Below, one piece after another: positions 1 through 60,468 of a stretch of 60,468 nucleotides of DNA (within the stretch, counting starts at the first letter, position 1; each line of letters begins with the position of its first letter). Location of the stretch: positions 1 through 60,468 of IMG/VR virus record IMGVR_UViG_3300046786_000249, one strand, 5' to 3'. The DNA is from a virus (lineage: Duplodnaviria; Caudoviricetes). A program made the position numbers and the translations under genes. A model generated the notes under the pieces. That model saw only the letters and a program-made list of their open reading frames with translations. It did not search any database and was not told the origin of the DNA.

Positions 1-9
1 GGTCGGACT

Positions 10-135
10 CGTCCGAAGCCGCCATCTGGATCGAGGACCTGTTCCGTACCGACTCGGTGTCCCCATCGATGTTGATGTGAGGAGTGTCCATGGACCAGTG
101 GACTGAGCACGTCAAGCTCGAGATCACCGATGCCG
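10..135. repeat. Terminal direct repeat, copy 1 (assembly circularisation overlap)
   Basis: Bases 10-135 are identical to 60343-60468 (126 bp). The repeat cuts through the end of the GATase gene and the start of the next gene, as expected for a circular assembly overlap. Confidence 0.95.
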
Positions 136-269
136 TGGACGATCCCTTCCGTCTGCTCCAGATCACCGTGTCCCTCAATGAAATGAAGGACATCGATCTG
201 ATCCCGGAAGCGACTCACGACAACCTTACCAACCTCATCACCACCGTTAACAATGGAAGTAATCAGTAA
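90..269 (+). CDS. Hypothetical protein (59 aa)
   Basis: ATG at 90 preceded by GAGGAG; follows the GATase stop across the circular junction. Confidence 0.7.
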   Translation: MDQWTEHVKLEITDAVDDPFRLLQITVSLNEMKDIDLIPEATHDNLTNLITTVNNGSNQ

Positions 270-786
270 CGGGGAACTGGGGCTCGCGCCCCTTTCTCCC
301 GACATCACGGGCAAGGTGGTCGTCGTCAATCACATGACGCTCGACCGCACGAACCAATCGCCCAGGTTCCAACTCGTCAAGGTAACAGGAGGATTCGGCA
401 CCCAAGACGGTGGCCCCAACAACCTGGTGTTCGGCATCTTCATTGCCGATGGACGTGACGCCAGGGTCACGCGCAGCGATCTCATTGGCGAGGCCACTCG
501 CTCTCTTATTGATCGCGCTCTCTCCGACAACCGGGCTACTGCAAGGTTCGATCTCAGCGAACGCATCTACATGCTCGTCGCCAAAGATCAGAGCCGTGCG
601 CGTGGCGACACGCCGCATGCGGCCATGGAGCGCTTACGTCGCATCACGCAGTCACCCGTGATGATGGCGTACCGCATGCACCCGGCCTCAAAGATCCTGT
701 CCACAGGATTCATTGAGTTCCCGGACGGCGCTCCACCCGAGCTCGTTCAGCTCAAGAAGGGAGAGGAGTGGATCGCCATCAACTAG
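253..786 (+). CDS. Hypothetical protein
   Basis: 177-aa ORF packed between neighbours, phage-like codon use. Confidence 0.75.
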   Translation: MEVISNGELGLAPLSPDITGKVVVVNHMTLDRTNQSPRFQLVKVTGGFGTQDGGPNNLVFGIFIADGRDARVTRSDLIGEATRSLIDRALSDNRATARFDLSERIYMLVAKDQSRARGDTPHAAMERLRRITQSPVMMAYRMHPASKILSTGFIEFPDGAPPELVQLKKGEEWIAIN

Positions 787-971
787 AGATCCACCGATTG
801 CTCAAGCGCCTCGGGCTCACGCCTGGGGCGACTCGACAGAAGGGTGGTCACATCAAGATGGACGTCAGCAACGGCGTCCAATTCCACAAGATTGTTTTCC
901 CAGTCTCGCCAAGCGACGAGCGCTGGAGAAAAAACATGGAGAGTTTTCTCAGAAAGAAGTTCAACCTATGA
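768..971 (+). CDS. HicA-like (dsRBD-fold) toxin / mRNA-interferase-like protein
   Basis: 67 aa, basic; RQKGGHIK resembles the HicA G-x-H motif; SPSDxRxxxN tail; GAGGAG RBS before GTG. Confidence 0.55.
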   Translation: MDRHQLEIHRLLKRLGLTPGATRQKGGHIKMDVSNGVQFHKIVFPVSPSDERWRKNMESFLRKKFNL

Positions 972-1498
972 GAGCAAGAAGAGCTACCCCCGAGCTGCGC
1001 AAGAAGGTCAAGAGCTTGATCGACAGCGGAGTTCCCAACAAAGAGATTGCGGTGATAGTCGAGATACCGTACACGCAAGTCATGTCCATCAAACGTGCGC
1101 TTGCGGCGTATCAGAAGCCGTCGGCAATTCTCAGGTCGAAGGACGAGTTCAGCAAGATCGACGCTTACCTGCGATCGATCTGCACTAAGCGGCTGATGGA
1201 CAGGATCGAGGCGGCTCGTAGCAATCGCGGCGACAACACCAAGGGCAAGATCACGCCAGTGATCGTCGCCCTGGTTGCCGACTTGGACAAGCAGGGCTAC
1301 ACCGGACTCGGCATTGCTCGAGCTCTCGGCATTGACCAGGCGACTGTCAGCAGGATCGTGAATCGCAAGTACGTGTACAAGCCCAAGCGAGTGGCGACCA
1401 AGCCGATCCCGGTTCTGGTTCCCAGCCCACCGGCTCAGCCTCAGCCCATTCCGGTCAAGCCAGGTCTTATGACCAGGCTATGGCGTTGGTTGTTCTGA
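968..1498 (+). CDS. DNA-binding protein with two HTH domains
   Basis: ATGA overlap with the upstream gene; HTH-like segments LIDSGVPNKEIAVIVEIPYTQV and YTGLGIARALGIDQATVSRIV; Pro-rich linker and RLWRWLF tail. Confidence 0.7.
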   Translation: MRARRATPELRKKVKSLIDSGVPNKEIAVIVEIPYTQVMSIKRALAAYQKPSAILRSKDEFSKIDAYLRSICTKRLMDRIEAARSNRGDNTKGKITPVIVALVADLDKQGYTGLGIARALGIDQATVSRIVNRKYVYKPKRVATKPIPVLVPSPPAQPQPIPVKPGLMTRLWRWLF

Positions 1499-1511
1499 GC
1501 GCATTTCAGAC

Positions 1512-1539
1512 CAGGTCCAAGGCGCAAGCCTTGGGCCTG
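1512..1539 (+). terminator. Hairpin ending the rightward early block
   Basis: CAGGTCCAAGGC-GCAA-GCCTTGGGCCTG, 12-bp stem with GNRA loop, followed by ATTCAGTTTCTTT. Confidence 0.6.
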
Positions 1540-1593
1540 ATTCAGTTTCTTTGGCCGAACCGCGCATCGATATTTACAGAAGCCTTACATGAC

Positions 1594-1622
1594 GAAGCCC
1601 CGGCTTTTTGGGCCGAGGCTTC
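1594..1622. terminator. Hairpin between convergent operons
   Basis: GAAGCCCCGGCTT-TTT-GGGCCGAGGCTTC imperfect stem. Confidence 0.45.
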
Positions 1623-1684
1623 CGGTTTCTGCTCACCACATCTGGGTGCCGCCTTATGAGCGGGCGCATCACATAGCGCCGATA

Positions 1685-2128
1685 TTAAGCGGGAGTTGCT
1701 TGTTTGTGCAATAGTGTTGCGTTATGTAGCTCCCTGATGACGAAGGCAAACCCTTCCGCGCTGAGCTCGACCGTGTAGTCCAGGTCGAAGTTTTCGCTCA
1801 TGTCCTTGTACAGGACGTCCATCGGAACCCGGACGCGCCAGCTCTGGAGATCCTCGCGGAAGGCCAGGGCAGGGTAGCCGCCAGCTCGCTCGGCCTGCTC
1901 GCAAGCCTGCTCCCAGAACTTCTTGATGTCGCCGTCCTTGATCCGCTTGTACCGCTTGATCTCGAGCGCGAAGGCCTGGATTCCGAGGATGTCGTGGCCA
2001 CCGTTCCTGGTCTGCTCGAGGTTGCGCTTGAGCGGTTCGGTCAGGGCCTCGCCCAGGAGGTCGGTCAAGACGCGACAGAACTCGCGCTCTCCGGATGCGC
2101 CCTTGGCGCGACTGTTGATCTTCCCCAT
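1685..2128 (-). CDS. Holliday junction resolvase (PD-(D/E)xK, archaeal/phage type)
   Basis: N-terminal SRAKGASGERE, GGHDI and ALEIKR motifs. Confidence 0.8.
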   Translation of the reverse strand: MGKINSRAKGASGEREFCRVLTDLLGEALTEPLKRNLEQTRNGGHDILGIQAFALEIKRYKRIKDGDIKKFWEQACEQAERAGGYPALAFREDLQSWRVRVPMDVLYKDMSENFDLDYTVELSAEGFAFVIRELHNATLLHKQATPA

Positions 2129-2301
2129 CACTCGTCCTCCGGGATCTTGACGCCGGTCACCACCAGGATGTCGGCCAGCATCTGGACCGCCTTCTCGATG
2201 TCGTCGTCCGAGAGGAAGTCCTTCAGCGGGGATCCTTTCTGGTTCTGCAAGGCGGCGTAGACCACCTCCTCTTCAAATGGTCGTTTGTTCTTGGTTGTCA
2301 T
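2128..2301 (-). CDS. Hypothetical protein (57 aa; not in ORF track)
   Basis: MTTKNKRPFEEEVV...IPEDE; fills the gap with overlapping start/stop codons on both sides. Confidence 0.6.
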   Translation of the reverse strand: MTTKNKRPFEEEVVYAALQNQKGSPLKDFLSDDDIEKAVQMLADILVVTGVKIPEDE

Positions 2302-2681
2302 GCTTCTCTCCTAAGTGCTTCGTACTGGCGGCGTGTCATCCCCAGGTTGAACACGCTGTTGGCCGTGTACTTCTTGCGGACGTTCTCCCGATACCGACGA
2401 CGGTTCTCCTTCACGTCGGACTTGGGTTTGGTGGCGTTTGGCTTGTCGCCGATGGCGTAGATGGCGCGAGGGTAGCGACGCTGCCCCTCGGTGTCGTAGG
2501 TCCAGCCAATGATGTGCAGTCGCTTGCCGGACTGGGGCGTGCGCCTGGACATGCGACCGACGATGGCGCCGATGATGGTGCGGTCCTGACCCAGCACCCG
2601 GCAGATCTCCTCGCGTGTGCTCGGACCCTGATCCTCTAGGATCTGCATGATCAGGGGAGGGTAGTGGCCCCACTTGTTCAT
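2298..2681 (-). CDS. Winged-HTH-like DNA-binding protein
   Basis: IMQILEDQGPSTREEICRVLG followed by a basic C-terminus. Confidence 0.6.
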   Translation of the reverse strand: MNKWGHYPPLIMQILEDQGPSTREEICRVLGQDRTIIGAIVGRMSRRTPQSGKRLHIIGWTYDTEGQRRYPRAIYAIGDKPNATKPKSDVKENRRRYRENVRKKYTANSVFNLGMTRRQYEALRREA

Positions 2682-3214
2682 GGCACACCCCACAACCTGA
2701 CCAGTCCAAAGACCCCGTCGAGCAGCAAGAAGGCCGCGGTGATCCACATCAGGAACCGAACCGTCAGGCCAGCACGTCCACGTTCCGGCCCTTCGTTGCC
2801 GTCAAATAAACCTCTCTGTTGGTACTGGCGGTTTGCTCCACCTGGGCCAAAGAAGCCTTCTCCACCCGATGCTTTTCCGTTTGGAGCTCCTGGAACTCCA
2901 CTGCCGTCAGCCTTTGGATGGGGGTTCCAGACCGTAAAAAACTGATAGGTGGTGATTCCATTGCGGATGGCCTCGTACTTCTGTTCTGTTGTGTGACCGT
3001 CCCATTGTCGGTGGTACTCGGGCAGGCCTTGGAACAGGTGCGCATCACGGTCGTGGAAGTGCCAGCTCGCCTGGCCCCAGGGGAACTCGATGTACACGCA
3101 GTTGTGCCACTCGGGATCCCAGTTCTCGATGGCGGTGCGCTTCAGCCCGGAGGGGTACATCCTCGCCAGCAGGGCGACGAGGTGGTTGCGTTCGTCGTAG
3201 ACCTTGTCAAGCAT
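2678..3214 (-). CDS. WDGH-motif protein with unusual C-terminal extension
   Basis: YDERN...GQASWH...WDGHTTEQKY motif; the extension ends in a hydrophobic segment. Confidence 0.6.
   Translation of the reverse strand: MLDKVYDERNHLVALLARMYPSGLKRTAIENWDPEWHNCVYIEFPWGQASWHFHDRDAHLFQGLPEYHRQWDGHTTEQKYEAIRNGITTYQFFTVWNPHPKADGSGVPGAPNGKASGGEGFFGPGGANRQYQQRGLFDGNEGPERGRAGLTVRFLMWITAAFLLLDGVFGLVRLWGVP
2764..2961 (-). CDS. Possible nested hypothetical protein (65 aa)
   Basis: MESPPISFLRSG...VDVLA in another frame inside the WDGH ORF; GAGG about 10 nt upstream. Confidence 0.35.
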   Translation of the reverse strand: MESPPISFLRSGTPIQRLTAVEFQELQTEKHRVEKASLAQVEQTASTNREVYLTATKGRNVDVLA

Positions 3215-3725
3215 GGCGCAGCCCCTTCACCAGTCGCTTGATCTCACGGTCAGGATCGAAGCTCTTGGGAACCTCCACGCCAGCCGCGTCGTAGATCCCG
3301 CGCAGGGTCTTCAGGATCAGCTTGTCAGCCTGCTCCTGGGTCGCGGCATCCTTGACCATCTGGTCGGCGTAGCTCTGCATCAGCTCTTGCGCCACGTTCT
3401 GGATCGAGTACGCCTGGAACTCGGCGCTTGGGTTGCGCTCACCGATGTAGTCCATGTACGCCTGAACAACGTGAACAGACTCATGGATCAGGAGCGACGC
3501 CATCTGAATGCCAGTCTTCTTGTCGTTCGGCCTGACGCACACGATGCAGCAGATCCCCTTCGTGGGATGGGTGAACTCATGCATCGTTGCGTTGGCATCA
3601 TCGCTGACCCACTTGTTGTGCGGTGTTGGCACCTCCAAGTGAGCCAGTGTCTTTTTGTAGTCTTCCTCCGACGTGCAGAGGGTTAGGTATGGTCCGACTA
3701 TCAAGGACCGGTCAAGCCACTTCAT
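3207..3725 (-). CDS. HExxH zincin-like protein
   Basis: LLIHESVH followed by EFQAY. Confidence 0.6.
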   Translation of the reverse strand: MKWLDRSLIVGPYLTLCTSEEDYKKTLAHLEVPTPHNKWVSDDANATMHEFTHPTKGICCIVCVRPNDKKTGIQMASLLIHESVHVVQAYMDYIGERNPSAEFQAYSIQNVAQELMQSYADQMVKDAATQEQADKLILKTLRGIYDAAGVEVPKSFDPDREIKRLVKGLRHA

Positions 3726-4027
3726 TACTTCCTTTCAAACACCAGACGACGCATGTCCTCCAGGTGGTACTTCGTTGATTCCAGTTGGCCGACGCTACCC
3801 ACCCCTTGGGATGGCCTGCATCCGGCCTGCCACAGCTCGTCCATCATGGTTTGCGCCGCCTCGAATGGGAGACGGATGGTCGGCTGGACGATCTCGCCAG
3901 GTTTGACGCCCACCATGGTGACCGGGAGCGCCACGTCGAATCCGTTCGGACCCCTGAGCCCGATACGAATGGCGATCTCGTTGCTCCAGATCTCCCGCTG
4001 GGCGCTGATCTGCCAGCGTTCTTCCAT
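3725..4027 (-). CDS. Hypothetical protein
   Basis: Coupled ORF with LMDELW-like and HLEDMRRLVF segments. Confidence 0.75.
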   Translation of the reverse strand: MEERWQISAQREIWSNEIAIRIGLRGPNGFDVALPVTMVGVKPGEIVQPTIRLPFEAAQTMMDELWQAGCRPSQGVGSVGQLESTKYHLEDMRRLVFERK

Positions 4028-4362
4028 CACTTCTTCTCCTTCTCGAGCATGGCGTCGATGGCTCGCTGAAGGCGGACCACGTCAGAGTGATGGACATACC
4101 CGGTCACAGAACACAGGCGCACGATCTGCCCCTGCAAGGCTTCACTGACGCTCTCATCAATCATGCGAGAGCCCATCTTGAAGGGCCTAGAAAGGGAGGC
4201 GGCTCGCCACACCACGAACTGCTGGATGGCAAAGCGGATCGTTCCGTAGATGGAGCCGATGACGGCCAGCTTGTAGACGAGGAAGCCGACCAGCACCCAG
4301 ACGGTGAGGCTCGGCAGTCCTGCGATCATGTGAAGAATCTCTTTCAACTCTTCCATGGTCAC
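4027..4362 (-). CDS. Hypothetical membrane protein
   Basis: Hydrophobic stretch LTVWVLVGFLVYKLAVIGSIY. Confidence 0.7.
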   Translation of the reverse strand: MTMEELKEILHMIAGLPSLTVWVLVGFLVYKLAVIGSIYGTIRFAIQQFVVWRAASLSRPFKMGSRMIDESVSEALQGQIVRLCSVTGYVHHSDVVRLQRAIDAMLEKEKK

Positions 4363-4691
4363 GCTCCGTAGGCGCGGCGTTCCGCACGTTGGTTGGCACT
4401 CTTGGTGCGATAGATCTCGATCTCGAGCTCAGCGGCCTTCAGGTGGTAGCGGATCTTCTCCTCCTGGAGCACCGCTTCCTTCAGCCCATCGAGCAGCTCG
4501 GCGTACTTAGGGTGTGCCCGAGCATCACGCTCTTGGCCTGCGGCAGAGCTGACGCCAGTGCGCTCAGCGTCCTTCATGAGAAGGGCAAGCAGCGTCTTCT
4601 TGTATTCCTCGATGTACTCGCGGTTGGCGCGAGCTGGCGCGTACCGATCGGCAAGCTGCCGGTAGCGCTCAATCAGTTCTTCGATCTCCAT
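4359..4691 (-). CDS. Helical phage protein (possibly UvsY-like)
   Basis: Coiled-coil pattern, QERDARAHPKY and IYRTKSANQR motifs; fold assignment is an inference. Confidence 0.6.
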   Translation of the reverse strand: MEIEELIERYRQLADRYAPARANREYIEEYKKTLLALLMKDAERTGVSSAAGQERDARAHPKYAELLDGLKEAVLQEEKIRYHLKAAELEIEIYRTKSANQRAERRAYGA

Positions 4692-4693
4692 GG

Positions 4694-5113
4694 TTACTCC
4701 TCAATGAATGCGACGGTTCCGTCGCGGTAAAAAAGCCTGTTGCCAACCCTGCTGGGGTAGCTCAGGAACTCTTCAGAACCTGGCCGAGCGGGTCGGCTAG
4801 GGTTGTGAATGGCGGCGATGTAGTTCGGCCGCTCAATCAGCGGCGATGTCTTGCTCCGGTTCATGTGCATTCCGGTGACTGCGCCCAGCTCTTGCAGCTT
4901 CTCGGCTCCGCGCTTGGTCAGTGACCAGGTGGAGAGCGTCTGTCGCACGTACCCGGATTCCCGCATGCGATCCATGTACTCGGCGTCGAACTTGGCGATG
5001 CTGTAAATGGCGCCAGCCACCAGCTTCAGCTCCTTCGAAGTCTTCGGTGCGAACGAGAGCGCATACAGGATGCGGTGGGAGCCAGCGTTGCGAAGGATCT
5101 TTCCGGTGTTCAT
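4694..5113 (-). CDS. Winged-helix-like hypothetical protein
   Basis: MRESGYVRQ...WSLTKRG wing motif; C-terminal RPGSEEFLSYPSR. Confidence 0.6.
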   Translation of the reverse strand: MNTGKILRNAGSHRILYALSFAPKTSKELKLVAGAIYSIAKFDAEYMDRMRESGYVRQTLSTWSLTKRGAEKLQELGAVTGMHMNRSKTSPLIERPNYIAAIHNPSRPARPGSEEFLSYPSRVGNRLFYRDGTVAFIEE

Positions 5114-5319
5114 GCAGAGCTCTTTCTTGACGCCTTGAGCGCCAACAATGCGCCGCCCTTGCGAGTGGCTCCAGTGCGCCAGCAACGGCCACACACGAAC
5201 TTTTGAGGACCGAGGTCAACGCCATCGGTAACGCTTCTCTCAGCGCCGCACCGATAGCATTGCGAACGGCTCAACGAGAACTCGTGCGAACCAGGTAGGG
5301 TGATGTTCTCGTTCAGCAT
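5110..5319 (-). CDS. Small zinc-ribbon protein
   Basis: CYRC...CGRC. Confidence 0.6.
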   Translation of the reverse strand: MLNENITLPGSHEFSLSRSQCYRCGAERSVTDGVDLGPQKFVCGRCWRTGATRKGGALLALKASRKSSA

Positions 5320-5320
5320 T

Positions 5321-5707
5321 TCAGCCACCCATTGACTTGCCGTCTTGTCCCGCAACGATCGCGGTCTGCATCAGGTGCTGAGTCGCGTCGTTGATGTTCT
5401 CCGTGTCCTTGATCAGGTCGGGAACCTTGTCATCCGTGATGCCCTTGGCTTCGGCGTACTCGGTCACCATCATGCTCAGCGTGTGGCTCAACGAGTTCGT
5501 CATGGCCTCGATGGCTTGCTCTGGCACCTCACCACCCTTGCGGATCATGACTGCCATGATTGATGTGATGTTCTGCACCTGAGTGCAGAGCATCATTTGG
5601 TGAACGCAGTCTGCGTACGCCTTGCCCTTGACTGACGCCAGGGTGTCGAGCATCGACATCGATTCTTTGCGGACCGCGTCCAGGTTTGCCGCGATTGTTG
5701 CGATCAT
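5321..5707 (-). CDS. Hypothetical protein
   Basis: ATG 5707 overlapping the upstream stop, GGAG RBS. Confidence 0.65.
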   Translation of the reverse strand: MIATIAANLDAVRKESMSMLDTLASVKGKAYADCVHQMMLCTQVQNITSIMAVMIRKGGEVPEQAIEAMTNSLSHTLSMMVTEYAEAKGITDDKVPDLIKDTENINDATQHLMQTAIVAGQDGKSMGG

Positions 5708-5997
5708 GATTTCACTCCGATTAGTTCTTGATCCCACAGCTTTTTGTATGTCCGGCAGATGGCGGTCAGCGTGAGTTCTCTTCGTTCTGCTTTGGTTAAG
5801 TTGCCCCCCTGGTCGAGCTCGTAGTGACACTTCATGCAGAGCCACGCGGTCATGCCGTCGTGCGCCTTGATGCCAGTGCCCTTGCCGTGCTCGATCAGGT
5901 TTGAATGAGCCGCAACCGTCGTCCCGTCCTCGGTGCCGCACATGACGCACGGCTGGCCCTTGGCTAGGTCGAGGAGCTTGCGGCTACGAAAGTTCAT
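5704..5997 (-). CDS. DUF1364/YbcO-like putative nuclease
   Basis: RSRKLLDLAKGQPC-x2-C...TTVAAHSN...GKGTGIKAHD...CMKCH. Confidence 0.8.
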   Translation of the reverse strand: MNFRSRKLLDLAKGQPCVMCGTEDGTTVAAHSNLIEHGKGTGIKAHDGMTAWLCMKCHYELDQGGNLTKAERRELTLTAICRTYKKLWDQELIGVKS

Positions 5998-6251
5998 TGG
6001 CGCTCTTCTCCGGGCTTGCGCCATAGCTCCTTGTTTCGCTCCCCCACCTTCTCGCACCTGAAGTCGTGCATCAGCACCGACGCGATCATCATTCGTTGAC
6101 CGGGATGGTTGTGATGCGTGATGCCAGCGGCCTTGTAGAGGTCGGTCGGCTTGAAGCGATGAGGCATCGAGTCAAAGACGGAGGCGATCTTTTCGTAGAG
6201 CGAAGCGCGACGTGCCGCGACTGATGCTTCGACTTGTTTGTCGGATCTCAT
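5994..6251 (-). CDS. Hypothetical protein
   Basis: 85-aa ORF coupled to the primase-helicase. Confidence 0.65.
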   Translation of the reverse strand: MRSDKQVEASVAARRASLYEKIASVFDSMPHRFKPTDLYKAAGITHHNHPGQRMMIASVLMHDFRCEKVGERNKELWRKPGEERQ

Positions 6252-7954
6252 TCCTCACCTCCAGGAGGCGGTGAGTACGCGCCGTCGAACTCCTTGAAGC
6301 GCCCGCATTCGGGGCGCCACTTGAGATAGGCGATGCCGCGCTTGCCAAGCCAGCGACTGCGGATCTTCTGGACGTGGACTTCAGTCGCCGCATTCGGGTT
6401 CTTCACGTCCCGATGCACGGCGATGATGTTGTCGGCCTTGTTGTAGAAGTGGGCTGAGCCAGAGACCGTGTACCCATCGGGCACCGGGTACTCGCCGTTG
6501 CGCTCTTTCATCAGCTTCGCGGGGTGCGCCACCAGCCAGATGTGGATGCTGTTCTCGCGAGCGAACTTCCGCATCTGGGTGAGGAAGGTCGAGACGTACT
6601 CAGTCTCGGAGACACCGTCCTTGCGCTTGGTGTGATCGAGCTCGTTGAAGGGATCGATGATCAGACCCTTCATGCCGTGGCGGCGTACCAGCTCTTTGGC
6701 CTTGGCCAGCACGGCGTCCAGGCTCGGCTCTTCGGGCATGATGAAATGGAAGTGTTCGTTGAGCCATTCCTTGGCCTCGCGGAACTTCGCCTGGTTGACG
6801 CGACCAGCAACCAGTCGCTCGCCCATGCGCTTCTCCATGAGCTTGGCCGCATGCCAGGAGATCGGTTGGTTCTCCGGGGAGCACACGCCGAAGGACCAGC
6901 CTGCGTTCTCCGCAATGTTCACCGCCAGCGCATCGAGCCACTCGCTCTTGCCCATCGAGGGGATGCCGGTGACCAGCGTCCATTGACCAGGCGCCGGGGT
7001 GTAGAGGGTGTTGACCGAGCCCCAGCCAGTGGGTTCGCCCTGGACCATGCCGAACTCGAGCATGGTGTTGATGTCTTCTTCGATGTCGTTGACCGAGAAG
7101 ATCCCTTCGACGGGGTAGGGCTTGGCGTCCTCGATGACGTGCGTCAGGGCTTCTGCGCCGTGCTTGATCAGGACTTCGTTGGCGTCCTTGCAACCCTCGG
7201 GGTAGATGACGCGGTAGCACTTCTCGCGTCCAAGGCGGCGACTGAGCTCTTCCTCGAGCTTCTTGCCTGGCTCGTCGTTGTCGACCGCCAGGATGAAACG
7301 CTTCACGCGATCGAGTCTCTCGTCGTCCAGGAACTCGAACTTCTTCTCGAGGTTCTTCGCTCTCTCTTCGGGGGCGCCGTCAGGAACTGAGACGACATTG
7401 ATGAAGCCTGCGACCTCGAGCGAGAGGGCATCCATTTCCCCTTCGCAAATGATCGTGGTGTCGTCATTGATGTCGTCGTATCGGTAGAGAACCTTCTCGG
7501 CGCCAGCGACTTGTCGGAAGTTCTTCTGGGCGTCTCGGTACTTGACGTTCACTACCTCGCCGTCCTTGTAGTACGGGAAGGCGATGGCGACGACCTCGTC
7601 CTCGATCTGAGGCATCCACACACGTTCCATCGAGATCCGGTTGCGGATCAGAACGTCAGTGGTGATGCCGCGCTTGGTGAAGAAAGTGTGAGCTGAGTCG
7701 CTTAGTGCAGCAGGCCGGAACTCAGGCCTGGGGTAGATGCGCCGTGATGGCGGTGCAGATCGGTTGATGACGCCGGAGCCAAGCCCGCCGGACCAACCGC
7801 AGTGATGGCAATGCCAGATGCCCTTTGAAGTGTTCACGTTCAGGCACGGGTAACTCTTCTTCTTCCGTGTGTGTGAGCACTGTGGACAGGTGGTCTTGAC
7901 CTCCTCTCCGGAGCGACCGTTGAGGTCGATTCCGAAATCAGTGAAAGCCTTCAT
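6248..7954 (-). CDS. Primase-helicase (T7 gp4/Twinkle-like)
   Basis: Zn finger CPQC...CHHC; TOPRIM ICEGEMDAL and VDND; SF4 helicase Walker A TGIPSMGKS, LIIDP, LVAHP, GSAHFYNKADN. Confidence 0.95.
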   Translation of the reverse strand: MKAFTDFGIDLNGRSGEEVKTTCPQCSHTRKKKSYPCLNVNTSKGIWHCHHCGWSGGLGSGVINRSAPPSRRIYPRPEFRPAALSDSAHTFFTKRGITTDVLIRNRISMERVWMPQIEDEVVAIAFPYYKDGEVVNVKYRDAQKNFRQVAGAEKVLYRYDDINDDTTIICEGEMDALSLEVAGFINVVSVPDGAPEERAKNLEKKFEFLDDERLDRVKRFILAVDNDEPGKKLEEELSRRLGREKCYRVIYPEGCKDANEVLIKHGAEALTHVIEDAKPYPVEGIFSVNDIEEDINTMLEFGMVQGEPTGWGSVNTLYTPAPGQWTLVTGIPSMGKSEWLDALAVNIAENAGWSFGVCSPENQPISWHAAKLMEKRMGERLVAGRVNQAKFREAKEWLNEHFHFIMPEEPSLDAVLAKAKELVRRHGMKGLIIDPFNELDHTKRKDGVSETEYVSTFLTQMRKFARENSIHIWLVAHPAKLMKERNGEYPVPDGYTVSGSAHFYNKADNIIAVHRDVKNPNAATEVHVQKIRSRWLGKRGIAYLKWRPECGRFKEFDGAYSPPPGGEE

Positions 7955-8293
7955 TTCTCTCCAAGTTGCTGTTCGTTGCTGTAAGTAGCGATAGAGAGCA
8001 GCTATGTGTCTAGCTGAGCTACGCCGGGTATCTGCGTTGAATCGACCGCTAAGCTAAGCTACGCAGTACACCGATTATGTACGTTACAGAGACGTTGACA
8101 ACCAGTGTTGCTTGGCGAAAACCGTAGACGAATCAACGGGATGGATTATCTGTCGCCAAAACTCATAAACCATTAGGGCAAACCCTAATGCAACCTAGTT
8201 GCACATGGAGCTACAATCTGCTCCACGCAATCGGTTGAATGTCCAATAGATTGTGCCAATCGAGTATCCCACCAACAACACACTGGAGGTCTG
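7955..8293. promoter_or_regulatory. Divergent control region
   Basis: AT-richer gap between head-to-head operons. Leftward TTGTCA-16-CATAAT (8101-8074), rightward TACAAT (8212-8217), palindromes CATTAGGG-CAAA-CCCTAATG (8171-8190) and TGCAAC-CTA-GTTGCA (8189-8203). Confidence 0.7.
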
Positions 8294-8995
8294 ATGACAA
8301 CCCAATCAAAGACGGCAACACCGCACGTCTACCAAGCCATCGCAGAGGTGATGGCAACCATCGGCAAGGAAGGCATTTCCAAGGGCCGCAAGAACGAATC
8401 GCAGGGCTACGCCTTTCGGGGGATTGACGACGTCTACAACGCTCTGGCGCCGATCCTCTCGGGCGCAAAGCTCTGCCTGTTGCCGTACGTGAAGGACCGT
8501 CAGGTGATCGAGCGTCAGACGCGCTCGGGCTCGGCGCTCTTCTACGTGACCGTCTCGGTGGACTTCCACCTGGTGTCTGCGGTCGACGGCTCGGGCCACG
8601 TCATCAGCGTGGTCGGCGAGGCGATGGACTCTGGCGACAAGGCCACCAACAAGGCGATGTCTGCGGCCTACAAGTACGCCTGCATGCAAGCCTTCTGCAT
8701 CCCCACAGAAGGCGACAACGACGCGGATCGCACGACTCATGCGGACTTGACGCCAAGTCAAGTGAAGACGCCCGTTGGCACGATCACCAAGGCGCCCACC
8801 AGCACCCTAGTCGGAGCTGACGAGGTCTCCGCCATCACGAACCTGGCGAACAAGGCGGGCGTTGCGCTGGCCTCGATCGCCGCGGCATACGACGTTGAGT
8901 CGATCGAAAAGCTTCCGCTTGCGAAGACCGCAGAGGTCATCGCTCGCTTGCAGAAGAAGGCTGTTGAAGTCGCTCAAGCGGCTCAAGCGGCGTAA
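8294..8995 (+). CDS. erf: ERF-family single-strand annealing protein
   Basis: GYAFRGIDDVYN...GEAMDSGDKATNKAMSAAYKY...FCIPT; GGAGG RBS. Confidence 0.9.
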   Translation: MTTQSKTATPHVYQAIAEVMATIGKEGISKGRKNESQGYAFRGIDDVYNALAPILSGAKLCLLPYVKDRQVIERQTRSGSALFYVTVSVDFHLVSAVDGSGHVISVVGEAMDSGDKATNKAMSAAYKYACMQAFCIPTEGDNDADRTTHADLTPSQVKTPVGTITKAPTSTLVGADEVSAITNLANKAGVALASIAAAYDVESIEKLPLAKTAEVIARLQKKAVEVAQAAQAA

Positions 8996-9029
8996 ATGAA
9001 AACTTGGATTTAAGGAAGAAGGTTAAAAA

Positions 9030-9290
9030 ATGTCAGCAACTTACAACAACCAAATCGAGATCGTTCTGTTCCAGAACACCAAGGCCAAGAGCGACAAGGC
9101 TCCCCAGGAGACGGGCACCGTGACCTTCCCTGACGGCACCAAGTACGAGGTCGCCATCTGGAAGAAGGTCTCCAAGAACGGCAACCCGTTCAAGTCCGGC
9201 GTCCTGAAGCTGGCCGATCAGAACCGTCAGCAAGGCGGCTACGCACCCGCTCCGGCCGCGCCCAAATCCGGCGTTGACGTGGACTTCTGA
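9030..9290 (+). CDS. SSB-like small OB-fold protein
   Basis: APQETGTV...YEVAIWKK...G pattern, acidic aromatic C-terminus DVDF, located next to ERF. Confidence 0.65.
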   Translation: MSATYNNQIEIVLFQNTKAKSDKAPQETGTVTFPDGTKYEVAIWKKVSKNGNPFKSGVLKLADQNRQQGGYAPAPAAPKSGVDVDF

Positions 9291-9292
9291 TC

Positions 9293-10150
9293 ATGAATTT
9301 GACCAACCTCCACGGGTTGCCTGACGCCCTGGTGAACGCGGTCCGAAACGACCCGTACACCGGGGGTGGGGACATCTCCGCAACCAAGCTCATCGACTCA
9401 CCGCGACGTCGCACTTTGTATAAGAAAAACAAAGACTTTGTTGTGGAAGACGTGAGCGAGCGGATCTGGTCGCTGATGGGTCAGGCCGTACACACCGTGC
9501 TCGAGCGAGCTGGCACCAACGCCATGGTCGAAGAGCGCCTCTACGCAGAGGTCAACGGGTGGAAGGTGAGCGGTCAATTCGACCGCCTCCACTTAGGCGA
9601 CAAGGTTCTCCAAGACTGGAAGGTTTGCTCGGTCTACAAGGCCAGCGGCGACATCAACTGGGAGCGCCAGCTCAACGTGTTGCGTTGGCTCGCGATCAAG
9701 AACGGCTACGAAGTTGATCGGATACAAGTTGTCGCGATCTTCCGTGACTGGAAGCGCAGTGAGGCCGACCGCAAGGAGGATTACCCCCAACGCAATGTGA
9801 TGGTCATTGACCTTCCAGCTTGGCCTTTAGAAGAATGCGAGCGCTACATCAACGGGCGCGTCGCGTTGCATCAGGCAAGCGATGCGGGGGAGGAGATCGA
9901 ATGCAGTGATGAAGAGCGCTGGTACTCGGGCACCACCTACGCCTTGATGAAGGAGGGCGGTGTACGTGCCAAGCGTGTGGTTCCGATCCTGTCTGAACTT
10001 GGCGAGATCCCGGCAGGCCACTTTGTGCAAGAACGCCCAGGCGTCAACCGACGTTGCGAGGGCTATTGCGAGGTCGCTCCGTTCTGTACGCAGTACCAAA
10101 GAATCAAAGGCGACCGTCCTCAGGAGAATAATAATGATGTCGATTTTTGA
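9293..10150 (+). CDS. PD-(D/E)xK / Cas4-like exonuclease
   Basis: GQAVH, GQFD, QDWK, QLNV and C-terminal C-x3-C-x5-C. Confidence 0.85.
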   Translation: MNLTNLHGLPDALVNAVRNDPYTGGGDISATKLIDSPRRRTLYKKNKDFVVEDVSERIWSLMGQAVHTVLERAGTNAMVEERLYAEVNGWKVSGQFDRLHLGDKVLQDWKVCSVYKASGDINWERQLNVLRWLAIKNGYEVDRIQVVAIFRDWKRSEADRKEDYPQRNVMVIDLPAWPLEECERYINGRVALHQASDAGEEIECSDEERWYSGTTYALMKEGGVRAKRVVPILSELGEIPAGHFVQERPGVNRRCEGYCEVAPFCTQYQRIKGDRPQENNNDVDF

Positions 10151-10316
10151 AGCCGCCCAATATCTCGGGATCAGCGTTTTCAGTCTTCGCAAGCTCGCTC
10201 GGGAGAAGAAGATCCCCAGCGGCAAGGTTGGACACCAGTGGCGCTTCCGAAAGGAAGACCTGGATTCCTTCCTGCAAAGTCAGTACGGAGGCGGTGATGA
10301 ACCAGCGGCCGCATGA
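10134..10316 (+). CDS. Excisionase-like HTH protein
   Basis: MSIFEAAQYLGIS...IPSGKVGHQWRFRKEDLD; AGGAG RBS. Confidence 0.8.
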   Translation: MMSIFEAAQYLGISVFSLRKLAREKKIPSGKVGHQWRFRKEDLDSFLQSQYGGGDEPAAA

Positions 10317-10596
10317 CGACGTAATGGAGCACCCGCTCTTTCCAATCTTCGTTGCCGCCATCGAGCAGGCGATGTTTGGAAAGGGTGAGCGTCACGGCGG
10401 AGCAACCACGCCGTTCCTCGAGCAACCTTGGACGCACTACGTGAAGATGCACGGTCGCGGGTTCGCAACCGGGCAAGCCGCGAAGAAGCTCGAGGAAGCC
10501 GCCAGCACACGCCAGGGAGAGTCGTTCGACACTGAGGTGTTGGGCGCGATCGTCTACTCGGGCATGGCCGTCCTGGCGAACAGGGGGCAGGTATGA
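10297..10596 (+). CDS. Hypothetical phage protein
   Basis: QAMFGKGERH...GQAAKKLEEA...LGAIVY; GGAGG RBS. Confidence 0.7.
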   Translation: MNQRPHDDVMEHPLFPIFVAAIEQAMFGKGERHGGATTPFLEQPWTHYVKMHGRGFATGQAAKKLEEAASTRQGESFDTEVLGAIVYSGMAVLANRGQV

Positions 10597-10934
10597 GTGC
10601 AGTGCCTGTCCTGAACGAGCGCATCGCCGAGATCAATGCCGACGCTGGCATGGCCACTGCCGTCGCTCACGCGAACCAGCATGAAGAGGACTGGTCAGCC
10701 ACCGCGCAGGTTCTGTTCAAGCTCTACGCCAGCTTCCACCCCGAAGGCTTCATGACCGAAGACGTCCGGGTGTGGGCCTGCAAGCTCGGCTTCCCGGAGC
10801 CTCCGGACAACCGCGCCTGGGGCGTGATCGCAAAGAACCTGGCCAAGGGCGGCTACATCAAGTCGCAAGGCTTCGACAAACAAAAGAGCGCCAACTGTCA
10901 CGGGGCGCCCAAGACCGTATGGAGGAAAGGATGA
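10593..10934 (+). CDS. Hypothetical protein (possible winged helix)
   Basis: FMTEDVR...PPDNRAWG...GYI...VW. Confidence 0.7.
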   Translation: MSAVPVLNERIAEINADAGMATAVAHANQHEEDWSATAQVLFKLYASFHPEGFMTEDVRVWACKLGFPEPPDNRAWGVIAKNLAKGGYIKSQGFDKQKSANCHGAPKTVWRKG

Positions 10935-11377
10935 CCAACTACCAACGCACCGCGAACTGGCTCCACGCCTGCGGCAAGGGTCAGACCGTACCGAACCTGT
11001 CGCTTCAGATCGGGTGCCACCTCGAGGAGTTCTCTGAGTTCCTGCGCGCACTGTCGATGCAGTCCATCGGCGACCAGCTTGTGGTCGATCAGATCATTGG
11101 CGACCTCGATCACATCGGCAACAAGTTGAAGCTGGGCTACGCCGTCGCTCGCATTCCCGAAGGGCTGCGCGTGGCTGCACTCGATGCGCTGTGCGACACC
11201 GAGGTGACCGGCAATGGCGTGGCGTACCTGGCCGCGTTCAACAAGGACGCCGCGGATCAGGCGGTGATCGCATCGAACGAGGCGAAGTTGGTCGATGGTC
11301 AGCCCATCTTTCTGGCTGGCGGGAAGATCGGCAAGCCCGAAGGCTGGACGCCACCGGATCTCTCGAGGTTCGTGTGA
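10931..11377 (+). CDS. MazG-like / NTP pyrophosphohydrolase
   Basis: LEEFSE, ALDALCD, SNEAK and GKIGKPEGWTPPDL motifs. Confidence 0.8.
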   Translation: MTNYQRTANWLHACGKGQTVPNLSLQIGCHLEEFSEFLRALSMQSIGDQLVVDQIIGDLDHIGNKLKLGYAVARIPEGLRVAALDALCDTEVTGNGVAYLAAFNKDAADQAVIASNEAKLVDGQPIFLAGGKIGKPEGWTPPDLSRFV

Positions 11378-11646
11378 CTGACTACGAGCAGGAGGAGCGC
11401 TGGGCGCGTGAGCTCAATGAGTCTCGACGTCGCCTGGCCGCTCGAGTCAGGGAAGCGGTGATGACAACGTCACCGACCCGACGCAGAGCCCTCTACCAAC
11501 GCTGGCGCGATGAGCTCGGCGATGACACCGCAAGGGAGTCCGCCAAGTTCGCTGAAGCCTGCATTGCAGGACGCCGCAAGGTGTACGAATTAGAAAGGAT
11601 GGTGGTCGATGAGAAGCCACAAGAGCGGTCTCTCAGTCTTTTTTGA
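11374..11646 (+). CDS. Hypothetical protein
   Basis: GTG overlapping the upstream stop; 90 aa. Confidence 0.6.
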   Translation: MTDYEQEERWARELNESRRRLAARVREAVMTTSPTRRRALYQRWRDELGDDTARESAKFAEACIAGRRKVYELERMVVDEKPQERSLSLF

Positions 11647-11746
11647 CGCGGTGGCAATGGTGATCCTGTGGGCGGCGGCGGTCGTCTCGATTGGTTTCAT
11701 CTTCCGCGCCATGAAGCATCTGTTCTGCGTGGGGTACGGCTGCTGA
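11609..11746 (+). CDS. Small single-TM protein (45 aa; not in ORF track)
   Basis: MRSHKSGLSVFFDAVAMVILWAAAVVSIGFIFRAMKHLFCVGYGC; TGATG coupling to the next gene. Confidence 0.5.
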   Translation: MRSHKSGLSVFFDAVAMVILWAAAVVSIGFIFRAMKHLFCVGYGC

Positions 11747-11943
11747 TGGATGACCCTCAGACAGTCGCCATGCTGCGAAAGCAGCTCCGCGAGCAGATCA
11801 ACAAGGTTCCTGATTCGGTCCGTAACGGATCGATTCAGACAACGCGATCCTGGGTTGCGCAGCGCAATGAGGCCATGAAGGTTCTCAACAAGCCCAACTC
11901 GACGGCAACACAGTTGATGAGCGCCATCAACTCGATCAAATAA
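11746..11943 (+). CDS. Hypothetical protein
   Basis: MDDPQTVAMLRK...; coupled start. Confidence 0.65.
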   Translation: MDDPQTVAMLRKQLREQINKVPDSVRNGSIQTTRSWVAQRNEAMKVLNKPNSTATQLMSAINSIK

Positions 11944-11955
11944 CAGGAGAACCCA

Positions 11956-12192
11956 ATGACCATTACCCGAGAACCGACGTTTGGAGAGCGAGCTTGCGGC
12001 GTGAGCTTCAACCCAGGCGGCAACCCCCATGTCGATTCGATCAAGGCGAAGTTCGCCGCGATCGTTGACGAGCTCAACGAGCTGCGCGATGCGTCGGACA
12101 ACCCCGATGTCAAGCGCATGCACAGCGTTGCCATCACCGAGGCGCAGACCGCGCAGATGTGGGCGGTGAAAGCCGTCACCTGGAGAGCGTGA
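11956..12192 (+). CDS. Acb2/Tad1-like helical-hairpin protein (candidate signalling-nucleotide sponge)
   Basis: FNP...VDSIK...RMHSVAITEAQTAQMWAVKAVT; AGGAG RBS. Confidence 0.6.
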   Translation: MTITREPTFGERACGVSFNPGGNPHVDSIKAKFAAIVDELNELRDASDNPDVKRMHSVAITEAQTAQMWAVKAVTWRA

Positions 12193-12515
12193 TGGCGATC
12201 GAACGAACAACCCTTGGCTACCCCGGCCAGACGCATGAGCTCAGCGGCGTTGCCTATCCAGCGAACGGCTTGATGCCTGATGCGACGATAGCGAAGCCCG
12301 CCGTGCTGCTCGACAAAGATCCGTGGAAGCACCGCAGTCAGGGCATGTCCTGCTCTACCTGCATGTGGTTCGTGCGCAAGGTCTCGGAAGAGCCGCAGGC
12401 AGACAAGAAGCCCCTCGGTCGTTGCCGCCGTCATGCACCCACGATGAACGGCTACCCGGTGGTCTTCATGACCGACTGGTGCGGCGACCACAAGCTCGAC
12501 GAAAACAAACTCTGA
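12192..12515 (+). CDS. Small Cys-rich metal-binding protein
   Basis: CSTC...GRCRRHAP...YPVV...DWCGDH. Confidence 0.7.
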   Translation: MAIERTTLGYPGQTHELSGVAYPANGLMPDATIAKPAVLLDKDPWKHRSQGMSCSTCMWFVRKVSEEPQADKKPLGRCRRHAPTMNGYPVVFMTDWCGDHKLDENKL

Positions 12516-12517
12516 TC

Positions 12518-12629
12518 AATGGGGGAAAGGGAAGGAGCATGCACTGATCCGGTGAGGGGACTGCTGGGGATGCCCGGTGGTCAGTTGCAACCCCTCCAAA
12601 CGATCAGCCTTCCTGAGTACCCCGCCATT
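12518..12629 (+). ncRNA. Candidate structured RNA with a loop-E (GAA/AGUA) module
   Basis: Nested stems GGGG/CCCC, GGGAAGG/CCUUCCU, CUGAUC/GAUCAG, GAGGGG/CCCCUC and GACUGCUGGG/CCCGGUGGUC with G-U pairs on the + strand. Confidence 0.6.
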
Positions 12630-12656
12630 TTCCCAACCCTGAAAGAAAGTACTGAA

Positions 12657-12872
12657 ATGAACCAAGCTCAACAACCCCAGCACGTCCAACTGCACGTCAC
12701 CGTCAAGGACATCGAGACCATCCTCGGTGTGCTCGGCAAGCAGCCCTTCGAGCAAGTCGCCGACCTGTTCATGAACATCCGCCAGCAGGCCATGAGCCAG
12801 TTGAACCCTCAGCCCGCGCCCAGCGGTCCGGACGCCCCCATGCCGCCCGCGACCCCTGAGACGTCTCACTGA
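12657..12872 (+). CDS. Hypothetical protein
   Basis: ILGVLGKQPFEQVADLFMNIRQQA; Pro-rich tail. Confidence 0.7.
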   Translation: MNQAQQPQHVQLHVTVKDIETILGVLGKQPFEQVADLFMNIRQQAMSQLNPQPAPSGPDAPMPPATPETSH

Positions 12873-12882
12873 TTGAAGGAGT

Positions 12883-12921
12883 CCGTCGAGGGTGGTAGCT
12901 TTGTGCTGCGGCCTTCGACGG
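12883..12921 (+). promoter_or_regulatory. Long hairpin directly upstream of the integrase RBS
   Basis: CCGTCGAGGGTGGTAGC-TTTGT-GCTGCGGCCTTCGACGG (17-position stem, one mismatch); GGAGGT at 12925-12930. Confidence 0.6.
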
Positions 12922-12934
12922 TATGGAGGTAGGT

Positions 12935-13993
12935 ATGTCCATTTATCGTCGCGGGAATGTCTGGTGGTACACCTTCATGGTGAAGGGCAAGGTCCACCGG
13001 GGTTCGTGCAAGACCGAAGACGAGGTGCAGGCCCGTGAGTTTCACGACCGCGCTCGGGCTGATGCCTGGCGTGGCCGGATTCTCAAGGACGCTCAGAAGC
13101 ACTCCGTCAAGGAGGCGGTCGATCGGTTCCTGAAAGAGCGTGAGTACAAGCGCTCGTTCAGTGACGATCAGCGGTACGCCGCCTGGTGGCTCGAGGAGTT
13201 CAAGACCACCCAGGTTACTTTGCTCGAGGACGTGACGCCTGACGTGGTTGCGGAGATCAGGGACGAGGCGCTGACGCGAAAGACGGCGCGCGGAACCCTG
13301 ACGGCTAAGGCCACGATGAACCGGCGCTTGGCGTTTCTGCGCTCGGTCATGTACACGGCGCACAAGGAATGGATGTGGCTCGAGCAGTGCCCGAAGATCA
13401 AGCTGTTGGCGGGCGAGGTCGAGCGACGTCGGTTCCTGACCCCGGAGGAAGTGATTCGGTTGGTTGAGGCGTTGCCTGAGCCTTACGGAGACATGGCGTT
13501 GTTTGCCGTGTCGACGGGGCTGCGTCAGGGGAACGTTCTGAAGCTCGAGTGGGGGTGGGTGAACATGCAGCGTCGGTCTGCCACCTTCCCGCATGAGGTG
13601 ATGAAGAACGGTTTGCCGTTCTCCTGCGCGCTCAACGAGACGGCGGTGACGGTTTTGCGGCGTTACCTGGGTAAGGACGAGGAGCGAGTCTTCGTGACGC
13701 CCGAGGGATTGCCGGTGAGCTACATCCCGTCACACGTTTGGGCGGCGGCACTCAAGAAGGCAGGGCTTGTCGATGTGCGCTGGCACGATCTGCGGCACAC
13801 CTGGGCGAGCCTCTTGAGGCAGGCGGGGGTGGAGCTCTCTGAGCTTCAGGAGATGGGTGGTTGGGAGTCCGCGATCATGGTGCAGCGGTACGCGCACCTG
13901 AATGTGGAACACCTGGTCACTCACGCCAACAAGATGGATGGCTTGTTGACCCCGAAGGCGGCTACTGCACAGAATTTGCACATCGCCGCTTAG
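12935..13993 (+). CDS. int: Tyrosine integrase
   Basis: STGLR, MKNG, WHDLRHT, MGGW and QRYAH catalytic motifs; N-terminal arm-binding-like YRRGNVWWY; adjacent to the tRNA-derived att core. Confidence 0.95.
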   Translation: MSIYRRGNVWWYTFMVKGKVHRGSCKTEDEVQAREFHDRARADAWRGRILKDAQKHSVKEAVDRFLKEREYKRSFSDDQRYAAWWLEEFKTTQVTLLEDVTPDVVAEIRDEALTRKTARGTLTAKATMNRRLAFLRSVMYTAHKEWMWLEQCPKIKLLAGEVERRRFLTPEEVIRLVEALPEPYGDMALFAVSTGLRQGNVLKLEWGWVNMQRRSATFPHEVMKNGLPFSCALNETAVTVLRRYLGKDEERVFVTPEGLPVSYIPSHVWAAALKKAGLVDVRWHDLRHTWASLLRQAGVELSELQEMGGWESAIMVQRYAHLNVEHLVTHANKMDGLLTPKAATAQNLHIAA

Positions 13994-14013
13994 CGTTAGC
14001 AGGCACTAGCATC

Positions 14014-14026
14014 CAAGTGCCTGATT
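14014..14026 (-). promoter_or_regulatory. IHF-like site, int side of attP
   Basis: AATCAGGCACTTG, one mismatch to WATCAANNNNTTR. Confidence 0.45.
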
Positions 14027-14030
14027 TGTT

Positions 14031-14077
14031 TGGCTCCCCGACCTGGGCTCGAACCAGGGACCTACGGATTAACAGTC
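14031..14077 (-). mobile_element. attP core = 3' half of tRNA-Asn(GTT)
   Basis: Minus strand reads GACTGTTAATCCGTAGGTCCCTGGTTCGAGCCCAGGTCGGGGAGCCA (anticodon loop, T arm, acceptor 3' strand, CCA); the 5' half of the tRNA is absent. Confidence 0.92.
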
Positions 14078-14112
14078 TCGTACGGGGTGTAGTCCTAAGT
14101 TGGGGCACGTTG

Positions 14113-14125
14113 TAAGAGGTTGATT
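14113..14125 (-). promoter_or_regulatory. IHF site, distal arm of attP
   Basis: AATCAACCTCTTA, exact match to WATCAANNNNTTR. Confidence 0.6.
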
Positions 14126-14170
14126 TCTTAACGAACGCCGTCTGAAGGCCGCTCTTCAGCAACCTCAAGC

Positions 14171-14195
14171 AACGTCCCCAACTAGGGACGTTTTT
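14171..14195 (+). terminator. Intrinsic terminator downstream of int/attP
   Basis: AACGTCCC-CAACTA-GGGACGTT-TTT. Confidence 0.7.
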
Positions 14196-14201
14196 CTCAC
14201 A

Positions 14202-17200
14202 TCAATCCCCGGCCAGGATCTCCTTCTTCATTTCCGGGTTGCTTGCCATCAGCATGCGAACCGAGAGCTGAATGATCTCTTTCTCCTTGGCTCGGGCCAG
14301 GTTGTACATCTGGACCTTCTCGCCGTACGTCATGTCCTTGCGTTGCTCGAGCAGGTTGCGAGCAGCGCGCAGATCGTCAATCTGGTTGTTCGCCGCGTTG
14401 ACGATCCCGACTGCCTGGCCCAGGTTCGGGTGCTCCTTCAGGATCTTCTCGCGGTTCTGCTCGTTGAACTTGAAGTCATCGAACTTGGTCTTGACGTAGC
14501 CCTCGGCACGGCGGAAGGCGCCGAAGTCCCAGCTTTCAGGAACCTTGGCTGTCAGGCGGTCAACCAGCGGGATCGCTGCCGACTTGGTGTCGTAGCCCAA
14601 CGCACTCTTTGTGGCCCAGGATGCAGCCTTGTAGAGCTCCGCGCCGACGCCTGGCACATAGGACCCGATCAGGTAGTCCACGATCCCAGGGTTCACGTCG
14701 ATCAGGCCGCTGTTGACCCGGTCGCCACCGGTGAGCTCGTTCAGGAACTTGAAGGTGCCCGACGAGATCGGAGAAGCCGAGTCGAAAGCCAGCGCAGAGT
14801 TGGATCGCTCGCCAGATCCGAACAGTGACGGGGTCTTCACGATCGGTGCGCCGAAGCGGTTCTCGTTGAATCCGATCTCAACGATCGGCAACAGGGCAGT
14901 CGGCGAGATTGCCTTGAAGAACGCGCCGGTCTTGGACTGAGAATCCAAGCCAGCCGATCCGATGGGGGAGAACGACTCAAACGCTGCCTGGGCGATGCGC
15001 TTGGCGGTCGTGCCTGCCGACATGGTGCCAGCCCACATCGTGTCTGCCGTGAACGTGCCTGCTGCGAAGAAGGCGTTCCAGCCGTACGGGATGGGGATCG
15101 CGGTCAAGGGCATGTCCGGCCACAGGACCAGGCTGGTTGCCCGCTTGAACACCGGGATCTTGTCCAGCTTGTTGATGCCGTCGTCGTCCTCACCGCCCAG
15201 AGCTCGAGCCAGGATGTTCGCCATGAAGCCGACCACGAACATGCCGCTGGCCAGCTTGGCCACGGTCTTTGGGTTGTCTACCGCCAGCTTGATCATCTTG
15301 GCGGAACCCTGGACTGCGGGGTTGAAGAACAGGAACCACTGACGCAGCCACTTGGAGGCGCCGCGCATGTTGAAGTTGACCGTGATCTCGCCAGCGAAGG
15401 TCGCAGCTTCCTGGGCGGAGAAGCCAGCCTCACGCATCACGCGGTAGGCGGCGATACGCGGAGCCATTTCCATCGGGATGTTGATGCTCTCAACGATCTC
15501 GACCATCTTACCCACGCCCTTGACGAAGGCATTTGGATCCTTCGGGTCGAGCATCTTCTCGAGCTCTTCGATCTTCTGATCCAGGCCGCGCAGGTTCAGG
15601 AAGCTGGTTGCGCCACCAGCACGACGCATCTCCTGATACCAGCCGATCATGGTCGGGTCCGCGCCCTGGCCGCGCTTCCCGTCAGTGGCGACGTGGAACG
15701 CTGCGTTGATGGCAGAGGGCAGGTACTTGACCATCTGGCGAGCCATCTCCTTGCTCACCCGCTTGTCGGCCACTGCGTTGAAGTACAGGGACTGCGTGTC
15801 ACGCGTGAAGTTGATGGCCGTCCAGGCAGGGTTCCAGGTCGTCAGCATCTGACCGATCACCTGGTTGAACTTGCCCATCACTTCGAGCGGCCATGGGCCG
15901 AGCTCGGGAGGCGCGATCGAGCCATGGATGGCGTCAGCGAAGGTGCCCTTGCCGGTCTGCTTGAACTGGATTGCGGTGGGGCGACCGTCAACGTGGACGA
16001 TCATCACGTCCTTGCGACCCAGGTAGTTGCTGTCCAGCTCCTCGACAACCTGTTGAGTGTCGGGATCGAAGCGGCGGTTGTACTGGATCCGGTTGATGAC
16101 CGCGAAGTCCGGGTCGTAGTTGTATTCGAGCATGGCCAGCAGCTTCTGCTTCACCATGTTCTTGTTGGCTGTGACGAGCGCTCGCTCAAACGACACGATG
16201 GTGCGAGCAACGATGTCCTCGGCAACCGACTCGCGACCGAGAGCTCGCTTGTCCTTCTTGCTGTTGAACTTGGAGCCGACGCCGCCGATGCCAGAGTCAT
16301 CGAAGCGGTTGTCAGCGTCAGGCAAGCCGCTCAGCGTGACGTAGTGCTTGTAGTTTGCGCGGGCGTTGCCTTCGGCCTTGTTCATCATGCCGGACTCGTA
16401 CGTGCGCTTGAGCTTGTAGGCCGACATGTCAGCCAGGATGATGCTCATCTCGTTGAGCTCGCGAGCGTACGGCTGGGACGAGATCGCCGACAGGATGCGC
16501 ACGGCATCCTTGGTGAACATGCCAGAGCCACCGTCGGGCATCTTCGGGTTGATCTTGGCGATCTGCTTGTTGCGCTCCTCGGCGTGCATGGCCGTGAGGT
16601 AGGCGTCCACGATGTTGACGTCAGGGCCAATGCGATCAACCACATCCTGGGGCAGGCCCAGGCTCGAGATCGTGCCGCTGGCGCCTTTCTCAAAGGCTTC
16701 CTTCTTCAGGGCCAGGAGCGGCTTCTCGAATTGCTTGCGGGCCTCGGCCAGCTCTTCTCCGGTGCGACGCTCGTAGTTGCCTTCCAGGTCTGGCACCAGG
16801 TCCATGGCGGCAGAGATGCGACCCTTGGCGCGCAGGCCTGCAACCGCCTCGAAGACAGGCAGAAACTCGTTCTGCATGTTGATGATCGCGGTGCGCTTGA
16901 GGTGGCGCCCCATGTTCACGATGGCGCGAGCGTTGTCCATCGACAGGGGTCGGCTGAAGTCGATCTTGCGGAGGTCTTCAGGCGCCCGGTTGTCGACGTA
17001 CTTCTGGAAGTCCGAGCCCAGCTTGAAGTCGATGTACATGCCGGAGCGAGCGCGCATCACAACCTGGCCGTGCTTGCGCATGGCGGCAATGACGTTGTTG
17101 AAGTCTCGCTCGATGGCGGTGTTCCAGCCGCCGCGGATGTTCTGGCCGGTGGCCGTGAACACAGCCCACGTCCCGGTGATCGGGTTGTAGCGGGCGTACG

Positions 17201-20200
17201 CCGTGGTCTCGCCTTTGCGCCCAGCGAAGACTTCGTAGGGCAGGCGGGCTTGGGCCAGGCGAACCGTGTCCGGAGCGCCGTGAGAGGGCAGGCCGTTCTC
17301 CGCAGCCTTGCGGGCCATCTTCAGGGTAAACCCTAGCTCTGCGTCGGTCAGCGTGGACAGGTAGTTCGCCACGTTGTTCAGGCCGATCTGGCGCATGCCA
17401 GCGATCATGCGACCGATGAAGGTCTTGACGATGCCGTCCTTGCTGCCGGTTGCAGCCATGTCGGACAGCACCTCATCGACTGCCTCGAGCATGCCCATCG
17501 GCTTCTCGGCCATGAGAGCGTCAGCCTGATCGCGAACGTTCTTGTTCAGGTTGTAGGTCTGCTCGAGGAACTGGTCGAACTTGGCACCCAGGAAAGCCCG
17601 CAGACCGTGGTGGCCGTAGGTTTCGTGGAACAGGGTGAACTCCACATCCGCCATGTCGCTGATGTGGTCCGAGAACAGGAAGACCTGGCCGTCGACGTAC
17701 AGGCCCTTGGCCCCCATGTTCTTGCCCAGGCTTTGCTCGACACGCTCGCGCAGCTCAGGCGGCAGATGGTTGGCGTTTGGCAGGACCGTGATCTGGGGAG
17801 CGCCCTTCCAGGTGGAGGTGATGCGAGCAACGTGCTCTGCGACCATGCTCGGAACCAGGGTTCCAGCGAACGGGCCACGACGGAAGCGGTACTCGCCCCC
17901 GGACAGTGAGTCAGGAACGCGGGTGCTGGAGCGGTTGGCCTCGGTTGTGGCGGCGATCTCCTGCTCCGGAGCCTGAGTGCCGTCCTGGTCGATGTCTTCC
18001 TCGACACCTTCCTCGTTCATGGCGTCGAACATGTTGTCAAAGCCACCGTCCATTTCGACCTCGACGCCGGAGGTCAACAGGTCGTCAACGGATTCGTCGG
18101 CGATGTCGCCAGCAGCCTCGGGCCCAGTGCGGCGCTCTTGCTCGGCACGTTGCTCGAGCGTTGTGCCAAAGCCAGTCTCGCCACGGCGCAATGCAACCGG
18201 GGCGTCGCTGCCACTGTCGAAGACGCCACCCATGCGCTTGCGACCAAGCGAGTCGACGTACGGGATCTCGGCCGACTTCTGGGCCCGCATCTCGAGGTCA
18301 TCGATGTAGGCCGCGGCCATCTCGTCTGCCTCGTCGGCGGTCAGCACCTCTCCCGTGTCAGGATCGACGTTGCCGGTCAGGATCGAGTTCAGGCGAGCGA
18401 TCGAGTCCATGATCGCCGGGATCTCGTTGAGCTCGGCGTTGGCCAGACGGACGTACTCTTGCTCGTAGCGCGATGCCTCGTTGCCGGGGATCTCGACGAT
18501 TTCAGTCTGGCTGGCGCGGGTCCACTCCAGGCCAGCGGTGCGGGTCTCGGAGCTGCGATAGAGCTTCTCGCCGTAGCGAGCGGCCATCATGTCCACGTAC
18601 GCCGTTGCGCGGGCCAGTCCGTTCATGGCCAGCTCGTTCAAGAGATCGGCGCTGTACCGGGTGGCCATCGTCAGTTGCTTGCCGTCGGCCATGGTGACCA
18701 CGACCGCTTGAGTGCCGCGGTTCTCCGGCATGGTTTCCTGGCCAGGACGCAGCGAGCTCTCGACAGAGGCGATCTGCATGAAGTCCACGCCGTTGTCAGC
18801 AGCCAGGCGCTGGAGCTGGCGGTAGGCGCCAATCACCATCCCGGCCACATCGGGCTCGGTGCCTTGTTGGATCTCGCGGAACTCAACGCGGCGGTCCGGG
18901 GTGCTGGTCAGACGGGCGTCTTGCTTCGTCCCGTCAGGCATGGCCATGTTTCGCAGTGCGGCGAACGCCTTGGACTTACCCATGACCTCTGCTTCACGCG
19001 CAATCTGGGCCTTCTTCTGCTCAACCCAGGCATCGAACGAGGCCTTGTCTTCGGCGATGGCGCCAAAGATCTGAGCCCGCAAATCGGGACGACGGCGAAG
19101 GGCGTAGGCCACGTCCTGGAACCATGCCTCACGGACGTTGCCCAGGACCCGGTTCAGGTCAGCACGTTGACCCAGCTCATCCAGCGTGTAGCGGTTGAAG
19201 AGCAGGTTCGGGAAAGCGTCCTCAGCCGAGGCCGCATCGCGCATGTCCTCGGTGACCTTGCGACGGGTCATCAGAGGCTTCATGGCCTCGATCAGGTCGT
19301 CGTGGTACTTGAGCTCTTCCTGCGTGAACTTGTCGCGCAGACTGTTGTCGATCTCCAGCGTACGACGCATGCTGGTCATCCACTCCATGCGAGCTGCGGT
19401 GGAGTGCTGGTTCTCCTCGAGGTACTGGTCCAGTCGCGAGCGCATGGCGATCTGGCCAGACACATCCATCACGCTGCGCGGAACGGACATGTTGTAGGCG
19501 CGGAAGCCGTTGACCACGTCCATGTAGCGGAAGTCGCCGTCGCGCAGGCCGCGCTGAATCAGGTCTTCCAGGCCGCGGGTGTTGGTCAGCTTGGAGGTCG
19601 ACACCTCGCGCTTGAGCTTCTTGCTGAAGAAGCGGGTCTGCATCGTGTGATCGGCGATCAGTCCCATCACCACACGGGCGCCGTCGAACATGTCGTCCTG
19701 GCTCGGGTCCAGGCCCATCTGCACGTCTTCTTCGGTCTGGCTCACCTCGGGTGCGGCCTCGAGACGGACGCCGCCAGGGATGACCAAAGTCTTGAAGTAC
19801 GGGTTGGCAACGGCCAGAGCCTTCTCGCGGGTCAAACCGCCCAGCGTGGCCCTGTCCACCTCCGAGAAGATGCGATCAAACGTGCGAGCGATCGACAGCT
19901 TGTAGACCTTTGCCTTGCCAGCGATCGACTTCTGGCGCGCAGTGGTGAGCTCTTCCTTCAGGCTTCGCAGAGTGTCCAGAAGCTCAGTCTTGGTGGTGGG
20001 CTTGTCAGGGCGGAAACCCTCGGACAGGCGTGCGTACGTGCTTTCGTCGTACGTGCCCCACAGACCAGCGTTCTGGTCGCTGTCGTCGCGCACACGGAAG
20101 GTGACGATCTTGCCGTCTTCCTCGGTCGTGATCTCGCCCAGCGCCTTGATCTTGGCCTCGACCTCGGCGATCTGCCCTTGCAGCAAAAGCACCGTGTCGT

Positions 20201-23200
20201 TCATGAACTGCATCTGCGCCGACCCGCGGACGATCTGCTCGATCTTCTCGCGCAACTTAAGCTGGCCAGGCGTGAGATCTTCAAACGGGATGAATCGGCC
20301 AAGTCCAAGCGACGCCTGGTCGCCCTTGCGCAGCTCAAACTGTTCGCCCAGACCCAGGTTGGCCGGGTTCGGAACCATGTTCTCGTCGTTCTCTTCGGGG
20401 GCCTTCTCAGTCCTCGTCTTGACGCGACGGGCGCTGGTGCCAGCCTGGTCGATGTCCTCGGATTCGGTGGGCGCAACATCGCGCTGCGGGGTGGGCGCAG
20501 TCTTCTGAGCTTCGACGCGCTCCAGGTCGCGGCGAGGAGCGGTGGCCTCCTTGGCCATCTTCTGGAGTTCGGTGAACGACCCGAAGCCTTGGGCGTACAG
20601 GTCGGCGTCCTTGAACATCTTGGCCGCCTGGGGCACTTTTCCTTCGCGCAGCAGGGTCAGCACCTTGTCCAGCTTTTCGGAGGCCTCCTTGCCCGAAATA
20701 GCCTTCTCCTTGGGCTTTGCAGCAGGCTTCTTCTCCGACCCGGAGAACTCGTCCATGTCGGAGACTTGTACGGGTTTACCCTCATCGGGTTTACCCTGTA
20801 AGGGTTTACCCTGCTTGATCGGCCCGGTCGTGTCGGCAACGAAGGACGCCACCATGTCGCGGACCTTCTCGTACTCAGCGAGCTCCTTGCCGATCTGCAT
20901 GCGGTTGGAGTCGAGGTTGGTACGGAAGCGGTCAATGATCGAGTCGATCACATCGAGCACTCGCTCGAGCAGGCTGGGGTTCTTCTCGCCCACCTGACGC
21001 CAGAACTGGCGGTCAGTGAACATCTGTCCCATGACGTCGGCAGCGATCTCGCTGTCGGTCTTCTCGGCCTGGCCCTTGTTCTCGTAGAACTTCGCGTAGG
21101 CCTCCCGAGCGTTCTGGCTCAGGTACTGCTTTACCTCCTGGGCAAGTTGCGCCGCCTGGACGGGGAATCGTTGCTCGAGGATGTGGAAGACCTCATGGCC
21201 GAACACGAACAGACCGGCCTGATTGGCGCGGGTCATGTTGATGGCGATCATGGCCTTGCCGTCTTGACGCGACAGAGCCATGCCCGCTTTGGAGCGGATG
21301 CTGCCGTTGTTGCCGGTGTAGTTGTAGGCAACGACCTGGACACCAAATGCCTTGGCCAGCTTGTTGAAGTTGGCGGGAACCTTGGCCAGCTTGAAGTTCT
21401 CGACCGGCTCGTTCTCGGTCGTGGCAAAGCGTTCCTGGATCAGCGCCAGCTCGGCCATCTTCCCGGTGGGCGCGGGCTGAGCAGGAGTCTCAACGACCGG
21501 CGCGGTCTGCGCAGGAGCCTCATCAACGGGCGCAGTCTGGGTAGCAGTCTCAACGACAGGCGCGGGCTGGACCGTGGACGCAGCCAGGTCAGTACCCTTG
21601 GGCAGCAGCTCGAGCATCAGGCTACCGATGCGGCCAGTGCGGATCGGGGTCACGCCCTCGAGGTCCGGCAGTGAACGAAGTCCCACGCGCAGGATGCCGT
21701 TCTCACCCATGTCGAACGCAACCGAGGTGTCGGTCACCTCGAGCACGGGCATCTTGTCCTTTGGCATCAGGATCGACAGGCGATCCGAGAGCTCCTCAAA
21801 GCTGGTTCCCTGGTCTGCCTGGATGATCTGATCGGCAATCGGAACCTGCTGGCCATCGTCGTCGCGGACATCGCGCATCGACTCCATCAGCGGATTGAGC
21901 GGCTTCTGGATGTTGGCCGGGGGCATCCGGTTCACGAAGTCAGGCAGAGAGTTCTTCAGAACCTCGCTGAACTCGGGGTACTCCTGCATTTGCAGGCGCA
22001 CGTTGCCCAGCAGCTCAGGGTTGTTCAAGGCGTCCTGGAACTTCTCCTGGATTTCAGCGCGGTCAACAGCCCTTGTGATCAGCTCGCGCTCCTCGACGGA
22101 GCCGGTGTCCTGGTACATGACCGCAGCCACGGCCGGTGACATGTTGAAGGTCTCGTAGACCTCGTTGAATCCCAGCTTGGAAGGCAGGTTCGCCGTGTTG
22201 GGTAGGCCAGCATCGGCGTCAGCGGCCGGGCCACCGGTATCGACAGGCTGACCAGTCGCGCCGGGTTGCTCAGCGGGCTTGTCGTCGACCTTCTTGTCGC
22301 CAGGCTTCTGCTCGGGGGTGTAGTTGAACTGCTTGAGGACGCCGCCAGTCAAACCGCCAACGAGCGCTTCCTCGGACACGCCCTTGCCGGTGGGCTGGTA
22401 GCCCATGACGTTGGTCAGAACCTTCTGACCGCCTTCTTGCACACCCTCAAAGAGGATGGTCTTGAACGTCTGGGCGGCACGGCCACCAGCGTCTCCGAAC
22501 AGACCCAGCTTGTTCGTGATGAAAGACAGGGGGAGGTTGTAAGCCGCCGCTTTGTAGCCTTGACGCTCAGCCACGGCTTCGTTGCCGGTCTCCTTGAGCG
22601 CGCCCTCATAGGCCTCCTGGGCGATGGAGGGAGCCTCCATAGCCGCACCAGCCGCAGATCCGGCTAAGCCAGCAATCACACGGGAGCCGGTCGCAACGCC
22701 AGCGGCAACGCCAGTGCCAACGCCGCCCACCATCATTGGCAAGGCAGAGCCGATGCCGCCAACCACCTTCTGAAGAAGGTCTTGTTCTTGAGGGGTCAGC
22801 GCCGCCCCATCAATCTGGGCTTTCTGGCCGAGCTCCTCCAGGCCCTTGATGCCGAACTGGCGACCAAGGTATTCAGCGGTCGACCCAATGAAGTTTGCCG
22901 CGCCACCGGCGGCAGAGTCGAACGCACGCATGGCGTAGTTGCGCTCCTGGTCGGTTCCGAGCTCTTTGCGTCGGGCGGCGATCGCGGCCTGGCGGGCGGC
23001 TTCTTCTTCGGCTACTCGAGCGCGGCCAGCCTGGTTGACCTCGGAGGGATTCGGGGTGTTCGTGCCAGCAACGCGAGTGATCGTGTTGTCGATCTTGTCA
23101 AAGGTGCTCTGGTTTGCAGGGGCCTCAGATTGAGACGGCTTGTCGTAGCCGTTCATTGCCCTGTAACGAGCAGCCACGACGTCTTGAGACGCCTCCTGCT

Positions 23201-23354
23201 TGTCCTTGTAGAACAGCGAGTCGTCATCCAGATTGATCTTGGGCGCGGGAGCCGACGCAGCAGATTGAGGAGCGATGCCCATGCGCCGCCCATTTCCTGA
23301 AGACGGGGTTGCAAATAGGGAGTCGTCATCCAGGTCGATGAGGGGCTTTGCCAT
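14202..23354 (-). CDS. Giant virion ejection / polyvalent protein (two zincin-like motifs, LPD38-like C-terminus)
   Basis: 3050 aa, last gene of the late operon; FGHEVFH and LFHETYGHHGL motifs; C-terminal ITVNFNMRG...FFNPAVQG...IPIPYGW...NENRFGAPI. Confidence 0.85.
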   Translation of the reverse strand: MAKPLIDLDDDSLFATPSSGNGRRMGIAPQSAASAPAPKINLDDDSLFYKDKQEASQDVVAARYRAMNGYDKPSQSEAPANQSTFDKIDNTITRVAGTNTPNPSEVNQAGRARVAEEEAARQAAIAARRKELGTDQERNYAMRAFDSAAGGAANFIGSTAEYLGRQFGIKGLEELGQKAQIDGAALTPQEQDLLQKVVGGIGSALPMMVGGVGTGVAAGVATGSRVIAGLAGSAAGAAMEAPSIAQEAYEGALKETGNEAVAERQGYKAAAYNLPLSFITNKLGLFGDAGGRAAQTFKTILFEGVQEGGQKVLTNVMGYQPTGKGVSEEALVGGLTGGVLKQFNYTPEQKPGDKKVDDKPAEQPGATGQPVDTGGPAADADAGLPNTANLPSKLGFNEVYETFNMSPAVAAVMYQDTGSVEERELITRAVDRAEIQEKFQDALNNPELLGNVRLQMQEYPEFSEVLKNSLPDFVNRMPPANIQKPLNPLMESMRDVRDDDGQQVPIADQIIQADQGTSFEELSDRLSILMPKDKMPVLEVTDTSVAFDMGENGILRVGLRSLPDLEGVTPIRTGRIGSLMLELLPKGTDLAASTVQPAPVVETATQTAPVDEAPAQTAPVVETPAQPAPTGKMAELALIQERFATTENEPVENFKLAKVPANFNKLAKAFGVQVVAYNYTGNNGSIRSKAGMALSRQDGKAMIAINMTRANQAGLFVFGHEVFHILEQRFPVQAAQLAQEVKQYLSQNAREAYAKFYENKGQAEKTDSEIAADVMGQMFTDRQFWRQVGEKNPSLLERVLDVIDSIIDRFRTNLDSNRMQIGKELAEYEKVRDMVASFVADTTGPIKQGKPLQGKPDEGKPVQVSDMDEFSGSEKKPAAKPKEKAISGKEASEKLDKVLTLLREGKVPQAAKMFKDADLYAQGFGSFTELQKMAKEATAPRRDLERVEAQKTAPTPQRDVAPTESEDIDQAGTSARRVKTRTEKAPEENDENMVPNPANLGLGEQFELRKGDQASLGLGRFIPFEDLTPGQLKLREKIEQIVRGSAQMQFMNDTVLLLQGQIAEVEAKIKALGEITTEEDGKIVTFRVRDDSDQNAGLWGTYDESTYARLSEGFRPDKPTTKTELLDTLRSLKEELTTARQKSIAGKAKVYKLSIARTFDRIFSEVDRATLGGLTREKALAVANPYFKTLVIPGGVRLEAAPEVSQTEEDVQMGLDPSQDDMFDGARVVMGLIADHTMQTRFFSKKLKREVSTSKLTNTRGLEDLIQRGLRDGDFRYMDVVNGFRAYNMSVPRSVMDVSGQIAMRSRLDQYLEENQHSTAARMEWMTSMRRTLEIDNSLRDKFTQEELKYHDDLIEAMKPLMTRRKVTEDMRDAASAEDAFPNLLFNRYTLDELGQRADLNRVLGNVREAWFQDVAYALRRRPDLRAQIFGAIAEDKASFDAWVEQKKAQIAREAEVMGKSKAFAALRNMAMPDGTKQDARLTSTPDRRVEFREIQQGTEPDVAGMVIGAYRQLQRLAADNGVDFMQIASVESSLRPGQETMPENRGTQAVVVTMADGKQLTMATRYSADLLNELAMNGLARATAYVDMMAARYGEKLYRSSETRTAGLEWTRASQTEIVEIPGNEASRYEQEYVRLANAELNEIPAIMDSIARLNSILTGNVDPDTGEVLTADEADEMAAAYIDDLEMRAQKSAEIPYVDSLGRKRMGGVFDSGSDAPVALRRGETGFGTTLEQRAEQERRTGPEAAGDIADESVDDLLTSGVEVEMDGGFDNMFDAMNEEGVEEDIDQDGTQAPEQEIAATTEANRSSTRVPDSLSGGEYRFRRGPFAGTLVPSMVAEHVARITSTWKGAPQITVLPNANHLPPELRERVEQSLGKNMGAKGLYVDGQVFLFSDHISDMADVEFTLFHETYGHHGLRAFLGAKFDQFLEQTYNLNKNVRDQADALMAEKPMGMLEAVDEVLSDMAATGSKDGIVKTFIGRMIAGMRQIGLNNVANYLSTLTDAELGFTLKMARKAAENGLPSHGAPDTVRLAQARLPYEVFAGRKGETTAYARYNPITGTWAVFTATGQNIRGGWNTAIERDFNNVIAAMRKHGQVVMRARSGMYIDFKLGSDFQKYVDNRAPEDLRKIDFSRPLSMDNARAIVNMGRHLKRTAIINMQNEFLPVFEAVAGLRAKGRISAAMDLVPDLEGNYERRTGEELAEARKQFEKPLLALKKEAFEKGASGTISSLGLPQDVVDRIGPDVNIVDAYLTAMHAEERNKQIAKINPKMPDGGSGMFTKDAVRILSAISSQPYARELNEMSIILADMSAYKLKRTYESGMMNKAEGNARANYKHYVTLSGLPDADNRFDDSGIGGVGSKFNSKKDKRALGRESVAEDIVARTIVSFERALVTANKNMVKQKLLAMLEYNYDPDFAVINRIQYNRRFDPDTQQVVEELDSNYLGRKDVMIVHVDGRPTAIQFKQTGKGTFADAIHGSIAPPELGPWPLEVMGKFNQVIGQMLTTWNPAWTAINFTRDTQSLYFNAVADKRVSKEMARQMVKYLPSAINAAFHVATDGKRGQGADPTMIGWYQEMRRAGGATSFLNLRGLDQKIEELEKMLDPKDPNAFVKGVGKMVEIVESINIPMEMAPRIAAYRVMREAGFSAQEAATFAGEITVNFNMRGASKWLRQWFLFFNPAVQGSAKMIKLAVDNPKTVAKLASGMFVVGFMANILARALGGEDDDGINKLDKIPVFKRATSLVLWPDMPLTAIPIPYGWNAFFAAGTFTADTMWAGTMSAGTTAKRIAQAAFESFSPIGSAGLDSQSKTGAFFKAISPTALLPIVEIGFNENRFGAPIVKTPSLFGSGERSNSALAFDSASPISSGTFKFLNELTGGDRVNSGLIDVNPGIVDYLIGSYVPGVGAELYKAASWATKSALGYDTKSAAIPLVDRLTAKVPESWDFGAFRRAEGYVKTKFDDFKFNEQNREKILKEHPNLGQAVGIVNAANNQIDDLRAARNLLEQRKDMTYGEKVQMYNLARAKEKEIIQLSVRMLMASNPEMKKEILAGD

Positions 23355-23381
23355 GAGCTTTGTTCCTTGAGGGCTACCTCA

Positions 23382-24539
23382 TTACTTGGTTTTGGGCATT
23401 ACTGCGCGAAGATCGCCGACTTGAACAATCTTGTAGCCGTCTTTCTCGGCGTACCTTGCGGTTTTGTCATCGATGCCTTTGATAATCTGAGCGGCCTCGT
23501 ATGCCGAAAGCTTCCTGTTGCTTTGTTCTCGAGTGGTGGTGAAGAGACCCATCATGCGTGCAGCATCTTCGTTGCGCTTCTCGAGCTGCTTAGCCGTGAC
23601 CAATGGGTTGTCCTTTTTCCAGCCAAGGGCGTCGTTGATCGATTTCTCGAAGTCGTCGTAGTCCTTGTCTTCGCGGCCCTCTTTCTTGGCGTTGATCCGA
23701 GACTCGGCGCCCTTGTCGGCGGAGTACTTCGTTCCCTCGAGGCCGATGCCAGCAACCTGGACACGCGTGGCGTTGTCATCGCGGTTGAGATCTCGCCTTA
23801 GGCCGCGATCCTGCTTGCCTTCTTCAACCTTGAGGGCGCGATCTTTTTCGTTCTCGCCGCCTTTGAAGTCCCGATCTTTCTTGTTCTCGCCAGCTTTGAA
23901 CTCCCGTTCCTTTTTGTCCTCTTCAGCCTTTATGGCCAGCTTCGACGCATCAGCAACGTTCAGCGCCAATGGCACCAGGTCGTTGGCCAGCTTGTCGCGA
24001 GAAACAGAGCGTGTGAGCTGCTCGCCGTTCTTGTTGGTGTAAGTCAGGTTGAAGCTGTCGGTTTCCTTGTCATAAGCTCCGCCGACGAGCGTGTTCCCAT
24101 CCTTAAACATCTTGTTGTAGACGGGCTTAAGGATCTCAACGCCTGACTCATCACCGTTTGCCAGCAGACGAGAGGCAGCAAAGATCTTCTCCTGATACTT
24201 ATCCTTTCGCATGTCGTTGATGGTCTTGTCGACTGCGAAATGATCTTTGCCAGCAAGCACAGCCTGACGCTTCATCAGCGCACCGACTGTGGTGTAGTGG
24301 CCATCGATGGCGTCGGGAGTTTCGCGATCCTCTCGCTCATTAAAGAGCTTGATCTCGTTCCCAATTTGATCTTGAAGACTGCGAATCTCGACCTTCGTGT
24401 CGTAGTCGAGCTGCTCGTTCTTCTTGCGAAGATCCATCAGGCCACGGCGTTGCTCCGCGTCCTCCATGTCCGAGCGAAGTTTGATGCCCTGGCCAACGCC
24501 TTGGACCAATCCAGAAATTGCTGCGCCAAGTGCCATCAT
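23382..24539 (-). CDS. Putative ejection (internal virion) protein
   Basis: Gly/Ala-rich N-terminus, charged helical body with ENKKDR/ENEKDR repeats; position between ejection genes. Confidence 0.7.
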   Translation of the reverse strand: MMALGAAISGLVQGVGQGIKLRSDMEDAEQRRGLMDLRKKNEQLDYDTKVEIRSLQDQIGNEIKLFNEREDRETPDAIDGHYTTVGALMKRQAVLAGKDHFAVDKTINDMRKDKYQEKIFAASRLLANGDESGVEILKPVYNKMFKDGNTLVGGAYDKETDSFNLTYTNKNGEQLTRSVSRDKLANDLVPLALNVADASKLAIKAEEDKKEREFKAGENKKDRDFKGGENEKDRALKVEEGKQDRGLRRDLNRDDNATRVQVAGIGLEGTKYSADKGAESRINAKKEGREDKDYDDFEKSINDALGWKKDNPLVTAKQLEKRNEDAARMMGLFTTTREQSNRKLSAYEAAQIIKGIDDKTARYAEKDGYKIVQVGDLRAVMPKTK

Positions 24540-25552
24540 GCGCTCCTAATCAAACCGCGAGACGCCTGATTCTTCAGACCCGCCTCATTCATCTTGTGGA
24601 GCTTCGCCAGACCGAAGTGCTTCACAGCACCTTCGTTCAGAACGAACTCGCCAGCAGAAAGCATCGCCGGAACTTTGTCATCGCGAGGACCGCCAGGACC
24701 ATCGATGTGACCCCCATCTGCGGCGAAGATTCGTTTGCCCTGCGGGGTGCCCATCCAGGCGCCACCAGCCATGCCAATACCCTGGAACAGGGCGCCAGTA
24801 GCAGCCTGGTCAGCCTGGTAGCCCTGCATGCGAGCGCTGAAGTCGCCCAGAGCCAGGTTGCCAGCCGACTGGTTGCCCTGGATGCCGTAGCCGAAGCCTT
24901 GGCCCATGACGCCAGCGCCTTGGGATGCCACACCCATGCCCTGAGCGGAAACGTTCCCGGTTGCCCCACCAGTTGCGGCAGTGCTGTTCAGGAAGTTGCC
25001 GATCGTGCCGGTGACACCTCGCGCTCGGTCAGCCACACCAGCACGCAGCGCAATGCCCTTGTCCATGGTGTCGAAGGCTGCACCGGTCTGAGCGCCAGCA
25101 GCCGACAGCGCCTGGCTGTTGGTGAGCTTTGCGTTCTCACGGGCAAACGCCGAGCTGTTGGGATTCAGGCCGTAGCGGGAGAGGGCTCGAGCGCTCTGTT
25201 CGCGGGCGTTGGAGAACTGCTGGTTAACGTTCGCAGAGGCAATGCCCATGCGGCGGTTGACGTTCTCGTCCGAGTCGTAGCCTTCCGCGTCAGCGATGGC
25301 CCTCTTCTCGGTCGGGAGGTAGTTCTCCGTGTAGATCTTCTGCTGCTCATCGGCCCGAGCGTCCTGCTTCTTCATGGTCGCGCGCATGTCCTCGATCAGA
25401 CCGGCGCGAGTTTCCTGATCCGCCTTCATCAGCGGCAGGATCTGGTCTTGGTAGACCGACTTGTAGAAGTCCAGTGATTCTTTGGCGATCTCGGCGTTCG
25501 CTTTAGCGGCTTGGCCGATCAGCGGATCTGGATCTGGTGCGTCTTTGCACAT
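24536..25552 (-). CDS. Putative DNA-ejection protein
   Basis: MCKDAPDPDP start, Ala/Gly/Gln-rich body; C-terminal ADGGHIDGPG...DKVPAMLSAGEFV motif. Confidence 0.75.
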   Translation of the reverse strand: MCKDAPDPDPLIGQAAKANAEIAKESLDFYKSVYQDQILPLMKADQETRAGLIEDMRATMKKQDARADEQQKIYTENYLPTEKRAIADAEGYDSDENVNRRMGIASANVNQQFSNAREQSARALSRYGLNPNSSAFARENAKLTNSQALSAAGAQTGAAFDTMDKGIALRAGVADRARGVTGTIGNFLNSTAATGGATGNVSAQGMGVASQGAGVMGQGFGYGIQGNQSAGNLALGDFSARMQGYQADQAATGALFQGIGMAGGAWMGTPQGKRIFAADGGHIDGPGGPRDDKVPAMLSAGEFVLNEGAVKHFGLAKLHKMNEAGLKNQASRGLIRSA

Positions 25553-25555
25553 ACG

Positions 25556-26164
25556 TCACTCCTGAAATACTTTGATGTACTTGTTTGCTACATGTTGGTA
25601 GCCCAAGTAATCGTTCAGGCGGTGAACGTTGTTCACCACCTTGCTGTCAGTGCGGATCTCGCGCACCCCGATGGACTGGACGCAGTCCTCCATGAACTGC
25701 CAGAACCGGAGGGCGGCAAATCCCAGCCGGTATTCCGGCAGGACGTAGAACGTGTCCTCAGTGGCATACAGAGTCCCCGTGTGGAGGCTCTTCCCGATAA
25801 AAACTCGGATGTTCCCGACCAAGCGACCCGTGTGGAAGTCGCGGCAAGTGAACTGAATGAGACCGCCCCGACGCTCACAGGCCGTCAGGTAGTCGTAATC
25901 CATGTGCAGACCGAAGCCCAGGCGGTGCTTCTCGGTCTCCTGGAAGTGCTGCTCATGCAGCGGATGAAGCTCCTCGAGCACGTCGCCCAGACGCTCGGCT
26001 CGAAACACCAGGCCCTTGTATTCCTTGGCTCCGAACTTCTCCGGGTTGTGTGATTCGTCAAGAATCTCCCGTGCCGCCAGCTCGAGCTCAGCAGCGACCT
26101 CCGGCGTCAGCACTTGGCCGAGCCGACGGGCGATCGCTGAACGGAGTTTGGCGTGGTCGAGCAT
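25556..26164 (-). CDS. GNAT-fold acetyltransferase-like virion assembly protein
   Basis: EDTFYVLPEYRLG...LGY; sits directly before the ejection genes, as is typical of podoviruses. Confidence 0.75.
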   Translation of the reverse strand: MLDHAKLRSAIARRLGQVLTPEVAAELELAAREILDESHNPEKFGAKEYKGLVFRAERLGDVLEELHPLHEQHFQETEKHRLGFGLHMDYDYLTACERRGGLIQFTCRDFHTGRLVGNIRVFIGKSLHTGTLYATEDTFYVLPEYRLGFAALRFWQFMEDCVQSIGVREIRTDSKVVNNVHRLNDYLGYQHVANKYIKVFQE

Positions 26165-26189
26165 GCAAGGATTTTAGGTGGGGGGATGC

Positions 26190-26846
26190 TTACGAGTACT
26201 CGTCCAGGAACTCAAGATTCATGAGTCCTCGCGCCAGGTCCATGCGCCTGGCTTTCTTGCAGAACAGGACGTACATGGACTGCCAGGCATTGAGCAAGTT
26301 GTCGGCCTCGTTGGTGTACCGGCGGACTGAGATCAACTGGTTGTTGGCGGCCACAGCGCTGAAGAGCGTGCCAGGCGGGATCTCGGTCAGGCTCAGGCCG
26401 TAGAACGACTGGAGCTCAGCCAAAGGCGCCAGGAAGAAGAGCTCTCGGAACTGGAGCATCTCCGGGCGGCAGGGCCTGCCGAACTCCTCGTGATAGCAAG
26501 TCTTGGCGATCACATAGGAATTGGGGCTGAGAAATGCAGGCTGAGGCTCGGTGTCGAGCTCGGTCGTGTAAAGCACCGACGTTGCGCTCTGCATGCCAAA
26601 CAGGCGGTTGCAAGCCACGGCATCAGCGCCAACCAGCTCCTTGGCGTCCTGAACCAGTAGGCAACCACGGATCACCGGCTCGGCCAGGAACTCATGCTGG
26701 TACTGGTCGGTGAACCCCTGGTAAGAATCCATCAGGGTCGCCGGGAAGACTTGGCGGACGGCTTCGTAGAGAGCGTCAGCTTCGGGTAAGCCACGATCTC
26801 GGCAGTGCGCCGCCTGCCCGTTTTGGAGGTAGAAGGAGTCGCTCAT
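26190..26846 (-). CDS. Hypothetical protein
   Basis: 218-aa coupled ORF. Confidence 0.7.
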   Translation of the reverse strand: MSDSFYLQNGQAAHCRDRGLPEADALYEAVRQVFPATLMDSYQGFTDQYQHEFLAEPVIRGCLLVQDAKELVGADAVACNRLFGMQSATSVLYTTELDTEPQPAFLSPNSYVIAKTCYHEEFGRPCRPEMLQFRELFFLAPLAELQSFYGLSLTEIPPGTLFSAVAANNQLISVRRYTNEADNLLNAWQSMYVLFCKKARRMDLARGLMNLEFLDEYS

Positions 26847-27061
26847 CAGAACCAGCCTTGCTTTTGGAGTTCCTCGAAGAGGTACATGTCGACGTCTTTT
26901 CCTGGGTCGACGTAGATCACCGCGTCCATGGTTGACGTGCGTACGCCATTTGGCATTGAGTCCGTCTTTTTGACGGTGTACTTCACACGACGAATTCCTC
27001 CGTCGAGCTCTTCAATTTCATGGATCTTGAATGGCTTAATCATATCGAGCGGCGTCTGCAA
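26846..27061 (-). CDS. Hypothetical protein
   Basis: 71-aa ORF coupled to the next gene; start could be ATG 27043. Confidence 0.6.
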   Translation of the reverse strand: MQTPLDMIKPFKIHEIEELDGGIRRVKYTVKKTDSMPNGVRTSTMDAVIYVDPGKDVDMYLFEELQKQGWF

Positions 27062-27959
27062 TGATGATTGGGGATGGGGTTAGGTTCAGGGACTCGTTTG
27101 AGTAAGGCCATGAGCCACCGGACCCGGAGTCGCCGCCGATCCCGATGCCAATCAAGTCGCTTTCCTTTGCGTACGTCCAGTTGCAGCCGAACGAAACGAT
27201 CACCCATCCCGCATGAATTTCGTTCCCAATTCGACGGATGCCTCCGCGGTAGAAAGACCAATAGGTCGACGTCCAGTAGTAGGTTCGCGACACGCCGCCG
27301 CAAACGCCTTTCGTGCTGATTCCGTCGCACTCGTCCTCGCTTGTGGAGAACGTGGCCTCACGCTCCGCCTGGGCGATCGAGGCAAACGAGTACATCGGCT
27401 TGGACGGAGCAATCGTTGGCGTGTAGACGTTGTACTGAGTGGGCGCGAACGCCTGTCCAGCGGATGTCGTGGTGGACCCGCAGTTCTTCGGATCAAGACC
27501 AAAGCCCAGAGCTGGCAGCGGATTGCTCGGCTGCTGAACCGTCAGACCACCAGAGATCGTCAACGGGCGTAGGCGCGAATCAAACGAGGGCGTTCCATCG
27601 TCTCGGTTCACGATGAAGCCATGGGACTCGGTGGCGGTCGATGCTCGAGGATCTGCGAAGACGTAGACCTCGGGGATGTCCTGGTTTGTTCCTGACTTCA
27701 GGACCTCGATCTCCCACACGTTTGATCCCAGGTATCGGATTGCGATGACGCCGTGAAAGTCAGTGGTCGGCATCGTGAAGAAAGGGAGGATGGGAACCGG
27801 GGACGTGACCCGATAGGCGAAGATCCGGCACCCGCCGTGAGTCTCAAACGTGTTGCGAGCCTCGTAGACCGGCGCCTTCCCGATGAAGTGCAGGTTGCGC
27901 GTGTCGCTCGAAACCAGGATCTGGTTGCTGTCGTTGACTGCAAGAAAGCCGCTGCTCAT
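27036..27959 (-). CDS. Tail-tip accessory / putative receptor-binding protein
   Basis: MSSGFLAVND start, internal HGFIVNRDDGTPSFDS repeat typical of tail-tip partners; Cys/aromatic-rich C-terminus. Confidence 0.6.
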   Translation of the reverse strand: MSSGFLAVNDSNQILVSSDTRNLHFIGKAPVYEARNTFETHGGCRIFAYRVTSPVPILPFFTMPTTDFHGVIAIRYLGSNVWEIEVLKSGTNQDIPEVYVFADPRASTATESHGFIVNRDDGTPSFDSRLRPLTISGGLTVQQPSNPLPALGFGLDPKNCGSTTTSAGQAFAPTQYNVYTPTIAPSKPMYSFASIAQAEREATFSTSEDECDGISTKGVCGGVSRTYYWTSTYWSFYRGGIRRIGNEIHAGWVIVSFGCNWTYAKESDLIGIGIGGDSGSGGSWPYSNESLNLTPSPIIIADAARYD

Positions 27960-28237
27960 CGCATCAGTACCAAAACAAAGGAGGCCTCAGAGCCTCCGGA
28001 AACGCTGACGTTCGTGCCGGTGACGCTTAGCGTGTGCGCGATTGCGCGACGATCGCTTGGAGGCGGGTCGACCATGATCTGAAAGACCATGACCTCTCGC
28101 CCATCCAGCACCGGGTACGTGTTGGACGCCGATGAGCCGCCCGCCACATAGAAGAAATCGACTTGGTTCCAGGTGACGTCTGCCGTCGAGTACGAAAGCG
28201 TCCCGTTGGCGTTGTAGACCTCGAGCCCGTAACTCAT
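27956..28237 (-). CDS. Small tail-tip accessory protein
   Basis: MSYGLEVYNANG start; follows the J-like fibre. Confidence 0.65.
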   Translation of the reverse strand: MSYGLEVYNANGTLSYSTADVTWNQVDFFYVAGGSSASNTYPVLDGREVMVFQIMVDPPPSDRRAIAHTLSVTGTNVSVSGGSEASFVLVLMR

Positions 28238-31200
28238 GCGTTCAGGTTCCCGATCTTCACGCGCAAGGTGCCGCTGGCGTCGTACACCTTGATCACCTCA
28301 TTGGTCATCGTGGTACGTGCCCCAGAGTTCACGCCGGAATTGATCGACAGGCTCGTTGCCTGAACGTCGCCGCGAGCGACGATGTTGTTTGCGACGATGC
28401 TGCCGTCTTTCTTGATTTCCCATCCGACACTGCCGTACGAGTACGACGGGTTCAGTTCGGTCTGAGTGCTCGCGACTTCGGCAATGTAAGGCTGCGTTGC
28501 ATAGACCGTGACGCCAGTTGTAGACGTCGGAAGGAATGGCCCGTAAAGATTGGAGTTTGGATGTGACGTAGCCGCAAAGAGCAAGATGACTGCGTTACAA
28601 GGCCTAACAACTCCGGTCCAGAAGTCGGTCACCGAGGTCGGAGCAGTTGAGAAGCCACCAATCTTCAGGAAGTCGGCAATGTTCTGATTGATGGGCGTCG
28701 AAACCGGATTGGCGATGTAGCCATCCGGAACCACGTCGTAGCTGTCAGCAATCAGTTGCGGCGAGACTGCGGAGACGGTGTTGTTGGAGGGGTCTACATA
28801 AGCCCAGTAGATCCACAACTTGACTCGAGCTAAGGTGTACTGAACGCGAAGCGAGATCTCGTACTTTTTCCCTGGGGTCACATAGACGAACGGAGATGCG
28901 ACGATGTTTGCAGCATTGACTGAGTTGGCTTCCGCGCCGGTCAGGGCAAAGAAGATTGACTGATAACCGGCGGGGGCGCCGTTCGCGGCAGAGACGACTG
29001 TCCCGGACACGTTGGTAACAAAGGAGGAGTCCTCGGATAGCCAGGTAGGGAAGACGCCAAACTTGTTTCCAGCAAACCCGGTCGAGCGAATCGTGTCGGC
29101 GATCTTTGCCGACGTGATGGTGGCGTCACCGATCCGAGCCGAGTTGATTGTTCCCGTGGTGATTGCCGCGGCATCGATGTTGGCAATCGAGGCCCCAATC
29201 GTGGCTACGTCGATGCGAGCTGCGTCGATGGTGCCGGTCGTGATCTTTGACGCATCCAGGCTCGCGATCTTGGCGTTGTCGATCGCGGCGTTGCCGATCT
29301 TGGCGTTGGTGATCGTGCCGTCACGGATGTAGGCGGCATCGATGTAGACGCCAGCAGGAAGCGTTTGACCGCCCACAACCTCGGAAGAGGTCTTGACCAC
29401 GAACGGGAGCGAGAAGGGCGTCGTCGTCCACCCCGGCAGATCCGGGTTGTAGTACTTCGTGACCTGGGCGGTCGTGTCGTACCAGACGTAGCCCTTGTAC
29501 AGGCCAGAGGTTGGCGCGGTCGCAGAAGAGACGGCCGGAGGCGCGACAAAGAACTCGCTGGCGCGTACGCCAAAGCGGCTGATGGCTGTTCCGTTGTTCA
29601 AGCTGGACGCCAGGCCGTAGCCAGACACATGGCCAGCCACATCGGTGGTGACGGTGTACTTGGCTTGCAGACCGGACACCGCGCTTGCAGACGTCGAGGC
29701 CTGAGTCTTGACCGATGCAAAGTCGCCAGTGTCCAGGCGCGACTGAATCGTGGTGATCAGGTTGGCGTTGGCGCTGTCGGCGTTTGCTCGGGCAGTGCTC
29801 TCTGCCAGGATCGCCGCGGCGTTGTTGCCGAAGGACGCGCCCAGGTTCGTGAGCTGGCTGGACAGGGCAGAGTCAGTCGTCGTGCGGGTGCTCAGCTCCT
29901 GCGAGATCGCGGCATTGGCCACGCCAACCGAGCTCGAGAGACCCGTTACCACCGTGCTGATCGCCTGGTCCTGGCTTGCTCGGGCCGACTGCTCAGCAAT
30001 GATCCCGGCGTTGTTGACCCCGAATAGGGCCGACATGGAAGTGTTCTGAGCCGCCAGGGACTGGGTGTCGGTCGTGCGGGCGAGCTGCTCTGCCGACAAT
30101 GCGGCTGCATTACTGCCAGTCGAAGCCGTAATGGAGGTGAGCTGACTCGACAAAGCCGAGTCCTGGTTGGCTCGAGCCGTCTGCTCGACCGTCAGGGCTG
30201 CGCCGTTGACCCCCAGAACCGAGGCCATGGACGTGACCTGGCTAGACAGGGCCGTGTTCTGGTCGGACCGGGTGGTCTGCTCTACCTGGAGGGCGGCAGA
30301 CGAGCTGCCAGCCTGAGCCGCCAAGGAAGTGACCTGGTTCGTCAGGGCGCCGTCAGCCGTGGCTCGGGTCGTTTGCTCGACCGAAAGCGCTGAGTTGTTG
30401 TTGCCCAGCGTAGAAGTCAGGCCGAGGAGCTGGCTGGACGTAGCCGAATCTGACGAGGCCCTTACAGTCTGTTCGTTGACGATTGCTGCCTGGTTGGCGC
30501 CAAAGCCTGCGACCAGGGTGGTGAGCTGCGTTGCCTGGGTGGCGTCTGCCGATGCCCGAGTGCTTTGCTCGACCAGGATCGAGGAGGTGTTCTCACCCGC
30601 CTTTGAGATCAGGGCGTAGATGTTCTCGGTGATCGCGGTGTCGCTCTCGATCCGAGCCGTCTGCTCCTGGTTGATGATCGCAATGAAGTCCTGGAAGTCT
30701 CCAGAGCTCGCGGCCACCAAGGTGTCAATCTGGGTCTGGAGGACTTCAATGTCCTCAGACCTGGAAAGAGCCTCCGCGGCAATCGCATTGATTCGGTTGC
30801 TGGCCTCGTTGGCAATCGCCGTGCTGCGGTTTGCAGCCTCAAGAGAGATCGCCGAGTTGATCGAGAGCTGCCGGAAGTTGGCTTCCTGCGCCAGGCGGTA
30901 GGCAACCGTGCCAACCGTGGTGGAGGGGCCGTCGATCAGGTCGATTCGCTGGGACAGATCCGTGTAGAGCTGGTCTTCGGTGATCTGATTGGTCAGGCTC
31001 TCGAGTACGAGCCCAGGATCCACCGCAGTCGCAGCCTCGGTGCCGTTGACGGCGTTGTACGGGCCAATGATGTTGGCCTGCGATACGAACCGAACCCAGT
31101 AGAACTTGGTCGCGCTGGCGCCAATGTTGTCGACGTGGAACTCTGTCGAGCTCGTCGCGACACGGACCGCACTGCCGATCACGTTGGTGTCGGCCCGCCA

Positions 31201-31560
31201 GATTTCGGTGTACGCCAGGTTGCGGATTGCCGGACGGGTCCATTGCAGGATCACCGTGGCGAACGCTCCTGTCGCAGTGAACCCCTCAGGACGGGGAGGG
31301 GTCGTCAGATCCGTGGTGGGGTCGTAGCCGTCCGGGTCCACCCAAACGGGCAGAACGGGCACAGTCCGATTGGCCTGAGAGGCAGGGCTTGCCGTCACCA
31401 GACCAGCCTTAACGATGTCCCGGAAGGTGACGTTAGCGTCCAGCGGGTCGCCGATCTTCCCTTCCCTGGTGTCCAGGATCATCTTGACCGCGCTGACGAC
31501 CTCCTTGAGGTTCGTCAGGCTTACGGCCGGGATCGATGGGACTTTGGTCTCGTCGCTCAT
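28234..31560 (-). CDS. Tail spike/fibre, host-specificity J-like
   Basis: FN3-like segment (ILQW...EIWR...YWVRFV), long ~32-aa EQTTRA repeats, DUF1983-like GHVSGYGL...FGVRASEF, C-terminal IKVYDASGTLRVKIGNL. Confidence 0.8.
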   Translation of the reverse strand: MSDETKVPSIPAVSLTNLKEVVSAVKMILDTREGKIGDPLDANVTFRDIVKAGLVTASPASQANRTVPVLPVWVDPDGYDPTTDLTTPPRPEGFTATGAFATVILQWTRPAIRNLAYTEIWRADTNVIGSAVRVATSSTEFHVDNIGASATKFYWVRFVSQANIIGPYNAVNGTEAATAVDPGLVLESLTNQITEDQLYTDLSQRIDLIDGPSTTVGTVAYRLAQEANFRQLSINSAISLEAANRSTAIANEASNRINAIAAEALSRSEDIEVLQTQIDTLVAASSGDFQDFIAIINQEQTARIESDTAITENIYALISKAGENTSSILVEQSTRASADATQATQLTTLVAGFGANQAAIVNEQTVRASSDSATSSQLLGLTSTLGNNNSALSVEQTTRATADGALTNQVTSLAAQAGSSSAALQVEQTTRSDQNTALSSQVTSMASVLGVNGAALTVEQTARANQDSALSSQLTSITASTGSNAAALSAEQLARTTDTQSLAAQNTSMSALFGVNNAGIIAEQSARASQDQAISTVVTGLSSSVGVANAAISQELSTRTTTDSALSSQLTNLGASFGNNAAAILAESTARANADSANANLITTIQSRLDTGDFASVKTQASTSASAVSGLQAKYTVTTDVAGHVSGYGLASSLNNGTAISRFGVRASEFFVAPPAVSSATAPTSGLYKGYVWYDTTAQVTKYYNPDLPGWTTTPFSLPFVVKTSSEVVGGQTLPAGVYIDAAYIRDGTITNAKIGNAAIDNAKIASLDASKITTGTIDAARIDVATIGASIANIDAAAITTGTINSARIGDATITSAKIADTIRSTGFAGNKFGVFPTWLSEDSSFVTNVSGTVVSAANGAPAGYQSIFFALTGAEANSVNAANIVASPFVYVTPGKKYEISLRVQYTLARVKLWIYWAYVDPSNNTVSAVSPQLIADSYDVVPDGYIANPVSTPINQNIADFLKIGGFSTAPTSVTDFWTGVVRPCNAVILLFAATSHPNSNLYGPFLPTSTTGVTVYATQPYIAEVASTQTELNPSYSYGSVGWEIKKDGSIVANNIVARGDVQATSLSINSGVNSGARTTMTNEVIKVYDASGTLRVKIGNLNA

Positions 31561-33179
31561 GAGGCGCGAAGCTCCTCAACGGACGTCGAGATGCAGGCCT
31601 GAGTGACTCGGGTTTCGGCGACGACCTCAAACGACCAGTCGGTTGCACGGAACCCGCCCAGAAGCCGGAAGGCGTTGTTGTCGGTGACGGTCTTCTGAGT
31701 CTTCAGGGCCCCATCGGCGTAGACCCGCATGGTCACCGGGTAGGTGTCGGCAATGACTTGCCCAACACCCATGTTGATCGGGAACGGCATGCGGAACGTC
31801 TTGGACCGCCAGGTGAACGTCATGTTCGAACCGGAGTCAAAGGCAACAATGTTGCCCTGCTGAGCCAGGTACAGGGTGTCCGTGCGCGGATCGGTGTGAG
31901 CTGCGGTGACAGCGTTCGCCACATGAGCATCGTGCGATACGAGCTTGGCGCCTTGCCCCGAGAAGTCAAAGATCAACGTGCCGCGAGTGCCGTTGGTCTT
32001 GGTAAAGAAGCAGTGGTAGCGACCGTCGTGGATCACGCCGCGCATGCTCGAGGGGTTGTACTCGAGCCATTGCTTGCGGCTCAGAAGACCCGCCGTTACC
32101 ACATTCATGCCGCCAGAGCCGATCATCACCAGGCCGTCAGGAGAGGCGTACAGGACGCCTTCCAGGGTCTCGGCGATCGAAGCCTTGGACATGCAGGCCT
32201 GAGGCGTCTTCAAGTCCTCGAAGCTGGCAGCAGCCGGGTCCAGGACGTTGGCGATGTACGGCAGGCCATCCGTCAGGACGACGGCGGTCTGGCCATAGAC
32301 GCCGATGCCAACGATCTTGTAGTTGATCGGGTAGGCGTGTGGCCAGGCATGCGGAAGGTTGGGCTCGCACATGTAGATCGTGTTCTCAACGAACCCAATC
32401 GAGATGCCGTTGGCCATGGCCTTCAGGCCCTTGAGGGCAGCAGGAGGCGCAACCCAATCGACGGAGGGTAGGGTTTCCCCTAACCCAGCCTGGTTGTACG
32501 GATCCGTCTTCTCAGTGGTGGCAACGGGGATCTCCTTCCAGAACTGGAAGTTCGCCGAGCTGCCGACGGTCGAAGAGACGTAGATCCGCTTGAGCGTGAT
32601 GTTGTAGTCGCCACTCGGGGCGGCGGACATGCCGCTTACAGTGATCGACTGATCCGGGTCTACCGTCAGAACGTCCGAGGCTGGGGAGGGCGGGCCTTCC
32701 TCGCCGTAGGCCGTGACGTAGGTGTAGACCACCGTCAGGGTCACCGACTTTGCCGCAGCATTGGGCTGCGTACCGTTCAGGCTGGCCTTTGCCGCCGGAG
32801 CAGGAACGCCGAGCTTGTAGCTGGCGCCAGGGTAGGAGCTGCCAGAGACGATCAGGCTGTTGGGCGCGTAGCGCACGTCCGTGCCGTTGGACCAGTACAG
32901 CATCCCGTACTGGTTGTCGGCGATCGGGGAGCGCATGACGTCCGTGTCGTCGGTGAACTCGAGCCAGTACTCGGTCGGGTCCGACGAGTTGCCGTAGCGG
33001 TAGATCGTCTTGGGGTTGGTCTTGGTGAGAGCTTTCAGCGTGGTCCAGGTTTGAACCGGCTGGATGGCGCCAGAGACCAGTCGAAGGTTCTTGGCGACCG
33101 TTGCCGCGCCCTGATCAAGCAGGACGGGGTCGGCAATAGGTTTTAGTCCATCAAAGGCTTTGACGGCGGCTGTTGGCAT
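31557..33179 (-). CDS. Tail nozzle / packaged-DNA stabilisation protein
   Basis: YTYVTAYGEEGPPS, EPNLPHAWP, YASPDGLV and FTWRSKTF motifs; beta-rich, 540 aa. Confidence 0.75.
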   Translation of the reverse strand: MPTAAVKAFDGLKPIADPVLLDQGAATVAKNLRLVSGAIQPVQTWTTLKALTKTNPKTIYRYGNSSDPTEYWLEFTDDTDVMRSPIADNQYGMLYWSNGTDVRYAPNSLIVSGSSYPGASYKLGVPAPAAKASLNGTQPNAAAKSVTLTVVYTYVTAYGEEGPPSPASDVLTVDPDQSITVSGMSAAPSGDYNITLKRIYVSSTVGSSANFQFWKEIPVATTEKTDPYNQAGLGETLPSVDWVAPPAALKGLKAMANGISIGFVENTIYMCEPNLPHAWPHAYPINYKIVGIGVYGQTAVVLTDGLPYIANVLDPAAASFEDLKTPQACMSKASIAETLEGVLYASPDGLVMIGSGGMNVVTAGLLSRKQWLEYNPSSMRGVIHDGRYHCFFTKTNGTRGTLIFDFSGQGAKLVSHDAHVANAVTAAHTDPRTDTLYLAQQGNIVAFDSGSNMTFTWRSKTFRMPFPINMGVGQVIADTYPVTMRVYADGALKTQKTVTDNNAFRLLGGFRATDWSFEVVAETRVTQACISTSVEELRAS

Positions 33180-33189
33180 ATCACTCGCC

Positions 33190-33807
33190 TCAGCCGTTGG
33201 AGATGCACAGGAAGGTCACGCCGCCAGAGACAACGGTCGAGCCGATGGTCGTCGGCCAGCTTGGTGCGCTACCGCCAGAAGTGCCGCCAGAAGTAACCAG
33301 GAACTCAGCGGTGGAGCCGCCGTTGGGCCTGACCACCTGGCCAGCCGAGTAGCCGGTTGTGGTCCCGAAAGTCAGAATGCTGAAGAACTTGTCGATGGCC
33401 ATAAGTGTGGCCGAGCCGCTCACCGTGGTGGCACCAATCGTGGTGTTGTAGGTCGGCTCGGTAGACCCGGTGGTTCCGGCGGCAGTCACGACGTACAGGC
33501 GGTTGCCGGGAGAGACCGGAGCGACTCGCAGGCCAGCGGTAAGAGCCGTGTTGGCGAACCACATGGAGTACGGCTCGATGGCTTGCTTGGTCGTCTGAAC
33601 AGACCAGTTGCCGTTCGTGATCACGCCACTGGCACTGGGTGCGCCAGCAAGCAGCTCGCCAAGGGAGAGTTGACCAAAGGCTCCAGCCGCGCCGCCAGCG
33701 GACGTCAAGAGTTCAGAGTCAGTGAGGGACGTCTGTCCGGGGAAATCAAGGGTCACCGTGAACGTTTTGGTCTTGGTGAACGTGATTCGCGCAGTTGTTT
33801 TTGCCAT
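33190..33807 (-). CDS. Putative structural protein with two carbohydrate-binding-like repeats
   Basis: AGTTGSTEPTYNTTIGATTVSG and GGTSGGSAPSWPTTIGSTVVSGG. Confidence 0.6.
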   Translation of the reverse strand: MAKTTARITFTKTKTFTVTLDFPGQTSLTDSELLTSAGGAAGAFGQLSLGELLAGAPSASGVITNGNWSVQTTKQAIEPYSMWFANTALTAGLRVAPVSPGNRLYVVTAAGTTGSTEPTYNTTIGATTVSGSATLMAIDKFFSILTFGTTTGYSAGQVVRPNGGSTAEFLVTSGGTSGGSAPSWPTTIGSTVVSGGVTFLCISNG

Positions 33808-33851
33808 TGTTCGCTCCGGTGCGCTTTGCTTAGGTGATCATAATTGGGGCT

Positions 33852-34577
33852 TCATGCCGTGATTGGCTGGCCATTGATGGACGCGAGCACTGCGTTGAAG
33901 CGCTTTTCGCGGTCAGGAAGACCGATCGTGCCGCCGTTGATTCGCTTGGTCAGGTTGCAGAAATCGACCTTCAGAGAGTCCTTGGTGCAAGACACGCCGT
34001 CGATGATCTGACCGCACCCGTTGGACGCCCAGAACCACGCCGCCGAACGAGCCGCGTACTCGGGCTGGAGAAGCAGATCCGGGTTGGACACGAAGTCCAC
34101 GCCGAGGGCTCTGCCACACCGGGTCACATTGTCTTTGCCGGTCAACTGCTTCAGGCCGCGCCCGCGGTACTTCCAACCCTCACCAGACTCGGTCGGGCCG
34201 TTGCCCATACGGCTGGCGTAGACGACGTTGGCGATGGCCTCCGGCTTGCGCTCCAGGGCCAGGGCGAACTTGTTGGGGATCAGGGCGCCCTTGGCATCGC
34301 GCTTGGGGCGGGTCTTGCCGGGTTTGGAAGGGTCAGGCTCCACCTCTGCGAAGCGGCCTGGCCAGCACACCGCCATGATGGTTGCGCGGTAGTTCAGGTT
34401 CTCCTCGAGCAGGGTGTAGCCACCCGACTCATGAGCCGTCTGAGCCAGCCAACCAGCCACCTGGTTTGGCGTGTCAATCTTGAACTCCTCCAGGGCCTTG
34501 CAGACCCACGGATACCAGGCCTCGGCGACGCTGCGCTTGATGCCAGCCGCCACCATGTTCTCGATGGTCGGCTTCAT
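33852..34577 (-). CDS. Endolysin, glycoside hydrolase family 19
   Basis: LAQTAHESGG...EENLNY, YRGRGLKQLTGK and TKRINGG motifs. Confidence 0.92.
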   Translation of the reverse strand: MKPTIENMVAAGIKRSVAEAWYPWVCKALEEFKIDTPNQVAGWLAQTAHESGGYTLLEENLNYRATIMAVCWPGRFAEVEPDPSKPGKTRPKRDAKGALIPNKFALALERKPEAIANVVYASRMGNGPTESGEGWKYRGRGLKQLTGKDNVTRCGRALGVDFVSNPDLLLQPEYAARSAAWFWASNGCGQIIDGVSCTKDSLKVDFCNLTKRINGGTIGLPDREKRFNAVLASINGQPITA

Positions 34578-35053
34578 TTCTTGTCGTCCTTCATGCGGCT
34601 ACCCTGGCTCGAGCCCAGCAGGAACGCGAACATGGACGTGACGATGGTGCCCATCACGTAGCCCAGGATCGTGTCGGCGTAGCGAGTGCCAGACTCAGGG
34701 ATCGGCGCCCAAATCAGGGACGGAATGAACCCCACCGCAAACACAGACCAGAAGGCGATGAAGATGTAGACGAAGCGCCGAACGAGCGGGTCATCAGACT
34801 TCATTGCGGCCATCTGCATGTCGGTGGCTCGCTGGCGGGACTTCTCGTCCAGCTCCGCCATGAACTCTTCGTGCTTCATGGCCTCGGCCTGGACCTTGGC
34901 GTAGTCGTCCTTGGTCATCTGACCTTCGGGCTTGAGCTCGACGCCCAGCTTCTCCTGGACGGCGTCGACACCCTTCTCGATGACGGCGTCTGCAACCTTG
35001 TGCATGCCGTTACTGATCAGACCGGAAACGATGGATGCGATTACTGGCAACAT
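34574..35053 (-). CDS. Holin-like membrane protein
   Basis: Amphipathic N-terminus, two C-terminal TM segments ending FLLGSSQGS. Confidence 0.7.
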   Translation of the reverse strand: MLPVIASIVSGLISNGMHKVADAVIEKGVDAVQEKLGVELKPEGQMTKDDYAKVQAEAMKHEEFMAELDEKSRQRATDMQMAAMKSDDPLVRRFVYIFIAFWSVFAVGFIPSLIWAPIPESGTRYADTILGYVMGTIVTSMFAFLLGSSQGSRMKDDKK

Positions 35054-35352
35054 TATTTGCCCTCCTTGCCGTCATTCTGGGTGGGGGTCTCTGGTTCTGG
35101 GGGCTTGCTCATCATGTCCTTGATGGCGTCTTTGCCCTTGATGGCGAGCAGGGTGCCTAAGCTGCCCAGGATGTACTTGCTCATGTCTGACAGCAGGAAG
35201 AAGAACTGCTTGTCAGCGGGCGCGATGGCGTTCATGGGCTGGGGAACAAACACCAAGCTGTACATGGACAGGAACACCATGCAGACGATCGTCATGCAGA
35301 AGGTGACTGTGATCAGTAGCTTGATAATTCCTTCGATCTTGTCGTTGTTCAT
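35053..35352 (-). CDS. Two-TM membrane protein (holin/antiholin candidate)
   Basis: Two hydrophobic segments and a charged tail. Confidence 0.65.
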   Translation of the reverse strand: MNNDKIEGIIKLLITVTFCMTIVCMVFLSMYSLVFVPQPMNAIAPADKQFFFLLSDMSKYILGSLGTLLAIKGKDAIKDMMSKPPEPETPTQNDGKEGK

Positions 35353-35528
35353 CGGGTATCACCTTTCATTTCTTCTGGCTTGATTAGCTGGTCAGGGCAC
35401 TCCTGAGTGATTGCACATTGAGGGCGCTGGCATCGCGGGGAATCCCAGTTCGCCGGGTCTTGGCATGGGTAACGGAAACGGTCCTGGCAACCCATGAGAG
35501 CCAGCACCAACAAAACAGTCCACTTCAC
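35349..35528 (-). CDS. Lipoprotein, o-spanin candidate (59 aa; not in ORF track)
   Basis: GTG start; MKWTVLLVLALMG-C lipobox, then QDRFRYPCQDPANWDSPRCQRPQCAITQECPDQ. Confidence 0.75.
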   Translation of the reverse strand: MKWTVLLVLALMGCQDRFRYPCQDPANWDSPRCQRPQCAITQECPDQLIKPEEMKGDTR

Positions 35529-35529
35529 A

Positions 35530-35691
35530 TCAATCCTTTCCGCACCCGCTTTCCCACCGGCGCTTTAGTTCATTTACCTTCCTCTCGATGATCACGTTCT
35601 TGGATCTCTCAGTCCGGTAGTCCATGTAGAGGAACCCGCCGAACGTGAGGGCCAAGATCAAGATCACGATCATGATCACGTTGCCCACCAT
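35530..35691 (-). CDS. Small N-terminal-TM protein, i-spanin candidate
   Basis: MVGNVIMIVILILALTFGGFLY followed by a short helical tail; directly precedes the lipoprotein. Confidence 0.55.
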   Translation of the reverse strand: MVGNVIMIVILILALTFGGFLYMDYRTERSKNVIIERKVNELKRRWESGCGKD

Positions 35692-36365
35692 AGAGAGAGC
35701 AAGCCCTCTCTGTGCCGCACGATTGCCCAGAGCAGCAGCATCACGTACACCAACACCACTGTTACTCCGCCCGACCATGTGGCAATCCCCCAATAGAAGT
35801 CCGTTAGCTGTCGGCGCTCCGCCTCCTGCTGCTGACGTTTTATCCGCAAGCGTTCCCACGCTTGCTTTTGCTCTCGGCCGATCTGCTCTCGCATCACTTC
35901 AAAGCGAGACCAGAGGTCTTTGAGCTCAGGAGGGGACTGATAGATCATCAGTTCCTTGATCTCCTGCTGCATGATCTGCAAGCGCGACCGGATCAACACA
36001 CGGCTCAACGCTCGCTTGCTCACGGACTCGGAACCTTCGTACACCTCAAGGGCGTGACGCTCCTCTTCGTAGAAGAGCTGCTCGATCTTGTCGAACGCGT
36101 CGAAGAAGTCTCCGAGCTGGTTGCCGATACGCGAGATGACGTCGTTGGGGTCGGTGGTCGCCGCCTCCTTGAACTCCGCCTTTTTCTCAGCGATCTTTTC
36201 GGCCTGAGCCTTGGTTACCTTTCTTCCAGCAAACTGCTTGTCGATGTCCTTGAGAACTGCGCTGACGTCGCCAGCAGCGCTCTTGATGTCCTTGTAAAGC
36301 TGGCAACCCTTCTTGACGGCGGCAACTGCGCCGTTGGCCATCGCAAGAAGGGTGAGCGGATCCAC
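35676..36365 (-). CDS. Coiled-coil protein with C-terminal TM, in lysis cluster
   Basis: (M)DPLTLLAMAN start at GTG 36365; C-terminal VTVVLVYVMLLLWAIV. Confidence 0.7.
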   Translation of the reverse strand: MDPLTLLAMANGAVAAVKKGCQLYKDIKSAAGDVSAVLKDIDKQFAGRKVTKAQAEKIAEKKAEFKEAATTDPNDVISRIGNQLGDFFDAFDKIEQLFYEEERHALEVYEGSESVSKRALSRVLIRSRLQIMQQEIKELMIYQSPPELKDLWSRFEVMREQIGREQKQAWERLRIKRQQQEAERRQLTDFYWGIATWSGGVTVVLVYVMLLLWAIVRHREGLLSLWWAT

Positions 36366-36366
36366 A

Positions 36367-36579
36367 TCAGAAGTGGAACAGCTTCTTGAAGAACTCGGCC
36401 CCGGCACCAGGGCCAAGGAGCACGATCACCATCACGACGTACAGCAAGTACTCGATCTTGGTCATGCGCTTGTCGCCCTTCTCGAGCGACGAGCACATCT
36501 GCGTGTAACGCTCGGCGCAGACGGCCTCATGTGACATGAGCTTCGCCTCCGCCTTGCTGACCATTTCCTGTTCGCCCAT
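36367..36579 (-). CDS. XhlA-like small membrane protein
   Basis: HEAVCAERY...RMTKIEYLLYVVMVIVLL. Confidence 0.65.
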   Translation of the reverse strand: MGEQEMVSKAEAKLMSHEAVCAERYTQMCSSLEKGDKRMTKIEYLLYVVMVIVLLGPGAGAEFFKKLFHF

Positions 36580-36935
36580 CACGCACCTTGCGGGGCCTCA
36601 GGAGCTGGAGCCCAAGGCAGAGGTTTGCCAGCCAGAGCTGCTTCCGCAGCCATGCGCGTAGCGATCATTGCGGTGTGAGCCTTCATGCCAGGCAGCTTGC
36701 CTTCAGGGGTGTCCTCGATGGCGTTCACCCAGTCGATGACTTGCTGCTGGCTGAGCTGCGAGTAGGGGGTGAAGTTCTGAGCGTCGACAGGACCCATAGT
36801 GGTCTTACCGGGTAGCTCAAAGACGCTGCCGTCAACGTCGGCGGAGAGGACCCACTCGACCTGGGTCAAGATGTCGGTCAAGCCGCCTTCGTCGCGGGTG
36901 CGAGCGGCGGAAATGCGAAGATTGAATGTGGTCAT
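36579..36935 (-). CDS. Tail-fibre-associated protein
   Basis: FTPYSQLSQQQVIDWV...LPW motif; position after the fibre. Confidence 0.65.
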   Translation of the reverse strand: MTTFNLRISAARTRDEGGLTDILTQVEWVLSADVDGSVFELPGKTTMGPVDAQNFTPYSQLSQQQVIDWVNAIEDTPEGKLPGMKAHTAMIATRMAAEAALAGKPLPWAPAPEAPQGA

Positions 36936-36946
36936 GTGACTTCCTT

Positions 36947-37297
36947 TTAGTTAACGATTGGTGCGGCGATCGAGCGGACCTCAACGCCAGCGGGAACACT
37001 CTCCGGATCGATGATGTCTCCATCTTTCGTCCGGAGTGCGTGGATGCAGTAGGCGACCGTATTGTCGACCAGGGCCACCATTTCGTGGTTCTTGTCGGCT
37101 CGGATGTAGATCATCTGAGGTGCGTTGAAAACGCTCTCGACGCCGTCTACCGTGACCTTCAGGCTTCCGGATGAGAGAAGCGTCAGATGGTCGAACTGAT
37201 GGGTGTGGCCGTACTCAATGTCGCCAGCCTTCTTGAAGTGCATCATGCGGCTGTACAGGTTGGCGACGCAGCCGATCTTTACTTCTGGTGTGCTCAT
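36947..37297 (-). CDS. Cupin-fold protein
   Basis: GHTHQFDHLTLLSSG...IYIRADKNH metal-binding cupin motifs. Confidence 0.8.
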   Translation of the reverse strand: MSTPEVKIGCVANLYSRMMHFKKAGDIEYGHTHQFDHLTLLSSGSLKVTVDGVESVFNAPQMIYIRADKNHEMVALVDNTVAYCIHALRTKDGDIIDPESVPAGVEVRSIAAPIVN

Positions 37298-37596
37298 AGG
37301 GTAGCGCTGGGGATGGTTCCGCTGGAGCGAGTCGGAGGAGGATTGGGATGAGGCGCGTGATCGACATCAAGGATCTGGTCTTGCTCGGTGTTGTAGTAGC
37401 AAGATCTCTCAAGCACGTCGTCATCACAGTCAGTCCAGAACAGAGGCGGCGCGACATCAAAGGATGTCTCGACAACGTCCGCAACTCTCGCGGAGCCGGG
37501 TATCGTCTCAAAGACTGGAATCCAGGATCCATCGACCTGTTCCCATGAGACAACCTGGCTTACCGGCTCAATGGGAGAAATCAGAGCTCTTTTCAT
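37294..37596 (-). CDS. Tail fibre assembly/chaperone-like protein
   Basis: RVADV...FDVAPPLFWTDCDDD; directly after the fibre gene. Confidence 0.65.
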   Translation of the reverse strand: MKRALISPIEPVSQVVSWEQVDGSWIPVFETIPGSARVADVVETSFDVAPPLFWTDCDDDVLERSCYYNTEQDQILDVDHAPHPNPPPTRSSGTIPSATL

Positions 37597-37605
37597 CTAC
37601 GTTCC

Positions 37606-40600
37606 TTACCACTCAATAATCATTCCGCCAGCGCCGCCGCCACCGGCTCCGTAGGCGACTCCATAGCCATCCGTGCCATAGACTCCGCCAGCCCCTCCAG
37701 CGGCTCCTCCAGAGACGCTCCCGCCGGCTCCGCCGTTTGAGGTTGTTGGAGATGAGCCGCCATTGTTCCCTTTGGCGCCATAGATGGAGTTGCCACCAGC
37801 GGTTCCAGCAGAGCCGCCTCCGCCGTGCATTCCGCCGCCGCCAGCACCCACAAATGAATACGAGGTCGCGCCATCTGCGCCGCCCCACAGGCTCAGGTTT
37901 CCGGCCGTGGCCTTGATGCTTGCGATCAAAGTGCCCGTCGTCGTGAAGCTACCCATCGTCGGGGACACGGTGTTCCACACGCTTCCCAGGCCGCCGGTTG
38001 CGGTAACCAGAGATCCGAAGGAAGTCGTGCCGCCCGCCAAAGATCCGCCGGTCCAACCAGCTCCGCGGCCACCGGCGCCGATCGTGACGGTGTAGCTGGT
38101 TCCTGGGGTGACCGTAACGATGGCAATGCCTGCGCCGCCAGAACCACCAGCCCATCCGTAAGCTGAAGCGCCGCCGCCACCACCGCCAAACGCAGTGATG
38201 CGCAGCTTGGTAATGCCAGCCGGAACAGTGAACGTGCCGGAGGCGTTGAAGATCTGAATATTTCCTTTTGCTCCGGTGTCTGCGCCCGCGTAGCTGCTGA
38301 TGTTCCCTGCGTGGAGGACTTGATTACCCCCAACAGTCATGTTGCCGATGACGCGGAAAGTGCCGCCGTTGTCAGTGCCAAGCTCCGGCTCAAACGAGGC
38401 ATTCAAGCCGAAATAGAAGCGCCGGGTGCCTGCCTGGGAGAAGTTGATGTAGCCCCACCCTGTGCCGCTGGATTTGTTCAGCGTCAGGATTCCATCATTG
38501 GTCGAGGCAAGAGTTCCGCCGCTTAATGGCAAGGCGTAGCTGGAGTAGTTGCCAGCGTGGAGGATGGCGTTACCACCAAGCTCCCCGTTTGCGCCGCCAG
38601 TCAGCTTTAGGCCACCCTGTGTCGCGTACCCGCCGCGCCACGTCAGGTAGGTGATGACCTTCGTGCCACCAGCGGCATCTGTCATCAGCGGCGCTTCCAA
38701 TGTAGCGCTACCGGCGTTTACAACAAGGACGCCCTTGTTGTATGTGCCGCTGCCAATGTTGGTGAAGGCGATCGCGGTGCCGGCGTCGGTGGTGATCGTC
38801 CCGTACATCGGACCACCGGTAATGGGCAGGTATTGGCTGTGATTGTGCGCGGCCGGAGCGGCGTAGCTGGTGTAGTTGCCGGAGTGAAGAACAGTGTTCC
38901 AGGCGTTCCACGTACCGTTGTCGCCGTTGCGATTACGGAACGAGAGCGAGGTTCCGCCATAAGAACCATTGAGCTGAAGGTCGTACCCGCTCGACGGGAA
39001 ATGAACAATCGTGCCTGTGTGCGGCGCGTTGTTGGCGTACGTGAACGACGATCGCAGCCAATTTCCGGAGTGGAAATTGTTGGCGTCAGTGCCGGGGGAG
39101 CCAGGCCATCCTGGGTAGCCGTATGGAACGTAGTTGGTGTAGTTGCTGCTGTCGAGAACGGTGGCTTCGGTTCCGCCGCCATAGGTTCCTTTGTGGACGT
39201 AGGCAGTACCACTAGCCCAACGAAGCTTCCAGCCATAACTATTTGCATGCCAACCGACAGTGTTGCCATCGGTTCCAATCATCATCGACACTTGAGTGTT
39301 GCTTGCGTCAAACTCAAGGCCGTTCCATGAGTTTCTTACACCGGCAATACGCCAGGAGCCGTACGATCCATTGTTCGGATAAAAGTGCGCGCCGTTCAGC
39401 GGGCTGTACAAGCCAGAGTAATTGCCGAACTCGATCCACTCGTTGGAGTAGTTGCGGTTGCTGGTCGTCCACCCGGAGCCGTCGATGGTCAGGCGACCAG
39501 TCATCGTGTCGCCGGTCTTCAACACGTAGTTGTGCGTGTGCGATGCGGGGGCGGCCCAGTCGCTGAAGTTTCCAGAGTGCAAGAACTCGCGCCACGAAAG
39601 CCAACCGCCATCAGCGCGGCGACGGAAGAAGGCGCGATCAGATTCGTAGTTGAACGCGAGCTGAGTTCGGCGGTTGTAGTCGTTGCCAAGATTCAGCGTG
39701 CGAATGTTTGGCGACGAAAGAGGCGGCGTTCCAGAAGGAACCGGATCGAACGTGATCGAGCTCTCGCCCCAATCGGAGTCGATGTTTCCGCTGGTTGTGC
39801 CGCGCAGCAAAAGGTAGCTGTGAGTGTGAGACGCAGCAGCAAAGGCTGTGTGCAGCCAGCCGTAACTGTTCGACCAAATCGTCCCGTCTGTCGCGAGAAT
39901 CATCCGACGATCTGAATCGGATGAGCCGCCATAGAACCAGATGTACGGGTATCCGCCGCCGCCGTGGGGATTGGTTGTCCCGTCAGTGCGGAAGATGATG
40001 GAGCGCGAATTTCCGTAGATCTGGAACTGGCTTGCGTCGCTAACCTTTCGCAGCCAGCCGTCAGAGGAGTAGCCGCCAACGCTTGTGGCCGAGCCGGTGA
40101 CGTTGATGCTCCAAGTGCCGGATGCCCCTCCGCCAGTCAGGGTAGGCGAGTAGCTGGTGTAGTTCCCGCTGTGCAGCGACTGGCGAATGTTGGACGACAG
40201 ATCAACCTGCTTTGCCGTCGTTGGCTTGGCGCTGTTGCTTATGCTGGAAACGCGTTGCCGGGGGTAGGTCGCGTAAGCGGAGTACGCGCGGACGTAGAAG
40301 CCTTGCCAGTAGGCCTGCCGAGGAAACCAGAAGCAAAGGTTGCCGTTGTAGTTGATTGCAACCAATCCGGTGATGTTGGTTCCGTTGGAGTACCCGCCAT
40401 GGTTGATGATGGTGTCGGAGTAGATGTACCCCTGGTACTGGATGTCAAACGGAACCTGACTACCGTAGGAGTTGCCGCGAATCTCAAGAACGAACGGATC
40501 GCCGTTTGTGTTGCTGTAATTGATGTCCGTTTGAATCAGCGTGCCATCGACAAAGTCGCGGTCGGAATGAACCCAGCCGTCAGCAACTGCTTTGCTGCTT

Positions 40601-42318
40601 GTGTACAGCTGCCCGCCATTCGACAGGAACATCCGCTCAGTGCTGTCGAACTGGAATGACAGCCCGGTCTCAGCTCCGCGAGCGTTGATGATGTGCGTTG
40701 CGCCATTCGCATCGAGGTCAAGCGAATCCCAGTCAGCGCTGCCGTTCTGAACGCGCAGGATGCCTTGAGCAATGAAGCTGCCGGTGGTCATGTAGTCACC
40801 GGTGCCCCCAGTCTTGCTGGTCAGGCTATCGAACGAATGCGAGTGCGAAATTGGGGCGGCGTAGCTGCTGACGTTGCCCGCATGCAGGATGGCGTTGAAG
40901 TTCCACGTCGGAGCAGCATCGCCCACGTTCGCGCGGAAGTTTGTGGCGCGGAACTGACCCATGATCGGGTCGTAGGTGAAGCTGGCGTCAGACCAAGACG
41001 GGTTGCCGCTGAGGTTGATCAGTACACGACCGCTGGAACCGCTTCCTGGGTTTGGCAGGGCGTAGGAAGAGAAGTTGCCGCTATGCAGCACAGTGCGCCA
41101 TGTCTGGTTGGTCCCATTGACTTTCCTCCGGAACGAAAGAACATCGTCGTGGAAGTCGAGGGCAAGCGTGGCGGAGTAATAGGTCTCCGCATCGCCGTGA
41201 GACATGCGCAGAGCGTAGTGCCAGTTTGTATTTGGGTTCAGCGTGTCATTGCCAGAACTCTGCCAATACTGAAGCGCATTGGCTTTTGAGCCAATATCAG
41301 TCCCAAGCTGCCAGGCGTTGCTGGCGTTCGAGGCGGATGCCGCGCTGCCACTTACATTGATGCCCCACGTACCGGATGCGCCAGAACCAGTCAGCGAAGG
41401 GGAGTAGCTGTTGTAGTTGCCCGCATGCAGAACTTGGTTGCCGCCTTGCTTCAAGGCCACAGGAGCGTTGACAGAGCCGTCTGTCGCAAAGATCAGCGAG
41501 TAGTCGCTGTTGCCGTTCCGGTAGATTCCGAACCCACTCGCGCCAACACCATAGGTTGCCGCGTTCACAGTATCGACAAAGATAAAACGCCAAGAAGCCG
41601 CAGAGCCGGCAGTGAAGTAGGTGTCGATTGGGCCCGAGGTGCTGACGTTAGGATTTCCTGTCAGCGTGCCACCGCTCAGCGGCAGGTAACTGTGGGTGTG
41701 CGAGGCGGCAGCGGCGTAGTTCGTGTAGTTGTTCGCGTTGAGAACGTTGTATCCGTTGTGCGTGAACGTGTTCGCGTCAACTCGTACGCCAATCCAGTTC
41801 TGGTTGTTCTCGCTGTATCCGATCCGAAGCGATTGAACTCCGTTGGTGGTCGGCCGGATGTAGACCGTGGTCCGGTTGCTCTCCATGCCCCAGCCGCGAT
41901 ACCAGGTGTCACCATCTGTTCCGCCGTACGTAGCCTTGAGGCCATCGTTTGCGTTGACGTTGAGAGTTCCGGTCAACGTGCCGCCGCTCAGAGGCAGATA
42001 CCCGGCCCGAGTGTCGGTCTTGAAGTCATCGAGCATTGCCTTGGTGAAGCGCAGCTCAACGCGATCGCCAGCAGCCCAGGCGACACCAGTTGTGCCGTCC
42101 TGGCCGCGAACCACCGTCAGCGTGTCAGCCGACCTGGCGGTGACCTTCATGACCTCCATCGCGCCAGCCGAATTGACCAGCGTGATGTAGAAATAGTCTG
42201 AGCCGCTGGGCGCAGGGAAGAGGGCGCCAGCACCGGAGGCAACCGAAAGGCTGGTCGCCGTCGAAGTGATGGATGCGCTGAGCGTGCTCGATGCGTTGTT
42301 TGAATATAGGACGGCCAT
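37606..42318 (-). CDS. Long modular tail fibre
   Basis: N-terminal anchor (LTVVRGQDGT), repeated YLPLSGGTLTG, LHxGNY and HxH motifs, Gly-rich C-terminal domain. Confidence 0.9.
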   Translation of the reverse strand: MAVLYSNNASSTLSASITSTATSLSVASGAGALFPAPSGSDYFYITLVNSAGAMEVMKVTARSADTLTVVRGQDGTTGVAWAAGDRVELRFTKAMLDDFKTDTRAGYLPLSGGTLTGTLNVNANDGLKATYGGTDGDTWYRGWGMESNRTTVYIRPTTNGVQSLRIGYSENNQNWIGVRVDANTFTHNGYNVLNANNYTNYAAAASHTHSYLPLSGGTLTGNPNVSTSGPIDTYFTAGSAASWRFIFVDTVNAATYGVGASGFGIYRNGNSDYSLIFATDGSVNAPVALKQGGNQVLHAGNYNSYSPSLTGSGASGTWGINVSGSAASASNASNAWQLGTDIGSKANALQYWQSSGNDTLNPNTNWHYALRMSHGDAETYYSATLALDFHDDVLSFRRKVNGTNQTWRTVLHSGNFSSYALPNPGSGSSGRVLINLSGNPSWSDASFTYDPIMGQFRATNFRANVGDAAPTWNFNAILHAGNVSSYAAPISHSHSFDSLTSKTGGTGDYMTTGSFIAQGILRVQNGSADWDSLDLDANGATHIINARGAETGLSFQFDSTERMFLSNGGQLYTSSKAVADGWVHSDRDFVDGTLIQTDINYSNTNGDPFVLEIRGNSYGSQVPFDIQYQGYIYSDTIINHGGYSNGTNITGLVAINYNGNLCFWFPRQAYWQGFYVRAYSAYATYPRQRVSSISNSAKPTTAKQVDLSSNIRQSLHSGNYTSYSPTLTGGGASGTWSINVTGSATSVGGYSSDGWLRKVSDASQFQIYGNSRSIIFRTDGTTNPHGGGGYPYIWFYGGSSDSDRRMILATDGTIWSNSYGWLHTAFAAASHTHSYLLLRGTTSGNIDSDWGESSITFDPVPSGTPPLSSPNIRTLNLGNDYNRRTQLAFNYESDRAFFRRRADGGWLSWREFLHSGNFSDWAAPASHTHNYVLKTGDTMTGRLTIDGSGWTTSNRNYSNEWIEFGNYSGLYSPLNGAHFYPNNGSYGSWRIAGVRNSWNGLEFDASNTQVSMMIGTDGNTVGWHANSYGWKLRWASGTAYVHKGTYGGGTEATVLDSSNYTNYVPYGYPGWPGSPGTDANNFHSGNWLRSSFTYANNAPHTGTIVHFPSSGYDLQLNGSYGGTSLSFRNRNGDNGTWNAWNTVLHSGNYTSYAAPAAHNHSQYLPITGGPMYGTITTDAGTAIAFTNIGSGTYNKGVLVVNAGSATLEAPLMTDAAGGTKVITYLTWRGGYATQGGLKLTGGANGELGGNAILHAGNYSSYALPLSGGTLASTNDGILTLNKSSGTGWGYINFSQAGTRRFYFGLNASFEPELGTDNGGTFRVIGNMTVGGNQVLHAGNISSYAGADTGAKGNIQIFNASGTFTVPAGITKLRITAFGGGGGGASAYGWAGGSGGAGIAIVTVTPGTSYTVTIGAGGRGAGWTGGSLAGGTTSFGSLVTATGGLGSVWNTVSPTMGSFTTTGTLIASIKATAGNLSLWGGADGATSYSFVGAGGGGMHGGGGSAGTAGGNSIYGAKGNNGGSSPTTSNGGAGGSVSGGAAGGAGGVYGTDGYGVAYGAGGGGAGGMIIEW

Positions 42319-43769
42319 TACGCTGCTCTCTTCACTTCAATGCCGATCTCCTGCACATCAACAGCAGTGATCGAGCCGAGTTCTAGTTCTGCGGACACCT
42401 GGATGCCGCGCTCAACAACCGCGCCAACCGCAACAAGTGCAGCGGTCGCAACAGAGGAAGCCTCCTCGATGTCTGCCTCGACAGACACCGACGCGAGAAC
42501 TTCCTGATTGAATCCAACCGCATCCTCTTTCTTGACGACCTGAACACCCGAGTACCGGAACAGGCGACGGAGGTGTGCGTCCACCACGGTGGCAACCGCG
42601 ATCTCGTAGCCCTCGGCGTTCTTGACCAGGAACATGGTCGAGTCCGCGGCGAAGAACGTGTCGGACGTTCCTTCCAGGCCCAGTACCAGCAGCAGCTCGA
42701 CCAGAGACGTCGTGAGCTCGTCGCCAGCGCCAGAGATCGGCTTCTCGATGCTCAAGAGCCCAGAGCCAAAGGTCTCCGGGATCGCGTTGCCTTCCAGGTT
42801 CCTAGTGATGGATGCGCTCGCGGAGATCGCCGCATTGGCGTAGCCCACCGCGAAGATGTTCTTGTCCAGGGCCGCAAGACCGGAGGTCTGGGCCGTGGAG
42901 CTGCCAGAGCCTGCGACGCGCTTCTCGATCGTTGCGGAGCTCGAGGTCGATGCCGAGGCTTCGGCAGACGCGTCAATGATCTTGGTGAGCTCTGCTGGCG
43001 CCGGTTCCACCGTTGCGACGACAGAACCAGCCACTTCCATGTTGACGGTCAGAGCGGCCTCGCCAGCGGTCAGGGCGGTAGCGACACCGCCAACCGCATT
43101 CAGCGGGACGTCGAGCTGCGCCAGGCCGTTCGTGATGGCCGTGGCCACCGCTTCGGAAGAGCAGACCTTGATGGCCGTGGCCTGGCCAACGCTCTCGCCG
43201 GAGGACGCGGCAGTCGATGCCAGGCTGTCGACCTTGCCCAGGTCGGCAGATCCAGACGAAGACACCTGGACTGAGCCAGCCATCTCGACCTGAAATCCAA
43301 ACAGGCCATCAGCAGTTGCCGAGACCTGAGCGTCGCCAGTCACACCGCGATCGATGCTGAACTCGCCACTCAAAGAGGCGGAGCTCGAGATCACTGCGGA
43401 TGCCACGGAGGTCTTGGCCAGAGCTCCGGTTGCGTCATGAACGGCTGCTGCCGTACCGCTAAGGGTAAACCCTAGTGAGGCCATGCCAGATGCGGAAGCA
43501 GATGCCGCCACCGATCCAGAGACCACCATGCCCAGGCCGATGTAGGCGACGGTGGAGATCGTGGTGTCCCCTGCCGCGGCGCAGACCTTGGTCAGGCTCG
43601 CGGAGGCCGAAAAGTTCATGACGCCAGTGATGGCGCCAGCGAGTCCTACGGTCTTGCCGAGTGCGGCGGAGACCGATGCGGTAGCAAATACTGCCGTCTC
43701 GATGAGTCGAGTTTCCCCAGCATCGCCGTTCAGCGTGGCGAAGTTGAGGACCGATCCATTCAGCAGCAC
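42318..43769 (-). CDS. Ala/Ser-rich structural protein
   Basis: LNGSVLNFATLNG start, repetitive beta-strand pattern. Confidence 0.7.
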   Translation of the reverse strand: MLLNGSVLNFATLNGDAGETRLIETAVFATASVSAALGKTVGLAGAITGVMNFSASASLTKVCAAAGDTTISTVAYIGLGMVVSGSVAASASASGMASLGFTLSGTAAAVHDATGALAKTSVASAVISSSASLSGEFSIDRGVTGDAQVSATADGLFGFQVEMAGSVQVSSSGSADLGKVDSLASTAASSGESVGQATAIKVCSSEAVATAITNGLAQLDVPLNAVGGVATALTAGEAALTVNMEVAGSVVATVEPAPAELTKIIDASAEASASTSSSATIEKRVAGSGSSTAQTSGLAALDKNIFAVGYANAAISASASITRNLEGNAIPETFGSGLLSIEKPISGAGDELTTSLVELLLVLGLEGTSDTFFAADSTMFLVKNAEGYEIAVATVVDAHLRRLFRYSGVQVVKKEDAVGFNQEVLASVSVEADIEEASSVATAALVAVGAVVERGIQVSAELELGSITAVDVQEIGIEVKRAA

Positions 43770-43781
43770 CCGCTACCTCGA

Positions 43782-44216
43782 TTACGCGAACGTGATCGAC
43801 AGAGACGCGGCGGGGAAGGTGACCGTGTCAGCCTGGTTGACCGTCTTGGCGATGGTCAGAGCGCCCCAGAACAGCAGGTTGCCACCGGAGGATGCGTCGT
43901 AGATGCCGAAGTGGGTGACCGTGCCCCAGCCAGCGGTGGGCGTGGGGAACGTGATCGCGTTGTTGTTGCTGGTTGCGCCGCTGGTGCCAGACGAGGCAAC
44001 AGACGAACCGGCAGACTGAGTGCCAGCCCAGTTGGCCAGGCTCGAGGTGACGGCCACACGGGCGTACGAGCCACCGGAGACTTCGGTGCCGCCGCCAGAG
44101 TCGCTGGGAGCTGCGGTCAGCAGACCGATGTACAGGGTGCCGGTAGACGGGGCGGTTTGTGCGCGGAAGAGCTGATCGATCAGCTTGTTTTCCAGGTAGT
44201 CGGACATTGCGGACAT
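43782..44216 (-). CDS. Structural (fibre-base-like) protein
   Basis: MSDYLENKL...LYIGL...EVSGGSYARV...WGTVTHFGIYDA...GN. Confidence 0.75.
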   Translation of the reverse strand: MSAMSDYLENKLIDQLFRAQTAPSTGTLYIGLLTAAPSDSGGGTEVSGGSYARVAVTSSLANWAGTQSAGSSVASSGTSGATSNNNAITFPTPTAGWGTVTHFGIYDASSGGNLLFWGALTIAKTVNQADTVTFPAASLSITFA

Positions 44217-44228
44217 GTTGATTCCTTC

Positions 44229-44579
44229 TTAGAACTGTTGACGGACGTTGAACTTGAGGACCTCGTAGACGGTCTGAACCTGTCCGTCGAAGTCGATCTC
44301 AACCTCACCTTCGTAGAGGCCCGGCTCAACATCCAGGGTTCCGTTGGGGAAGTTGAATCTCACAACGCCTCGGTCTCCTGCGACCGTGCCGGGGGGCTCG
44401 ATCAGCTTTTGACAGATGAGCGTTGAGAGAACGGTGGTGCTGCCTGCTGCGCGGAACTTCACGCGCACGATCACGTCAGGGTCAGAGACGTTGATTCGCT
44501 CGCCGGTCTCCGGGTCTGACAGCGTCAGCTTGATGTATGGGAGGGTGTCGCCCTGAACGAGTTTGATTTTTTCAGCCAT
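44229..44579 (-). CDS. BppU-N-like Ig-fold structural protein
   Basis: LVQGDTLP...GLYEGEVEI...QTV. Confidence 0.65.
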   Translation of the reverse strand: MAEKIKLVQGDTLPYIKLTLSDPETGERINVSDPDVIVRVKFRAAGSTTVLSTLICQKLIEPPGTVAGDRGVVRFNFPNGTLDVEPGLYEGEVEIDFDGQVQTVYEVLKFNVRQQF

Positions 44580-44583
44580 GGCC

Positions 44584-44850
44584 TTACCACTTCACTTTGT
44601 CTGCCCAGTAGGCGGCACTCATTTTTCCCTTGGCGATGTTCTCGGCATGACGAGCCTTGAAAGACTCATTGCGAGCGGAGCCATCGGGACTTCCCTTCAC
44701 GCCTTGCTGGCCGAAGCGGATTGTCTTCACCTGGTCACCAACCTTGGCCACGACGACGTGGCTCTTGGTTGGATGACTGGGGGTGGCCTTGGGCCGGTTG
44801 TAGCCAGACACGCCTGCGCGAGCCAGCCGGGGGTCTTGGGTCTTGCTCAT
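44584..44850 (-). CDS. Small basic hypothetical protein
   Basis: KTIRFGQQG...SFKARH...SAAYWA motif. Confidence 0.75.
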   Translation of the reverse strand: MSKTQDPRLARAGVSGYNRPKATPSHPTKSHVVVAKVGDQVKTIRFGQQGVKGSPDGSARNESFKARHAENIAKGKMSAAYWADKVKW

Positions 44851-45500
44851 CAGATCTTCCTCAGCTTCACGCTCAGGTTCGAGCGCGTGTGGCCATGCAG
44901 TGCGCGAGAGCGGGCCACGTTCACGCCCTTGATGAACTCGCTCGCGTGGAATGCGGCCATCTTCTCGTTGGTGTACGGCTTGTCAGCAGCCAGCATCAGA
45001 CGCGAGAGGGCGCCGCTTGCGATCACCTCGGCGTAGTCCTCGAAGATCACGTCTTCGATCGTGGTGGACGCACGGGTGGGCTTCAGAGCCACGCGCATGG
45101 TCAGGCCGTTGGCGTACTTCTTGTCGGGCATGGGCCACAGGGAAACCGAGCGCTCGTCCTTTTGCAGGAACCGGCGAGGCGTGGATGGCGATGCCTCGTA
45201 GCTGCTGTACAGACGGTTGTAGACCGCCGCATCGGCGATCACGTCCGGGCTCAGAGGATCCAGCGGGATGTTGTCCAGCCAGGCCTTGGTGACCTTGGCC
45301 ACCAGGTAGCCGGTCGGCGGCTCGAGGTCGTAGTCCACGACGTTCGCAATCACGGTCACCGGATCGTGGTCTCGGTTCAGGATCAGGCTCTGCTCGCAGA
45401 ACTTGATGCAGGCGTTGCGGACCGCGTTCAGCACAACCGGCGTCGGCGCGCCAGACACCTCGGGCAGGATGTACGGGAAGAAGTCTTGGTAGGTCGCCAT
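44850..45500 (-). CDS. Head-tail adaptor-like protein
   Basis: PEVSGAP...AVRNACIKFC...VALKPT...IASGALSRL. Confidence 0.7.
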   Translation of the reverse strand: MATYQDFFPYILPEVSGAPTPVVLNAVRNACIKFCEQSLILNRDHDPVTVIANVVDYDLEPPTGYLVAKVTKAWLDNIPLDPLSPDVIADAAVYNRLYSSYEASPSTPRRFLQKDERSVSLWPMPDKKYANGLTMRVALKPTRASTTIEDVIFEDYAEVIASGALSRLMLAADKPYTNEKMAAFHASEFIKGVNVARSRALHGHTRSNLSVKLRKI

Positions 45501-46192
45501 CAGACACCGCCCATCTGGATGGCCGCGACATTGGGCGGAGCACCCTTGCGGTTGACCGCAGGAGCGAACGCGTTGTCCTTGTTGGTCTTGATGCCAAGCA
45601 GGCCGTTGAACAAGCTGATGTAGCCAGCGGCGAGCTGCGCGTTGCCCGAGAACTCCATGTCCTTCGAGTAGGCGCGGAACATCGTGAACATCAGAACGTG
45701 CTCGAAGTACACGTCCGTGACCGTCAGGTCATCGTTGACATCGTTAACCAGGACGGGGTTCTTCGAGAAGGTGGCTCGCACTTTGCTGCCAGCCAATGCG
45801 GGAGGGTAGACCTCGTACTTCAGCGGGTTGCGAGGGTCGTACATGAAGTTCTCGATCACGCTGGCCTTGGTGCCTGAGCGCCAGTTGGGCGAGTACGTGT
45901 CGAGCTCGCGGCGATCGATCATGGTGATCGCACGGCCTTCGGAGTTGTCGACCGAAGAGACGTTGCAGATCACGTCCATCAGGCGAAAGCCAAAGGCGGG
46001 AAGAGTCTGCGTGACGCCGTTGACGAGAGTCAGGTCGGTGTCGGTGACACAGGAATCCGGTCGGTGGACAGCAATGAGCTTCTGCGCGTCATTGATCGCG
46101 TCGATCATTTCGGCGTTGGACCAGCGGTAGTTCGCCGAGTCCGTGTCGTTGAGCAGCGTCCTGGCGCGAGAGATTACGTCTGAGACCTTCAT
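45500..46192 (-). CDS. Head-tail adaptor-like protein
   Basis: RARTLLND...RWSNAEMIDAINDAQ...VYPP...RAYSKD. Confidence 0.75.
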   Translation of the reverse strand: MKVSDVISRARTLLNDTDSANYRWSNAEMIDAINDAQKLIAVHRPDSCVTDTDLTLVNGVTQTLPAFGFRLMDVICNVSSVDNSEGRAITMIDRRELDTYSPNWRSGTKASVIENFMYDPRNPLKYEVYPPALAGSKVRATFSKNPVLVNDVNDDLTVTDVYFEHVLMFTMFRAYSKDMEFSGNAQLAAGYISLFNGLLGIKTNKDNAFAPAVNRKGAPPNVAAIQMGGV

Positions 46193-46443
46193 GTTTCACC
46201 CGCAGAAGTTTTGATTCCCTTGCGGGAACCTTTTGAAACCTGTCTGCGAAACGCCTCGATCGCATCCTGAAGTTCAGGGCGTGGCTCGGGAGGCGTGGTC
46301 TCCGCGCTGGCCTTCTCGGTATTCTCGTTGGGGATTTCTGCGCGTTGAGGTGGCTCGTACGGCTCCATATCGGGCCGTTCTGCGAGTCGCTCAGTCCATA
46401 CGTAGATGGTTCCGGTGGTGGTTTGTTTGAGGAGTTTTGGCAT
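46189..46443 (-). CDS. Hypothetical protein
   Basis: 84-aa ORF after the capsid gene. Confidence 0.65.
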   Translation of the reverse strand: MPKLLKQTTTGTIYVWTERLAERPDMEPYEPPQRAEIPNENTEKASAETTPPEPRPELQDAIEAFRRQVSKGSRKGIKTSAGET

Positions 46444-46444
46444 A

Positions 46445-46477
46445 AAAAAAGGGGGAGGGGAGTTACCCCCTCCCCCC
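46445..46477 (-). terminator. Intrinsic terminator after the major capsid gene
   Basis: GGGGGAGGGG/CCCCTCCCCC stem followed by a T7 run on the minus strand. Confidence 0.8.
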
Positions 46478-46492
46478 GTTCTCCGGGAAGGT

Positions 46493-47476
46493 TTACTTCT
46501 TCACGTAGGCGTTCACCAGAGCCTCGGGCTTGGTGACTTTGAAGCCGTACACGTTCAAGCCGCGCACGATGTTGCCGAAGGTCGACTGAGCACGCAGGGT
46601 CTCCACGTTCGTCATCTGCGAAGCGAAGGAGATCGCGTCGCGGGTGCCGCCCATGATGTTCCATGCGTAGCTGTCGGCTGCACCACCGGTGCCACCAGAA
46701 GCACTGTCCGAACCCAGGTCGGTGACGCGGGTCAGGTTGTTGCTGATGTAGACGGTGAAGCGGTCGATCATGCCGATCTTGCCGTTGCGCAGCGGGGTAA
46801 CGCTGTCACCGGTCAAGTAGGCTTGCTTCAGGTCGGAGCGCTTGATCAGCGAAGCCATCCAAGCGGGCAGGACAACCCAACGACCCTCTTCGGGAACGTT
46901 CTGCTCGTCCAAGCACTGGCCCATGTCCAGGATGATGTCCAGGACGGTGTCCTTGGTGGCCTGGCGGGGAGCGCCGGTGGCACCCAGGTTGATGTCGCCA
47001 GAGACGGCACCAGCGGTGGCGCCCTTGTTGGCGGAGGCTGCGTCGGCGTACACCGAGCCCAACACGTCGCCGTCGATCGCGATCTTCATTTGCTGAGATG
47101 CGTCGTTGGTGAACATGTCCATCAGCTTGACGTCGGCTTGGGTAGCGTCCACGTCGTCCAGAACGACGGCGAAGTACTTGCCCTTGTCGATGTTCAGCTC
47201 CAAGGGGGTGCTGGTCGGAACCTGGTTGGTCAGGTTCTGGCCCTTGGAGTAGTTGCTGATGGTGATGGTCGGGATGGTGCGGATGTTGACCTTGTCGCCT
47301 TGGCCCTTGATCTCGCCTTCCCAGTCGTTGTTCGTGATCTCACCGAGGACGGTGGACTTGTAGAACTTGACCTGGAGTTTGCCAGACCAAATCTCGGGGA
47401 TGAAACCCGAGGCGCCAGAGTAGGAGTCGACGCCAGAACCGGCGCCGTAGTAGTTTCCAGAAGTTGCGAGAGACAT
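46493..47476 (-). CDS. Major capsid protein
   Basis: FIPEIWSGKL...WEGEIK..GDKVNIR, VRGLNVYGFKV; follows the scaffold and precedes a strong terminator. Confidence 0.9.
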   Translation of the reverse strand: MSLATSGNYYGAGSGVDSYSGASGFIPEIWSGKLQVKFYKSTVLGEITNNDWEGEIKGQGDKVNIRTIPTITISNYSKGQNLTNQVPTSTPLELNIDKGKYFAVVLDDVDATQADVKLMDMFTNDASQQMKIAIDGDVLGSVYADAASANKGATAGAVSGDINLGATGAPRQATKDTVLDIILDMGQCLDEQNVPEEGRWVVLPAWMASLIKRSDLKQAYLTGDSVTPLRNGKIGMIDRFTVYISNNLTRVTDLGSDSASGGTGGAADSYAWNIMGGTRDAISFASQMTNVETLRAQSTFGNIVRGLNVYGFKVTKPEALVNAYVKK

Positions 47477-47501
47477 GATGCGTACCTTTGAAGGTGCTCA
47501 G

Positions 47502-48440
47502 TCAGCGCACACGTTTCTCCGTGACTGCTAACTGAATTTCCTGATCGATGGCAGCAGCCTTCTCAGCACTGAACTCTCCGCGGCGATCACGGGCATAGAA
47601 GTCCGCAATCTCTCCACGCGTCCAGATCTTCTTGCCCTGCGGCGGCGCGTCTACACGCGACGTAGGCGGGGCGATCTGTGAGTCCAACGATGTGTTGGCT
47701 TCTGCCGCTTTTTCTTGCTGAACCTTTTTGTACGCGTTGAAGAATCTGGCAACACGACCCGCGTCGCGCTTCTCTTCTGCCTGCGACAGAATCTGTTGGC
47801 GTTGCATGCCGGTCAGGTCATCGACCTCGCCCAGCCAGGTGTGAAACTCGGGATCGTCGTTGATCGTCACCCAGTCCGGAACCGATTGAGCCAGAGCTTC
47901 GTAGAAGCCGACTTCCTTCGTTTCCACCGTTGCGACCTGGACCTGATCCAGCTTCCGACGAAGTTCAGCGAGTTCCGCATCCTTTGACTGAACCTCTTCG
48001 CGCGCAGCGCGACGGATCAGATCAACCAGCGGCTCACCAAACTCGTTCACCTCTTCCGGCTTCACCAGCGATTCCTTCGGTTTCGCAAGCGATGCCTTCA
48101 ACGCCTCCACTTCTTCGGTCAGGCTATTCAACTTCGCATCACGCTCCTTGATTGCCGCATGCAGTCGTGGAACCTCGGCGTTGTATTTGCCGGTCAGCGT
48201 CTTGAATCGCGATTCCCACTTCTCGTCTCCCTCGGTGTTTGCCGGAGGGGTGGCCGCGGGTGCCGGATTTGCCGTTGCTGCTGGTTCACTCGGAGGCGGC
48301 GTAGGGGCCGGGTCCGAAGCAGGAGGATCACCTGGCGGGGGATCGTTCTGCTGCTGCTGGGGCTGGCGAGCCGTTTGCAGTCGTTGAAGAGCTTCTTCTG
48401 CCTTTCTTTCCGCCTCGAGGACGGCGCGTGGTAGGTTCAA
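47502..48440 (-). CDS. Capsid scaffolding protein
   Basis: Pro-rich linker, FKTLTGKYNAEVPRL, PDWVTINDDPEF; AAGGAG before a TTG start. Confidence 0.8.
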   Translation of the reverse strand: MNLPRAVLEAERKAEEALQRLQTARQPQQQQNDPPPGDPPASDPAPTPPPSEPAATANPAPAATPPANTEGDEKWESRFKTLTGKYNAEVPRLHAAIKERDAKLNSLTEEVEALKASLAKPKESLVKPEEVNEFGEPLVDLIRRAAREEVQSKDAELAELRRKLDQVQVATVETKEVGFYEALAQSVPDWVTINDDPEFHTWLGEVDDLTGMQRQQILSQAEEKRDAGRVARFFNAYKKVQQEKAAEANTSLDSQIAPPTSRVDAPPQGKKIWTRGEIADFYARDRRGEFSAEKAAAIDQEIQLAVTEKRVR

Positions 48441-48571
48441 TTCACACTCCTTGAGCCTTCACTTCGCTCTCGGGGTGCCTCTGTTGGGGCCTATCCCGAC
48501 TGCTTCGATCCGGTGTTCTCGGTGCCAACATAATCCGCTGTTGGTCCTGCGGTTTGCCCCGACGGGGCGAA

Positions 48572-48802
48572 TCACAACTTGCGGAGGGTGGCTCGGGCTG
48601 CTTCCTTCTTTTTCAAGAACTCGGCGATCACCTGAGATCCTCCTTGCTGCCATCGCGTTAGGACCTCGTCCCTCTGCGTGTCAGTGTCGGTGCGGATGGT
48701 AACTAGGGATTTCCCCAACCATGCACAGATTTCTTCAAAGTCCGGATTGCCATCAAGCGCAGAGAACGCCTGAAGCACCCGGACGTTGGCCTGCTCGAGC
48801 AT
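48572..48802 (-). CDS. Small head-associated hypothetical protein
   Basis: 76 aa with RWQQG motif, between portal and scaffold. Confidence 0.65.
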   Translation of the reverse strand: MLEQANVRVLQAFSALDGNPDFEEICAWLGKSLVTIRTDTDTQRDEVLTRWQQGGSQVIAEFLKKKEAARATLRKL

Positions 48803-49029
48803 CAGCGCTTGGCCTTCTTGTCGGCCATTAGGCCGTACTGGCTGGCGCTCATCTTGCCGCTGGCCAGGGCCTTGCCCTTAGCCAAGAGCGCGGCGCGAGA
48901 GGACTTGTCGCCCTCTTTCTTTTCCGCGCGCACGTACTGAGCCGGGGTCACTTTGCCCGAGCGCACCTTGCGCGCTTCGGCCATCTCTTCGGCCTTGTTG
49001 TCTTTTCCTGCGAAGGGCTTGGTCGCCAT
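48802..49029 (-). CDS. Small Lys/Ala-rich basic protein
   Basis: AAGGAG RBS; internal repeat SGKVTPAQY / SGKMSASQY. Confidence 0.65.
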   Translation of the reverse strand: MATKPFAGKDNKAEEMAEARKVRSGKVTPAQYVRAEKKEGDKSSRAALLAKGKALASGKMSASQYGLMADKKAKR

Positions 49030-49039
49030 GTGATTCTCC

Positions 49040-51055
49040 TTACTGGACCAGGTTGGCATCGACACCACCGGCGGGATTGCCAGCGGCGTCTAGGGTTTGG
49101 GGTGCGGGCATCTGCTGCTGTTGCTGTTGCTGCATTTCCATCGCTTGCTGCATCTGCATGCGCTCCTCGATGAACTCGAGCTTCTCGGTGGTGGGCACCA
49201 GCTTGTCGGTGTCCATCTGGAGGGACTCGGCCACTTCGCGCAGCAGGTAGGCGCGACCTTTGGCGCCGACGATCTGCATGTCGATCTCGTTCTGGGTTGC
49301 CTGGAGGAACTCGTTGCGACGCATCTGCAACTGCTCCTTGGCGACTAGGCCCATGGCCCCGCGAGCGACGACCTTGAAGTCGCCTTTGCAGGAGACGTCC
49401 GGGTCGTAGATCATGTTGTGGTTGTAGAGGCGCTCGACCAGGGCGGAGACCACGAAGTCCACCGACACGATCGCGCCCTTGATGCCCTTGGCCGCGTTGT
49501 CCATCAGCATCGACAGACCCGACGCCGTGCGACCAGCGCCACCAGCCTGGCCTGCGCCGTAGACGTAGTTCGGGATGCCGGTCACTTCATCGGCCTGGCG
49601 GCTGAAGTACTGGTAGACAGCCATCAGCGGCTCGGCGTTCATGTTGGGCTGGAAGAACCGGATGGCAGGCTGGCCACCACCGGTGCGGTCAGACGTCGTC
49701 TGCCACAGTTTCCAGGGGTACATCTGCGTGACGTTCTCGCCGTCAGGCAGGCGGTCGACAGTCACCTCGGCCTGAGGACCGGAGGCGATGCCCATGTTGT
49801 TCGCCAGGCTGCGAGCTGCCGCGTTGCACATGATCTGCACGTCGCGCATCTGCTCGGGCAGGGCCACCCCCCAGAAGGATCCGGGGATCGGAACCCAGCT
49901 TGCGATCTCGTAGGGGCGAGCTCCCAGCGGATCTGGGTTCAGGATGGCCTTGATGATGAAAGGACCAACCTGCCAGATGTTGACCTCGTACTCGCGGTTC
50001 CACTGGATCTTCTTGTCCTTCATGCCCCAATCCATCAAGGTTTTCCCTGATACGGAGCCCCAGTACTCGATGGCCTCGATGACCTCCTTGGTGTAGAGGC
50101 GGGCGTGGGGTTTGCCCTCGAGGCGGTCACGCTCCTGGTCGCCCATGAGCCACTGGCGGAAACCTTGTTCGCCGAATCGCTCGAGCACCTGGTCGATGTC
50201 CTTGTCGCTGTACCCAGGTGTGCCGCGCATGGTTTGCAGACCGGCGCGGGTCAGGCGGTGACGCTGGATCAGGTAGCCGTCGTTGACGTTGCTGGCGTTG
50301 GGTGAGGGGAACATGTCGTGAGGTGAAACGCGCTCGGTCTGGCGAACGTGGTCGTGGATCACGATCGGCTTGTGGCCAGGACCCCAGGTCAGGCGCTTCT
50401 CGCGGCGGATCACCGGACCCTTCAGGATCGCGGTGGGGTAGGTCACGAAGTCGTCGATGAACTCACGCAGGGCGCGATCGAAGCCGCCCGCGTTGAGCTG
50501 GTCCTCGATCTTGTTCTCCATGCGCACGGCCTTGTTCTTGGCCTCCTCGCGCATCTTGTCCACGATCGTGTCGTGAACCTGCTCCATGCGAACGCGGAAC
50601 GCCTCGGGGTGGACGGCGCCGCCAGACTGGACGAACTCCATCATTTCCATGCGGACCAGGTCTACGATGCCAGCGGAGATCTCGGGCGGGAGCTCGGGCT
50701 CCCTGGCGGGTGAGAGCTCGTAGGCACGGCGACCCGCACCCAGCATCACGTCGGTGATCCAGTTGTACGCCGCTCGAGCCTTGACGTCGGTCAGCCGCAT
50801 GTAGATGTCGGAGCCACCGGTCTGCGCGATCTCCATCGCCTTCTCGGGGTCGTAGACACCGCGGCGCTGGCGCTCGTTCTGGAGGAGCCGCTCGGTCAGC
50901 TCGGTCTTGGCGAACTTGGCTCGCTCCCAGGCCTCGCTGACGTGGCGTGAAAGGTCGGAGCCGTAGCTCTCGATCAGGTCATTCTTCTGAACGACTTGTA
51001 CGTCGATCTCGGTGGGCGCCTGAACCGCCACCATTTGTAATCCCATTGCACTCAT
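49040..51055 (-). CDS. Portal protein (podovirus type)
   Basis: ~670 aa directly after terL; ADEVTGIP...GAGRTASGLSMLM; Gln-rich barrel-like C-terminus. Confidence 0.9.
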   Translation of the reverse strand: MSAMGLQMVAVQAPTEIDVQVVQKNDLIESYGSDLSRHVSEAWERAKFAKTELTERLLQNERQRRGVYDPEKAMEIAQTGGSDIYMRLTDVKARAAYNWITDVMLGAGRRAYELSPAREPELPPEISAGIVDLVRMEMMEFVQSGGAVHPEAFRVRMEQVHDTIVDKMREEAKNKAVRMENKIEDQLNAGGFDRALREFIDDFVTYPTAILKGPVIRREKRLTWGPGHKPIVIHDHVRQTERVSPHDMFPSPNASNVNDGYLIQRHRLTRAGLQTMRGTPGYSDKDIDQVLERFGEQGFRQWLMGDQERDRLEGKPHARLYTKEVIEAIEYWGSVSGKTLMDWGMKDKKIQWNREYEVNIWQVGPFIIKAILNPDPLGARPYEIASWVPIPGSFWGVALPEQMRDVQIMCNAAARSLANNMGIASGPQAEVTVDRLPDGENVTQMYPWKLWQTTSDRTGGGQPAIRFFQPNMNAEPLMAVYQYFSRQADEVTGIPNYVYGAGQAGGAGRTASGLSMLMDNAAKGIKGAIVSVDFVVSALVERLYNHNMIYDPDVSCKGDFKVVARGAMGLVAKEQLQMRRNEFLQATQNEIDMQIVGAKGRAYLLREVAESLQMDTDKLVPTTEKLEFIEERMQMQQAMEMQQQQQQQMPAPQTLDAAGNPAGGVDANLVQ

Positions 51056-52518
51056 GTCCATCCCCTATGTGGCGCGGTCTGGACGGATCTGGCCTTCACA
51101 GGGCTCAGGCCATTTCGCACCCTCATGCACAAATACTGGAGAGCGTCGTGAGGATGGGAGAACCCATCCTTGACGGGCCGGTCTCTGTATCGCGCCTGGC
51201 CTGAGGTCTTCAGACGTTCGTAGCGGTAGCGACCATTGAATCCTTTGCGAAGGGTCGTGCAGCTCGGGTCCAGCAAGAGACCACCGGCGCCATCGATCAT
51301 TCGCGTCAGGAAGAACGCCACCGATTCTCGCCGGGGAACGAAGTCGTTCGTTGGCGCTGGGTCGGTGGGGATGCCCAGCTCGAGCAGCTCCTGCAAGCAG
51401 GTTCGCTCGTCGGTCTGCGCCCGGATCTGACCGGCGGGGTCGCCTTCAGAGAACCGGGCGAAGCCGTTGTATTTGTTGGTCAGGATCGGTCGCACCACGT
51501 CGGATGTGAACTGCCTGATACCCATGTCCTCGGAGACGATCTCCTCGAGGATGCGGAGCTGACCGGTGGGCATTTGCTGCCCGATGATGCAAGCCGGTGT
51601 CAGTCCAAAGTCCCAACCCAGGATGATCGGCAGACCACGCACCGGCTGGAGCGGCTTGTCGCTCACATGCAGGCGATCGTTCCACTCGGGGTAGACGGGC
51701 TTGCCGTCCGAGGTCGTGCCGTAGTTGCCGAGCAGGAAGACGTTGATCCACTGCTCTTGTTTGCCGCCGAGCTGGCGCATGTAGTACTCATGGCCAGAGG
51801 GCAGGTTGTCGATGTTCTCGGCGTCGGGGTTGGGCTTGTACTCGCCGTCCGCCAGGTCGAGGTACAGGCCACCTGGTTGGCGGAAGAACTTGAAGCCCTT
51901 GGGCGTTTCGGTCTCGGCGAACTGATACCACCAGTGGTCGTCGTCCGGCGGGTTGGTGTCCATGATCACGCCGGTCCAACTGGGCCCACCCTTGAGCTTG
52001 GACGGGTAGCGCCCCACACGCTGGGTACACATGTCGAAGATGCCCTTGGCGATCTCCGACGCTTCGTTGATCCAGACGCCGGTGAGTTCCAGGGAGCGCA
52101 GCTTCCCGGTGTCGAGCTCTGAGTCCAGCGCCAGGAAGATCACCTCGAGCTCGAGGGCCGTGCCGTCGCCGATGTCATCGATCCGCATGAAGCTGGTGAT
52201 CGGCGTGTCCCAGCGAATGGGTGCGACGTTCTGCGGGAACCAGGTCTGCCAGGTTTTGATCGTCGTGGACTTCAGCTCGGGGTAGGTGTTTCGGACGATG
52301 GCCCATCGCGATCGCCGGACGTTGTCGTACCAGGGGCGCTGGGCGATGGCCCGCATGACGATTTCGGAGCAGCAGGCAGACGACTTGCCAGAACCGACAG
52401 GACCCATGAGGCCCCGGACGAAGGAGGAGTCTTGGTGGAAGAGGGCGGCATTTGGACCTGGGGGGAAGTAGGTGACAACCCCTTCATCGGCGAACTCTTG
52501 AACTACGAGCTCGCTCAT
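51052..52518 (-). CDS. terL: Terminase large subunit
   Basis: GPVGSGKS, IVRNTYPEL, WINEASE, DTNPP, GWDFG and SHPHDALQY motifs. Confidence 0.95.
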   Translation of the reverse strand: MSELVVQEFADEGVVTYFPPGPNAALFHQDSSFVRGLMGPVGSGKSSACCSEIVMRAIAQRPWYDNVRRSRWAIVRNTYPELKSTTIKTWQTWFPQNVAPIRWDTPITSFMRIDDIGDGTALELEVIFLALDSELDTGKLRSLELTGVWINEASEIAKGIFDMCTQRVGRYPSKLKGGPSWTGVIMDTNPPDDDHWWYQFAETETPKGFKFFRQPGGLYLDLADGEYKPNPDAENIDNLPSGHEYYMRQLGGKQEQWINVFLLGNYGTTSDGKPVYPEWNDRLHVSDKPLQPVRGLPIILGWDFGLTPACIIGQQMPTGQLRILEEIVSEDMGIRQFTSDVVRPILTNKYNGFARFSEGDPAGQIRAQTDERTCLQELLELGIPTDPAPTNDFVPRRESVAFFLTRMIDGAGGLLLDPSCTTLRKGFNGRYRYERLKTSGQARYRDRPVKDGFSHPHDALQYLCMRVRNGLSPVKARSVQTAPHRGWT

Positions 52519-52748
52519 TTGGGAAGGTTGGCATTCAGGTTGAATGTGATGCCGCTGCCCCCGGTCTCGATCTTGACGTCAGACAGGCTGGGGAGGGACT
52601 TGTCCAGCAGGATCTTGATCGCCTGAACCTGCTGCTGGGTAAGGGTGACCTTACCTTCAGCGCAGTGGGTCAGCCGGTTGATGAGCTGGCTGGCCTGGAT
52701 CTTGGCGCGTACTTCTTCTTGATGGTTCTTACGTAGACGTGCTGCCAT
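52515..52748 (-). CDS. terS: Terminase small subunit (putative)
   Basis: RAKIQASQLINRL...AIKILLDKSLP; coupled to terL. Confidence 0.7.
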   Translation of the reverse strand: MAARLRKNHQEEVRAKIQASQLINRLTHCAEGKVTLTQQQVQAIKILLDKSLPSLSDVKIETGGSGITFNLNANLPK

Positions 52749-52751
52749 GTG

Positions 52752-53165
52752 GGCCTCGCATTGTTGCTGAGGCCGATTTTGTCTGGGGATTTCTCGATTG
52801 AAGTTGGCGCGGGCTCACATGAAGCAGTGTTGCGGCTGTTGCACTCGATACATTGATTCGCCCGGCGCTAACCCGGTTCCCGGCCAACACGACTGGGGAC
52901 TGTCTGCCGACAAATGGCAGTCCCTGCAAAGAAACCGCGTTGCAGCGCGGCCAATCCCCATGCGTGTGGGCGGTGCCTTACGGGCACCAGTCGATCGGAT
53001 CATCCAGGTGGAGGTGGCCTGAGGCTGGTCCTGGACTCCGACTGCGGACGTTATTGCCCCCACCTTCCGCTGGGGTCATGAACAACCGAAAAATCCCGGC
53101 TGAACCACTGGCTTTCACCAGCGGCTCAATCCTAGTTGGGGGTTATCGGCTGGCTCAAGACCCCA
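52752..53165 (-). ncRNA. Candidate multi-domain structured RNA / late-operon leader
   Basis: Four to five contiguous paired domains; several positions pair as G-U on the minus strand but mismatch as C-A on the plus strand (see findings). Confidence 0.6.
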
Positions 53166-53213
53166 CTTCAAAGACCACCTGGCACACTTCCTGCAAATAT
53201 AGATAACCATACT

Positions 53214-53373
53214 GGTTACCATATCCACCTTTGGTAACCAGACTGGTAACCATAAGTCCTTTGGTAACCAGACCTTAGATACCCTCCGGACAATTCTGAA
53301 AGAATTACTACCGGACTTCTGGTAACCAGACCTTATTGACCAGATCCTTTGGTTACCTTACCCATTGGTTACC
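53214..53373. repeat. Array of seven GGTWACC palindromes
   Basis: Copies start at 53214, 53233, 53245, 53263, 53321, 53351 and 53367; TGGTAACCAGAC occurs three times; AT-richer context. Confidence 0.9.
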
Positions 53374-53408
53374 GTTCTTCTGTCTAACCTACTCATTACA
53401 TTCGTAGG

Positions 53409-53678
53409 TTAGACGGAGCTTGCTGCTTTGAAGGCCTCTCCAGCCGCAGCAAACGACTTCAAAAGCTGAGCCGCCAGCTTGTTGAGGTCATCCAAGCTCC
53501 CAAACTCCCGCAAATCCAGGTCTGCCTCGAAGGCATGGGTCTCTCCGTAGATCCAAACCAGCCCGTGAACCCTCACCAACCACGGCGCATAGACCAACTG
53601 GCTCGATTCCTCGACCAGAACCTCCCTCAACGGCTCGTATTGACGCAGCCAATCCTGAACTTCCTGTGCCTTGAGCAT
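53409..53678 (-). CDS. Hypothetical protein
   Basis: 89-aa ORF with GGGGTG upstream of ATG. Confidence 0.6.
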   Translation of the reverse strand: MLKAQEVQDWLRQYEPLREVLVEESSQLVYAPWLVRVHGLVWIYGETHAFEADLDLREFGSLDDLNKLAAQLLKSFAAAGEAFKAASSV

Positions 53679-54179
53679 GTTTCACCCCCGTCTGTTGAAA
53701 ATTCAATCCTAACCGGGGGTCCCAAAGGCCCCCGTAGGAGCCTTTTTTGGGTCCGGTACGGGGGTAGGCCTATCCCACCCCCAGAAAACGCAGCCAAGAG
53801 GCTATGCAGCAGCCGGATCACCCCCGGCTAAAGGGTAGGGCAGGGGTCTGGAACAAAAAGCAGAGGGTCGTACGTGGATATGGGTACGTGCTGGAGTCCT
53901 CAGACCCCCCTAGTTCCACCCCATGGGCCCATGGCCACCCCCTTTCCCAGGCCACCTGACCTAGGTCATCCGACTGATCGTTAATCCGTCACGGACTTAG
54001 GCCAGTGCTTGGTCTCAGACCTCGGTGTGTTGAAAGCGTACCGACTTATGGCCTGCTCCTATCGGGAGCAGTCCAACGTCGGAACTGCTTCTTTGGTTGT
54101 AGTTTTTGTCCCTTTTGTACAGGTTTTGACTCCCGTCCGGGTTTCTGCCTGTCCCCACAACACTTTTTGGAGCTGACTT

Positions 54180-54341
54180 ATGCAAATCCTTCTCGCCTTC
54201 ACCATGATCTTCGCCCTGCTGATGATTGGCTTCTGCGTGATAGCCATTGCCGTCGAAGGCATGACCTTCGCGTTCGGAGTGGTTGCTATCGCCTGCTTCC
54301 TTCTCGTCGGCTACGTCGCCGCCTCGAAGGTGCGTGAGTAA
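54180..54341 (+). CDS. Small two-TM membrane protein (53 aa; not in ORF track)
   Basis: GGAG RBS; MQILLAFTMIFALLMIGFCVIAIAVEGMTFAFGVVAIACFLLVGYVAASKVRE. Confidence 0.7.
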   Translation: MQILLAFTMIFALLMIGFCVIAIAVEGMTFAFGVVAIACFLLVGYVAASKVRE

Positions 54342-54460
54342 GGCTTCTCCGCTCCGGAGACATCGTTCGTTTTCTTGCCCCTCTCTGCGAGAGGCGCAAG
54401 AACTCTCTGTTTTGTTTTTCGTTTTGTTTCTTTCAACCCTTCCTTTTTTTGGAGTTAATC

Positions 54461-54934
54461 ATGAACGTTCCCATGACCGGTTTCTTCACCACCCGTAACA
54501 CCGCCGTTGCTCAGGCTCCCACGCCTGCTCAGATCAACTGGTTTCAAGGTCGAGGCATCGCCGTGCCTGCCAGCCGCGAGGAAGCCGCCAAGACCATGGC
54601 CAGCATCATCGCCAGCGAGGAGACGCGTGCTCCCAGCCGTGCTCAGCTCGGCATGGCCTACATGACAGGCGTTGGCCTGGGTTGGGCAGGCAAGGATCTG
54701 CCTGGTGCTGGGGTTCGCGAGATCTCCACCCAGATCGCGCTGCTCCAGGCTGTCGAGCAGGTTCAGCGTGCCCTGCTGGACGACGCCAAGTCCCAGGAAG
54801 ACGTGGACTCGGCTCTGCACCACCTCATCGGCAAGGTGCTCGAGCGCTTCGCCAAGCCGATGCCCGTGGAGCGTCGCACCGCCCGCGCTCAGGTCGCCGA
54901 GAGCACCGCGCAGGCCGAAGCCGCTCCGATGTAA
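54461..54934 (+). CDS. Hypothetical protein
   Basis: GGAG RBS, strongly biased codons; PTPAQ / PSRAQ internal repeat. Confidence 0.75.
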   Translation: MNVPMTGFFTTRNTAVAQAPTPAQINWFQGRGIAVPASREEAAKTMASIIASEETRAPSRAQLGMAYMTGVGLGWAGKDLPGAGVREISTQIALLQAVEQVQRALLDDAKSQEDVDSALHHLIGKVLERFAKPMPVERRTARAQVAESTAQAEAAPM

Positions 54935-54945
54935 CAACCAGGCAG

Positions 54946-54971
54946 GCTCAGCCCCTTCGGGGGCTGGGTTT
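54946..54971 (+). terminator. UUCG hairpin
   Basis: CTCAGCCCC-TTCG-GGGGCTGGG followed by TTT. Confidence 0.5.
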
Positions 54972-55014
54972 GCCCACGGCTGATACCCCATCCCAATCGT
55001 TACAGGAGAACACC

Positions 55015-55242
55015 ATGACAACCCTCAGCCCATTGGAAGAGTTCGTGCGCGATTCGCATGAGCTCAAGTCCAACATCCTTGACCAGGCGTTGAAAGAGAA
55101 CGCCCTGCTCAGGGAACAAGTCGCCGAGCTCAAGCTCCAGCTCGAGCTGCGCGAAGCGCTTCTGGACGCTGCGACCATGCGCCTGGAACACGCCAACAAG
55201 CTGGTCAACGCCATGCTTGCGCCGAAAGGCCCCACGCACTGA
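55015..55242 (+). CDS. Coiled-coil hypothetical protein
   Basis: AGGAG RBS; heptad Leu pattern. Confidence 0.7.
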   Translation: MTTLSPLEEFVRDSHELKSNILDQALKENALLREQVAELKLQLELREALLDAATMRLEHANKLVNAMLAPKGPTH

Positions 55243-55311
55243 ACACAAGCCTCGGCCTCCGAGGCTGGCCCTACTCCCTAATCGATGTTTACAGAACAAG
55301 GAGATCCAATC

Positions 55312-55656
55312 ATGGACGAAACCCTCGAGCTCCTCATCGAAGCTCACAAGATCATCAAGTCCCACGCGAAAGCCGGAGGACCTTACGAAGAATGGCTTAC
55401 CAGGGCAGGCAAGACACTGCGATCAAAGCCAGCCGTCAAGACTGCCGTTGCCGCAGCCGACCTGACCTACGAAGCCATGGACTGGACGCCCCTGGCCTTT
55501 GGTCGTCACAAGGGCAAGACGCCGATCGAGTTGTTGACCATCGATCCGTCTTACCTGGTCTGGCTGGATGGCGAGTTCAAGCCCAAACGCGTGAGCAATT
55601 TCCTGGCAGCGCAGGCTCGCAACATGAGCGCACTGCGCCGAGGGGTAGCAGCATGA
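55312..55656 (+). CDS. Protein with FG(R/K)HKG small domain (exonuclease X C-terminal / DUF3820-like)
   Basis: LAFGRHKGKTPIELLTIDPSYLVWL; AAGGAG RBS. Confidence 0.65.
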   Translation: MDETLELLIEAHKIIKSHAKAGGPYEEWLTRAGKTLRSKPAVKTAVAAADLTYEAMDWTPLAFGRHKGKTPIELLTIDPSYLVWLDGEFKPKRVSNFLAAQARNMSALRRGVAA

Positions 55657-55871
55657 GCAAGCCCGAGGTGAACCTCGGTGTGCAGGCCCTGTACGAGGTG
55701 GCTCTGCGTGATCAGCCGCACACAGGCTGGCCACCGGGTCTGTTGCAGGACGACTGCGCTGGACTCAGCCGTTGGCTTGCAACCAGACCAGACGCCAGAC
55801 GCAGGGTGCGCGAGGCATTGGAGTTCTTAGACAAGGAGGAAGCAAATGAATCTGCCACACCGAAACAATGA
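55653..55871 (+). CDS. Hypothetical protein
   Basis: ATGA-coupled; TGWPPGLLQDD...LSRWLA. Confidence 0.65.
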   Translation: MSKPEVNLGVQALYEVALRDQPHTGWPPGLLQDDCAGLSRWLATRPDARRRVREALEFLDKEEANESATPKQ

Positions 55872-56082
55872 GCCAGGCCGAGTGTGCGATGGCTGTCGCT
55901 ACTGGTCAGAAATGATCGCGCAGTCCAGCGCCAACGGGATCCAGGCTTACTGCCTCAATCCCAAGTCCATTCACTACCAAGAGTTCACGCTACGCCACCA
56001 GAGTTGCTCTGAGTGGCGAGACGGACCTTGGGGTGCAGTCGATTCACCTGGCGGCGACCCGTACGCCGACGACTTCAAGTGA
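55846..56082 (+). CDS. Small Cys-rich protein
   Basis: CDGC...CLN...C; GGAGG RBS. Confidence 0.65.
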   Translation: MNLPHRNNEPGRVCDGCRYWSEMIAQSSANGIQAYCLNPKSIHYQEFTLRHQSCSEWRDGPWGAVDSPGGDPYADDFK

Positions 56083-56354
56083 ATCGCGAGCAGTGCCGAG
56101 CGTTGCTCGAGAACATTGATCTGATCCGACACTACGCCGAGGGCGGTGATGTTGGCCACAGGCTTCACGACTACCGCGGTGTGTTCGTGAAGATCTATCC
56201 AGCCAGGGGCGTGATGGTGGGCAACCTCCACCCAGGCGGAACGACCTACGTGAAACTCAAACCCAAGCTGCGATTCAACAAGCACATCGGAGTTTGGGAG
56301 CGAGTGGAACGTACGTTCTACGACGACATTGGTGAACACGAAGTCCTTTCGTGA
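56079..56354 (+). CDS. Hypothetical protein
   Basis: GTGA-coupled start. Confidence 0.6.
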   Translation: MNREQCRALLENIDLIRHYAEGGDVGHRLHDYRGVFVKIYPARGVMVGNLHPGGTTYVKLKPKLRFNKHIGVWERVERTFYDDIGEHEVLS

Positions 56355-56383
56355 CTGCTCCCTAGTCGATGTTTACAGAACGC

Positions 56384-56410
56384 AGGCTCCTTCGGGAGCC
56401 TTTTTTATTT
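56384..56410 (+). terminator. Intrinsic terminator within the early block
   Basis: AGGCTCC-TTCG-GGAGCCT-TTTTTATTT. Confidence 0.85.
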
Positions 56411-56422
56411 CAGGAGAACCAC

Positions 56423-56785
56423 ATGAAAGACCCAGCAGAGCTCAGCGATCACCTCAGCAACTTCTTCTCGACCGAGGTGTACCACTACAACCCGTTGTAC
56501 CGATGGCTCAAGTACACGGACGGCGTCCAAGCGTTTGCGCAACACGCAGGCGGCGGAGCCTATTGGTTCCTCGACATCATCGGCACTGAGCTGCAATCGA
56601 TCGCGAACAAGGAGGAGTTCATGAGCATCACGCTCGACTCCAAGAACGGATCGGCCATCATCAGTGCCGACGATGGCAACGGCAATGCGCTCTGGAGCAA
56701 GAACATCGACTTCACTGACTGCCCCGAAGGTGCGTGGCAGTTCTTCTTGCAGTACGGCGTGTTGATGCTGCGCTCGGAGTACTGA
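56423..56785 (+). CDS. DUF6876-like protein
   Basis: YTDGVQAFA...AYWFLDII...DDGNG...IDFTD...LMLRSEY. Confidence 0.7.
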   Translation: MKDPAELSDHLSNFFSTEVYHYNPLYRWLKYTDGVQAFAQHAGGGAYWFLDIIGTELQSIANKEEFMSITLDSKNGSAIISADDGNGNALWSKNIDFTDCPEGAWQFFLQYGVLMLRSEY

Positions 56786-56787
56786 CC

Positions 56788-57006
56788 ATGAGTGCAGTAC
56801 CTAAGGGCGCCACAGCCACCATCCTTTGGAACGACGAGCCGAAGGTGACCGAGGGCTACTACTTCCACTTCGGAGAATGCCCAGACGAGGACGACGAGGA
56901 CGACGATCGCGTCTTCTACTACGTTGAGAACGAGCAGGAGCTGCGCAAGCTGATGCAGCCCAAGTCCGGCGACTTCGTCGTCATTTCGTATCAACTGGAG
57001 TACTGA
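56788..57006 (+). CDS. Acidic hypothetical protein
   Basis: DEDDEDDDRVFYY; GGAG RBS. Confidence 0.65.
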   Translation: MSAVPKGATATILWNDEPKVTEGYYFHFGECPDEDDEDDDRVFYYVENEQELRKLMQPKSGDFVVISYQLEY

Positions 57007-57008
57007 CC

Positions 57009-57164
57009 ATGAACACAACTCAACTCAAGCGTGTGCGCCGCCTGTTCAACAGCGACCTGGTGCCGCGCGAACACAACCGCTCTTACCAACGCCAGTGGGT
57101 TCGCCAGATCCGAATGCTCGGAGATCGCTGGCTCCTGCTCCACATCAACAAAGGAGCTCAATGA
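57009..57164 (+). CDS. Small basic protein (51 aa; not in ORF track)
   Basis: MNTTQLKRVRRLFNSDLVPREHNRSYQRQWVRQIRMLGDRWLLLHINKGAQ; GGAG RBS. Confidence 0.7.
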   Translation: MNTTQLKRVRRLFNSDLVPREHNRSYQRQWVRQIRMLGDRWLLLHINKGAQ

Positions 57165-57568
57165 AGACGCAACTGATCACACTCGAGGAACTGAGAAACC
57201 TGCGCATGACCTACGTCATGGGGATGACGGGTGACGTCGGAGCCTCACGCAAGTACATCAACGAGAAGTGGCAGATACACAAGGAGGTTCACACCAAGCG
57301 CAATCGCAAGGGTGACCTCTATGGTGGATGGAAGGAACCACAGGTCTACTTCTACGTGACCTGGGACAAGCGGGTCTTCCACACCGTCGGCGACATGTAC
57401 AACGCGCTGTTCGTCACGCCCTGGTTCAAGCTCGCCGAGCACAAACCGGTGCGCAAGGGCTACTACCAGACCGATGCCGGGACGACGTTCTGGAACGGCG
57501 CCAGCTTCAACACCGACGACATCGTCACGATCTGGCGAGGCATGGTCAAGGTTCCGGTGCTGTCATGA
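57161..57568 (+). CDS. Hypothetical protein
   Basis: AAGGAG RBS; C-terminal TPWF...KPVRKGYY...WRG module. Confidence 0.7.
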   Translation: MKTQLITLEELRNLRMTYVMGMTGDVGASRKYINEKWQIHKEVHTKRNRKGDLYGGWKEPQVYFYVTWDKRVFHTVGDMYNALFVTPWFKLAEHKPVRKGYYQTDAGTTFWNGASFNTDDIVTIWRGMVKVPVLS

Positions 57569-57744
57569 CTCTGGATCAGTGGATACGCGATGGCGCAAAC
57601 CAAGATCCAAAGACGTCATTGCTCATGCACCAGAACGCCCAGCTCACACACGCACTGGGCTGGCTTCTCTGCCAGTACCGAGGTGATCAGCAAGATCCCT
57701 CGTACCAAGATGCAGTGGTCTTGTACTCACACGCCACTGAGTAA
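57565..57744 (+). CDS. Hypothetical protein (59 aa)
   Basis: ATGA-coupled. Confidence 0.55.
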   Translation: MTLDQWIRDGANQDPKTSLLMHQNAQLTHALGWLLCQYRGDQQDPSYQDAVVLYSHATE

Positions 57745-57867
57745 CGCGTAGACGTCGGTTCTCGGCGTCTCTTCGCTTCGGGTAAGTCGGTTGGCTCTTC
57801 CCCCGCTTTCGCCGGGGGAAGGCCCCCTTTTTGTTTCTCGTTTCTTTTGCACCTTGTTCTGACCAGT

Positions 57868-57889
57868 CCCCGCCGCATGGCGGGTTTTT
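57868..57889 (+). terminator. Terminator-like hairpin just before the amidoligase
   Basis: CCCGCC-GCAT-GGCGGG-TTTTT. Confidence 0.65.
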
Positions 57890-57905
57890 CATTTCTGGAG
57901 ATCAC

Positions 57906-59348
57906 ATGGAACTCTTTGAAACTCCATACATGGTACGGGTCCTCGCGTCGAACACGCTGATGACCCAGTTCGGTGAGCGCTTCCGCAAGCTCAACGAGCG
58001 TGACAACAAGGCGGCAGCCAAGTTGATGAAGCGCATGTCGCTCGGCATTAACCGGCTTAAGAAGCGCATCGAGACCGACGACGGTTCGCCCGAGTACCGC
58101 GCCGCAAACGACAAGCTGCTCCGCGCAAAGGCTCTGGCTGACGTGGTGTACCGGCACATCAACGGCTCACGCCATCGCTTGGCCGTGGTCGTGTACCTGG
58201 TCAAGATCACTCGGCATCTTGGCATTCAGCGCAACCTGGGCAAGCTGCGTGCAGTCATGCGCGTGGCTGAGGCTGGCGTCGACTTTGCGGACTCGACCGA
58301 GTTCATCAACGGCATTTACGGCATCCAGCGTTGCCAAGACTGCTCGCAGTGGGAGTACACGGAGCGGGTTCGCGACACGTACGACGAGACCAAGATCTGC
58401 CGCGACTGCGCGGACAACAGCTACGTCTACTCGGAGGTGGAGGGGACCCTCGTCCACGGCGAGGAATCTCGCCAAGCCCGTGATGCGGACGGCTTGATCG
58501 TCACGATCCACCAGAACAACGAGGACTACCTCTACAACGACGAGCGAGACATGTGGCACCACCGTGACTACGTGTTCCCGCCGCCACCGGTGCTGGGCAC
58601 GTACCACCAGTCAAAGTCTAAGCAGTACCCGATTCGTGACGAGTGGTCAGACCGTTACGGTCGCTACTACGGCGTCGAGCTCGAGGTCGAGATCCGCAAC
58701 TACGAGATCGACCGCGCCGAGAAAGCGATTCAGCTCAACCGAGTCGTCAACAACGGCGAGGTGGGTCGCCGAGCTTTCTTCGAGACCGACGGCTCGCTGA
58801 GCAACGGCTTCGAGATCATCACGCAGCCGATGTCGCTGCCGATGCACCGCCAGTTCTGGAACTGGCTCAACGATCGCGAAGCCACCAAGAGCTTGCTGTC
58901 CCACAACACAAGCACTTGCGGCCTGCACGTTCACGTCAGTCGCGACAACCTGACCACGCTCACGATCGCCAAGGTCGTCACGTTCGTCAATCACCCGGAC
59001 AACAAGGTGTTGATCACTGCCGTCGCCCGCCGCTACGCGGAAGGCTACTGCAAGATCAAGACGAAGGATCTCAAGAACGCCTTGTCCACGACCGACCGCT
59101 ACGAAGCGGTCAACGTCACCAGTCGTCGCACGATCGAGTTCCGCATCTTCAAGGGCTCGCTCAAGTACGAGTCGGTGCTCTCTGCCATCGAGTTCTGCCA
59201 CGCACTGGTGGAGTTCGCCAAGTCCGACACGTCGGAACGCGAGGACTCTCTGCGCGTCGATCAGTTCATCGACTTTCTCAACAACCAGGCCGTCGACGAG
59301 ACCGCCAATCTCCGCCCGTATCTCAATCAACGCCTGGAAATGGCATAA
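57906..59348 (+). CDS. Putative amidoligase (COOH-NH2 ligase type 2) with N-terminal Zn ribbon
   Basis: YGVELEVE, ETDGSL, GFEIITQP, CGLHVHVS, RYEAVN and TIEFRIFKG motifs; CQDC...CRDC. Confidence 0.85.
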   Translation: MELFETPYMVRVLASNTLMTQFGERFRKLNERDNKAAAKLMKRMSLGINRLKKRIETDDGSPEYRAANDKLLRAKALADVVYRHINGSRHRLAVVVYLVKITRHLGIQRNLGKLRAVMRVAEAGVDFADSTEFINGIYGIQRCQDCSQWEYTERVRDTYDETKICRDCADNSYVYSEVEGTLVHGEESRQARDADGLIVTIHQNNEDYLYNDERDMWHHRDYVFPPPPVLGTYHQSKSKQYPIRDEWSDRYGRYYGVELEVEIRNYEIDRAEKAIQLNRVVNNGEVGRRAFFETDGSLSNGFEIITQPMSLPMHRQFWNWLNDREATKSLLSHNTSTCGLHVHVSRDNLTTLTIAKVVTFVNHPDNKVLITAVARRYAEGYCKIKTKDLKNALSTTDRYEAVNVTSRRTIEFRIFKGSLKYESVLSAIEFCHALVEFAKSDTSEREDSLRVDQFIDFLNNQAVDETANLRPYLNQRLEMA

Positions 59349-59357
59349 GGAACAAAC

Positions 59358-60413
59358 ATGTGTCTTCTCGTTAAGCAACCCGCTACCACCGCATTCACGG
59401 ACGACTTCCTGCGTGACGTCTACCAGAAGAACTCCGACGGTCTCGGCGTCATGTACGCCGAAGGCGGTGAGATCCAGATCTACAAGGCGCTGCCGACCAA
59501 GGCTCAGGACTTCATCGACTTCTACCGCGAGCACGCGGAGGGTCGTGACTGCGTGTGGCATGCTCGCATGCAGACGCACGGCGACATCGACCTGAACAAC
59601 TGCCACCCGTACCGCGTCACCGACGACATCTGGATGGCGCACAACGGCGTGCTCAGCACCGGCAACCACCAGGACAAGACCAAGTCCGACACCTGGCACT
59701 TCATTCGCAACGTGCTGTCGCCAGCGCTCGAGCACAACCCGGATCTGTTGCTCGACCCGGCGTACCAGTCGTTCATCGGTCAGATGATCGGCGCCAGCAA
59801 CAAGTTCGGTTTCGTCCGTGCAGACGGCAAGACCGTGATCATCAACGAACAAAGCGGAGTTAACTTCGTGGGGGCCTGGCTGTCGAACACGTACGCCTGG
59901 TCCACCACGAAGTTCGGGTTTCGTTCGTCGTATCAGGGTCAAGGCTACTCGGGGTACGGGTACGCCCAAGACGACTTCGGGTACGGCGGATGGCAAGGGA
60001 GCACTTGGTCCAGCAACAACTGGAACACGCGCACTCACCAAGGGATCAGCTCCAAGCAAGCCAAGATCTACGAAGAAGACGAAGGCCAAAGCGCATTCGG
60101 CGTCGTCGACATCGGCACGCGTGAAGCGAAAGGTTCGTACGAAGGTAAGGCAAGCAGCGAAAGCTGCAAGCTGACCAAGCACCAGGTCGCGCCCATGGTT
60201 CGCGCCGCATTCAACATGTGGCAGCGCAAGGGCGTGATCGGTGTCGAGCGCTGGGTCAAGGACGCCCCGTACAAGGCCGCGGCTCTGCTCGCGTACTACT
60301 ACTGCGACGTCGACGGAGTCGAGGCGTTGGTCGAGTCCGACCCGTCCGAAGCCGCCATCTGGATCGAGGACCTGTTCCGTACCGACTCGGTGTCCCCATC
60401 GATGTTGATGTGA
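59358..60413 (+). CDS. Class II (Ntn) glutamine amidotransferase
   Basis: N-terminal MC, NSDGLG, HARMQTHG, NCHPY, MAHNGVL and SDT motifs; long aromatic/Gly-rich linker and extra C-terminal domain. Confidence 0.9.
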   Translation: MCLLVKQPATTAFTDDFLRDVYQKNSDGLGVMYAEGGEIQIYKALPTKAQDFIDFYREHAEGRDCVWHARMQTHGDIDLNNCHPYRVTDDIWMAHNGVLSTGNHQDKTKSDTWHFIRNVLSPALEHNPDLLLDPAYQSFIGQMIGASNKFGFVRADGKTVIINEQSGVNFVGAWLSNTYAWSTTKFGFRSSYQGQGYSGYGYAQDDFGYGGWQGSTWSSNNWNTRTHQGISSKQAKIYEEDEGQSAFGVVDIGTREAKGSYEGKASSESCKLTKHQVAPMVRAAFNMWQRKGVIGVERWVKDAPYKAAALLAYYYCDVDGVEALVESDPSEAAIWIEDLFRTDSVSPSMLM

Positions 60414-60468
60414 GGAGTGTCCATGGACCAGTGGACTGAGCACGTCAAGCTCGAGATCACCGATGCCG
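60343..60468. repeat. Terminal direct repeat, copy 2
   Basis: Identical to 10-135. Confidence 0.95.

Follow-up and report, generated by a model that had tools for sequence, protein, structure and literature searches.

The window is a stretch of 60,468 nt of DNA from a virus of the Caudoviricetes (IMG/VR record IMGVR_UViG_3300046786_000249). The large terminase gene lies at 51052-52518, and is recognised by a Terminase_6N match. Its start is overlapped by a conserved 77-aa ORF (52515..52748, minus strand; 57 tblastn matches). The original prediction called this ORF the small terminase, a name given by position only; Pfam scores fall below the cut-off, PHROGs give none, and the ORF is kept here as a putative small terminase. 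An 89-aa ORF (53409..53678, minus strand; 36 tblastn matches) sets the 5' bound of a 660-nt gap, located at the head of the packaging operon. The gap between the two ORFs is a non-coding island, made of separable RNA modules on the minus strand; in 36 related loci it measures 500-1643 nt. In relatives the same slot hosts up to 7 tRNA genes: 1-7 tRNAs were found in 22/45 related gap sequences by ARAGORN and Rfam RF00005, and the same tools give none in the window, where ARAGORN finds no tmRNA gene either. Phage tRNA genes and arrays resemble the island in occupying this slot, in being compact, and in being co-transcribed with the late operon, but the island has no cloverleaf.

Pairings and sequences quoted in the original prediction were found in place on the minus strand, and its statement that no convincing ORF covers the region is borne out. 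The flanking ORFs are conserved, whereas the seven local ones (39-117 aa) are not: relatives match them only in patches, 14-51 residues long and scattered over several frames and both strands, and Pfam and PHROGs found nothing in them. The minus strand of 52752-53165 folds at -182.4 kcal/mol (z -4.5, 0/100 shuffles as good), and the plus strand at z -4.1 (0/100 shuffles as good). The whole stretch thus beats its shuffles, but the values are so similar that folding energy alone cannot choose the strand, and two of the predicted domains, B and D, have z of 0.0 and -0.25, respectively. No Rfam 15 family matches anywhere in the window at gathering, and at E up to 10 only two chance-level matches (E 1.8 and 2.6) were returned for 52500-53500.

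The island had been viewed as either a large ncRNA or a processed cluster, tentatively an antiterminator RNA, a pRNA-like element or a protein sponge. It is non-coding, it reads on the minus strand, and it is a cluster of modules of ~80-125 nt, each also found separately elsewhere; one large RNA is not the picture. GOLLD and ROOL, according to the accessible part of PMC5737381, are phage- or prophage-associated, often reside beside tRNA genes and are possibly co-transcribed with them. Each is a large single RNA, in contrast to the independent modules of the island, and Rfam gives no match to them in the window. Contigs from RNA libraries cover the region at low depth only; X15 spans 52998-53256 at depth 2.1, and DNA carry-over is possible. 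These are assembled contigs of four runs, which carry no strand, end or level information, and leave 52746-52991 uncovered, a lack of cover from which nothing follows. Very probably, the modules are transcribed within the operon RNA, with no promoter and terminator of their own.

Covariation in homologues supports the core motif described below and domains C and D, whereas domain A and the last hairpin were added locally and are specific to the window. Domain A (53071..53165, minus strand) is a 95-nt rod of -55.5 kcal/mol (z -7.3 on the minus, -3.8 on the plus strand). Very stable as the rod is in the window, comparisons lend it no support: equivalent stretches in 30 related gap sequences (the window's own excluded) range from 37 to 194 nt and from z -4.6 to +1.1. 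They are inconsistently structured, and domain A was rejected as a conserved rod. Its closing stem is absent in most relatives, and the 3' arm of the stem (GACCCCA) is the same C-run which forms pseudoknot stem S1 of the core. The last hairpin (52752..52774, minus strand; z -4.85) covers, as predicted, the GAGG before the start codon of the 77-aa ORF, but is not conserved, relatives differing in sequence there.

Two further elements reside upstream of domain A. Just 5' of it, and preceded by an AT-rich stretch, is a conserved 16-17-mer, UUGCAGGAAGUGUGCCA (53180..53196, minus strand), ungapped across relatives. Its reverse complement fits the sigma-54 -24/-12 consensus, and is the sole exact TGGCAY-N5-YTGCW match in the window. 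A sigma-54 regulon was considered and rejected: there is a single exact site in the genome, directed away from the terminase genes, and no activator is found among 9 large ORFs. Seven TGGTWACCA palindromes, five of them exact, lie at 53213..53374, upstream of the RNA island, and are iterons at the DNA level. All exact copies in the 60-kb window are confined to this segment; allowing up to 1 mismatch, 15 matches occur vs 4.8 expected. Relatives carry different iterons at the same place.

Structure and covariation of the core motif

The core (52958..53083, minus strand) joins domain B and the small hairpin of the original prediction, and is the sole match of model R1 in the window (103.6 bits, E 1.7e-38). 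It is a motif of ~115 nt, consisting of an H-type pseudoknot, a long hairpin (P3/P4) with a G/UGA internal loop, and a pentaloop hairpin (P5), all on the minus strand. In the window the pseudoknot part reads ACCCC-A-GCGGA-AGGU-GGGG-GCAAUAACG-UCCGC-AG. Stem S1 pairs CCCC (53072..53075), which overlaps the 3' arm of the domain A closing stem, with GGGG (53058..53061), an invariant GU standing just before the latter. The 5' strand of stem S2, GCGGA (53066..53070), lies within the S1 loop; its 3' strand, UCCGC (53044..53048), is preceded by an A-rich loop with an invariant AAC (53049-53057), and followed by an invariant AG. P3 (UCGGA/UCCGA) and P4 (UCCAGG/CCUGGA) occupy 52995..53041; the apex is pyrimidine-rich, and in the internal loop a G (53036) faces UGA (53000-53002). 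P5 (GGUGCC CGUAA GGCACC, 52972..52988; z -3.1) is the small hairpin, has a C-G-N-N-A loop consensus, and is missing in a minority of family members.

Domain B had been predicted to contain an interleaved pairing of GGAAGGUGG with CCACCUCC. This pairing is specific to the window, and is not kept in aligned relatives, in which the conserved pseudoknot is formed instead by ACCC(C)/GGGG plus GCGGA/UCCGC. As originally delimited, domain B has z 0.0 on the minus strand (100/200 shuffles as good) and +0.6 on the plus strand. The core is the best-supported piece of the region, and its folding energy is unremarkable.

In alignment A1 (27 sequences) 91.4% of cells are paired, against 73.4% in shuffles (0/500 as high; the sequences are related to each other, and shuffle controls therefore overstate significance) and 31-47% when partners are slid, and 22/28 pairs show changes on both sides. 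In alignment A6 (100 sequences from 100 sources), which like A3 was fitted to the model's own structure and thereby favours pairing and G-U, 92.3% of cells are paired, vs 64.3% in shuffles and 38-42% with partners slid, and the covariation score is 0.600 vs 0.153. Taken helix by helix in the same structure-fitted A6, S1 (8-11/24-27) is 89.3% paired, with 3/4 pairs changed on both sides; S2 is 97.4% paired, its third pair being GC 76, CG 17, UA 6, and never unpaired; P3/P4 has all 13/13 pairs changed on both sides and 91.2% of cells paired; and P5 has 6/6 covarying pairs and 92.0% of cells paired. Pair 73/182 of P3/P4 is GC in 42, AU in 30, CG in 13 and UA in 11 sequences. Anchored counts over 81 sequences give, for S1 pair 2, CG 67, UA 10, AU 2 and GC 1, and for S1 pair 3, CG 41, GC 28, UA 4, AU 3, GU 2 and other 3. 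Ranked by mutual information, the first 20 pairs all belong to the proposed structure, pseudoknot included; no conserved pairing of the pyrimidine-rich P4 apex with the purine-rich pseudoknot loop is found among the top pairs. The core also carries a strand signal, with 194 G-U/U-G vs 28 A-C/C-A in 1809 cells.

Unpaired nucleotides are strongly conserved in loops and junctions (CA, GU, AAC, AG, G/UGA). This feature, and the existence of two architectures, with and without P5, would suit a riboswitch-like sensor, in which pseudoknot and P3/P4 form an aptamer, and P5 or the adjacent ribosome-binding site the expression platform. The first 9 nt after P5 (59 sequences, 531 bases: C 196, U 175, A 109, G 51) are moreover enriched in U (175/531, 33% vs 19% motif-wide), yet the mean is 3.0 U per 9 nt, and a consistent terminator U-tract is not seen. 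Nor do the top mutual-information pairs include any conserved, covarying alternative pairing. The motif occurs once per genome rather than before the members of a coherent regulon, and the genes downstream are diverse and share no common function. A sensor is therefore very improbable.

Relation to Proteo-phage-1

The inability of the original prediction to assign the RNA to a named family, and its view of an undescribed system, went too far, although the window itself is not scored by the family in question. Proteo-phage-1 (Rfam RF03044) is reportedly an orphan motif from a 2017 survey of 224 candidate RNAs. Rfam lists it as "Gene; sRNA", with no function on record. Searching Rfam leaves the window without a match; RF03044 is silent both at gathering (42 bits) and at E up to 10 in 52500-53500. 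Yet other loci link the pseudoknot half of the core to RF03044, and on sequence and plan the two are related. Three family members recognised by R1 (L086, L136, L111) score 27.9-29.8 bits with RF03044, under the gathering score of 42, in matches spanning the pseudoknot plus an upstream hairpin. One locus, L340, satisfies both models (RF03044, 60.3 bits at 4522-4602; R1, 36.9 bits at 4553-4677). R1 detects 43/80 loci of the GCCGG type, but fails on L355 and L361, the two best RF03044 members. The RF03044 gathering score is reached by only 3/20 loci of the GCCGG type. These intermediates, along with the variation at the third S2 pair, bridge the window's motif to accepted members.

The two RNAs share a precise order of elements. 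In both, S1 hairpin, (C/U)A, S2 5' strand GCNGG in the loop, NGU and S1 3' strand follow each other, and an A-rich loop ending in AACA, S2 3' strand CCNGC and AG come next. The window has the H-type pseudoknot plan of RF03044, and both stems covary. Core and RF03044 both occur in phages and prophages, and bona fide RF03044 members carry downstream a P3/P4-like hairpin and a small hairpin, as the core does. S2 is GCCGG/CCGGC in RF03044, GCGGA/UCCGC in the window. The Rfam model does not extend past the pseudoknot; on its 5' side it has a hairpin (GCCAGG...CCUGG; model positions 7-34) which abuts S1 and is absent from the window. There, the far longer domain A ends at the same point, but has no sequence similarity to this hairpin and is not conserved in relatives.

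The core is thus a new variant within a known orphan RNA kind. What the Rfam model describes is just one part of a larger RNA, and little of the range over which this RNA occurs. The name Proteo-phage-1 was not found in the literature searched, nor in the main text of PMC5737381 (supplements were outside the search). Strings of conserved core sequence retrieved from the literature only unrelated primer matches, and a 2026 preprint on non-coding elements deals with other RNAs. A bona fide Proteo-phage-1 resides in phage phiAH14a, between NinG/gp54 and the lysis and terminase genes. The annotated gp55 of this phage lies over the Proteo-phage-1-type element, and is probably spurious.

Domains C and D

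Domains C and D are two more conserved modules, each of which also occurs on its own elsewhere. Domain C (52887..52967, minus strand; z -3.4 on the minus, -3.2 on the plus strand) consists of a variable apex borne by a conserved stalk, ACACG-CAU-GGGGAUUG ... CAGUCCCC-AGU-CGUGU. The frame is kept in L004, L047, L028, L002, L003 and L042. Elsewhere, 78 distinct instances were compared: one of the inner pairs is GC in 42, AU in 29, GU in 7 and AC in 0, and a U-G wobble is kept in 72/78. The apex found in the window contains a terminator-like hairpin (52934-52946), which belongs to the variable region and is not conserved. In L002 and L003 domain C includes a tRNA T-arm, and L002 gives an 18.1-bit local match to the tmRNA/tRNA clan. 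Only 3/77 domain-C loci also hold the core. Neighbouring genes belong to no dominant family (at most 10/~75 loci), and BLAST with the domain-C region of L507 gave one 46-nt match only.

Domain D (52803..52888, minus strand; z -0.25 on the minus, -2.2 on the plus strand) is closed by a helix, and contains a conserved ACACUGCUUCAUGUGAGC and a hairpin whose loop reads GUUAGCG. It matches L002 and L003 at E ~1e-6 (nhmmer). The closing helix forms 7-9 of 9 pairs in 12/12 distinct instances, with at least 5 different sequences, and the second pair of the hairpin is AU in 6, UA in 2, GC in 2, CG in 1 and UG in 1 of these instances. Covariation of domain D is given by anchored counts, RNAalifold on a MAFFT alignment being poor (covariation term +0.02). 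Modules C and D are found in tandem and in varied combinations. Both appear undescribed, as Rfam gives no match to them in the window.

The tRNA genes of relatives, and the T-arm surviving in domain C of L002 and L003, may suggest that the island is what remains of a tRNA array, its hairpins being tRNA pseudogenes with no present function. The tRNA model, though, has no match in the region at E up to 10. In relatives core, C and D stand upstream of intact arrays, and do not replace them; moreover, each is conserved as a family of its own, with covariation. For these three modules the tRNA-remnant reading is largely refuted, and it is overall hardly credible.

The island could alternatively work as DNA, as a cos, pac or origin site, or as a single-stranded structure involved in replication or packaging. 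A unique iteron cluster adjoins it, the terminase genes are directly downstream, and a single copy per genome suits a site. Domain C frames are often located between HNH endonuclease (10 loci) and large terminase (9+6+5 loci) genes, which is where cos sites of HNH-dependent phages lie, and the two halves of the frame change in concert, as could also be expected if a dimeric protein bound this DNA. However, domain C is found in 2-3 tandem copies with differing cargo, unlike a unique cos site. Covariation in the core is long-range and pseudoknotted, many G-U pairs form on one strand only, and the position of the core varies among replication, recombination and head modules. A role at the DNA level is quite improbable.

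Genomic setting and function

Many phages and prophages carry the core, invariably on the strand of the genes, and mostly as the whole of the space separating two ORFs. Once P3/P4 and P5 are added and S2 variants allowed, its range extends over many lineages of phages and over prophages of the alpha-, beta- and gammaproteobacteria, and reaches some MAGs from other phyla. Each of 5 whole records has one match, as the window does, and 100 matches come from 100 sources. In terminase-related loci 38/38 matches are on the terminase strand; 603 kb of other phage DNA yielded only 3. BLAST of the core motifs of L133 and L131 against phages, and of that of L263 against E. coli genomes, gave no match, and with an L128 query only the 3' flank matched. 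No phage protein is common to four full genomes carrying the core. The only multi-genome link is an integrase-like similarity in pairs (window-PMG1, PMG1-G004), and the genes neighbouring the core are diverse, the largest family being found at 8/~86 loci at most. The partner of the core, therefore, should be a conserved host component, or none. Occurrence once per genome, on the gene strand and between cistrons, with no shared phage protein, narrows the function to processing or insulation, antitermination, or a decoy.

An ORF with a Shine-Dalgarno-like sequence starts <150 nt past the last helix in 102/167 distinct instances, and in 54 of these at 14-35 nt; an upstream ORF ends within 120 nt in 84/167, and in 27 of these 2-17 nt before the CA of the pseudoknot. 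In the P5-less form the Shine-Dalgarno sequence comes directly after P3, and in other phages the core occupies the entire space from a stop codon to the next ribosome-binding site. It follows major capsid genes immediately in L255 and L262, is elsewhere found between helicase or primase genes and head genes, stands at the head of tRNA arrays in 22/45 related gap sequences, and in L009 and L012 precedes the first tRNA by 4-8 nt.

We tentatively propose that the core acts between cistrons, as an element of processing and stability and a natural insulator; we regard this assignment as possible rather than probable. Cleavage at the 5' edge of the core, or close to it, would be carried out either by the RNA itself or by a conserved RNase of the host. 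The cistron or tRNA array that follows would thereby start with a compact fold that protects it, and its fate would no longer depend on that of the message upstream. This proposal fits the boundary-like positions of the core, after capsid genes, at helicase/primase-head junctions and just before the first tRNA, and its embedding in operons close to ORFs on both sides, even though tight spacing could merely reflect the compactness of phage genomes. The window is less easily accommodated, because ~210 nt of domains C and D follow the core, and no ORF or tRNA adjoins it. Rfam models of self-cleaving ribozymes (hammerhead, twister, twister-sister, pistol, hatchet and HDV-like) have no match in the window region at E up to 10, and none at E up to 5 in a further 14 loci of the family. 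HDV-like ribozymes fold as a nested double pseudoknot. The core, judged by strand order, is a simple H-type knot followed by hairpins, and lies 5' of the arrays. Theta ribozymes, which belong to the HDV-like group, are described in the accessible part of PMC10879173 as small pseudoknotted RNAs beside phage tRNA genes, proposed to process the array.

Antitermination, rather than insulation, could be the task of the core. As a nascent-RNA element it would act on the host elongation complex, like the HK022 put RNAs, or as a Rho block, and terminators downstream would be read through. The likeness to put concerns the proposed working only: a cis-acting phage RNA within an operon, which needs no phage protein and addresses a conserved host machine. 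The core is indeed cis-oriented, found once per genome, independent of neighbouring genes and of any shared phage protein, and its conservation across phyla would be accounted for if it addressed a host target which is itself conserved, RNA polymerase for instance. It heads the packaging operon in the clade of the window, and the Proteo-phage-1 of phiAH14a sits where lambdoid phages have the late leader. The tail past P5 is C/U-rich and G-poor, and in the window a terminator-like hairpin follows the core, although this resides in the variable apex of domain C. The folds are, however, unlike: put RNA is described, in the part of PMC9378689 at hand, as a V-shaped pair of stem-loops of ~70 nt that includes a triplex, in stem I, but lacks a pseudoknot, whereas the core is a pseudoknot plus hairpins, without sequence similarity to put. 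Many copies moreover reside deep in operons or after capsid genes, with the next ORF 14-35 nt on and no terminator between. We consider antitermination rather unlikely.

A third possibility is that the modules act in trans, being cut from the operon transcript as tRNAs are, and serve for example as decoys or sponges against a host nuclease or defence. The association with tRNA arrays, the T-arm sometimes included in the domain C cargo, the tandem combination of C and D in the manner of gene cassettes, and the "Gene; sRNA" type of RF03044 in Rfam all point in this direction. On the other hand, neither a promoter nor a terminator of their own is seen, and RNA-library contigs, which cannot measure level, show no enrichment of the motif over flanking ORFs. 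Since start codons cluster closely behind the core, a role in cis suits it better than one in trans, and the trans-acting reading is unlikely.

Taken whole, the data are best explained by an island of RNA modules with the core as a processing and stability element between cistrons, an explanation that could equally well prove right or wrong. A bolder scenario, speculative and to be regarded with reserve, is that the operon leaders of temperate phages, in many lineages of bacteria, contain cassettes of structured RNA that can be exchanged. One would be the once-per-genome pseudoknotted RNA of the Proteo-phage-1 superfamily, larger and more elaborate than the Rfam model; another, a portable, double-stranded domain C stalk with swappable cargo, tRNA-like and D-type modules included. 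Both would be arrayed with tRNA genes beside terminase genes, and excised from the late transcript. Either the pseudoknot RNA would represent a new class, self-cleaving or guiding an RNase, or the cassettes would be decoys that counter RNA-targeting defences of the host. If true, these cassettes would parallel, at the level of RNA, the gene cassettes which encode "moron" and anti-defence proteins. Judging by domains C and D and by the tRNA arrays, the packaging-operon leader of freshwater temperate phages may be a hotspot where small-RNA cargo gathers.

A conserved pseudoknotted fold ahead of the terminase genes

The record of 60,468 bp, 100% complete by CheckV estimate, is the genome of a temperate phage carrying a tyrosine integrase (12923-13993), a primase-helicase (6248-7954) and a 3050-aa polyvalent protein with an LPD38 domain (14202-23354). 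The large terminase (52518-51052, minus strand) is closest to terminases of Pelagibacter, Methylophilales and Burkholderia podoviruses (45-49% identity). The next large ORF on the same strand, of 673 aa (51061-49040), could be the portal gene, a guess made from size and position. Between the large terminase and a noncoding gap of 660 nt lies a minus-strand 77-aa ORF (52748-52515), a putative small terminase by position; the 5' boundary of the gap is set by an 89-aa ORF (53678-53409, minus).

The gap contains the stretch (52752-53165, minus) in which the original prediction had seen a series of adjoining RNA domains with no convincing ORF. The quoted pairings are present in the sequence, local ORFs lack conservation and both flanking ORFs are conserved. 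A scan of Rfam at E up to 10 matched no family in the region, and ARAGORN called no tRNA genes in the window. The whole stretch folds better than shuffled sequences on both strands (z -4.5 minus, -4.1 plus). Taken singly and on the minus strand, domain A (z -7.3; -3.8 on plus), the small hairpin (-3.1), domain C (-3.4) and the last hairpin (-4.85) also beat shuffles, but domains D (-0.25) and B (0.0) do not. The observation holds up, and its details are of more interest than its outline. Conservation falls on the domain that stands out least.

The conserved core motif (52958-53083, minus) spans domain B and the small hairpin. Its plan was read from 27 sequences aligned by MAFFT and fitted to no structure. 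The 5' strand of pseudoknot stem S1 (ACCCC) is followed by CA, the 5' strand of stem S2 (GCGGA), AGGU and the S1 3' strand (GGGG); an A-rich loop ending in AAC leads to the S2 3' strand (UCCGC), AG, the P3 strand UCGGA, G, P4 and the apex; the return through P4, UGA, P3 and CCGACU ends in hairpin P5 (GGUGCC CGUAA GGCACC). In this alignment 91.4% of cells are paired, against 73.4% in shuffles (0/500 as high) and 31-47% when partners are slid, and 22 of 28 pairs changed on both sides. The nested helices were recovered by RNAalifold. In an anchored count over 81 sequences, S1 pair 2 is CG in 67, UA in 10, AU in 2 and GC in 1, and pair 3 is CG in 41, GC in 28, UA in 4, AU in 3, GU in 2 and unpaired in 3. 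Larger alignments were built by fitting to the model, from mutually related sequences; in the one of 100 sequences from 100 sources (one match each, E up to 1e-6) 92.3% of cells are paired, against 64.3% in shuffles and 38-42% with slid partners. The 20 pairs with top mutual information all belong to the proposed structure, pseudoknot included. Since G-U/U-G outnumber A-C/C-A in core pairs (194 vs 28), the gene strand is the acting one. The core is a conserved, strand-specific, pseudoknotted RNA fold.

Neighbouring modules and upstream DNA sites

A large-terminase search gathered 80 related viral loci. Both flanking ORFs are present in 36 loci, and the gap is long in all of them (500-1643 nt). 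Of 45 distinct gap sequences, 22 carry 1-7 tRNA genes (Pro, Tyr, Asn, Trp, Thr, Ser, Met) immediately before the 77-aa ORF, and the window blocks conserved in relatives sit upstream of these arrays. A core of about 240 nt was recovered by an iterated nhmmer profile in 37 of the 45; more distant gap sequences retain only its second half.

Domain A is a very stable rod in the window phage, its closing stem competing with S1; the corresponding stretches of relatives are inconsistently structured. The last hairpin is unconserved. In domain C (52887-52967) a conserved stalk encloses an apex that varies; this frame recurs widely (loci L457-L533), and its cargo is exchangeable. Among 78 distinct instances, taken from the 3'-frame matches listed in viral contigs, one inner pair is GC in 42, AU in 29, GU in 7 and never AC, a U-G wobble is retained in 72, and the cargo measures 23-100 nt, with a single case of 220 nt. 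Copies are sometimes arranged two or three in tandem, and the cargo sometimes contains a D-type module or a tRNA T-arm. In L002 (880-990), L003, L500, L505 and L496 the cassette surrounds a tRNA-like element that has a canonical T-arm, GGGGGUUCGACUCCCCC, and perhaps an acceptor stem of 7 bp; ARAGORN did not call it, and only a local 18-bit match to the tmRNA/tRNA clan was obtained. Domain C in the window and its relatives has no Rfam match. Among the matches listed, the frame often stands between an HNH endonuclease, which precedes it by about 74 nt in 10 loci, and terminase genes, with the large terminase following in 9+6+5 loci. The domain may alternatively act as DNA, providing inverted half-sites near cos. 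In the window, the apex of C holds a terminator-like hairpin with a U-rich tail (52934-52946, minus), about 25 nt past the core, which is unconserved in relatives.

Domain D (52803-52888 in the window; also in L463, L465, L475, L477, L480, L494, L502 and L514) is a separate module, which can occur alone beside a C cassette or nested inside one. In 12 distinct instances the closing helix is kept with at least five different sequences, and the hairpin has an invariant GUUAGCG loop. The conserved block reads ACACUGCUUYAUGUGAGC.

Upstream of the RNA stretch, seven TGGTWACCA palindromes, five of them exact, occur at 53213-53374, and no exact copy is found elsewhere in the 60-kb genome. Relatives carry at the same position their own, phage-specific iterons around a central GC hairpin. 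The array looks like a set of binding sites for a rapidly co-evolving DNA-binding protein. After the iterons lies a conserved 16-17-mer (53180-53196; plus-strand reading TGGCACACTTCCTGCA). The reverse complement of the 16-mer is the sole exact match in the window to the sigma-54 -24/-12 consensus; its spacing is fixed in relatives, and it is directed at the iterons and the 89-aa ORF, not at the terminase genes. The element may instead be the conserved 5' end of the leader RNA. Iterons and 16-mer look like DNA sites bound by protein, for packaging, an origin or late-promoter control, and are separate from the RNA modules.

The stretch is present in DNA runs from freshwater metagenomes, and small parts of it in three metatranscriptome runs. 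A 259-nt RNA-library contig spans 52998-53256 and differs there by a single letter and a single gap; further such contigs cover both flanking ORFs. The contigs, all of depth 2-3, are compatible with transcription from the iteron region into the core; they reveal no strand and no transcript ends, and may stem from carried-over DNA.

Genomic placement and possible role of the core

The covariance model of the core, R1, matched 38 of 72 sources of terminase-related loci, with one match per locus, always on the terminase strand; 52958-53083 is the single match in the window. Among the matches listed for an invariant-letter pattern in viral contigs, R1 confirmed 66 in 65 of 79 loci, many of them prophages of sequenced isolates. 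With one genome per species, 48 matches were confirmed in 46 of 80 pattern-bearing loci, mostly of alpha-, beta- and gammaproteobacteria, some in MAGs of Actinomycetota, Chloroflexota, Verrucomicrobiales and Latescibacterota. The core is present once in each of five whole records, and three times in 603 kb of unrelated phage loci. Exceptions to the one-copy rule are L156 (9817-9975 and 10154-10250) and L237, where two matches lie a few hundred nt apart, and L206 (about 1.2 kb); the second copies score low (13-22 bits).

The core is embedded between cistrons. In 102 of 167 distinct instances an ORF with a Shine-Dalgarno-like sequence follows within 150 nt, and in 54 of these it starts 14-35 nt past the last helix; an upstream ORF ends within 120 nt in 84 of 167, in 27 of these 2-17 nt before the pseudoknot CA. 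So tight a spacing usually leaves too little space for the core to have its own promoter or terminator. The neighbours are diverse (YqaJ, RecT, Gam, methylases, HTH proteins, deoxyribosyltransferase). Helicase, primase and exonuclease genes lie upstream, as do, directly, major capsid genes in some loci; minor head, portal or adaptor and head-decoration genes lie downstream, and large terminase, DNA polymerase and helicase further on. In Pseudomonas phage PMG1 the core sits inside the leftward early operon, between methyltransferase and exonuclease. No protein is common to the carriers across four complete genomes compared.

From this placement we tentatively infer that the core may be an insulator, that is, an intercistronic processing and stability element. 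This role, ranked first, suits the tight fit between stop codon and next ribosome-binding site and the places the core takes behind capsid genes and before tRNA arrays; it would require nothing beyond the RNA, or else a universal RNase. A put-like action on RNA polymerase is a close rival, somewhat less probable; nearly on a par with the latter is a processed trans-acting RNA, also a close rival. A role at the DNA level is improbable, a riboswitch marginally more so, and an origin as a decayed tRNA array very improbable.

An extended Proteo-phage-1 family

The orphan motif RF03044 (Proteo-phage-1) was presumably taken by Rfam from a 2017 survey. No statement on its function was found in the literature searched, and the name is absent both from the papers searched and from the main text of that survey (PMC5737381). 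Three Pseudomonas-type core members match RF03044 below threshold (27.9-29.8 bits, gathering score 42), over the pseudoknot half and an upstream hairpin. The RF03044 consensus has the same plan as the core, with GCCGG/CCGGC as S2. Among the matches listed for a GCCGG-type S2 pattern, R1 confirmed 43 of 80 loci; the RF03044 gathering score was reached by 3 of 20 GCCGG-type loci. One of these three, L340, is matched by both models at overlapping coordinates. Past the end of the Rfam model, bona fide RF03044 members continue with a hairpin resembling P3/P4 and then a small one. In phiAH14a such a member is flanked by NinG/gp54 on one side and by the lysis and terminase genes on the other. There, the minus-strand 'hypothetical protein' gp55 (NC_074659.1, 26084-26614; L456, 3263-3793) overlies the plus-strand Proteo-phage-1 RNA, and its ORF is probably spurious.

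The dual match, the common plan and the downstream hairpins place the window element, as a divergent member, in an extended Proteo-phage-1 family, beyond the reach of the curated model. Two further modules, domains C and D, appear undescribed; the core extends a known orphan family and founds no new one.
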